Below, piece after piece: positions 1-32,000 of a stretch of DNA of 32,000 nucleotides. Each line of letters begins with the position of its first letter. The stretch's first letter is position 1. The notes beneath the pieces are model-generated. The model ran no database searches. It was not told the origin of the DNA and worked only from the letters and a program-made list of their open reading frames with translations. Source of the stretch: Hyphomonadaceae bacterium TMED5. GTDB lineage: Bacteria; Pseudomonadota; Alphaproteobacteria; Caulobacterales; Hyphomonadaceae. The position numbers were made by a program, and so were the translations under genes. Location of the stretch: assembly GCA_002173095.1 (NCBI GenBank), contig NHBK01000020.1, forward strand, positions 30,423 to 62,422. Direction: 5' to 3'.

Positions 1-178
1 AGTGGATTTCGACGCCGTTCTCCGTGACCCCGAACATCCCACACGCCTCATTCCCGCATTCGATTCTGGGGATCATCTCCATCCCGGCGATGAGGGCAAT
101 CGCGCGATGGCAGAGGCTATCGACCTTGATGCTCTGCTTGGTCGCTGACCAAACAACTGAAAACGAAAGGACTCTCTC

Positions 179-1216
179 ATGGAATATCGCCCCCTTGGAA
201 AATCCGGCCTCAAAGTGCCGGTTCTCAGCTTCGGCGCAGGCACTTTCGGCGGCACCGGCCCCCTGTTCAGCAACTGGGGCACATCTGACGCCATCGAGGC
301 ACGCCGTCTCGTGGACATTTGCCTGGAAGCGGGTGTCAACCTGTTCGATACCGCCGATGTCTATTCGGATGGCGCGTCCGAAAAGGTCTTGGGGGAGGCC
401 GTGAAGGGGCGGCGCAACGCGGTGCTGCTCTCAACCAAGACCAGCCTGCCGATGGGTGACGGGCCGAACGATGCAGGGTCATCGCGCTTCCGGTTGATCC
501 GGGCCGTTGACGATGCGTTGCGCCGCTTGCAGACCGATTACATTGACCTGCTGCAACTTCATGCCTTTGATGCCAGCACACCTGTCGAGGAAGTTCTTTC
601 GACACTTGATACGCTCGTCCGCGCCGGGAAAGTGCGCTATGTCGGCGTATCCAATTTCTCGGGCTGGCAGATCATGAAATCGCTGGCCGTCGCTGACCGC
701 TATGGCTGGCCGCGCTATGTCGCCAATCAGGTCTATTACTCGCTGGTCGGGCGCGATTACGAATGGGATTTGATGCCACTCGGGCAGGATCAAGGTCTCG
801 GTGCCATGGTCTGGTCGCCGCTTGGTTGGGGGCGGCTGACCGGAAAAATCCGGCGCGGTGCGCCATTGCCCGAAGGCAGCCGCCTGCATGAGACCGCCAG
901 CTTCGGACCTCCGGTTGAGGACGAACATCTCTACCGTGTTGTCGATGCGCTGGACGCGGTGGCAGAAGAAACCGGTAAAACCGTTCCCCAGATCGCGCTG
1001 AACTGGCTGCTGCAACGCCCGACCGTTTCCTCGGTCATCATCGGTGCGCGGAATGAGGAACAGCTTCGCCAGAACCTCGGCGCGGTCGGGTGGACCCTGA
1101 CACCCGAACAGATCGCCAAACTGGATAAGGCGAGTGCCGTCACCGCGCCTTATCCGCATTTTCCTTACCGGCGTCAGGAGGGCTTCGCACGGCTTAACCC
1201 GCCAGTCGCAGGATAG
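179..1216 (+). CDS. aldo/keto reductase family oxidoreductase
   Basis: 345-aa ORF with AKR TIM-barrel motifs: 'YRPLGKSGLKVPVLSFGAGTFGG', 'LFDTADVYSDG' (Asp/Tyr region), 'LSTK', 'LLQLHAFD', 'VGVSNFSGWQ'. Confidence 0.9.
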   Translation: MEYRPLGKSGLKVPVLSFGAGTFGGTGPLFSNWGTSDAIEARRLVDICLEAGVNLFDTADVYSDGASEKVLGEAVKGRRNAVLLSTKTSLPMGDGPNDAGSSRFRLIRAVDDALRRLQTDYIDLLQLHAFDASTPVEEVLSTLDTLVRAGKVRYVGVSNFSGWQIMKSLAVADRYGWPRYVANQVYYSLVGRDYEWDLMPLGQDQGLGAMVWSPLGWGRLTGKIRRGAPLPEGSRLHETASFGPPVEDEHLYRVVDALDAVAEETGKTVPQIALNWLLQRPTVSSVIIGARNEEQLRQNLGAVGWTLTPEQIAKLDKASAVTAPYPHFPYRRQEGFARLNPPVAG

Positions 1217-1247
1217 GAGCAACACTTTCGAGATCGTCAAGGTCAGG

Positions 1248-2402
1248 CTATGACGTTGGCTTCAAGATTGCTGCACCAAGGTCTTCGGGATGCGTCAGAG
1301 CAACCATATGCGGCGCATCGCCGATGACCTCGAAGGTTCTCTGCTCGCCATTGGCAAGGCGGTTCATCAGTGCAGGCGGCGTGGATTGGTCGCATTCGCC
1401 GGCGATGATGCGCATCGAGGCCTTTATCTCATCCAGCCTGCCGTCCAGTGATATTCCGGCCAGCACCCGCCAGGCTGCACTCCAGTCGGTGAAATTTGCC
1501 CGCCGGACACAATTTCGGGCGTAGCGCACCGACCAGTCATTTTCAGCCAGATCGCCGGTGCGAAACCAGCGGGTCAGGCTGGGGATGACCTGCGCTTCCA
1601 TACCCTCAGCCTCAGCCGCACGGGCGCGCTCTTCGAAGGCCGGGAATGACCATGCGGTGGCGGCAATCACGGTCAGGTCTTGCACGCGCTCGGGCTGTTG
1701 CAACGCAAGTTCCACGGCCATCGACCCGCCAAGCGACAGCCCGACGATACGGGCCGACGGCAATGTCAGGCGATCCATCAGCTCTGCCACATCCTGCGCA
1801 TAATGGGCCAGATCGCGGACCTGCGGTGCAAACGCCGCTCCGCCGAACCCGCGCAGATCATAGGCGATGACGCGGAAATGCGGGGTGAGTTGAGGGATAA
1901 CACGCGACCACATCCGCCAATCCAGCCCTAGGGCGTGGAGCAGGATCATTGCCGGTTTGCCGCCGCCGCTGTCGAACAGGCACGTGTCATGATCCCGCAG
2001 CGAAATTGCTTTTGCGACAAGCAGTTCCGCGCCCTTGTCCTGCATGACTTCGCGCGCAATCCGCAGCATGGTCAGCGCGCGGGGGTAGCCTGCATAGACA
2101 GAGACCTGTTCGACGCTGGCAATGATTTCCTCGGGCGCAAGCCCACAATCCAGCGCAAAGCCCAGATGGGTGCGCAACTGGCTTTCGCATCCCCCCATGG
2201 CCCCGAGCATGGCGATGGTTTCGAGTTCGCGCTCGCCATAGCCGAGCGTGGTCTGGCCAATGATCTTGCCGAAGGCATGGTGCACCAGACTGTCCGCCAA
2301 TACCGGGGAGTGCGCACCGACCGAAGCGAGGATCGTTTCCTGTGCCCGGCCAGTCATCCGCTGCATTGCATGGTCGCCAATCTGTCCAGTCTGAGCGTTC
2401 AT
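1248..2402 (-). CDS. two-domain protein: N-terminal carboxymuconolactone-decarboxylase (AhpD-like CMD) domain + C-terminal alpha/beta-hydrolase (3-oxoadipate enol-lactonase-like)
   Basis: N-terminal half resembles PcaC/CMD ('ERELETIAMLGAMGGCESQLRTHLGFALDCGLAPEEIIASVEQVSVYAGYP'). C-terminal half has 'ILLHALGLDWRMW', nucleophile elbow 'GLSLGG' and a late 'APHM' His. Start ATG overlaps the upstream AKR stop by 4 bp (ATGA at 2399-2402). Confidence 0.8.
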   Translation of the reverse strand: MNAQTGQIGDHAMQRMTGRAQETILASVGAHSPVLADSLVHHAFGKIIGQTTLGYGERELETIAMLGAMGGCESQLRTHLGFALDCGLAPEEIIASVEQVSVYAGYPRALTMLRIAREVMQDKGAELLVAKAISLRDHDTCLFDSGGGKPAMILLHALGLDWRMWSRVIPQLTPHFRVIAYDLRGFGGAAFAPQVRDLAHYAQDVAELMDRLTLPSARIVGLSLGGSMAVELALQQPERVQDLTVIAATAWSFPAFEERARAAEAEGMEAQVIPSLTRWFRTGDLAENDWSVRYARNCVRRANFTDWSAAWRVLAGISLDGRLDEIKASMRIIAGECDQSTPPALMNRLANGEQRTFEVIGDAPHMVALTHPEDLGAAILKPTS

Positions 2403-3283
2403 ACATTCACCCCTTTCATACCCTCGGCGGTATAGCGCTCGCCGGTGAAACTGCTCGGCGCATAGGCGCGGTCGAGCCTGGCGATGTCATCGGCGGATAG
2501 GCGGAGGCTGGCGGCGGCGATGTTCTGTTCCAGATAGGTCAGACGCTTGGTGCCGGGAATCGCAAACGCTCCCTTGGCAAGCACCCAGGCGAGCGCGACC
2601 TGCGACGGTGTCGCCTCGCGCATGTCGGCGATGGCACGCAGGGTGTCGAGCCGCGCATTATTGGCCTCCAGCGCCTCATCGCCAAAGCGCGGGGCGTTGC
2701 GGCGGAAATCGTTTTCGGCAAGGCTGTCGCGATCCAGAGAACCGGACAGCAGCCCGCGCCCCAAGGGGCTATAGGCGACAAAGGCGACGCCCAGCTCGCG
2801 GCAGGCAGGCAGCACCTCTGCCTCCATATCGCGGGTGGTCAGCGAGTATTCGCTCTGCACGGCAGCAACAGAATGCACCGCATGGGCGCGGCGCAGGGTA
2901 TCGGCGGACACTTCGCTCAGTCCGATCCGCGCAATCTTGCCCGCCTGCATGAGATCGGCCAGCACCTGCACCGTTTCTTCGATGGAGCGTCCCGCTTCGG
3001 CCCGGTGGACATAATAGAGACCGATCTGTTCGACACCCAGACACCGCAGCGAGGCCTCGCAGGCCTGCCGGATATAAGCCGGGCTATTGTCGATGCTGCG
3101 GGCATAGTCGCCCGGAGCCTTGCGAATGCCGAACTTGGTGGCGATGAAAGCGTCGGGATGGCCCTGTTTCAGGAAACGCGCCAGCAGTTCCTCGTTATGG
3201 CCGTTGCCATACATATCGGCGGTGTCGAACATCCGCACACCCAGTTCATAGGCGCGGTCCACGCCCCTGACCGAGAAGGGCAA
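2399..3283 (-). pseudogene. aldo/keto reductase lacking about 30 N-terminal residues (5'-truncated)
   Basis: AKR motifs are present from 'RMFDTADMYGNGHNEELL' onward. The N-terminal beta-hairpin/'LGxGxMG' strand present in the paralog at 8058-9041 is absent. The ORF begins at a TTG and homology stops near 3265-3280, where a LysR fragment begins on the other strand. Confidence 0.65.
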
Positions 3284-3308
3284 GGAGATCGCCGCAATAG
3301 CCCGCGAT

Positions 3309-3941
3309 ATGGAGCAAGGCGCGCAGCGGATCGAACGCCTGGCTCATGCCGCGCAGGGCACGTTGACCGGACGCGTGCGGCTGACCGCGCCGCCCGTGCT
3401 GGTTAGCGAGGTCATCATCCCGGCCATGCGCGATCTGCGCGCCGATCATCCAGATTTGCAGATCGTGCTTTCTGCCAACTCGCACATCGCCTCGCTCGAC
3501 AGCGGCCAAGCCGATCTGGCGGTGCGGATGGTAGAGCCGCAGGGGAAGCAGAACATTGTCCGGCGGATCGGTTCGGTCGAATTCGCGCTTTATGGGACGC
3601 CAGACATCGCCAGACTGCCCCCACAGCAATGGCGCTTCATCGCCTTTGACGAAACGCTGGCGCATGTCCCGCAGCAACGCTGGCTGGAAGAGTTTGCCGA
3701 TGGTCGCCCGCTCGACCTGCTGACCGGGGATTTTCATAGCCAGTTCGCCGCCGCCCGGGCGGGTCTTGGCGTCGCGCTGTTGCCTTGTGTGATGGCGCAA
3801 CCTTGCAAGGAACTGGTTCGTGTGACCGGCAAGCGACCTCAAGCGCGCCCCGTGTGGATGGTGATCCACGCCGATCTGAAACACGCCCCCGCTGTGCGAG
3901 CGGTCGCCGATATGCTGGCGGCCGCCTTCAGCAAAGGCTGA
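3309..3941 (+). pseudogene. LysR-family regulator fragment (substrate-binding domain only, no N-terminal HTH)
   Basis: 'GRVRLTAPPVLVSEVIIPAMRDLRADHPDLQIVL...' is a LysR effector-domain start. The frame is open back to 3252 and reads '...RSTPLTEKGKEIAAIARDMEQG', the tail end of a LysR DNA-binding domain/linker. About 60 residues of wHTH are missing. Confidence 0.65.
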
Positions 3942-4276
3942 AAATGCAGCCGTCATTCGGCAGGACATTATCTTCGGAGTGCACGTGAGCCGCGCTTCTT
4001 CACTCTCAGTCATGGGGCGGCAAGCGCCAAACGATAGTGCCGCAACCCGCGTTGTCTGCCATGGACATGTACGACAAACCAACTCCACCACCCAAGGCAG
4101 CATGCGGTGATCGGCGGCACATAGGCTATTTTCGGTGGCAATCGGCGGTGAATGGCGGAGGGGATGGGCCTGATATCCAACCTTCTCCACCTCCTAACCT
4201 ATTGATTTATATGATTCTCCACGAGTGAAGTGGATTTCTGCCGGAACAACACCCGCTCCGCATCATGCGGCGCACG

Positions 4277-6637
<2,361 letters not shown>

Positions 6638-6739
6638 GTCGAGCTTCCCTTCGTGGTGGTGCGGGGCCCCTCGACTACGCGCCTTGCGTGAATCCGGGCT
6701 CTCCTCTGACACTGCTAATGTAGCCGAAACGGATCATCG

Positions 6740-6787
6740 CGATTAGACGGCGGAATTGGCATGAACCTATGCGCCAAAAGCATTAAT
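6740..6787. promoter_or_regulatory. operator-like segment, copy A (LysR-type T-N11-A dyad + ATGC-N7-GCAT dyad)
   Basis: ATTAGACGGCGGAAT (6742-6756) and ATGCGCCAAAAGCAT (6769-6783). 41/48 nt match copy B at 11513-11560, including a 19-nt perfect block AATTGGCATGAACCTATGC (6754-6772). Lies about 100 nt upstream of the Tat-AKR start. Confidence 0.55.
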
Positions 6788-6821
6788 CACGCTTGGGAGC
6801 AGAGACTGACCGTAGTCGCCC

Positions 6822-7511
6822 TCATCGCGCCGGCTGGGCGAGCGCGGCCAGGCGCAGAACATGGTGGCCAAGCACGGCGAACAAGCCGATGACGGCCAGC
6901 CAGTGGCCGAAGAAGGGCAGAACGGCTTCATTGAAATCCCACATCGCCAGGCTGTACTGAAACGACAGCCGGGACCAAAGCCCGAGAACCGACGCGCTGA
7001 AATAGCCCTGCACGGCAAGGGCCAGAGCGCAAAGCCCCCCAAGAACGGCCCAGACCCGTGTCCGGCCATTCATCCAGCCAATACTACGCAACAGGCTCGT
7101 GACCCGGCCCCAGTTCAGTCCGAGATGCAGCCCGACGATCGCCATGATCCAGTAGGCCGAGAACCAGTGCATCTCGCGCATCGTGAAGAGGCCGGGTTGC
7201 GGCAGGAACGCGAAGAGGGATTGCGAAATCGCAAGACTGGTGAGCAGCAGCACCGCCATCGAAGCGGCAAGCAGCAGCGTCAGGATCAGGCTCATCGCGC
7301 GGCGGAGGTCGTAGGGGCCGCGACGGGCAGCGGACCACCATCGTCCGTTGTTGACGAGATGGCGGATCAACAGCACGAAGAATATCGTGCCGACGATCTC
7401 ATGGGCGAGATTTCCCTGCCACCAGTAGGCGAACGCCACCAGCAGCAGAACGAGGATCGCGCTATCGAGAAGCAGCCGAGGTGCGGGTCGGGTCCATCGC
7501 AACCGGGTCAT
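6822..7511 (-). CDS. six-TM, His-rich integral membrane protein (DUF4405-like; possible b-type haem/electron-transfer partner)
   Basis: Start at the internal Met 'MTRLRWTRPAPRLLLDSAILVLLLVAF'. About six hydrophobic segments carry conserved-looking His ('AHEIVG', 'IRHL', 'GLHLG', 'GHW', 'GHH'). ATG overlaps the P460 stop by 4 bp (7508-7511). Confidence 0.65.
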   Translation of the reverse strand: MTRLRWTRPAPRLLLDSAILVLLLVAFAYWWQGNLAHEIVGTIFFVLLIRHLVNNGRWWSAARRGPYDLRRAMSLILTLLLAASMAVLLLTSLAISQSLFAFLPQPGLFTMREMHWFSAYWIMAIVGLHLGLNWGRVTSLLRSIGWMNGRTRVWAVLGGLCALALAVQGYFSASVLGLWSRLSFQYSLAMWDFNEAVLPFFGHWLAVIGLFAVLGHHVLRLAALAQPAR

Positions 7512-7972
7512 TCGGCCCGGCGCGCATCGTTGTAGGTGAACATGTAGCTCCGGTCTTCGCGGGACATGTGACAGGACCTGCACCGCGCCGTGTTTTCCTC
7601 CATGTTGATCGTGCCATCCGGCCAGTACCACTGGAACTGCCAGTCACCGGTGCGGCTGGCTTCATCGTATTCCTCGCCCCAGCCCTCGCCCTTCTCCATG
7701 ACGAAGAGGCGCCAGAGTTCCTCGTCGCGGAATATCTCAAGAACGACCTGTGTGCCGTTGGGCAGGTCCTCGCCCTGCTGGATCGCGTCCAGAGCTTCGC
7801 GCGACGTATAGACGTTCTCGAAGATGTTGCCGCGGGTGACCGTCGTGTAGAGTTCCAGGGCTCCGAGATCTTCGGGGAACGTCACTTTGTTCGGTTCGGC
7901 ATATGCCGCGCCGGTCGATGCAAATGCTGCGCACAGGGCAAGGCTGGCGGAGATGATGGTGCGGGATTTCAT
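7508..7972 (-). CDS. cytochrome P460-family periplasmic haem protein
   Basis: 154 aa with Sec signal 'MKSRTIISASLALCAAFASTGAAYA'. A single C-terminal haem-c motif 'CRSCH' in a small beta-rich protein fits the P460 family by size and layout. Confidence 0.7.
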   Translation of the reverse strand: MKSRTIISASLALCAAFASTGAAYAEPNKVTFPEDLGALELYTTVTRGNIFENVYTSREALDAIQQGEDLPNGTQVVLEIFRDEELWRLFVMEKGEGWGEEYDEASRTGDWQFQWYWPDGTINMEENTARCRSCHMSREDRSYMFTYNDARRAE

Positions 7973-8057
7973 GCTTGCTGAGTCCTTCTGCCGTGTCCGC
8001 CAGGCAGACCGGTGTGATCGTCACGCTTTCGAGGAAGCGGTGGGCAGCCGTTCGCGG

Positions 8058-9837
<1,780 letters not shown>

Positions 9838-9947
9838 GTCGTTCCTTTCAGCCCCTCAAGGCGGGTGTTCGGCGGCTATCCAGAAACCCGAACCGCGGTC
9901 CGGGTGATGTTCATGATCGCGAAGTCACGAGATGTGCGGGCTCCAGC

Positions 9948-10829
9948 TCACGCCTCGGGGATCGGCATGCCGTAGTTCGCGAGGGTGATGCTCTCTGGCT
10001 CCGGTCCGCCGCGCTTGCCCGTGTCGAGGGCATGGATCGCCGCGACCTGATCGGCCGACAGTTCGAAGTCGAAGACGTCGAAGTTCTCGGCGATGCGGGT
10101 GGCCTTGACCGACTTCGGGATCACCGAGCGGCCTTCCTGCAGGTGCCAGCGCAGCATCACCTGCGCGGCGGATTTGCCGTGCAGGGCCGCGATTCCGAGG
10201 ACTGTCGGGTCCTCGAGCGTGCTTCGGTCGCCACCGCGATAGAAGGTGATCCCGCCGATCGGCGACCACGCCTGAGTGTGGATCCCGTACCGGGCATTGA
10301 GCCCCTGAAGCTCCTGCTGCTGGAAATAGGGATGCACCTCGATCTGGTTCACGGCTGGAACGACCGTGGTCTCAGCCAGGAAGCGGTCCACGTGTTCGGG
10401 CATGAAGTTGCTGATCCCGATCGCGCGCACGCGACCGTCCGCAAGCAGGGTCTCCAGCGCGTGATAAGCCTTGATGGTGCGGTCGAAATCGGACGGCAGC
10501 GGCTGGTGCAGCAGCAAGAGGTCGATTTGCTCGACACCGAGCTTGGCTGCGCTCTTCTCGAACCCGTGCAACGTCTCGTCGTAGCCGTAGTCGCTGATCC
10601 AGATCTTCGTCTCGATGAAGACCTGGTCCCGGGCGATGCCGGAGTGGCGGATGCCTTCGCCGACCTCTTTCTCGTTGCCGTAGGATGCGGCTGTGTCGAT
10701 GTGGCGGTATCCGACGCGGATCGCCTCTTCGACCGCGGCGGTCGTCTCGGCAGGCGGGCTCTGGAAGACACCGAGCCCGAGGGCGGGCATTTCCACCCCG
10801 TTGTTCAAAGTTATCACTGATGTGGACAA
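9948..10829 (-). CDS. aldo/keto reductase, DkgA/DkgB-like (2,5-diketo-D-gluconate reductase subfamily)
   Basis: 'ITLNNGVEMPALGLGVFQ', 'GYRHIDTAASYGNEKEVG', 'FIETKIW', 'LLLHQP', 'IGISNF'. The start codon appears to be TTG (10829) or the GTG four codons later. Confidence 0.9.
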   Translation of the reverse strand: MSTSVITLNNGVEMPALGLGVFQSPPAETTAAVEEAIRVGYRHIDTAASYGNEKEVGEGIRHSGIARDQVFIETKIWISDYGYDETLHGFEKSAAKLGVEQIDLLLLHQPLPSDFDRTIKAYHALETLLADGRVRAIGISNFMPEHVDRFLAETTVVPAVNQIEVHPYFQQQELQGLNARYGIHTQAWSPIGGITFYRGGDRSTLEDPTVLGIAALHGKSAAQVMLRWHLQEGRSVIPKSVKATRIAENFDVFDFELSADQVAAIHALDTGKRGGPEPESITLANYGMPIPEA

Positions 10830-10850
10830 GGCAGGCTCTCTTTCTGACGT

Positions 10851-11441
10851 TCAGAGTTCTTGATCGATATCCGCCAGCCAGGTGCTGATCTGGCGGAGCG
10901 TGTCGCGCTCGGCATCGCACTCCTGGATGAACGGTTGGAGGATCTGCGCATCGACGGCGATCGCGGCCAGAGTCTCGGGCGCGCTTCCTGTGCCGTAGCC
11001 GCCGTGGGTGATGAACGGTACGAGGATCTTCCCCGCGAGGTCGTGGGTGGCCACGAATGTTCGAATGGGTGCTGGAAGTGCGCCGCCCCAGATCGGGAAC
11101 CCGAGAAAGACGGTCTCGTATCGAGCCATGTCCGAAACGCCTTCCGCGAGGCGCGGTGTCGCTTCAGCGTCGCGCTGGCGCTGCGCGAGGTCGACATGCG
11201 CCTCGTAGTCGACCGGGTACGGCTCCGCCGTTCGGATCTCGAAGAGATCGGCTCCGACGTTCCGGCTGAGAGCTTCCGCAACCACCCGCGTGTTGCCGCT
11301 CCGGGTCAGGTAGGCCACGAGCTGGTTCGACCGTCCGAGAGTCTGGGCAGTCACGGGGCTGCTGGCAAAAGAAAGCCCAGCGGCTGCGGCAATCAGAACC
11401 TGAAAGGCTTCGCGCCGGGATCTCTGAAACTTTTCATCCAT
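10851..11441 (-). CDS. flavodoxin-like fold protein with Tat-like signal peptide
   Basis: Start at 'MDEKFQRSRREAFQVLIAAAAGLSFASSPVTAQT' (SRRxxF + h-region + AxA-like site). This is followed by 'LVAYLTRSGNTRVVAEAL' and 'VFLGFPIWGGALPAP', typical of flavodoxin_4-type proteins. Confidence 0.75.
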   Translation of the reverse strand: MDEKFQRSRREAFQVLIAAAAGLSFASSPVTAQTLGRSNQLVAYLTRSGNTRVVAEALSRNVGADLFEIRTAEPYPVDYEAHVDLAQRQRDAEATPRLAEGVSDMARYETVFLGFPIWGGALPAPIRTFVATHDLAGKILVPFITHGGYGTGSAPETLAAIAVDAQILQPFIQECDAERDTLRQISTWLADIDQEL

Positions 11442-11512
11442 TGATTGAGGCCTTCGCAGCTCGAGAGGTGTCTCTTTGGGCATGCCCAATACCTAGCCGA
11501 GATGGCCGCATT

Positions 11513-11560
11513 CGATTAGATGGTGTAATTGGCATGAACCTATGCACCTGGAGCATTAAT
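11513..11560. promoter_or_regulatory. operator-like segment, copy B, in the divergent LysR/flavodoxin-operon intergenic region
   Basis: ATTAGATGGTGTAAT (11515-11529; ATTA-N7-TAAT, T-N11-A) and ATGCACCTGGAGCAT (11542-11556). Ends 3 nt before the LysR ATG at 11563 and lies 72 nt upstream of the flavodoxin-like start. Confidence 0.6.
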
Positions 11561-11562
11561 GG

Positions 11563-12453
11563 ATGCGTGAGAACATCAACGACCTGCTGGCCTTCGTTGC
11601 GGTCGCAACGGACCAGAGCTTCACCCGGGCTGCCGCCCGGCTCGGTACGTCGCAGTCGTCGCTGAGCCGCACGATCCGCAAGCTCGAGGAGCGGCTCGGA
11701 GTCCGATTGTTGACTCGGACGACGCGGAGCGTCTCCCCCACCGAAGCGGGCGAACGTATGCTGCAGAAGATCGGGCCGCGCCTCGACGAGATCGAGGCGG
11801 AACTGGAGGCGCTCGGCGCGCTGCGCGACAAACCGGCCGGTACCGTGCGCATCAACTGCAGCGAATACGCCGCCGAAAGTGTCGTCTGGCCGAAGCTCGC
11901 CAAGGTGCTTCCGGCCTACCCGGACATCAAGGTGGAGATCTTCATCCAGCACAGCTTTGCCGACATCGCGGCCGAGCGGTTCGATGCAGGTGTCCGGCTG
12001 GGCGAGAGCCTGGAGAAGGACATGATCGCCGTCCGTATCGCCCCGGACGACCGGCTGATCGCGGTGGGGTCTCCATCCTATTTCGAGCGGCACGCGCCTC
12101 CCGAAACCCCGCGGGATCTGACCGCGCACTCCTGCATCAACCTTCGTCTGGCGACGCGCGGCGGTCTCTATGCATGGGAGTTCGAGAAGGACGGCGCGCC
12201 ACTGAACGTGAAGGTCGAAGGTCAGGTCACATTCAACACCATCAGACCGATGGTGGACGCGGCGCTGGCAGGCTTCGGAATCGCCTTCGTCCCCGAGTCC
12301 GGCCTCCACGCCCACCTGGCCAGCGGCGCTCTGGTTCAGGTCCTCGACGACTGGTGCCAGCCGTTCTCAGGCTTCCACCTCTATTATCCCAGCCGCCGCC
12401 AACAGTCGTCCGCGTGCGAAGTCGTCATGAATGCTCTGCGGCACCGGGCGTAA
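11563..12453 (+). CDS. LysR-family transcriptional regulator (full length)
   Basis: N-terminal wHTH 'LLAFVAVATDQSFTRAAARLGTSQSSLSRTIRKLEERLGVRLLTRTTRSVSPTEAG' plus a C-terminal effector domain. Divergent from the minus-strand redox operon. Confidence 0.9.
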   Translation: MRENINDLLAFVAVATDQSFTRAAARLGTSQSSLSRTIRKLEERLGVRLLTRTTRSVSPTEAGERMLQKIGPRLDEIEAELEALGALRDKPAGTVRINCSEYAAESVVWPKLAKVLPAYPDIKVEIFIQHSFADIAAERFDAGVRLGESLEKDMIAVRIAPDDRLIAVGSPSYFERHAPPETPRDLTAHSCINLRLATRGGLYAWEFEKDGAPLNVKVEGQVTFNTIRPMVDAALAGFGIAFVPESGLHAHLASGALVQVLDDWCQPFSGFHLYYPSRRQQSSACEVVMNALRHRA

Positions 12454-12496
12454 GTGCGCTCTGCTGCAGGTATCTGGCACCGAATTTCCCATTGCG

Positions 12497-12518
12497 GGAC
12501 CGCCAGCCAGGGCGGTCC
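12497..12518. terminator. GC-rich hairpin between convergent LysR and spanin genes (no U-tract)
   Basis: GGACCGCC-AGCCAG-GGCGGTCC, a perfect 8-bp stem. No T-run on either side, so its role as an intrinsic terminator is uncertain. Confidence 0.3.
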
Positions 12519-12520
12519 AG

Positions 12521-12778
12521 TCAACGGCGAGAGCACGCTCGTGCCTGCTGCCGCATAACCTCGTAGTCGCTCAGCATCTCGCCAATGACCGAGCCATGCG
12601 GCAGCTGGACCAGTTCCTCGGCCGCCCGCGCCTGCAAATCGCGGCTGTACTGGACGACCGGCGGGCAGACCGTCGCGACGCCAGGTTCAGAACCGACCGT
12701 TGCGCAGCCGGTCAGCGAGATCGTCGCGAGAACGAGGGCGACGCGCCGCCGCCTCGAGCATCCGTCGTTGGACATCAT
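12521..12778 (-). CDS. o-spanin-like outer-membrane lipoprotein (Rz1-like)
   Basis: 'MMSNDGCSRRRRVALVLATISLTGCATV' has a lipobox (LTGC), in a small Pro/Cys-containing protein. SD GGAGAA lies 6 nt upstream. The start is embedded out of frame inside the preceding gene. Confidence 0.6.
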   Translation of the reverse strand: MMSNDGCSRRRRVALVLATISLTGCATVGSEPGVATVCPPVVQYSRDLQARAAEELVQLPHGSVIGEMLSDYEVMRQQARACSRR

Positions 12779-12944
12779 TGGTCTTCTCCGTGGCCTTAAG
12801 GCGTTCGGCGAGGCGTCCCGCTCGCTCCCCGGAGCGCCGAAGCGCAAGCAGGAACAGGAGCACGGCGAGGACAATGGCGCCGTTGCGCAGCGCCGCCCGC
12901 ATCCACGGGGCGGCGGCGATCCCGGTGAACAGGGCGGCGATCAT
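12687..12944 (-). CDS. i-spanin-like (Rz-like) N-terminally anchored protein
   Basis: 85 aa with an N-terminal TM ('GAIVLAVLLFLLAL') and a charged helical tail ('RAGRLAERLKATEKTNDVQRRMLEAAARR'). ATGA overlap with the endolysin stop. Contains the start of the lipoprotein gene in another frame. Confidence 0.5.
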   Translation of the reverse strand: MIAALFTGIAAAPWMRAALRNGAIVLAVLLFLLALRRSGERAGRLAERLKATEKTNDVQRRMLEAAARRPRSRDDLADRLRNGRF

Positions 12945-13615
12945 CGACGCCCCCGCTTCCAGTCATCAAGTCGGGCGTAGATCGTGACCGCGATGCCGCC
13001 GAGCGCCACGGCGATGAACACCCAGCGCAGGGTGTCGAGATACGGCACCAGCGGCAGGACGGCGCTTTGCGTCTCCGCCAGCACCTGCTGGGCGACTTCC
13101 ACCCCGGCTGCGCCGAGCGTCGCGACACCCGCCGCCCCGCCACCCTTCATCGTGCGGCTGTCGGCCAGCGCCTCGCGCGCGGGCGGCGTCTCGGCTGCAA
13201 ATGCGGTCGCACGGACCGGAAACCGCTCGCCCCACTGTCGCGCGGGACCGAGGTCGACATGGATGAACCCCGATCGCGGGTAGAAGCCGAAGCCGAGGAA
13301 CCCGACCTCGCGCGCCGCCGCCTCGAAGGCCACTGGATCGTGGTTCGCCATGGCGATGTCGAAGGCGGCTCCGTCGAGATGCTTCGACCGGGTCGCGCCG
13401 CCGACGGCGCGGTTGTGCTCGGGGCTGCGATAGGCCGAGCGGACGATGAGCGGCTTGCCGAGCCGGTCGCGCAGCGCCTGCAGCCTGTCGAGCGCAGGTT
13501 CGTTGATGAGCAGCTTGCCGGTGCCCCGGCAGGCGATCTCTGCCGGGCTGAAATTCGGCCAGCGCCAGACGCTGTCCGGCACGTCGCGCCAATGGCGGTG
13601 GAAGGTCGTGGTCAT
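12941..13615 (-). CDS. peptidase M15 (D-Ala-D-Ala carboxypeptidase-type) endolysin with C-terminal TM anchor
   Basis: 'VRSAYRSPEHNRAVGGATRSKHLDGAAFDI' and 'GFIHVD' (zinc ligands of M15). C-terminal 'WVFIAVALGGIAVTIYA'. SD GGAGGA lies 4 nt upstream of ATG 13615. Confidence 0.8.
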   Translation of the reverse strand: MTTTFHRHWRDVPDSVWRWPNFSPAEIACRGTGKLLINEPALDRLQALRDRLGKPLIVRSAYRSPEHNRAVGGATRSKHLDGAAFDIAMANHDPVAFEAAAREVGFLGFGFYPRSGFIHVDLGPARQWGERFPVRATAFAAETPPAREALADSRTMKGGGAAGVATLGAAGVEVAQQVLAETQSAVLPLVPYLDTLRWVFIAVALGGIAVTIYARLDDWKRGRR

Positions 13616-13672
13616 GGAGTCCTCCGAAAACGAGTTTCCGGCCCCTCGCAGGGCTCGGTGCGTTCGCCGCTC

Positions 13673-13743
13673 GGGAAGGTCCACTGGACCTTCCCGTCTG
13701 CCTGTCAGGCAGACCACGGCTCACCCCGCCACGAGGGCGGGTG
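13673..13743. repeat. three tandem palindromes/hairpins in the holin-like/endolysin intergenic region
   Basis: GGGAAGGTCCA-C-TGGACCTTCCC (13673-13695, perfect), GTCTGCCTG-T-CAGGCAGAC (13696-13714, perfect), and CAC(C)CCGCC-ACGAG-GGCGGGTG (13722-13743, one bulge). Confidence 0.8.
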
Positions 13744-13776
13744 CGGTTGGGCTGATGAATGGGGGATGGGGCGCGG

Positions 13777-14064
13777 CTACGGGCTGCCGCCGAAGATCTT
13801 GAGCTTGATCGCGATGCCCGCGAGCAGCGCCAGCATGACGCCGGTGGTGATCATGCGGACGGCAGTCTGCATGGCGGTGCGGCGTACCAGCCGGATGCAG
13901 TCCACCAGGGAACGCAGATCGCGGATGTCGAGGGCCGCCTCGTCGCCGTCGAGCCCGACATCGGCCAGCGCGCGCTTCGCGCCTTCCTCGGCTGCCCGGG
14001 TCAGGATCGCCTCGAACTCGGCGTCGGGCATGCGCACGAAGCCCTCGGATCGGGGTGGGTTCAT
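13777..14064 (-). CDS. small C-terminally anchored membrane protein (holin candidate)
   Basis: Start at 'MNPPRSEGFVRMPDAEF', with a perfect SD GGAAGGAGG 5 nt upstream. Single C-terminal TM 'ITTGVMLALLAGIAIKL'. Located immediately upstream of the endolysin. Confidence 0.55.
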   Translation of the reverse strand: MNPPRSEGFVRMPDAEFEAILTRAAEEGAKRALADVGLDGDEAALDIRDLRSLVDCIRLVRRTAMQTAVRMITTGVMLALLAGIAIKLKIFGGSP

Positions 14065-14083
14065 CGGATCCTCCTTCCGCCGC

Positions 14084-14811
14084 TCAGCCGATCTTGCAGC
14101 CCCAGAAGGACGTGTGATCGGCGGCGAAATAGCCGTCCGCGACCCGGAAATACCCCTGCAGTTCGACGGTATCGCCCGCGGTGAGCGGCACCATGGTCTG
14201 CAGCCAGATCGCGGTGGCGAGCGAAACGTGGGTGGCGGAGATTTCGCCAAGGGAACCGCGGATTTCCGTCGTGCCGTTCAGCACGAGCCGCCCGCGCATC
14301 CTCGCCGTGGCGCTGGCGTTGATCTTGTAGAGCAGCGTTGCGCCGAAGAGGTAGGTGCCGTCCACCGGGGCCACGAAGTGGTTGTTCGCAGCGTCGAACG
14401 CCCCCTGATCGTTGGTGTCGGTGTTGTTCAGAGCGATCTTCGTCCAGGCGCCAACGCCGACGTAGTTGTCGTAGTTGGTGTAGGCCTTGAACCGGGGCAG
14501 CCGGGGCTGGTCGACGATGCCGGTGGCGTTGTCGACGCTGAGCCCGTCGAAGAAGGTGCTGCCGTCGGCGGAGACCGCGAGGCGGAACCTGTCGGAGCCG
14601 AACAGCCCGTCCAGTCGCCCGTCGCGCCGGAGCCGACGATGTAGCGGTCGCCATCGGCCGGAGAACCGGGCGGAGCCATCAAATCCCGGTCGAGGACGGA
14701 GAGCTGCACGAGCCCGTCGAGCAGCCGCAGCGCCTCGTTGTGGGTGACGTGCTTCTGGGCCTGCGCCGCGAGGATGTAGGGCAGCAGGAGATGGGTCGTG
14801 GCGTCGGACAT
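14084..14811 (-). pseudogene. tail-fibre-like protein: DUF2793-type N-terminus + C1q/TNF-like C-terminal domain, split by a frame change near 14603-14608
   Basis: The frame from 14811 reads 'MSDATTHLLLPYILAAQAQKHVTHNEALRLLDGLVQLSVL...GDRYIVGSGATGDWTG', then degenerates. The -1 frame, in phase with ORF 14084-14374, reads 'LFGSDRFRLAVSADGSTFFDGLSVDNATGIV...FVAPVDGTYLFGATLLYK...LTAGDTVELQGY...FWGCKIG*'. Confidence 0.65.
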
Positions 14812-14818
14812 GGGGCCC

Positions 14819-17800
14819 TCAAAAGGTCAGCGTGACGGTCTTGGGCGCGCCCCGCCCAACGAGGGCGGAGAGCTGGAGGATGCGGATGTCGAGCGTGTCG
14901 CCGGGGCCGAGTGGCGCGCCCCAATCGGCGGTCTGCTGGGCCGAGGCGTAGACCGCGCTGGTGGTGTTCGCAGACAGCACCCGCTTTACGGATGCGCCGT
15001 CGAGGATCTCCACATCGTAGGCTTCGAGCTCCTCGGCCAGCGGCACCTCGAGCCCGCCCCAGCTGTCGGCCGCGAGAGCGCGAGACCGGCGCGTCCAGCG
15101 GATTGTCAGATCGCCGGCAGTGCGCGGCCTGCGCCACGGCTGCTCGACATGGGCGACGGAGAACGGCCGCAGCCCGACGCCCGCCGGCGTGAAGGCTTGC
15201 GCGACGTAGGTCTCGTCGCTGACCGGACGGCTCTCGGGGCCGATGCGCCAGTTCCACGGGATGCCGAGATCGGCCTCAGCGATCGGCAGCGATGCGAGAC
15301 TATCGTCCAGCACCACCACGCGTGCGCCTGCCGGAGCCGGATTGCCCATCGCACCTTCGGTGCCGCGCTGACCGCGCAGGAGCCGGGTGAGCCGATACCG
15401 GCCCGGCGCCAGCAATTCGGCCGCGCCCGCCTGCACGATCTCACAGACGCCGGGCGTGGTTTCCATGGCCAGCGCGTTCGCGCCGCCGAACAGCGTCAGG
15501 TCCGTGACGCTTTCGAGGGTGCCGGTCAGCAAATCGACCACCAGCGCGTTTCCGAGATCGAAGCGCGACGTCGGCCCCGCGAAGAAGTCGGACACCAGCG
15601 CCCCGATCCGAGCGCGGCTGCCGAAGGTCGTCAGCAGCTCGAAGCCATCGGTCGAAGGACTGCGGAACACCGCCATCTCACCCGGCCAGGGAACCGCGTG
15701 CGCGGCCGCGAAGGGCCGGTGCGCGGGCTGGTCCTCGGTCAGCTGCGGCAGGTCCATCAGCAGCGCATCCGGCGCGCCGAACACCACGGCCCGCGTCAGC
15801 GACGCCGCGCGCCTCTGCGTCGGCGATGGAGACGAGCCGCAGATCGACCAGCCGCCCGTCATGGGCGAGCCGGATCGCGTCGGCCGGATCCAGCGCCAGG
15901 CGCGAGGGCGGCAGACGGAAGGCCGCCGTCTCGCGCCCGACCCACGCCTCCATCAATGCGCGGCGGCATCGCCGCTCGGCTTCCTCGGGCGGAACGGCCA
16001 TCGGGAAGGACTCGGACGCGATCCGCGTTGTGTCCACCGTGATGCGCCGCGCCTCAACGAGGGCCGCGTCGTAATCCTCGTCGGCGCGGGCGGCCTGCCA
16101 TTTCAACGCCTGCGGCAGCTCGGTCTCCTGGCCGCGCGTCAGTTCCAGCAAGTCGCCCTCACGGGCGGCCACGAGATCGTCGGCACCGAGCGTGGCGACG
16201 GAGGCCCGGCCGCGCATGATGAAACGGATCACGCCCTCGGTCTCCACGGCGTCGAAGCCGAAGTGGCGCGACAGCGTGGTGATCGAGGCGCGCGGGCTTT
16301 CGAGCGCGCCGATGGCGTAGCCCTCGACCGCGCCCCAGAGACCGGAGACGTCGATCCGGTCCTCGGGCAGCCCGGCGCGTAGGCAGAGGTGCCGGACCAG
16401 AGCCGCGAGCGACACCGCGCCGAGCCGCCCGGTCAGCCAGTGGCCGAGCCGCCAGTTCGCCCCGTCCGTCCAGACGTCGGTCAGCGCCGGAAAGAATGGG
16501 TACGGCCGCGCGTCCCAGGTCCAGGCTGCGCATTCCGGCACATGCACCATCCGGCCGCCGTAGACCGAGGATACCGGGTTGTTCGCGGCCTCGCCCCACC
16601 AGAGATACGTCGCCTCGAGATAGGCGCGCTGGATGGCGTCATCGCGCCAGCCCCGCGAGAAATGCGGCGTGAAGCTCTCCGACGACTTCGGGTCGAAGAA
16701 GACGTTGGGCTGGTTCGTGCCCCGATCGATGGCCGGACAGCCGAGCTCGGTGAACCAGACCGGCTTCGACTGCGGCGCCCATGCCGTCGGCGTCCCGGCC
16801 TCGACCCCGCCCGGGCGGTCGTGGTGCGGGTTTGACCACCAGGCGCGCAGATCCTTGTAGCGGAACACCCACGGCTTGCTGGCGGCACCATCGGTGATCG
16901 CGGTCCGGATCTGCGCTGTGCGGTCGGCGGCCGAGGCATAGAACCAGTCGTAGCCTTCGCCGCCCGCGATGTTCGCCTGCAGGTAGGCCCGGTCGTAGAT
17001 CGCGGGCCAGCCCTCGGCTGCGTCGAGATGCTCAAACCCGTCGCGCCAGTCGGAGAGCGGCATGTAGTTGTCGATCCCGACGAAATCGATCTCCGGATCG
17101 GCCCAGAGCGGGTCGAGATGGAAGAACACATCGCCGCTGCCATCGCCCGGCTGATGCCCGAAATACTCCGACCAGTCGGCCGCATAGCCGATCCTGGTGC
17201 CGGACCCGAGGATCGAGCGGATATCCGCAAGCAGGTCCCGATAGGCCTGCACCGCCGGATAGGTGCTGGCGCCCGAGCGGATCGTCGTCAGCCCTGGCAT
17301 CTCGGTACCGATCAGGAAGGCGTCTACCCCGCCCGCCGCCGCGCAGAGATGGGCGTAGTGCAGCACCATGCGGCGCAGGCCCCAGTCGCCCGATGGCCCG
17401 GTCCAGCTCACGCTCTCGCCCGAGACGCTGAAGTTGGCGGGCGTGGCCGCGCCGAACAGTGCCGCGACCTGGCTTGCGGCCGTGGCGGTCTTGTCCACCG
17501 TCCCGGCGAACCCCGCCGCGGGAGAACAGGTGATCCGCCCCCGCCAGGGGAACGCGGGCTGGCCGATCTCGGCGGCGTTGTCGCTGTAGGGGTTCGGCAG
17601 CGTGTTGCCGGGCGACACGTCCATCAGGATGAACGGGTAGAAGGTGACGCGCAGCCCGAGCGTCTTCATCTCCTGGATGGCCTGCAACACCGCGAAGTCG
17701 GACGGCGTCCCGCCATAGACGGGGCGATCCTGATCGTCGCGGCTGACGAGGAAGGCGTTGGCGCGGCTGACGCCGTTGACCGACCAGCTGATCGGCGTGG

Positions 17801-18592
17801 TCGCCTTGGCAGACACCTCGACGCCCGGCCGCACCTTGCAGGAGCCCGCCCGCAGATCGTCGCCGAACCAGGCGACGACGAGGCTGACGCTTTCGACCGC
17901 CGGGGCCATCGCCTGAAGCCGGTCGAGCGCCTCCACCATGTCGGTGGAGTCGGCCAGCGCGTTCAGGTTCTCCGCTCGCGTCGCGCCGCCATCGGTCTTG
18001 CGGATCGCCTGCGTCGCATAGGTGAACTCTCCCGAGGCCGGGATCATGGTGACGGCGCGGGTCAGCCCCTCGGCCGTGTCGGGATCGGCCAGCGGGCGAA
18101 ACACCTCGAAGGAGAATTGCGGCAGGCGGTTGCCATAGGCGGAGAGCGCGAGTTCCTCGAAGACCACATAGGCGGTGCCGCGATAGGCGGGTGTGCTGGC
18201 CGCACCCATCTTCGCCGCGATGAACGGGTCCGCGGTCTGGGTCTCGTCGCCCGGATACCAGCGCCAGGTGACGCCGGAGAGGTCCATCGGCTTACCGTCG
18301 GCCCAGATGCGCCCGATGCCGGTGATTGGCCCCTCGCACAAGGCCACCGCGAAGCTGGCATAGTACAGATACTCGGTGGTCTTGACCTTGCCGCCCCCAC
18401 CACCCTTGCCGCCGCCCTGCGTCGTGGTCTTGGTTTCCTCGCGGAAATCCGTCGCCCAGATGATGTTGCCGCCCATGCGCATCCGTCCGTAGAGCCGCGG
18501 GATGACCGCGCCTTCGGTGGCGGAGGTGATACGCAGCGTGTCGAGCCGCGCGCCCTCGATGCGCCGGCCGCGCCGAGGACAAGCGTTGCCAT
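14819..18592 (-). pseudogene. RcGTA g15-like baseplate/host-specificity 'megatron' protein, disrupted by two frame changes
   Basis: ATG 18592, 9 nt after the g14 stop, gives 'MATLVLGAAGA'. Homology then continues in the -1 frame ('IEGARLDTLRITSATEGAVIPRLYGRMRMGGNIIWATDF...') to about 15810. It then returns to the original frame ('ASLTRAVVFGAPDALLMDLPQL...TVTLTF*', ORF 14819-15862). Confidence 0.75.
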
Positions 18593-18601
18593 GGTCGGGT
18601 C

Positions 18602-19090
18602 TCAGCGTTGCGGAAACAGGAAAGCGAAGGCGATGCGCCGCCGCCAGGCTTGCGTCAGCGGTTCCTCGATCACGCCGAGCCGCTCGTAGGCGTGGAGGAA
18701 GGTGGCGGGGCCCGTCAGGATCCCGACATGCTTGGCGATCGCGCGGGCCTTCATGCGGAAGAGCACCAGTGCGCCGGGACCGGCCTCGGCGGGCGACACC
18801 TCGATCATCATTCGTCGCGCGCCCTCGGCCAGTACCTCGCGCGGGCCGGTCTCGCCCCAATCGCGGCTGTAGGGCGGGATCGGGAACGGCTCTGGACCCA
18901 CGACCTCGCGCCAGACGCCCCGGGCGAGGCCGAGGCAGTCGCAGCCGACGCCGCACAGGCTGGCCTGGTCGTGGTACGGTGTGCCGAGCCACGCGCGCGC
19001 AGCCGGAATTACTCGCTCAGGATCAGCTGCAGCCTTGGGTGCCGTCGTGGGCGCCGCCTTGCCATTCCGCGGTATTTGTGGCGTCACCAT
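18602..19090 (-). CDS. RcGTA g14-like NlpC/P60 cell-wall peptidase
   Basis: 'ARAWLGTPYHDQASLCGVGCDCLGLARGVWREVVG' (catalytic Cys) and 'KHVGIL...FLHAYE' (His). The N-terminus is about 20 aa longer than I expect for this family. Confidence 0.85.
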   Translation of the reverse strand: MVTPQIPRNGKAAPTTAPKAAADPERVIPAARAWLGTPYHDQASLCGVGCDCLGLARGVWREVVGPEPFPIPPYSRDWGETGPREVLAEGARRMMIEVSPAEAGPGALVLFRMKARAIAKHVGILTGPATFLHAYERLGVIEEPLTQAWRRRIAFAFLFPQR

Positions 19091-19123
19091 GGGTTTGACT
19101 GCCGTGCCTTGAGGGTTATCGAG

Positions 19124-20011
19124 ATGAACTTTACTGGTCTGTCCGCCTTTCCAATCACCCCGGCGACCATGGACGGGCGCGTTCAGACCGACGCGCTTGT
19201 CCGGGTGCTGGAGCGGTTGCGGCGGCCCGATCTTGGTTCGGTCGGCCTGCTAGGCAGCACCGGCACATTCGCGTATCTGACGCGCGCAGAACGACGCCGG
19301 GCGGTGTCTGTGGCGGCTGATGTGCTGGGCAGCAGTGTGTCGCTGATGGTCGGGGTCGGAGCGCTGCGCACCGACGAGGCCTGTGCATTGGCCCGCGATG
19401 CGGCTGAGGCTGGGGCAAATGCTGTGCTGCTGCCTGCGGTCAGCTACACGCCTCTGACTCAGGATGAGGCCTTCGCCCATTACAGCGCCGTTGCGACCGC
19501 AAGCGATCTGCCGCTGTGCATTTACAACAATCCCAGCACCACGCATTTCAACTTCGACGTCGCGCTAATACAGCGACTGGCGCAGGTACCCCGGATCACT
19601 GCAATCAAGATGCCGTTGCCCGCGCAAGGCAATCTCGCCAGCGATCTGGCCCGGCTGCGCAGCACGCTGCCTGCAGACTTTGCCATTGGCTACAGCGGGG
19701 ACTGGGGCTGCGCCGAGGCGCTGCTGGCCGGTGCGGATACGTGGTATAGCGTGATTGGCGGGATCCTCCCCGAGATCGCGTTGCGGCTGACTGCGGCGGC
19801 GATGGCAGGCAATGCGGCGGAGGCCCGCCGGATTGATGAAGTGCTTGCCCCGCTCTGGGCACTCTTCAAAGCCCATGGCTCGCTGCGGGTGGTTTATGCG
19901 ATGGCGCGGCAGATGGGCCTGACCGACTGCGACCCTCCCCGCCCAATCCTGCCGCTGGACGACGCGGCGTGCCGCGAAATTGCCGCGGCGACCGAACCTC
20001 TGGCTCGCTAA
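19124..20011 (+). CDS. dihydrodipicolinate synthase/N-acetylneuraminate lyase (DapA) family class I aldolase, specificity unknown
   Basis: 295 aa with 'LLGSTGTFAYLTRAERR', 'LCIYNNPSTT' and the Schiff-base Lys in 'ITAIKMP'. Opposite strand to all flanking phage genes. Confidence 0.85.
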   Translation: MNFTGLSAFPITPATMDGRVQTDALVRVLERLRRPDLGSVGLLGSTGTFAYLTRAERRRAVSVAADVLGSSVSLMVGVGALRTDEACALARDAAEAGANAVLLPAVSYTPLTQDEAFAHYSAVATASDLPLCIYNNPSTTHFNFDVALIQRLAQVPRITAIKMPLPAQGNLASDLARLRSTLPADFAIGYSGDWGCAEALLAGADTWYSVIGGILPEIALRLTAAAMAGNAAEARRIDEVLAPLWALFKAHGSLRVVYAMARQMGLTDCDPPRPILPLDDAACREIAAATEPLAR

Positions 20012-20020
20012 GCGCTCCTC

Positions 20021-20905
20021 TCACAGCACGCCTCCATCATGACCGCCGTCCTTGGTGGCGTAGCGCAGCGCGGCATCCTGGCCGGCGATGTGCGGGAAGC
20101 CGCGGAAGTTGACGGTGTTGGCGAACTTCGCGCCGCAGGTCTCCATCCGCTTGTCGCAGCCTGCATTGATCGTGAAGCCGTCGCCCTCGGCGATCGCGCG
20201 CACCGGCGCTTCGAGCAGCGTCAGCACGGCGATGCCGTCGGCAATGTCATGGCCCAGCACCTCGGTGCGCCGGCCGGCATTGGCGCCGCTGGTCCATTCG
20301 ATAGTGCCGAAAGTGAACCAGCCAGAGGCGAACCCACCAAGCCCCGAGGCGGTGAAGGCCCGGTCGCGCAGCAGATCGATGACGGCACCCGCGCCCTTGA
20401 AGACGGGGTCCTCCAGATCGACGCCGCAGCGTGCATCGCCGAGCGCGGCATCACAGGTCGCCTGGAAGGTCCGCCCGACCGTCTGGCCGAGGACATGCGC
20501 GAGCGAGCGGACCTCTGCCACGAAGGCCAGCCGCCCCCGCCGGATCTGGCCGATGGCGCCGCGGCGCATCAGCACGCGCTGGCCGGTGTCGGCCCAGTTC
20601 ACCCGCCAGACCTCGACCTCGGCATTGTCCCAGCGGCCGTCGAGGATGTCGGTCTCGGTGATCCGATCAGAGGTCAGCACGCCCTCGGCGTCCTGCGCAT
20701 CGACCGAGAGGTCGGAGCCCGAGCGGACCTCGGAGGCTGTCAGCCCGCTCTCGGGCTCGAAGTCGGTGCCGTCGAAGGTCAGCGTGCGGTCATGATCGGT
20801 GAAGCCGAAGGTGACGCCATCGGCGCGGCTGATCCGCCAGCACCAGGCGAGCGTCGTCGTGCCCTCGTCGAGATGAGCCAGCAGGGCGGGAGCGAGGGTC
20901 TTCAT
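20021..20905 (-). CDS. RcGTA g13-like distal tail protein (DUF2163/BR0599 family)
   Basis: 'LAHLDEGTTTLAWCWRISRADGVTFGFTDHDRTLTFDGTDFEPESGLTAS' and 'FRGFPHIAGQD'. ATGA overlap with the g12 stop. Confidence 0.85.
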   Translation of the reverse strand: MKTLAPALLAHLDEGTTTLAWCWRISRADGVTFGFTDHDRTLTFDGTDFEPESGLTASEVRSGSDLSVDAQDAEGVLTSDRITETDILDGRWDNAEVEVWRVNWADTGQRVLMRRGAIGQIRRGRLAFVAEVRSLAHVLGQTVGRTFQATCDAALGDARCGVDLEDPVFKGAGAVIDLLRDRAFTASGLGGFASGWFTFGTIEWTSGANAGRRTEVLGHDIADGIAVLTLLEAPVRAIAEGDGFTINAGCDKRMETCGAKFANTVNFRGFPHIAGQDAALRYATKDGGHDGGVL

Positions 20906-21528
20906 CGGCGCAGTTCCACGAGCGGGATGGTGGTGATGGAGCCGAGCCGCTCGAGGTCGAGCGTCACGTCGAGCACGTCGGTGTCGAAGCGGACCGGGAC
21001 GTCGAAGACAAAGCCTGCGGTGATCGCGATGCCAGCGCCGGGCGCGGCGCTGAAGGTGACGAGGCCGGTGGTGGCGCCGACCGACCAGCCCGAGGGTTGG
21101 GGTGTGCCGTTCAGGGCGATGGTCACCGTTCCCGCGACGGGCTTGGCTATAGAGCGCGTCCAGGACTGCGCCCCGGAAGTGTAACGCTTCACCAGCTGGA
21201 ACGCGGTCGTCGCGCCGTCGCCGGTACCGATGATCTGGTCGGTGGGCCCAGGCGTGCCGGAGGGCAGACAGGACTTGTGGTCACCCCAGTCCTTGAAGCG
21301 GAACCCATGCAGGCGACCGTTGCGCGCCTCGAAGAAGGCGACGACCGCCGCCAGATCGTCCGCGCGGCGAATGCCGTAGGCGACGTCATAGCGGCGGCGC
21401 GAGTTGGCCCAGCTGGCGTTGCGCTCCTCGTCGCCCGAGGCGAGCTCGACGATCTGGGTGCGGCGCTCCGGGCCGCCGCGCGCGCCCCGGCTGATGTCAT
21501 CCGGAAACCGGACCTCGTGGAACGCCAT
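20902..21528 (-). CDS. RcGTA g12-like distal tail protein (DUF2460/TIGR02217 family)
   Basis: 'MAFHEVRFPDDISRGARGGPERRTQIVELASGDEERNASWANSRRRYDV...FFEARNGRLHGFRFKDW'. The start overlaps the tape-measure stop (TGATG). Confidence 0.85.
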   Translation of the reverse strand: MAFHEVRFPDDISRGARGGPERRTQIVELASGDEERNASWANSRRRYDVAYGIRRADDLAAVVAFFEARNGRLHGFRFKDWGDHKSCLPSGTPGPTDQIIGTGDGATTAFQLVKRYTSGAQSWTRSIAKPVAGTVTIALNGTPQPSGWSVGATTGLVTFSAAPGAGIAITAGFVFDVPVRFDTDVLDVTLDLERLGSITTIPLVELRR

Positions 21529-23840
21529 CACATGCCCCTCCGCCCGAGCGACACGGCGCGGGCGATGTCGGCCGCGATCTGCGTGCGCGATTGCCGGAAG
21601 CTCTCGGCGTCGCGGGCCATAATGGTGACGTTGATCCCGCCGCCCGCGCCGTAGCTCTGCGCCTCGCGCCGCGACAGCACCCTCTCGCCGCGCTGCAGGA
21701 TCGCGGGCACCTCGTCGTGTCGAAGTCCGGCCATGCCGCCGCCATGCATCCGGGGCGCGGCGGCGAAGGCCATCGCCGGGACCATGCGCGAGGGTCCGGC
21801 CGATCCGACCATCCCGCCCGCATGCAGGACGTTGGCGAAGATGCCGCCAGCACCGGAGAACACGCCGGAGAGCGCATTGGCGATCGGCCCGAGGATGAAG
21901 CGCCGCGCCGCGAGCTGGGCGAGATCGGCCAGCAGCGAGGTGACGAGGTCGCGGAAGTTCAGCTTCCCGGTCTTCACGAACTGGCCCACCGCGTTCTCGG
22001 CCGACTGGAACGCGCCGACGAGGCTCTGGCCGATATCGCCGCCGATGTCGCGCGCCTTGCTGGCATAGACGGAGAGCGCCGTTGTGACCGCCCGCCAACC
22101 GGTGACGGCCGCGCCGGTGGCCTCGGTCAGCGCATCGGCACTGGCCTCGTCGGTCCCGCGCACCGCATCGCGCAGCGCCTGCCAGCTTTCCAGTGGCGCG
22201 CGGGCCCCTTCGGCCAGATCGCGCGCGGCGCCCCGGTAGACATTCGCGGACTCTAGCGCCCGGGCGGCTGCCTCGGGCAGGCCAAGATCGGGCGCGGTCA
22301 GCGGGTTGTCCTCGAAGGCCCGGTCGAACGCCGCCTGCGCGGCGGTGGTCGCTGCCGTCGCCGCGCCCTCGAAGCGGTTCTCGATCTCGCCTAGGTCGAG
22401 GTCGGGCACCAGCGAGATGCGCCGCTCCGATCCGAGGGCTTCGAGCCCCTGGTTGATCCCGCCGATGAAGCCGTTGATGCGCGAGACCACGCCGTTCAGC
22501 ATCGCCTCGACACCGTCGACCAGGCTGTTGGCCGCCTGGAACGCCAGATCGCCAATGGCGGCGGGCAGCAGACCCCAGATCGCCTTGATCGCCTCGTAGG
22601 CCCCCTCGAACGTGTTCGCCGCCGTGTTGCCGAAGGCAACGACGCTCTCGATGGCGCTCTGCATGCCCGACGCGGCGTCGGCCTTCAGGTCGAAGAACAT
22701 CGCCGTGGCGGCGGCGCCCGCCGCAGCCGCGCCCATCCTGATCCGCTCCCAGACCTCGACCGCGAGGTCCTTCAAGGGCGACATCGCCTCGCCGAACCCA
22801 CCCGCACCTGAGACGAGGCGGGTGAACTGGTAGACAAGCTCTCCCGCGCCAACGACCAGCGCCCCGATCCCGGTGCGAATCAGCGCTCCGCGCAGCACGA
22901 CCAGCGCCGTGGCGAGGCCACGGACCGAGAGCGCGGCAGCGGCCATGCCGGCGATCCAACGTCCCGCGAGGAACGCGGCGAAGGTGGCGGCATAGGTCGT
23001 CAGGCGGCCGATGTTGTCGAAGAGGCCGCGGATCGCGATGCCGAGCGGCCCGGTGCGGCTGGCGACCGCCGCCATGGCGTTGGCGACGGCTTCCAGCGCA
23101 GGCGCTGCTGCGACAGCTAGTTGGTTCGACAGCCCGCGCCAGATCAGCCCGAGCCGGGAGATCGCGTCGTTCGTGCGTTCGATCTGGTCGGCATCCTGCT
23201 CCGAGACGACTACCCCGAAGGCGAGGACGTCCTCCGTCGCCTGGCGCAGCGTCGCGGTGTCGATCCGGCTCATGGCGATGGAGCCTTCCTCGCCGAAGAG
23301 CTGACCCGCGACGGCGGCGCGCTCTGCGGCAGGCACGAAGTTCTCGATGGCGGCGTTGATCGCACCCACGCGCTGGTCCAGAGGCAGGGCGATCAGCTCG
23401 TTGGCCGACAGCCCGAGCCGGTCGAGCGCGTCAGCGGCAGGGCCGGTCCCGGCCGCCGCTTGGCTGAGACGGCGCGTCAGATCCTTCGTTGCCTGCTCGA
23501 TCCCGGACATCGACACGCCCGCCAGCTCGCCCGCGCGCTCCAGCGTCTGGATCGAGGCGACGGTGGTGCCGAGCGACTGCGCGAGCTTGGCCTGCGCATC
23601 GACCGTTTGCAGGCCGGAGCGGATCATCGCCACGCCAGCGGCGGCAGCGGCCGCTACGGCGGCGGCGGATGCGACAGCAACACGCCGCGAGAAGGCTGCG
23701 AGCCTCGCATTGGCCGCCTCCATCTCGCGGCTCAGCCGTCCGAAGCCGCGGGATCCGGCTTCGCCCACGCCTTCCAGTTCCGCGCGCACCTGCCGTCCGC
23801 CCACGGCCGCGAGGCGGACGCTGACCCTCTTCTCAGCCAT
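21528..23840 (-). CDS. tail tape measure protein (770 aa)
   Basis: Long Ala/Gly-rich helical protein in the canonical position after the chaperone pair. N-terminal 'KLAQSLGTTVASIQTLERAGELAGVS...ATKDLTRRL' is typical of TMP N-domains. Confidence 0.85.
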   Translation of the reverse strand: MAEKRVSVRLAAVGGRQVRAELEGVGEAGSRGFGRLSREMEAANARLAAFSRRVAVASAAAVAAAAAAGVAMIRSGLQTVDAQAKLAQSLGTTVASIQTLERAGELAGVSMSGIEQATKDLTRRLSQAAAGTGPAADALDRLGLSANELIALPLDQRVGAINAAIENFVPAAERAAVAGQLFGEEGSIAMSRIDTATLRQATEDVLAFGVVVSEQDADQIERTNDAISRLGLIWRGLSNQLAVAAAPALEAVANAMAAVASRTGPLGIAIRGLFDNIGRLTTYAATFAAFLAGRWIAGMAAAALSVRGLATALVVLRGALIRTGIGALVVGAGELVYQFTRLVSGAGGFGEAMSPLKDLAVEVWERIRMGAAAAGAAATAMFFDLKADAASGMQSAIESVVAFGNTAANTFEGAYEAIKAIWGLLPAAIGDLAFQAANSLVDGVEAMLNGVVSRINGFIGGINQGLEALGSERRISLVPDLDLGEIENRFEGAATAATTAAQAAFDRAFEDNPLTAPDLGLPEAAARALESANVYRGAARDLAEGARAPLESWQALRDAVRGTDEASADALTEATGAAVTGWRAVTTALSVYASKARDIGGDIGQSLVGAFQSAENAVGQFVKTGKLNFRDLVTSLLADLAQLAARRFILGPIANALSGVFSGAGGIFANVLHAGGMVGSAGPSRMVPAMAFAAAPRMHGGGMAGLRHDEVPAILQRGERVLSRREAQSYGAGGGINVTIMARDAESFRQSRTQIAADIARAVSLGRRGM

Positions 23841-24500
23841 GGGACTGATCCATCTGTTCGTTGAGTTTGGTGACCATCACCGCCTCGATGACGGGCAGCA
23901 GTTCGGCCATGGCGAGCGGCGGCACGCCGAGCGCGCCACCGAGCGCCAGCGCCGCCGACATGTCCCAGCCGATCACCGCGCCGGGCAGGACACGCAGCTG
24001 ACCGCCGAGGCGCCCGACGAGGTCCCAGACCTGCCAACCTTCATGCGTCAGGGGCCGGTTCAGCCGCGCCGGGCAGTCTTCGCAGATTTGCGCGCAGGCT
24101 TCGCAGTAGCGGTCGCCCCCGCCGAAGGACCATTCGGCGAGAGCGCGGAGGCGTTTTTTTCCTGTTCCAGCAGCAGGCCCTTGGAGACGTAGGTCAGCTG
24201 GAACGCCTCGAAGATCGGCCAGACGTCGAGCAGCGCGTCGATGGCCTCGGGGCTCGGGTCGATGGGCTTGCCGTCGGCATCGCCGATGCCCTCCCAGCCG
24301 AGCACAGCCCGTCGCGCCAGCGCCTTGGCGAAGGCGACGGCGCGCTCCTCGTCGGAAGCCTCCTCGGGCACCGCCTCGACGGCGGGGTCGCTGCGCGTCG
24401 CGACCATCAGGGCGGTCGTCAGCGGGCGCAGTTGCACCCGGACGCCGGGGGCGAGGTCATGCCAGCGCGGCGCGTTGGTCAGGTCGAGCGTCAGCATCAA
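23833..24500 (-). CDS. tail assembly chaperone -1 frameshift fusion product (GT-like)
   Basis: After a slip at A_AAA_AAC the -1 frame stays open for about 108 codons ('KRLRALAEWSFGGGDRYCEACAQICEDCPARL...AELLPVIEAVMVTKLNEQMDQSHG*'). It stops at 23833-23835, overlapping the TMP ATG (23840). Confidence 0.65.
24060..24500 (-). CDS. tail assembly chaperone (G-like, zero-frame product)
   Basis: 146 aa, acidic, positioned between the tail tube and TMP. Contains the slippery run 94 nt before its stop. Confidence 0.7.
   Translation of the reverse strand: MMLTLDLTNAPRWHDLAPGVRVQLRPLTTALMVATRSDPAVEAVPEEASDEERAVAFAKALARRAVLGWEGIGDADGKPIDPSPEAIDALLDVWPIFEAFQLTYVSKGLLLEQEKNASALSPNGPSAGATATAKPARKSAKTARRG
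24154..24160 (-). promoter_or_regulatory. programmed -1 ribosomal frameshift slippery heptamer A_AAA_AAC (A7 run)
   Basis: Plus strand T7 at 24154-24160. On the coding strand 'cag gaA AAA AAC gcc' is in X_XXY_YYZ phase with the chaperone zero frame. Confidence 0.65.
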
Positions 24501-25438
24501 TACGTCTCCACGTCATTCACGAGGGTGGCGGTGCACATCCGGCCGACGACGCTGTCGCGCGCGGCCTGCCAGTCGAATGTCGCCTGGACGCCCTGCGGCC
24601 CGGAAATCTCGATCCGTGGACGCGGCAGGTAGACGGCGTGCACGGTGAAGGAGAAGCTTTCGCCTGAAGGCAGGACGTAGGCGAATTCCATCTCGCAGGC
24701 CTCGCCGTTGATCGCCTGCGTCACCAGCGTCTGGTCGGCGAAGCGCACCTCGATCCGGCCCGTCAGCGCGGCAATGGATGGATCCGCGCCATCGATGCGG
24801 CCGTCCGAGCGGATGGTCTCGATCCGGTCGAGGTTGTTGGCGTAGGTGATCTCGGCCGAGACCACATTGCCGAGGGCGGTGCCGTTCCGGGTGATCGCCC
24901 CGTTGAAATGGCCGAAGCGCTTCAACTCCAGTGCGGCGGGCGTTCCGGCACTGGTCGTGGTGCCGACCGTCTCGCCCTGCGCCACCAGCCGCGCGGTCGC
25001 GGTGAGCAGGCCCGAGCGCTGCATCTGCCAGGTGATCTGGTCGAGCACGCAGCCCGAGTACATCGCATAGCGGGGCACCTCGGGCATGCCGGTCTCGATC
25101 GACATCGAGGGCAACGTCCAGGACCCCGACTGAAATTCGTGGCTGTACGGGGCCTCCGCGCCCGTGGTCGTGGGCGCGCCGAAGGCTGCCTTCAGCCAGA
25201 AGCCGAACGCCTCGGCGTCCAGCGGCACGACGACGTCGCCGTCGGCCGTCACGGCGTCCTTGATCGGCGCTAGCGGATCGCGGCCGTAGCCGAGAAGCTC
25301 CGAATTCAGCAGCGGCTGCTCCGCGCCGAGCGACGTGCTGGCGAAGGGCATGCGGGTGAAGCCGCTGACGGGCGGCGTTCCATAGGTCGTCTCGAACGCA
25401 AGCGCCATCAGCGCTCGCGCCCCTTGGGCTCGTGCCAT
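24497..25438 (-). CDS. major tail (tube) protein
   Basis: 313 aa and beta-rich, immediately upstream of the chaperone pair with an ATGA overlap. Called on position and composition, not on a motif I can name. Confidence 0.65.
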   Translation of the reverse strand: MARAQGARALMALAFETTYGTPPVSGFTRMPFASTSLGAEQPLLNSELLGYGRDPLAPIKDAVTADGDVVVPLDAEAFGFWLKAAFGAPTTTGAEAPYSHEFQSGSWTLPSMSIETGMPEVPRYAMYSGCVLDQITWQMQRSGLLTATARLVAQGETVGTTTSAGTPAALELKRFGHFNGAITRNGTALGNVVSAEITYANNLDRIETIRSDGRIDGADPSIAALTGRIEVRFADQTLVTQAINGEACEMEFAYVLPSGESFSFTVHAVYLPRPRIEISGPQGVQATFDWQAARDSVVGRMCTATLVNDVETY

Positions 25439-25462
25439 GTTCGTCTCCTGTGGTCGGTTGGG

Positions 25463-25879
25463 TCAGGCCAGCGGGTCGGCCGTGGAATAGTGCAGCACGA
25501 CCGGGATAACGGCGGCCTTCAGACTCGCCGCGCCCTCGACCGGCAGATCGACCGGGCGCGGGGCTTCGGCCTCGACCCAGTCGCAGAACCCGCCCAGCGT
25601 CCGGTCGGCGGCGAGCGCTGCGCCGATGCTGGCGGTCAGCGTGTCAAAGGCGGCGTCGCGATCGGCACCCTGAACGACCGCCTCGATCTCGGCTCGGTGC
25701 TGGTAGTGATAGCGCAGCGGCGACAGCGTGACTTCGGGCGCACCTGGTTCGCCATCGCGCAGGATCATCAGGCCCTCGACCGGCATGCGCTCGGGCAGCA
25801 CGTCCCCGCGCAGAGCGGTGGCGGGCAGCGCCGAGAGCCGCGCGTGCAGCGCGACGAGGATGGTTTCGCGAGGTGTCAT
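25463..25879 (-). CDS. tail completion/terminator-like protein (DUF3168-like)
   Basis: 138 aa starting 'MTPRETILVALHARLSALPATALRGDVLP...'. Size, position directly upstream of the tube gene and overall pattern resemble DUF3168 tail-completion proteins. The rest of ORF 25463-27172 is antisense to mer genes. Confidence 0.55.
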   Translation of the reverse strand: MTPRETILVALHARLSALPATALRGDVLPERMPVEGLMILRDGEPGAPEVTLSPLRYHYQHRAEIEAVVQGADRDAAFDTLTASIGAALAADRTLGGFCDWVEAEAPRPVDLPVEGAASLKAAVIPVVLHYSTADPLA

Positions 25880-26301
25880 GGGTCGGCCGAGTTGGAAATC
25901 GCGTCGAGCACCGGACAATCGGGGACTTCGGCGCCCGAACACCTGGATGCAGTTGTAGCGAGGACGGATTCGATACGCCGAAGATCCGCGATCCTCGCGC
26001 GGACATCGGCAAGGTGCCGCTCCGTCCGTTCCTTGACCTCGGCGCAGGTCGGCGCGGCGCCGTCGCCGAGCCCCATCAGCCCGCGGATGTCCTCCATCGA
26101 GAACCCGAGTTCGCGGGCGCGCAGGATGAAGCGGAGGCGTGTGGCGTGTGCGGCGGAATAGACCCGGTAGCCGGCGTCCGTGCGGGGCGGGTCGGGCAGC
26201 AGGCCGGTCTTCTCGTAATAGCGGATCGTCTCGATGTTGCAGCCGGTCGCCCGGGCCAGGTCGCCGCGTGTGAAGCCGCTCTCGCGCTCGTGATCGGTCA
26301 T
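25876..26301 (-). CDS. merR: MerR Hg(II)-responsive transcriptional regulator
   Basis: Start at 'MTDHERESGFTRGDLARATGCNIETIRYYEKTGLL' (MerR HTH). The three metal-binding Cys lie in 'PTCAEV' and 'RCSGAEVPDCPVL'. Divergent from merT. Confidence 0.9.
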   Translation of the reverse strand: MTDHERESGFTRGDLARATGCNIETIRYYEKTGLLPDPPRTDAGYRVYSAAHATRLRFILRARELGFSMEDIRGLMGLGDGAAPTCAEVKERTERHLADVRARIADLRRIESVLATTASRCSGAEVPDCPVLDAISNSADP

Positions 26302-26315
26302 GGGCAAGTTTCCTC

Positions 26316-26346
26316 TTGAGCCTGTAGTTGCTACAGACCCTACACC
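26316..26346 (+). promoter_or_regulatory. mer operator/promoter (PmerT) with 19-bp spacer
   Basis: -35 TTGAGC (26316-26321), a 19-nt spacer containing the perfect dyad CTGTAG-TTG-CTACAG (26322-26336), and -10-like TACACC (26341-26346). The over-long spacer with a central dyad is the MerR-family hallmark. Confidence 0.75.
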
Positions 26347-26377
26347 CATCGTCAATCACAGACGAGAGGTGCGCGAC

Positions 26378-26767
26378 ATGGCGCTGACAGACGACAGAAC
26401 GGACAGCACGGGCGCGGATCGCCCCGCCCGAAAGGGCTGGCTCGCGGCGGGCGGTGTGGTGGGCGCCTTTCTCGCCTCGGCCTGCTGCATCGGGCCGCTG
26501 GTGCTTCTGACTCTCGGCATCTCGGGCGCCTGGATCGGCAACCTGACGGCTCTGGAGCCTTACAAGCCGATCTTCGCCGTGATCGCGCTCGGCTTCATCG
26601 CGGCGGGTTTCTGGCAGGTCTATTTCCGCAAGCCAACCGTCTGCGAACCCGGTTCCTACTGCGCAAGGCCAGCATCGGCGCGCATCACCAAGTCGGCTCT
26701 CTGGGCCTCCCTGATCCTCGTTCTCGCAGCCCTCACCATCGACTGGTGGGCCCCGCTTCTCTACTGA
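26378..26767 (+). CDS. merT: MerT mercuric ion transporter
   Basis: 'FLASACCIGPLVLLTLGISGAWIGNLTALEPYKPIF' (TM1 CC pair) and the cytoplasmic pair 'VCEPGSYC'. Collinear with Tn21 MerT as I recall it. Confidence 0.9.
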   Translation: MALTDDRTDSTGADRPARKGWLAAGGVVGAFLASACCIGPLVLLTLGISGAWIGNLTALEPYKPIFAVIALGFIAAGFWQVYFRKPTVCEPGSYCARPASARITKSALWASLILVLAALTIDWWAPLLY

Positions 26768-26785
26768 CCCCGAAAGGACATCCAC

Positions 26786-27091
26786 ATGAAGAAGATCCTT
26801 GCACTCGCCTTGTTCGGCCTGACCGCCGTTGTGCCGATCACCGCCATCCCTGTTGCCGCGCAGACCGTCGCCGCCGAGCAGACCGTCACCTTCGCGGTGG
26901 ACAACATGACCTGCGCGCTCTGCCCAGTCACCGTGAAGCGTGCGATGGAGGGCGTCGCGGGCGTGCGCGCCGTCGAGATCGACTTCGATGCCCGCACCGC
27001 CACGGTGATCTTCGACACCGCCGCGACGAGCGCCGACGCCATCGCGACCGCGTCGGCCAATGCAGGCTACCCGGCGCGTGTCGCGGGCTGA
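26786..27091 (+). CDS. merP: MerP periplasmic mercury-binding protein
   Basis: Signal peptide plus HMA motif 'NMTCALCPVTVKRAM'. SD AAAGGA upstream. Confidence 0.9.
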   Translation: MKKILALALFGLTAVVPITAIPVAAQTVAAEQTVTFAVDNMTCALCPVTVKRAMEGVAGVRAVEIDFDARTATVIFDTAATSADAIATASANAGYPARVAG

Positions 27092-27095
27092 CGAG

Positions 27096-27329
27096 ATGAC
27101 CGAGCAGTCCGACCGCAAGCTGATCGCGACAGGGATCGTCGGCACCGTCATCGCGGCGCTCTGCTGCTTCACTCCGGTGCTGGTGGTGCTTCTGGGTGCC
27201 GTGGGCCTGTCGGCCTGGCTGGGTTGGCTCGACTACGTTCTGCTGCCCGCGCTCGCCTTTTTCGTCGCGCTGACCGTGTACGCGGTCTGGAGACGGCAGC
27301 GGCGCCAGACCACTCGAACGGATGGATGA
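27096..27329 (+). CDS. merF: MerF two-TM mercury transporter (lacks the C-terminal CC pair)
   Basis: 'ALCCFTPVLVVLLGAVGLSAWLGWLDYVLLPALAFFVALTVYA' matches the MerF core. Ends '...WRRQRRQTTRTDG' with no second Cys pair. Confidence 0.8.
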   Translation: MTEQSDRKLIATGIVGTVIAALCCFTPVLVVLLGAVGLSAWLGWLDYVLLPALAFFVALTVYAVWRRQRRQTTRTDG

Positions 27330-28758
27330 CTTGATGAAAGACGATTGCTGCGCGCCCAAGGGCGATTTCGACCTTGCCGTGATCGGCGCCGGATCGGCCG
27401 GGTTCTCGGCCGCGATCACCGCCGCCGAGGGAGGCAAGCGCGTCGCGCTGATCGGCCATGGCACCATCGGCGGGACCTGCGTGAACGTGGGCTGTGTGCC
27501 CTCCAAGACGATGATCCGGGCCGCGGAAGCCCTGCACGGTGCGCAGACAGCACATCGGTTCCCGGGCCTGAACAGCGAGGCGCAGGTCGCCGACTGGTCG
27601 GCGCTGATTGCGGCCAAGGACGATCTTGTCGCGACACTGCGCCAGAAGAAGTACGCCGATCTGCTGCCGGGCTACGGCGGTGTGACCTATCTCGACGAGG
27701 GTCCGGCGCGTCTCGTCCTCGGCGGGGTCGAGGTCGGCGGGCGCAGGATCACGGCTCCCAAGGTGATCGTCGCGACCGGTGGCCGACCCGCCGTGCCCGA
27801 CATCCCTGGGATCCAGGACGCACCAACGCTCGACAGCACGTCGCTGCTGGAGCTGGACCGGTTGCCCGAAAGCCTGATCTTCCTCGGCGGCGGCTACATC
27901 GGCGTGGAGCTGGCGCAGATGATGGCGCGGATGGGCACCCGCGTCACCATTGTCTGCCGCTCGCGCCTGCTGCCGCGCACAGAGCCGGAGGTGTCCCGGG
28001 CGCTGACGGAGACGCTGCGCGCCGAGGGCGTCGCGGTTGTCGATGGCGCGACCTACGACGCCGCACGGCGCGACGGGGCCCGTGCGGTCCTGACGGTGAC
28101 GGTGGACGGCGCAGACCGCGATCTGACGGCCGACCGCCTCGTCCTGACGACGGGACGCGCAGCCAACACCGAGGGGCTGGGCCTCGCGGAGATGGGCGTC
28201 GAGACCGACGCGCGTGGCGCGATCCGGGTGGGCGACGACATGCAGACCACGAAGGCCGGCATCTTCGCGGCGGGCGATGTGACCGACCGCGACCAGTTCG
28301 TCTACATGGCCGCCTATGGCGCCAAGCTCGCGTCCCGCAACGCCGTTCTGGGCGGGGCGGAGCGCTACGACAACGCCGCGATGCCGTGGGTGGTGTTCAC
28401 CGATCCGCAGGTCGCCGGCGTCGGGCTGACCGAGGCGCAGGCGCGCGCCGCGGGTCATGACGTCAAGACCAGTGTGCTGACGCTCGACAACGTGCCCCGC
28501 GCGCTCGCCGCCCGCGACACGCGCGGCCTGATCAAGCTCGTCGCGGACCGGGCGACCGACCGCCTCCTGGGCGGCGTGATCATGGCGCCGGAGGGAGCCG
28601 ACAGTGTCCAGACGCTCGCCATGGCGCTCAAGTTCGGCATGACGACAAAGGCGCTCGGCGAGACGATCTTCCCCTATCTGACCACGGTAGAGGGGCTGAA
28701 GCTCGCCGCGCAGACCTTCGACAAGGATGTCGCGAAGCTGTCGTGCTGCGCGGGGTAA
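27322..28758 (+). CDS. merA: mercuric reductase MerA, core enzyme without N-terminal HMA (NmerA) domain
   Basis: 'AVIGAGSAGFSAA' (FAD), redox-active 'GGTCVNVGCVPSK', and C-terminal 'KLSCCAG'. Alternative start at ATG 27334. The N-terminal tail is 'MDDLMKDDCCAPKG'. Confidence 0.92.
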   Translation: MDDLMKDDCCAPKGDFDLAVIGAGSAGFSAAITAAEGGKRVALIGHGTIGGTCVNVGCVPSKTMIRAAEALHGAQTAHRFPGLNSEAQVADWSALIAAKDDLVATLRQKKYADLLPGYGGVTYLDEGPARLVLGGVEVGGRRITAPKVIVATGGRPAVPDIPGIQDAPTLDSTSLLELDRLPESLIFLGGGYIGVELAQMMARMGTRVTIVCRSRLLPRTEPEVSRALTETLRAEGVAVVDGATYDAARRDGARAVLTVTVDGADRDLTADRLVLTTGRAANTEGLGLAEMGVETDARGAIRVGDDMQTTKAGIFAAGDVTDRDQFVYMAAYGAKLASRNAVLGGAERYDNAAMPWVVFTDPQVAGVGLTEAQARAAGHDVKTSVLTLDNVPRALAARDTRGLIKLVADRATDRLLGGVIMAPEGADSVQTLAMALKFGMTTKALGETIFPYLTTVEGLKLAAQTFDKDVAKLSCCAG

Positions 28759-28808
28759 CCCGAGCCGTCGGTTTCGTGGCTGCCGAGCAAGATTGCGCAT
28801 CGATGCGA

Positions 28809-29438
28809 TCACAACCTACCCCCCACCCAGTTCGCCACGATCAGCCCCGGCACGCTGTCCAACGCCCGGTCTGCATCCCGCGCCAGATCCAGCCGCTTCG
28901 GCAGCTTGACCTGCGGCACCAGCAGGAAGATCGGCGCAGTGACCTTTCCGCGCCCGGTCTTCGACCGCGACACCACCGCCTGGCCTTTCGTGTTCAGCCG
29001 CCCCTCGGCGACCAGCAGGCTGGGGCCCGTCCGGCGATAGACGAAACGCAGGCGGAGGCCGCGTCGCCGCTCCCATTCACCGGGGGTGATCCGGCCGCCG
29101 CGCAGGGATTTGCCCGCCGCGGGCAGCGGGATCGCCAGCCAGAACCCGTTCTTCGATCGGATCAGCGGCCCGGTGTCATGCGCACCGACGATTACCGGCG
29201 CCTTCGACCAGACCAGCGCCGCAGCCTCAAGGCTCTCGCCCGACCTCGGGAAGTTCTGGCTCCGGATCGAGTTGGCGAGCCGTGTACCAAGCCCCGCGCC
29301 GGTGATCTGCAACCGCCACGCCGTCTTCAGCCCAGTCCCGGCCTCGCGAATGGCGGCGGTGACGGCCCGTTCACCCGCCGCGACCTCGGCCGCCATCATC
29401 GCGACGATGTCGGGATCGATGTCGAGCTTCAGTTTCAC
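28809..29438 (-). CDS. phage neck/head-completion protein (DUF6441- or HK97 gp10-like, tentative)
   Basis: 209 aa with an ATGA overlap to the upstream head-tail joining gene. Positioned between head and tail modules. The family assignment is from memory of similar prophage proteins only. Confidence 0.5.
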   Translation of the reverse strand: MKLKLDIDPDIVAMMAAEVAAGERAVTAAIREAGTGLKTAWRLQITGAGLGTRLANSIRSQNFPRSGESLEAAALVWSKAPVIVGAHDTGPLIRSKNGFWLAIPLPAAGKSLRGGRITPGEWERRRGLRLRFVYRRTGPSLLVAEGRLNTKGQAVVSRSKTGRGKVTAPIFLLVPQVKLPKRLDLARDADRALDSVPGLIVANWVGGRL

Positions 29439-29746
29439 GCGGGCCTCAGGTCGACGGTCCAGACCAGCCGCTCGCGGTCGCGGACCGGCTCGCCCTGTAT
29501 GAGGAAGGCCTCGCCCTCGATCTCGATGCGGTCGCCGGGACGCGGGTTCGCCACCTCTGCGGCGCGCAGGTCGATCCGGGTGGTCTCGGACCAGAGCCGC
29601 GTATCGCCGAAGTCCGTGATCGCATCGGCACGCCGGGCGACCACGCGCACCAGCACGGGTGTACCGCCGTCGGCGATGTAGACCGCGTCCCGGCCGATGT
29701 TCGGATCGGCGAAGAGCGCGCCGATGGCGGCGGCGAAGGCCGACAT
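29435..29746 (-). CDS. head-tail joining/head-closure protein (tentative)
   Basis: 103 aa: 'MSAFAAAIGALFADP...RPGDRIEIEGEAFLIQGEPVRDRERLVWTVDL'. Small beta-barrel-like pattern in the canonical position after the decoration gene. Confidence 0.5.
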   Translation of the reverse strand: MSAFAAAIGALFADPNIGRDAVYIADGGTPVLVRVVARRADAITDFGDTRLWSETTRIDLRAAEVANPRPGDRIEIEGEAFLIQGEPVRDRERLVWTVDLRPA

Positions 29747-30081
29747 CAGAACGTCGCGTTCAGGCGCACCCGGCCGATGGTGTCGCCGGCGCCGCTCGCC
29801 ACCGCCTCGACGGCCGCGCCGATGAGGGTGTTGTCGGTCGCGACGGTCGTGGTGCGCTTGTTGGTGTCGTCCCAATAGACCTTGGCGCCAACCGTCCACG
29901 CCTGGGAGCCGACCTTGGTGATGTCGAACACGCCGACGAGCGCGGTCTCGACGGGCTCGCCAATGGCGGCGGCACCCGCGGCGATGCCGAAGATGGAGCC
30001 GACGAGCAGGCCATCGCCGGAGGCGACGGCATAGGGCGCGGTCAGGGTGATGGTGTTGCCGGGCTGAACGTAGTTTTTCAT
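29746..30081 (-). CDS. DUF2190-family capsid decoration/cement-like protein
   Basis: 'MKNYVQPGNTITLTAPYAVASGDGLLVGSIFGIAAGAAAIGEPVETALVGVFDITK...AKVYWDD' matches the DUF2190 pattern, directly downstream of the capsid gene. Confidence 0.72.
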   Translation of the reverse strand: MKNYVQPGNTITLTAPYAVASGDGLLVGSIFGIAAGAAAIGEPVETALVGVFDITKVGSQAWTVGAKVYWDDTNKRTTTVATDNTLIGAAVEAVASGAGDTIGRVRLNATF

Positions 30082-30094
30082 GGGGAGGATCCTT

Positions 30095-30128
30095 TGGGAA
30101 AGACAAAGGGCGGCCCATGAGGACCGCC
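30095..30128 (-). terminator. intrinsic terminator/attenuator-like hairpin after the capsid gene
   Basis: On the minus-strand transcript: GGGCGGUCC-UCAU-GGGCCGCCC (9-bp stem with one G.U), followed by UUUGUCUUUCCC. On the plus strand the same position is a C/A mismatch, so the stem is better in the phage sense. Confidence 0.45.
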
Positions 30129-30158
30129 CGTGTGTCAGGGTTCAGCATGGGGTGCGGG

Positions 30159-32000
30159 TTACGCGCCTGGGTTCTTGTAGAGGCCGCGCCAGTCGATCGC
30201 CTTGGCGCCGAAGTCGAGGCGGCACTTGATCTCGACGCCGTCGACGTCGAAGCCGTTGCGGGTCTCGATGTAGGCGCCCTGCTGGCCCTCGAGATAGGCG
30301 TACTCGATGGTGTCGATCTGGTTCGGGCTGGCCGCCAGATACCAGGCGGTCTCGCTGGCGGCGTCGAGGCGCGGCTCGCTGATCGGCGCGAGGGTCCGGA
30401 TCGACTGCGGTACCACGCTGGACGTCGCGGCGGGCACGAGGTTCTGGGCGACCAGCTGCTCGGCCTTCAGTTCGAGCGAGGCGGGCACGATCAGGAAGGC
30501 GGGCCGGACGTTCAGCACCGTCTTCTTGTCGAGGCCCGTCTGCTTGGCCATCGCGGCGCGGGCCGCGCCGACGCTGCTGACATCGAGCGCCGCGCCGGTG
30601 CCTGCGAGGTTCTTGTGGGTTGTGTGGAAGAGCGCGTTGCCGTCGGCCATCGCCGGGTTGGCGGTGATGATCCCCCAGACCACATCCGACTCCAGCTGGG
30701 CGATGGAGTTGCCGTACATCGCCGGGATCCGGGTGAAGGCATCGAGATCGTCGTTGATCAGCGTCTGGCGGGTGATGGCGACCACCCGGCCATAGGTCTT
30801 GACCTTGTAGCTCTCCTTGCTCTCACCCAGCGTCCCGCGCTTGAACTCGCCGCTCTCGCCCACTTCCAGCAGCTGGGGCGCTTCGCCGAGCTGCACCCGG
30901 TGCATGGCCTTGAAGTCGGTGGCGAGCACCTGGCGGCAGAACAGCATGAAGGTGCGGGGATAGGCCTCGTAGGCCTGCCGGAGGGTCTTGTTGGTGACCG
31001 CCGACAGGATCTCGGGGAAGTCCGAGGTCGAGTGCAGCGCGCGCGTCGCCACCTCGTCGCGCGACAGACCTCGCGTGTTGACCCCGGCATTGCCGAGGCT
31101 TTCGCGGGCCAGTTCCAGCAGCGTCATGCCGCGATACTGGCGGGCGGCGTCCTCCAGCTGGAACAGCGTCGGGCTGTAGCGATGCAGGAGCGCGTTCGCC
31201 ACGGCATCGCGGCGGGTGATGCGCTCGTCCCGGCCGCCGAGCGGGACGGAGACATGGGGGAATGTCCTAGTCTCGTCCGACTTGGCCGCGACCTGGTCGA
31301 GGATCAGGCGGCGGGACTCGTCGACGCTGATGCCGCGCTTGACCAGATCCTCGGCGAAGCTGCGCTCGAGGTTCAGGCGGCCCGCCAGATCGTAGATGGT
31401 CGAGACGCGATCGCGCTCGGCCACGCGAGCGCGCGTGGCGACGGCTTCGGTGTCGGGCGCGGGAGCTGCCTGCGTCTTCGGCTGGCTGCGGGTTTCGACT
31501 GCGGCGCCCTTCGGGTCGGGCGCAGCCGCATTCGGCTCGGTCATGGGGGTGTCCTCGGTTTCGACCGGCTCGGTCGGCTGGGTGGTGGCGGGGGTTGCGG
31601 CGTCGCGCGCCGGGGTCTGGGTCTTGTCCGTCATCGGGAATGCTCCTTGCGGTGTGGGGGCGTCCCGGCGGTGAAGGACGCAGTCGTGAAGGGGATGCTG
31701 GGCGCGGAAGCCCGCGGCGGGGTCGGCGCCGACCGCGACAGCGGAGACCTCGAACGGCGTCCAGTCCACCGCGCGCCAGAGCTCGCGGGCGGCCTCGGGC
31801 TTCGAGACCTCGAAGCGGTGGACCTGGTAGCCGATGGAGACCGCGCGGATGTGGCCCGCCTGGATGTCGCGCCAGATCGGCTCGACGTCGGCGCGCTCGC
31901 TGATCCGCACCAGCGCGATTCCGCGGCCGTTCTCGATCCGGGCCGAACCCGGCACGACCGAACCGATCACCGCATCCAGCGTGTCGAGCTCGTGCACCTT
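30159..32000 (-). CDS. prohead protease / major capsid protein fusion (5' end beyond window)
   Basis: The frame is open to the window edge. The N-terminal part shown ('HIRAVSIGYQVHRFEV...WTPFEVSAVAVGADPAAGFR') resembles the C-terminus of HK97-type prohead proteases. A Pro/Thr/Ala linker and a ~400-aa capsid-like domain ending '...DFGAKAIDWRGLYKNPGA' follow. Confidence 0.8.
   Translation of the reverse strand, partial: KVHELDTLDAVIGSVVPGSARIENGRGIALVRISERADVEPIWRDIQAGHIRAVSIGYQVHRFEVSKPEAARELWRAVDWTPFEVSAVAVGADPAAGFRAQHPLHDCVLHRRDAPTPQGAFPMTDKTQTPARDAATPATTQPTEPVETEDTPMTEPNAAAPDPKGAAVETRSQPKTQAAPAPDTEAVATRARVAERDRVSTIYDLAGRLNLERSFAEDLVKRGISVDESRRLILDQVAAKSDETRTFPHVSVPLGGRDERITRRDAVANALLHRYSPTLFQLEDAARQYRGMTLLELARESLGNAGVNTRGLSRDEVATRALHSTSDFPEILSAVTNKTLRQAYEAYPRTFMLFCRQVLATDFKAMHRVQLGEAPQLLEVGESGEFKRGTLGESKESYKVKTYGRVVAITRQTLINDDLDAFTRIPAMYGNSIAQLESDVVWGIITANPAMADGNALFHTTHKNLAGTGAALDVSSVGAARAAMAKQTGLDKKTVLNVRPAFLIVPASLELKAEQLVAQNLVPAATSSVVPQSIRTLAPISEPRLDAASETAWYLAASPNQIDTIEYAYLEGQQGAYIETRNGFDVDGVEIKCRLDFGAKAIDWRGLYKNPGA

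Follow-up and report, generated by a model that had tools for sequence, protein, structure and literature searches.

A mercury-resistance operon as probable accessory cargo in a hypervariable slot of an alphaproteobacterial siphophage lineage

We found a complete merR-merTPFA set among the head-tail joining genes of a prophage in the window, by which we mean the whole 32,000-nucleotide stretch of DNA from Hyphomonadaceae bacterium TMED5 that was analysed. The junction holding the set, between the genes of a DUF6441 protein and a tail terminator, is a hypervariable cargo slot of a widespread alphaproteobacterial phage family. It is very probable that the mer operon represents accessory cargo (a "moron") in this fixed slot of a widespread lineage of temperate alphaproteobacterial siphophages. 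Our literature search found no publication on the DUF6441/terminator slot and no paper mentioning DUF6441.

Results

The cargo slot across relatives

Close relatives were defined by a DUF6441 protein at least 87% identical to that of the window (n = 142). The junction was occupied in 142/142 of the close relatives sampled and empty in 0/142, which contradicts the claim of the sequence-only reading that the position of the operon is anomalous. The cargos measure 383–3537 bp and have unrelated contents, falling into 96 sequence clusters of which 75 are singletons. They comprise chromate, Cd/Zn, arsenite-type and other ion transporters, nuclease or toxin genes of a defence-like kind and many unknowns; ACR3/SBF-type transporters also occur among the slot cargo. 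Metal or ion resistance cargo fills at least 31/142 slots, and the share of mer is inflated because the relatives were the 80 best matches per collection, ranked by similarity to the window's protein. About 96 unrelated cargos use identical gene-boundary breakpoints, and no conserved junction motif was found across them. A Shinella PSBB067 prophage (~90% identical), for example, carries ArsR and an HMA-CDF transporter at the same breakpoints, where Paracoccus aminovorans has a 406-aa protein without known function. The median GC content of the cargos is 0.54, compared with 0.68–0.73 in the flanking phage genes (21,500–25,500 and 29,000–30,000); that of the mer cassette is 0.68 and equals the phage value.

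The empty form of the site, a 4-bp overlap of the DUF6441 and terminator genes, is present in Nostoc phage Nsp-JY21 and in RcKvothe, and in about 26/38 distant IMG/VR relatives the two genes are separated by at most 16 bp. The empty-site relatives that had been predicted thus exist, as Nsp-JY21, RcC-cluster phages and these IMG/VR contigs.

Flanking genes and the prophage of the window

Both flanks of the slot are conserved and intact, as had been claimed from the sequence. On the left, the tail terminator gene (25463..25879, minus strand; 138 aa) matches phrog_4204 'tail terminator' over residues 1–137 (E 1.1e-41) and is 85–100% identical in relatives. On the right, the DUF6441 gene (28809..29438, minus strand; 209 aa) gives full-length profile matches to PF20039 (158 bits) and phrog_6367 (E 4e-80), and the protein has 5622 related protein clusters. 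Its location between the FII-like gene and the terminator is that of lambda gpZ, a positional likeness that implies no common role.

All the surrounding late genes lie on the minus strand. The upstream block (29435..31997; PF05354, PF09956 and phrog_4523) contains an FII-like head-tail attachment gene (about 29435–29746), a cement protein gene (29746–30081) and, from 30159 to where the window ends, a protease-major capsid fusion. The downstream block (12941..25438) encodes the tube (24497–25438), a tail assembly chaperone (24060–24500), the tape measure (21528–23840), a phrog_778 tail protein (20021–20905), an NlpC/P60-like protein (18602–19090), a split gpJ-like host-specificity protein (15678–18574 and 14819–15862) and an endolysin/peptidase (12941–13717); homology to the Shinella prophage stops near 12528. 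Because the window breaks off within the capsid gene, this view of the prophage covers the late genes, not integrase, att sites or early genes.

The mer cassette

The cassette consists of merR (25876–26301, minus strand) and merT-merP-merF-merA (26378–28758, plus strand); open reading frames and domains bear out the earlier description of a complete set, and the operon is apparently functional. The likely starts of merR (26301), merT (26378) and merF (27096) were chosen from annotated plasmid homologues and called genes. MerR (25876..26301; 141 aa) carries the Pfam domains MerR (HTH), MerR_1 and MerR-DNA-bind and the cysteines of APTC...RCSGAEVPDC; its TIGR02051 score of 124.9 bits lies below the cutoff of 150.85, and the CueR profile scores nearly the same (121.6 bits). 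The called merT gene (26378..26767, plus strand; 129 aa; PF02411, 104.7 bits) encodes a CC pair in TM1 (LASACCIGP) and CEPGSYC, and scores 106 bits with NF010314 (cutoff 150). MerP (26786..27091, plus strand; 101 aa) is a periplasmic HMA protein (PF00403) with the motif NMTCALC and 77.1 bits in TIGR02052, below the cutoff of 92.55. MerF (27096..27329, plus strand; 77 aa; PF11431) exceeds the NF033565 cutoff of 50 with 111.9 bits and has the CC pair ALCCFTP; an alternative start lies upstream at 27060, so that gene calls give 77 or 89 aa. MerA (27322..28758, plus strand; 478 aa) scores 524.5 bits in TIGR02053 (cutoff 454.45), lacks the NmerA domain and contains the redox cysteines CVNVGC and a C-terminal SCCAG.

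The divergent operator/promoter, as read from the sequence, occupies 26302..26377. Its −35 (TTGAGC, 26316–26321) and −10 (TACACC, 26341–26346) elements are separated by a 19-bp spacer enclosing the dyad CTGTAG-TTG-CTACAG (26322–26336), a combination that we take to be a hallmark of the MerR family. AGAGG is found 8 nt upstream of the merT ATG. The operator region is 100% conserved in three mer-bearing loci (L006, L007 and L014) and 98.7% in a Ruegeria plasmid. A sigma-70 consensus promoter scan gave no match, and no terminators were predicted within the cassette.

Purifying selection acts on the mer genes, with dN/dS of 0.10–0.46 (0.11 for merA against L014) beside 0.04–0.12 for the flanking genes. 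The dS of merR against the variant L096 is 0.48, near the 0.31–0.51 of the flanks.

Recurrence of the arrangement and the state of the prophage

The collection indexes this exact MerA in 80 blocks, and the 10 places listed for it all show the order terminator, merR, merTPFA, DUF6441, FII, cement and capsid; the arrangement, of which the sequence-only reading knew no description, is common in databases. It is also present in L006, L007, L008 and L014. The mer-bearing members are all known as prophages or metagenome contigs.

The sequence-only reading had left a choice between phage cargo and a decaying prophage. The latter would be an immobile remnant that the host keeps merely for mer, with the phage context as a fossil, and we regard it as rather unlikely, even though some copies show damage. 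In the window, a 62-bp frameshifting deletion that lies between short direct repeats (cACGCGGC / CGCGCGGC) breaks the gpJ-like gene; this gene is a single open reading frame in Shinella, and in mer-bearing L089 the 62 bp are still present and the gene is intact. L222 (CP067136.1), also mer-bearing, has a terminase-capsid fusion and has lost the portal, bringing the visibly damaged mer-bearing copies to at least two, and a variant lineage lacks merT, merP and merF. Against a remnant stands the 92–99% identity of the mer-phage arrangement in many genomes and metagenomes of different genera, including Paracoccus, Amaricoccus and a Zavarzinia MAG. Portal and GpA terminase lie beyond the capsid gene in 8/9 listed places with sequence reaching that far (L222 is the ninth), and the dN/dS of the structural flanks given above likewise speaks against a remnant. 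Furthermore, the window and L007 share mer and DUF6441 at 100% identity, whereas their tube and terminator sequences are only 91.4% identical. An identical cassette in phages whose flanks have diverged by 9% requires recent exchange among phage genomes, and points to spread of the cassette by homologous recombination. Decay therefore concerns single copies and not the lineage. Both alternatives hold in part: at the level of the lineage mer is probably transmissible phage cargo, and the frameshifted tail gene suggests that the copy in the window may be defective or decaying.

Junctions of the cassette

The junctions agree with the earlier description. On one side, the stop codon of merR (TGA) and the start codon of the terminator gene (ATG) overlap (TCAT at 25876–25879 on the plus strand, read as ATGA on the minus strand), and on the other, a 50-bp spacer (28759..28808) separates the merA stop (28756–28758) from the DUF6441 stop (28809–28811). 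The spacer is specific to the phage-borne cassette, and a 27-mer from it matches 7 IMG/VR contigs; its predicted fold is not unusual (z = −0.56). The 12-bp palindrome CGCATCGATGCG within it (28796–28807) had been noted from the sequence, but such palindromes occur in the window at chance level (15 versus 14.2 ± 3.7 in shuffles). The junctions are equal in every mer-bearing copy, including copies diverged by 12–15%, and judging from this one shared pair of junctions the merR-operator/promoter-merTPFA unit was captured once.

Mer operons commonly travel on transposon or integron-like elements, and another cargo of the slot, in L133, includes an IS3-family rve transposase. Delivery of mer by a Tn21/Tn501/Tn5053-type transposon or an integron-like element whose ends were since lost is nevertheless highly improbable. 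Neither transposase, resolvase nor integrase was found in or beside 25876–28808, nor inverted or direct repeats at the cassette boundaries, in agreement with the sequence-only reading. The insert ends in the last merR codons and 50 bp past merA, the closest plasmid copies likewise have no adjacent transposases, and the many unrelated cargos share their breakpoints without a common motif. No signature of transposition or site-specific recombination was found at the cassette. An assembly chimera of a mer plasmid fragment and a prophage contig, raised earlier as a concern, is refuted by recurrence: isolates, MAGs, IMG/VR and JGI metagenomes supply more than 20 independent assemblies in which both junctions are the same to the base.

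Discussion

Judged by nucleotide identity, the closest non-phage relatives of the cassette are transposon-free merRTPFA sets on Rhodobacterales plasmids (Ruegeria sp. SCSIO 43209, NZ_CP065363.1; Phaeobacter sp. G2, CP104102.1; Celeribacter indicus, NZ_CP004396.1). They have the same merR-merTPFA order and 88–92% identity from merR to the merA stop, beyond which the 3' flank diverges; the Ruegeria copy has no adjacent transposase. MerR is 90% identical to the Ruegeria protein with divergence confined to the last residues, where the phage protein (...DAISNSADP*) extends 3 residues beyond its plasmid homologue (...DAISQP*). Other phage-deposited records with mer, Salmonella phage SJ1 (OQ595196.1; merA/merC/merP/merT annotated) and Bacteriophage sp. 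MT835550.1, are only 69–72% identical and represent other operon types (merC) on unrelated backbones in other hosts.

The moron concept for lambdoid and HK97-like phages reportedly goes back to Juhala and Hendrix. A classical moron is an additional transcription unit lodged between two genes that are neighbours in related phages, and the prophage expresses it without need of late transcription. The mer cassette is likewise placed exactly between two such genes and would also be transcribed on its own from the prophage, but it lacks a predicted terminator, matches the phage in GC content and is a five-gene regulated operon rather than a single gene. Defence hotspots in P2-like phages and P4 satellites (Rousset et al. 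2022, PMC9122126) and the systematic annotation of phage hotspots (Egorov et al., bioRxiv 10.1101/2024.10.15.618418) offer a parallel, as they too have a fixed core-bounded position and many unrelated cargos including defence-like nucleases and toxins. Unlike them, the slot described here belongs to an HK97-type alphaproteobacterial siphophage, is located inside the head-tail joining block, holds metal or ion resistance cargo in at least 31/142 cases and had an occupant in every member of the close clade sampled. Paracoccus prophages carry metal-resistance genes antisense within structural genes, and near-identical prophages occur in unrelated strains (Decewicz et al.); that paper, however, has neither a mer operon nor a common hypervariable slot, and we liken its PD6 and PD20 by description, implying no shared phage family or junction.

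The empty-site phages Nsp-JY21 (PP438413.1), Synechococcus phage Sc-Yong805-1 (OP858991.1) and the Rhodobacter capsulatus RcC phages, the last being cos siphoviruses with a fused capsid-protease (PMC8601537), share the order cement-FII-DUF6441-terminator-tube-chaperones-tape measure. These are isolated, virion-forming phages. Their DUF6441 proteins are just 49–54% identical, and their DUF6441 gene runs with its stop codon into the start of the terminator gene, leaving no cargo between the two.

Taking mer as phage cargo, we suggest that the ancestral slot was empty, with 4 bp shared by the DUF6441 and terminator genes, and that illegitimate recombination captured the cassette while preserving the ATGA overlap, so that terminator translation might now be coupled to merR instead of DUF6441. 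Later spread might have proceeded by homologous recombination in conserved flanks between related phages and by lysogenisation between hosts. In a lysogen exposed to Hg(II), MerR bound to the dyad of the 19-bp-spacer promoter would turn on merTPFA, in the antisense direction relative to the late operon, which is then silent. Hg(II) would be taken up through MerP, MerT and MerF and reduced by MerA to volatile Hg(0), so that the lysogen is predicted to have narrow-spectrum mercury resistance. The merR gene is co-oriented with the phage late genes, and during lytic growth the late transcript would need to read through the 2.9-kb insert. The copy in the window has probably lost infectivity through the deletion in its host-specificity tail gene; as read from the available sequences, the mer-carrying lineage overall keeps its structural genes intact. 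With about a hundred different cargos in this slot, the mer operon is one of many and not a singular oddity.

A mer operon between two late genes of the prophage

Six-frame ORFs and profile searches placed merR on the minus strand (ORF 25876–26355, likely start at 26301, 141 aa), divergent from merT (26378–26767), merP (26786–27091), merF (from 27096 or 27060 to 27329), and merA (27322–28758) on the plus strand. MerA passed the TIGR02053 equivalog model with 524.5 bits against a cutoff of 454.45, and its translation contains the redox motif CVNVGC and the C-terminal SCCAG cysteine pair. MerF exceeded the NF033565 cutoff as well as the gathering threshold of the Transport_MerF Pfam model. MerT and MerP (Pfam HMA) scored above their Pfam gathering thresholds and below the NCBIfam cutoffs; the translations have a CC motif in both MerT and MerF and an NMTCALC motif in MerP. 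MerR-family Pfam domains were found in MerR, which reached 124.9 bits with TIGR02051, below the cutoff of 150.85 and nearly tied with the 121.6 bits of the CueR model. Its translation has cysteines at APTC and in a C-x7-C arrangement, the spacing of which we take to be closer to CueR than to the MerR of Tn21. The operon lacks merB. By its gene content, this is a narrow-spectrum mer operon with predicted Hg(II) resistance and Hg(0) volatilization.

The 76-bp region between merR and merT contains, as read from the sequence, TTGAGC and TACACC, and the 19 bp between them include the perfect dyad CTGTAG-TTG-CTACAG (26316–26346). An over-long spacer with a dyad is the MerR-type promoter architecture. 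This motif was seen only by eye, and a scan for consensus sigma-70 promoters and transcription terminators on either strand of 25300–29600 returned zero hits. The operator/promoter is invariant in three mer-bearing relatives (L006, Paracoccus shanxieyensis L007, and Amaricoccus tamworthensis L014), while a fourth relative (L008) and the plasmid copy of Ruegeria each have one mismatch.

Both neighbors of the cassette are on the minus strand and full-length: the tail-terminator gene (25463–25879) matches phrog_4204 over its entire length, and so does the DUF6441 protein (28809–29438) with phrog_6367. Profile searches identified an FII-like head-tail attachment gene, a cement protein, a protease-capsid fusion, tube, chaperone, and tape measure beyond these two flanks. 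The TGA of merR overlaps the ATG of the tail-terminator gene (ATGA), a gene without an obvious Shine-Dalgarno sequence; the stop codons of merA and the DUF6441 gene are 50 bp apart. The sequence-only reading had described a complete merR/merTPFA operon among head-tail genes with exactly these junctions, and the ORFs, profile matches, and sequence agree with it. By synteny, DUF6441 has a putative "neck / tail-completion" role. Neither the DUF6441 profile nor the tail terminator matched any sequence in the PDB, and the AlphaFold2 model of DUF6441 had a mean pLDDT of 36.2 with an input alignment of 28 sequences, 85–96% identical to the query.

The junction is occupied in all close relatives surveyed

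Between 12.5 kb and 32 kb, the window has ~90% identity to a prophage of Shinella sp. PSBB067, with homology starting at ~12528. This homology is interrupted exactly at 25873 and 28809, the slot between the DUF6441 and tail-terminator genes, where Shinella carries a different 1.46-kb insert encoding an ArsR-family regulator and an HMA-domain cation-diffusion-facilitator transporter. The slot of Paracoccus aminovorans holds a third cargo, a 406-aa protein without known function. The gene order of the window is shared by isolated phages, namely Nostoc phage Nsp-JY21, Synechococcus phage Sc-Yong805-1, and the RcC cluster of Rhodobacter phages. The empty-site relatives that had been sought by the sequence-only reading were found among them: the DUF6441 stop overlaps the tail-terminator start by 4 bp in Nsp-JY21 and RcKvothe, and the span of the matches suggests an empty site also in Sc-Yong805-1 and the other RcC phages.

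We surveyed the slot with the DUF6441 alignment as the query, taking the best 80 genome loci and the best 80 IMG/VR loci, in which DUF6441 is 87–100% identical to that of the window. The 139 retrieved loci with both genes, together with the window, Shinella, and P. aminovorans, amount to 142 slots. None of them has a gap of zero: the two genes lie 383 to 3537 bp apart, with a median of roughly 1.1 kb, and the flanks are 85–100% identical. The position of the mer operon had been regarded as exceptional, which does not hold for this phage family, since the slot is occupied in 142 of 142 close relatives surveyed. The inserts form 96 blastn clusters, 75 of them singletons. Similarity at the slot edges ends at the stop and start codons, and no shared att-like motif was visible by eye when the 70 nt to the left and to the right of the cargo were inspected in 55 slots, which represent 54 cargo types. 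The cargos have a median GC content of 0.54, compared with 0.68–0.73 for the phage genes that flank them; with 0.68, the mer cassette falls inside the flank range and is among the least deviant cargos. With respect to the late genes, 51 cargos are antisense and 33 sense, counted only where low GC makes the longest ORF trustworthy, as ORF calls in high-GC cargos are approximate. Among more distant relatives (DUF6441 42–78% identical), about 26 of 38 slots are empty. The 12 occupied ones are spread over several separate identity groups, and insertion at this junction must therefore have been repeated.

Metal- or ion-resistance cargo occupies at least 31 of the 142 slots, or about one in five. 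It comprises mer in 8 slots (a share biased upward because the relatives are the best 80 per collection ranked by similarity to the window protein), the ChrA chromate transporter in 6, two types of HMA-CDF in 5 each, three ACR3/SBF-type transporters, a MerR-family regulator with an ArsP-type permease, a Na/Ca exchanger, a further cation-efflux protein, and a SulP permease. Defense- or toxin-like cargos include Aga / pPIWI-associated nuclease, PIN_8, Mrr_cat, RmrA, PD-T4-5, PLD, NERD, NYN, HEPN-RiboL-PSP, RES, Gp49/HigB, and M78-HTH proteins. Other slots contain a nitrilase with a methyltransferase, an IS3-family (rve) transposase beside a 722-aa NERD-like protein (L133, 6948–10142), and a four-gene sense set with a GC content of 0.55 (L162, 6746–9794). 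The latter encodes PfkB/deoxyribosyltransferase-like, QueC-like, and HhH-like proteins, the QueC-like call being a reading of the translations by eye, and might possibly be a DNA-modification system. Many cargos are without annotation. Judged by its sequence content, the cargo profile of the slot is that of a phage accessory-gene hotspot.

Recurrence and history of the mer cargo

Junctions identical to those of the window were found in four contigs from genomes or MAGs (an Amaricoccus MAG, P. shanxieyensis DK398, a Zavarzinia MAG, and A. tamworthensis S261), and a 27-mer specific to the merA-DUF6441 spacer retrieved 7 IMG/VR contigs with the mer arrangement. The exact MerA occurs in 80 indexed blocks of the assembly collection, and the arrangement was present in 10 of the 10 places shown, eight of which also have the upstream portal and GpA-type terminase. 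The contigs of two loci, L224 and L225, stop within or just past the capsid gene. The mer-bearing loci are 91.9–98.5% identical to the window over the aligned spans (L006–L008, L014, L216–L225), none of them being identical, and some of those from IMG/VR are lower, at 85–89%. The mer arrangement is neither an artefact nor rare, and the possibility of an assembly chimera fails because both junctions recur in many independent assemblies. As a separate observation, the tape measure of the window (21528–23840) has 770 aa, compared with 805 aa in other mer-bearing copies (L216–L225); the blastn offsets imply ~84 bp unmatched near 22108–22118, against a 35-aa difference between the gene calls.

From merR to the merA stop, the cassette is 88–92% identical to transposon-free merRTPFA cassettes on plasmids of Ruegeria, Phaeobacter, Celeribacter, and Roseovarius. 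The phage and plasmid MerR proteins differ only at the extreme C-terminus (...DAISNSADP* versus ...DAISQP*), and it is at this divergent C-terminus that the phage merR stop is fused to the tail-terminator ATG. On the 3' side of merA, the similarity between phage and plasmid decays within the 50-bp spacer.

Five IMG/VR loci (L086, L087, L090, L096, and L098) have a short mer variant, a 2125-bp insert in the same slot with the same junctions. It keeps merR and merA, and because only the first ~31 codons of merT and the last ~18 codons of merF remain, it would be without a dedicated Hg transporter. The N-terminus of its MerA reads MKDDCAPK, whereas the window has a cysteine pair, DDCCAPK. The dS of the variant merR is 0.48, within the 0.31–0.51 of the flanking phage genes. 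As all mer phages share the junctions and the variant merR matches its flanks in dS, these comparisons indicate a single old capture of mer followed by co-divergence.

When the window is compared with A. tamworthensis, dN/dS values of 0.10–0.46 point to purifying selection on the mer genes. Their dS of 0.04–0.26 is lower than the 0.32–0.43 of the flanks. The window and P. shanxieyensis have the same cassette and DUF6441 sequence (100% identity), but the adjacent tube and tail-terminator genes are just 91.4% identical. Low mer dS and an identical cassette beside diverged flanks would fit homologous recombination in the conserved flanks, by which we infer that the cassette was spread.

State of the prophage copy and alternative explanations

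The window contains genes for the capsid-protease, cement, FII-like, DUF6441, tail-terminator, tube, chaperone, tape-measure, and distal tail proteins and an endolysin. It stops inside the capsid gene; the portal and terminase are located outside it and were observed in relatives only. The window has no tRNA genes. A decaying prophage was one of the two readings offered from the sequence, the other being phage cargo. The gene for the gpJ-like host-specificity protein (phrog_4271) reads in two separate frames (15678–18574 and 14819–15862), with 62 bp missing relative to Shinella at a junction at ~15811/15812. The near-repeat cACGCGGC / CGCGCGGC borders the missing segment. The Shinella gene (L001) is a single frame across the deletion site, and a mer-bearing IMG/VR contig (L089) keeps the 62 bp. 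The loss looks like a slippage deletion rather than a homopolymer sequencing error, and this copy of the prophage may be non-infectious. Another mer-bearing prophage copy, L222 (CP067136.1, GCA_028553785.1), which is one of the 10 places with the exact MerA, has an 849-aa call with GpA terminase and capsid domains (8835–11384) and no portal gene, and its homology to the window ends at 31413; it is apparently a deletion-decayed copy. Decay is thus plausible for the window copy, through the gpJ-like frameshift, and for L222, but not for the lineage as a whole.

A mer transposon of the Tn21/Tn501 (Tn3-family) or Tn5053-family type was rejected, there being no tnp genes, no terminal inverted repeats, and no target-site duplication. 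The 24–30 kb region contains no transposase or resolvase ORFs (tnpA/tnpR, tniABQR), the neighbors all being phage structural genes. A repeat search of 25300–29500 found only scattered GC-rich chance repeats and no inverted or direct repeats with arms at 25880 and 28808. The absence of transposon machinery noted by the sequence-only reading was thereby upheld. The 12-bp palindrome that it had pointed out in the spacer (28759–28808) does exist but carries no meaning as a recombination site or transcription terminator: the window has 15 such palindromes versus 14.2 ± 3.7 in shuffles, the fold is not unusual (z = −0.56), and no T-run follows.

Two further features of the window deserve mention. 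A DHDPS/DapA-family aldolase gene (PF00701, E 7.6e-40; ORF ~19121–20011, plus strand) forms a separate second cargo in the tail module at 19001–20020, antisense to the tail genes and between an NlpC/P60-like gene (18602–19090) and the phrog_778 tail gene (20021–20905). It is absent from Shinella and P. aminovorans, and as a second hotspot it was rejected, being present in just 2 of 35 copies (34 loci and the window), the window and L036. The host flank (1–12500) has a GC content of 0.60–0.66, below that of the phage part, and contains an unusual cluster of five aldo/keto reductases, an SDR, a CMD/alpha-beta hydrolase fusion, and a DUF4405 protein, together with what is probably a LysR-type regulator (phrog_3736). 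Its best DNA match is a Pseudosulfitobacter plasmid, 84% identical.

Discussion

Mercury resistance is a textbook plasmid and transposon trait. Here, a complete and regulated mer operon rides in the structural operon of a phage without a transposon and with signs of exchange between phages. The mer cassette resembles a moron in the Hendrix/Juhala sense in that it is inserted between genes adjacent in relatives. As for the moron hallmarks of an own promoter, a terminator, and deviant base composition, it has the MerR-type promoter motif but no terminator, and its base composition does not stand out. Accessory-gene hotspots in phages are well described (PMC9122126; 10.1101/2024.10.15.618418), and metal-resistance genes have been reported in Paracoccus prophages, including ArsB antisense to nearby structural genes (PMC6536676). 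In the open-access literature on mer-carrying prophages and Rhodobacteraceae prophage AMGs, we found neither the slot nor DUF6441 described, nor a mer operon in this position.

merTPFA is antisense and merR sense to the late operon. In a lysogen, the mer operon might be switched on from its own Hg-responsive promoter with the late genes off, which would confer narrow-spectrum Hg(II) resistance; the predicted start of merTPFA transcription is at about 26347. During lytic growth, the late transcript would run through the mer insert, unbroken from DUF6441 via merR to the tail-terminator gene, and translation of the tail-terminator gene might be coupled to merR, in place of the coupling to DUF6441 expected in empty-site phages.

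The structural genes of the prophage lineage are ~87–100% identical in protein and ~90% in DNA across L006–L172, in genomes assigned to Rhodobacterales, Hyphomicrobiales (Shinella, Rhabdaerophilum, Fulvimarina, and Aurantimonas), and Rhodospirillales (the Zavarzinia MAG), although the taxonomy of MAGs can be in error. DUF6441 proteins form roughly 5,600 clusters, and the one that contains the window protein at 90% identity has 7062 member sequences. Such abundance and breadth are unusual for one temperate phage type. Two phages whose records give Nostoc (L002, PP438413.1) and Synechococcus (OP858991.1) as hosts are ~71% identical to the lineage in nucleotide sequence and fully syntenic with it in the structural genes, a kinship that is unexpected for cyanophages and raises the question of the true hosts of PP438413.1 and OP858991.1.

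The larger point is the slot itself: one gene junction with about a hundred cargos in one phage lineage, where a late operon tolerates an insert of 0.4–3.5 kb in its middle, often antisense. We consider it quite possible, if somewhat short of probable, that the slot is an always-occupied hotspot with at least 96 cargo types and with metal or ion resistance cassettes in about one-fifth of the surveyed slots, in a lineage ~90% identical over at least three orders, and that, if the phages are infectious, it would constitute a previously unrecognized, broad-host-range, and transposon-independent route for mercury and other metal resistance as well as a catalogue of new anti-phage defense genes. 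For the unannotated single-gene cargos, anti-phage defense is the obvious candidate role. The mer arrangement raises the question of whether temperate phages in wastewater and marine settings carry metal resistance from one alphaproteobacterial genus to another.

Follow-up and report, generated by a model that had tools for sequence, protein, structure and literature searches.

A mercury-resistance operon lies as cargo between virion genes of an alphaproteobacterial prophage, with merR overlapping the tail-terminator gene

The window, the 32,000-nucleotide stretch of DNA analysed here, carries a mercury-resistance cassette between two virion genes of a prophage (Table 1). The cassette reads as a complete narrow-spectrum mer operon, consisting of merR, merT, merP, merF and merA, and both Hg(II) resistance and its inducibility are predicted. 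MerA (478 aa) is without an N-terminal HMA domain in Pfam, and MerT and MerP stay below the NCBIfam equivalog cut-offs. The product of merR is a putative Hg(II) sensor of the MerR type, and the three cysteines expected to bind the metal are present in the translation as Cys86, Cys121 and Cys129; its best NCBIfam match is TIGR02051 (MerR) at 125.5 bits, which is under the equivalog cut-off of 150.85, and CueR follows closely at 122.1 bits.

Table 1 Features of the mer cassette and of the surrounding prophage genes, in window coordinates.
Feature	Position	Strand	Description
M15 endolysin gene	12941–13717	−	end of downstream gene run
DapA-like gene	19124–20011	+	only exception to co-orientation downstream
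Tape measure gene	21528–23840	−	downstream of tail terminator, after chaperone
Tube gene	24497–25438	−	downstream of tail terminator
Tail terminator (tail completion) gene	25463–25879	−	138 aa; phrog_4204 'tail terminator' 1.1e-41, residues 1–137
ATGA stop/start overlap	25876–25879	−	merR TGA 25878–25876; tail-terminator ATG 25879–25877
merR	25876–26301	−	141 aa, MerR-family metal sensor; Pfam MerR-DNA-bind, MerR_1, MerR
Last six merR codons (SNSADP)	25880–25897	−	fast-evolving linker, brings merR frame to tail-terminator ATG
Cargo insert in the DUF6441/tail-terminator slot	25889–28804		~2.9 kb
merR Shine-Dalgarno	26310–26315	−	GAGGAA, 8 nt before ATG; duplex −6.0 kcal/mol; kept in homologues
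PmerT (predicted)	26316–26346	+	−35 TTGAGC 26316–26321, 19-nt spacer 26322–26340, −10 TACACC 26341–26346
PmerR (putative)	26328–26355	−	−35 TTGACG 26355–26350, 16-nt spacer, −10 TAGCAA 26333–26328; overlaps operator
merT	26378–26767	+	Pfam MerT 105.5 bits (cut-off 32.9)
merP	26786–27091	+	Pfam HMA domain
merF	27096–27329	+	Pfam Transport_MerF 90.8 bits; NCBIfam NF033565 111.9 (cut-off 50)
merA	27322–28758	+	Pfam Pyr_redox_2/dim; NCBIfam TIGR02053 524.5 bits (cut-off 454.45), full-length alignment
Spacer, merA stop to DUF6441 stop	28759–28808		50 bp, no terminator
DUF6441 neck/connector gene	28809–29438	−	left border of slot; Pfam DUF6441 3e-46, phrog_6367 4e-80

The virion genes around the cassette share the minus strand. 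Upstream lie DUF6441 and the head-tail attachment, decoration and capsid genes, followed outside the window by the portal, large terminase and small terminase genes on the same strand, while chaperone, distal tail, large tail protein and fibre genes complete the downstream run listed in Table 1. From small terminase to endolysin, this run of genes is consistent with one long minus-strand late operon. The original prediction had merTPFA transcribed towards the capsid and neck genes and about 13 kb of co-oriented tail and lysis genes following merR; the strands of the two gene sets bear out the first point, and the run behind merR measures about 13.4 kb, apart from the single plus-strand gene. 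Its further argument, that late transcription must cross mer antisense to reach the tail genes, is supported, because the family shares no conserved sequence 5′ of the tail-terminator ATG.

At the downstream edge of the cassette, the plus-strand letters tcat at 25876–25879 read ATGA on the minus strand, so that the predicted overlap of the merR stop with the tail-gene start can be read directly, and both MerR and the downstream protein translate cleanly. We take ATG 25879 to be the real start of the tail terminator, since the phrog_4204 match spans the whole length of the protein. Neither a consensus scan nor folding found a terminator at this junction, where the RNA is less structured than shuffled sequences (z +1.8); no terminator fits at the overlap, and therefore any merR transcript enters the tail gene. 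At the opposite edge, the spacer between merA and DUF6441 contains no terminator by scan and no T-run, and its folds are no stabler than those of shuffles (z −0.5 and −0.2 for the two strands). The mer cargo is thus without an insulating terminator of its own, with none after merA and no space for one after merR, and the sole minus-strand hairpin with a T-run sits after the capsid gene, at 30129–30108. Positions 23000–32000 gave no Rfam match to known RNA elements, and the antisense late RNA across mer showed no C>G enrichment, a Rho-loading signal, relative to the coding parts.

The cargo does appear to have its own promoter, predicted from sequence and conserved. A divergent MerR-type promoter with a 19-bp spacer and a dyad had been proposed, and this is what the sequence contains, the operator arms CTGTAG (26322–26327) and CTACAG (26331–26336) being separated by TTG. 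Because this operator-promoter is kept in Ruegeria, Celeribacter and other mer loci, plasmid-borne ones among them, as well as in the phage-borne copies, it is not a chance resemblance. On the opposite strand we infer PmerR from a TTGAC(G) element that is conserved in the closest homologues; a consensus scan reported no sigma-70 site.

Homology of the phage backbone to a relative with a different cargo (L030) ends at 25888 and restarts at 28805, which defines the insert. Its base composition is not deviant (GC 0.68 against 0.70 in the flanks). Plasmid mer operons are 88–92% identical to it at the nucleotide level, across 25891–28765 only; within merR their homology stops at about 25891–25895, and the plasmid MerR, at 138 aa, is 3 aa shorter. 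We found no direct or inverted repeats flanking the insert borders, no transposase ORF between 25889 and 28804 and no resolvase, and a Tn3/Tn21-type transposon origin was rejected on the lack of terminal or direct repeats and of a transposase. The end of plasmid homology near 25891 had suggested that the merR tail is a chimera drawn from phage DNA; against this idea, at one locus (L041), where another cargo gene stands between merR and the tail terminator, the merR tail is equally long although it does not border on the tail terminator, so that the breakpoint can be placed only approximately.

Relatives, of which there are at least 385, were sampled by tail-terminator similarity, and the slot was measured where both flanking genes lay on the locus. 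In cargo-less phages Nsp-JY21 and RcKvothe, DUF6441 directly overlaps the tail terminator via ATGAC. In the sampled relatives the gap from the DUF6441 stop to the tail-terminator ATG varies from 0.4 to 4.1 kb, and 65 distinct cargos occupy this junction in related prophages, with 98 ORFs falling into 78 protein clusters. Gap GC ranges from 0.45 to 0.68 against 0.70 in the flanks, most non-mer cargos lying at 0.45–0.63. The cargos include chromate, cation and arsenite pumps, nucleases and defence genes (ChrA, CDF, an ACR3/SBF-type transporter, HEPN, PIN, a pPIWI-associated nuclease, RmrA and QueC), and a slot that gathers both metal-resistance and anti-phage genes is accordingly a good site in which to search for new defence systems. 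Genes adjacent in some relatives are thus separated by differing cargo in different phages, the pattern by which morons are recognised, and the mer cassette is cargo in a hypervariable slot. Because 32 of the 65 distinct cargos are fully antisense to the late operon (26 are fully sense and 7 mixed), a head-on cargo is ordinary in this phage family.

The junction between merR and the tail terminator is conserved. In all 21 IMG/VR contigs whose MerR is at least 78% identical, the tail terminator lies directly 3′ of merR with the ATGA overlap. Pooling these contigs with other loci and the window gave 11 junction sequences with seven MerR tail variants, all of one length and with an invariant ATGA; the last 5–6 MerR residues vary freely while the overlap stays. 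For merR, dN/dS against diverged phage-borne copies is 0.13–0.18, and across merR, merA and the tail terminator it is 0.11–0.18, with dS up to 0.7, showing that all three genes are intact under purifying selection. All mer-carrying copies probably derive from one capture, and for this reason the conservation of the junction could reflect inheritance, together with an ATG that cannot change, leaving only the length of the reading frame and the A of TGA free to vary.

We consider it probable, at roughly 0.6, that the mer operon is lysogenic-conversion cargo in which merR has replaced the neck gene in a translational-coupling position, with the head-on merTPFA as a by-product. The host phages would belong to a widespread alphaproteobacterial siphovirus prophage family related to RcKvothe, in whose cargo-less members the stop of the neck gene overlaps the tail-terminator start; merR, three codons longer, would reach the same ATGA, and so most likely took over this ancestral position from the neck gene. 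In a lysogen, MerR would act on the 19-bp-spacer promoter, and Hg(II) would turn on merTPFA and protect the host, while weak, autoregulated merR transcripts would unavoidably run on into the tail terminator. During lytic growth, a late transcript starting upstream of the terminase genes would cross merA to merT as antisense, untranslated RNA; ribosomes would reload at the strong merR Shine-Dalgarno sequence, and the tail terminator would be made by termination-reinitiation at the ATGA. The orientation of merTPFA would then be a forced by-product and not a regulatory device, because merR occupies the coupling position and the mer architecture is divergent. This would be a rare case in which a gene acquired as cargo, here merR, assumes a virion gene's role in translational coupling.

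The claim that merR is wired into the phage operon holds physically, the ATGA being kept in all the mer-carrying relatives sampled at this junction. Translational coupling of merR to the tail terminator is most likely, as suggested by the conserved overlap and the weak downstream Shine-Dalgarno sequence. Pairing with the anti-Shine-Dalgarno before the tail terminator amounts to −1.7 kcal/mol in the window, and the median is −1.7 for mer-linked copies against −3.25 kcal/mol for non-mer relatives (Mann-Whitney p = 0.003, a value that is overstated because the copies are related). Shine-Dalgarno strength alone was discarded as a proof of coupling, the window value being weak and yet not unique in the family. 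Weak pairing does occur in several non-mer relatives, and the locus L041 works without the overlap, as would be expected if the overlap were an inherited scar of tight illegitimate recombination, with the tail terminator initiated independently of merR translation. Such neutral compaction would also agree with a cassette trimmed to within ~40 bp of its coding ends, as a packaging limit predicts, and with junctions that on both sides are common to all copies, pointing to a single origin. We nevertheless regard it as unlikely, since the seven tail variants, though different in sequence, agree in length and frame and all keep the A of TGA, since in cargo-less relatives the neck gene overlaps the tail terminator in the same way, and since co-oriented non-mer cargo always leaves a spacer before the tail terminator (3–528 bp), while Shine-Dalgarno-like pairing ahead of its ATG is generally stronger at non-mer loci.

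The original prediction went further, proposing a possible metal-responsive coupling in which PmerT, induced by Hg(II), could oppose late transcription head-on and so reduce the output of tail and lysis genes, PmerR could supply these genes with MerR-controlled transcripts, and induction of the prophage would yield antisense RNA against mer. A convergent promoter, predicted to be inducible, does stand within a long operon; the cassette has a terminator at neither end, merR overlaps a tail gene, and many contigs show that this arrangement has been stable over a dS of about 0.5 or more. Late read-through, if it occurs, would moreover produce antisense RNA across mer during lytic growth as a direct consequence. 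An antisense orientation is, however, also seen in half of the unrelated cargos of the slot, so that it needs no special function; every mer copy has the same orientation, which fits a single capture and not repeated selection; and the link from merR to the tail terminator is absent in L041. In Tn21 and Tn501, MerR represses PmerR whether Hg(II) is present or not, and classical PmerR is not mercury-inducible. Read-through from PmerR would accordingly be weak and not mercury-induced. Of the predicted MerR-controlled supply of transcripts to the tail and lysis genes, the part that stands is that a merR transcript must enter the tail gene, there being no room for a terminator; a response of this supply to mercury is not supported. 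Mercury-responsive control of these genes is therefore unsupported, and in a slot that is a generic hot spot for cargo we infer no adaptive mercury control. It seems quite improbable that virion production is tied to mercury, with strong PmerT firing cutting the late transcription that reaches the 13 kb of tail and lysis genes, and with late transcription in turn silencing mer by antisense RNA and overproducing MerR; if true, phage yield would here be under a natural environmental control that is encoded by cargo.

Some genes of the prophage are broken in the window. The large tail protein (phrog_4271) is encoded in two frames, the break falling at about 15.7–15.9 kb, and the fibre region is not one frame, with two in-frame stops in 14084–14811 and with a DUF2793-like 5′ portion that lies in another ORF than the 3′ portion. 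The split tail gene may make late expression moot in this genome, and the frame breaks may equally be draft-assembly errors. That the prophage is a decaying remnant, whose host keeps a useful mer operon and whose wiring to phage genes is inconsequential, would fit these breaks and a further locus (L087) with no head genes within 6 kb, but is very improbable, since the 24-kb virion module, which runs from terminase to endolysin, is otherwise intact in the window, and since many contigs have the same cassette and junction next to intact virion genes that are under purifying selection.

Plasmids of Roseobacteraceae (Ruegeria sp. SCSIO 43209 unnamed4, NZ_CP065363; Celeribacter indicus pP73C, NZ_CP004396; Roseovarius pTHAF9_a) have the same gene order and a near-identical operator-promoter (TTGAGC-CTGTAG-N3-CTACAG-...-TACACC), whereas in these plasmids merR is followed by unrelated DNA and in the window it is extended onto a phage tail gene. 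In the mer operons of Tn21 and Tn501, merR is divergent from the structural genes, and a 19-bp spacer holds the dyad operator between −35 and −10. The cassette resembles them in its divergent merR, its 19-bp-spacer promoter and a similar spacing of the three-cysteine Hg(II) site, but it lacks transposase, resolvase, terminal repeats, merD and merE, has merF in place of merC, and encodes a MerA without the N-terminal HMA domain and a MerR below the NCBIfam cut-off.

In its classical form a moron is autonomous, bringing both a promoter and a terminator of its own. As in phage morons, host-benefit genes here lie between virion genes that are adjacent in relatives, and metal resistance is a recurrent cargo; in contrast to such morons, the cargo in the window has no terminator at either end and shares a stop/start overlap with an essential virion gene. 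The closest parallel to this overlap is found in the Rhodobacter phage RcKvothe and the 'Nostoc' phage Nsp-JY21, where the same tail-terminator ATGAC overlaps the stop of an upstream co-oriented ORF. There the upstream partner is the neighbouring virion gene, whereas in the window it is a horizontally acquired transcription factor gene. The arrangement is also a compact natural system for studying how long phage operons tolerate inducible promoters that converge on them, together with 2.5 kb of antisense RNA that would not be translated, and raises the related question of whether late transcription in this phage family is antiterminated.

An ArsB gene is inserted antisense among the structural genes of the Paracoccus prophages vB_PcoS_PD6 and vB_PsaS_PD20, in a study whose list of metal genes from Paracoccus prophages includes ArsB and others but no mer operon (Decewicz et al. 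2019, PMC6536676). The vB_PamS_PD3 file carries no mer annotation, and literature searches on prophage-borne mer operons in Rhodobacterales or Paracoccus yielded no description of the present arrangement. In temperate phages of Rhodobacterales and related bacteria, a full, regulated mer operon travels as part of the virion operon. The strain Paracoccus aminovorans HPD-2 is among the carriers of an identical block of DUF6441 and mer. The 3.5-kb block of DUF6441 and mer is 100% identical in three other genomes, with flanking phage genes at 76–96%, and because prophages assigned to different genera share it, phages are a route of mer spread beside plasmids and transposons.

The virion and lysis genes of a siphovirus prophage run along the minus strand of the window (67% GC) from 32000 down to ~12.9 kb, and by their layout would form one long late operon. 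The portal, large terminase and probable small terminase genes lie on this strand too, upstream of the window, followed by a divergent early region.

Features of the prophage and its mer cassette, in window coordinates
Feature	Position	Strand	Remark
Capsid-protease fusion	30159-32000	-	
Head decoration	29746-30081	-	
Head-tail attachment gene		-	between head decoration and DUF6441
DUF6441 neck protein	28809-29438	-	
merT, merP, merF, merA	26378-28758	+	between DUF6441 and tail terminator
PmerT -35 (TTGAGC)	26316-26321	+	followed by 19-nt spacer
PmerT -10 (TACACC)	26341-26346	+	
merR	25876-26301	-	between DUF6441 and tail terminator
Tail terminator	25463-25879	-	
Tube	24497-25438	-	
Chaperone		-	after tube
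Tape measure	21528-23840	-	
Distal tail proteins		-	after tape measure
Large phrog_4271 tail protein		-	after distal tail proteins
Fibre		-	before endolysin
M15 endolysin	12941-13717	-	
Host LysR gene	11563-12453		beyond endolysin

As the original prediction held, the merR stop overlaps the tail-gene ATG: at 25879-25876 on the minus strand, merR ends ...GAC CCA TGA and the tail terminator starts ATG ACA CCT.... The conservation of this junction is the main new point of our analysis. IMG/VR was searched by MerR similarity, a sampling unbiased towards the junction, and in 21/21 viral contigs at a MerR identity of 78% or more the tail terminator lies immediately downstream of merR. This sample includes a merTPF-less sub-lineage in which merR, the promoter and merA remain; its members (L087, L092, L093, L100, L116, L117) carry a ~34-codon merT remnant and retain the ATGA overlap. 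Collapsing all copies compared, window included, left 11 distinct junction sequences, in which 38 nt always separate the last Cys codon from the ATGA, the ATGA is invariant and the C-terminal MerR residues vary freely (SNSADP, SNPADP, SNPADR, SRSANP, AAPHNQ, SRSSEP, TSSFVR). Plasmid MerR proteins are three residues shorter than those borne by phages. In one lineage, represented by Maliponia aquimaris (L041), an ACR3-like gene separates merR from the tail terminator.

In RcKvothe and Nsp-JY21, more distant phages without cargo, the tail terminator instead overlaps the DUF6441 homologue by four bases, and the sequence there is ATGAC, as at the merR junction. Non-mer cargo co-oriented with the late operon always stops 3-528 bp short of the tail-terminator ATG. 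Together, these comparisons suggest that merR most likely took over an ancestral translational-coupling position before the tail terminator. The Shine-Dalgarno (SD) sequence of merR is strong (GAGGAA, -6.0 kcal/mol). The SD-like motif before the tail-terminator ATG tends to be stronger in non-mer loci, with a median anti-SD pairing of -1.7 kcal/mol in mer-linked variants versus -3.25 kcal/mol in non-mer loci (Mann-Whitney p=0.003, which overstates the difference because copies are related), and RNA folding at the junction shows unusually little structure (z +1.8). All mer-carrying copies probably descend from a single capture, so junction conservation partly reflects inheritance. The merR, merA and tail-terminator genes are intact and under purifying selection (dN/dS 0.11-0.18, dS up to 0.5-0.7).

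Searching species-representative genomes with the tail-terminator protein, and keeping the best 80 of at least 385 matches, revealed a gap of 0.4-4.1 kb extending exactly from the DUF6441 stop to the tail-terminator ATG in every locus with both flanks. Gap GC is 0.45-0.68, compared with 0.70 in the flanks, and the 98 ORFs found there fall into 78 protein clusters, including transporters (chromate, CDF, ACR3/SBF-type), acetyltransferases, hydrolases and defence-type genes (HEPN, PIN, pPIWI-associated nuclease, RmrA-like, QueC, PD-T4-5). No conserved sequence was found upstream of the tail-terminator ATG among the compared relatives. This diversity indicates that the mer operon is a swapped-in cargo of a hypervariable slot. 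No terminator-like structure was found between merA and DUF6441, and the merR/tail-terminator junction has no space for one; the cassette is thus a terminator-less moron in a cargo hot spot, its regulator gene putatively coupled to a virion gene.

Further metal cargos recur in the slot at L035, L037, L040, L080 and other loci, namely a ChrA chromate transporter (~750 aa, four genomes) and CDF cation efflux (two genomes), and the slot also houses defence-type genes (HEPN RiboL-PSP, pPIWI-associated nuclease, PIN, RmrA-like). The Maliponia aquimaris locus (1932-6000) holds a composite of the mer cassette followed by an antisense ACR3/SBF-like transporter; L067 and L078 hold this transporter and no other cargo, with the same transporter/tail-terminator junction in all three, indicating that cargos can stack. 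In two Paracoccus prophages, Decewicz et al. 2019 (PMC6536676) noted ArsB inserted amid the structural genes and running opposite to them; a mer operon is not among the genes listed there, and no mer gene is annotated in that study's file for the P. aminovorans HPD-2 prophage vB_PamS_PD3.

The closest non-phage relatives of the cargo are Roseobacteraceae plasmid mer operons, 88-92% identical only across 25891-28765. Homology to the backbone of a relative that carries other cargo ends at 25888 and restarts at 28805, giving an insert of ~2.9 kb trimmed almost to the coding ends; neither boundary repeats nor a transposase were found at this insert. A 3.5-kb block comprising DUF6441 and the whole cassette (25876-29438) is 100% identical in three contigs labelled Amaricoccus, Stappia and Paracoccus aminovorans HPD-2 (L009, L011, L012), labels that may be unreliable for MAGs, whereas identity to the window falls to 76-96% in their adjacent capsid, tail-terminator and tube genes. 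This contrast points to recent spread of the block among related prophage backbones by homologous recombination. In plasmids pP73C (Celeribacter, L090) and pTHAF9_a (Roseovarius, L132), ATGACAC occurs 8 nt past the merR stop, in the same position and frame as the tail-terminator start ATGACAC in the window; it could be due to chance, to microhomology used at capture or to a remnant of phage DNA. Besides these loci, mer genes are present in two GenBank 'phage' records, the unverified faecal 'Bacteriophage sp.' scaffold MT835550.1 (merR-merTPA, ~69% identity) and Salmonella phage SJ1 (OQ595196.1, merTPCA); neither resembles the TMED5 prophage backbone.

The predicted PmerT, whose 19-nt spacer contains the dyad CTGTAG-TTG-CTACAG, is conserved among homologues from both plasmids and phages and is thus a real MerR-type operator-promoter; the MerR score lies below the NCBIfam equivalog cut-off. 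The geometry and its conservation, the intact genes and the status of mer as cargo are shown directly; the working that follows is a proposal. In the lysogen, MerR would control PmerT and Hg(II) would induce merTPFA, and weak merR transcripts would have to continue into the tail terminator. During lytic growth, the late transcript would traverse ~2.5 kb of mer antisense, with ribosomes reloading at the merR SD and reinitiating at the ATGA. With merR in the coupling position and a divergent mer layout, merTPFA would be forced to face the late operon.

The original prediction went further, to mercury-responsive control of the tail and lysis genes, which nothing we computed supports. The wiring of merR to the tail gene that it described is real and is strengthened by the conserved junction, and transcriptional interference by induced PmerT is physically plausible; an adaptive need for the head-on orientation, which can be explained without adaptation, is weakened by the 65 distinct cargos of the slot (32 wholly antisense to the late operon, 26 wholly sense, 7 mixed). 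With half of them antisense, this phage family evidently tolerates such cargo; base composition gave no hint of antitermination behind this tolerance of antisense late RNA across mer. Also against mercury control are the ACR3-like gene intervening in the L041 lineage and the behaviour of PmerR in Tn21/Tn501, where MerR represses it whether Hg(II) is present or absent.

The large tail protein is split over two frames, with phrog_4271 (1309 positions) matched at 43-979 in 15678-18992 and at 977-1308 in 14819-15952, and the first ~140 codons of the long ORF lack homology; either the prophage is defective in this genome or the draft assembly may contain errors here. A DapA/DHDPS-family gene (19124-20011, plus strand) is antisense to the distal tail genes on either side of it (19091-20020), and its flanks are contiguous in the relatives L011 and L041, which makes this a second cargo slot, occupied in the TMED5 prophage alone. 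Directly after the capsid stop and before the decoration gene, a GC-rich hairpin with a T-run (30108-30129, minus strand) is the sole terminator-like site on the late strand within 24-30.5 kb and may act as a partial terminator boosting capsid mRNA. A second merR/merT locus lies on another contig of the same genome (L002, G000:C10:2275-5419); its MerR is 51% identical and its operator, TTGCTT-CTGTAGCGGCTACAG, closely resembles that of the window, making cross-regulation between the two MerR proteins possible.
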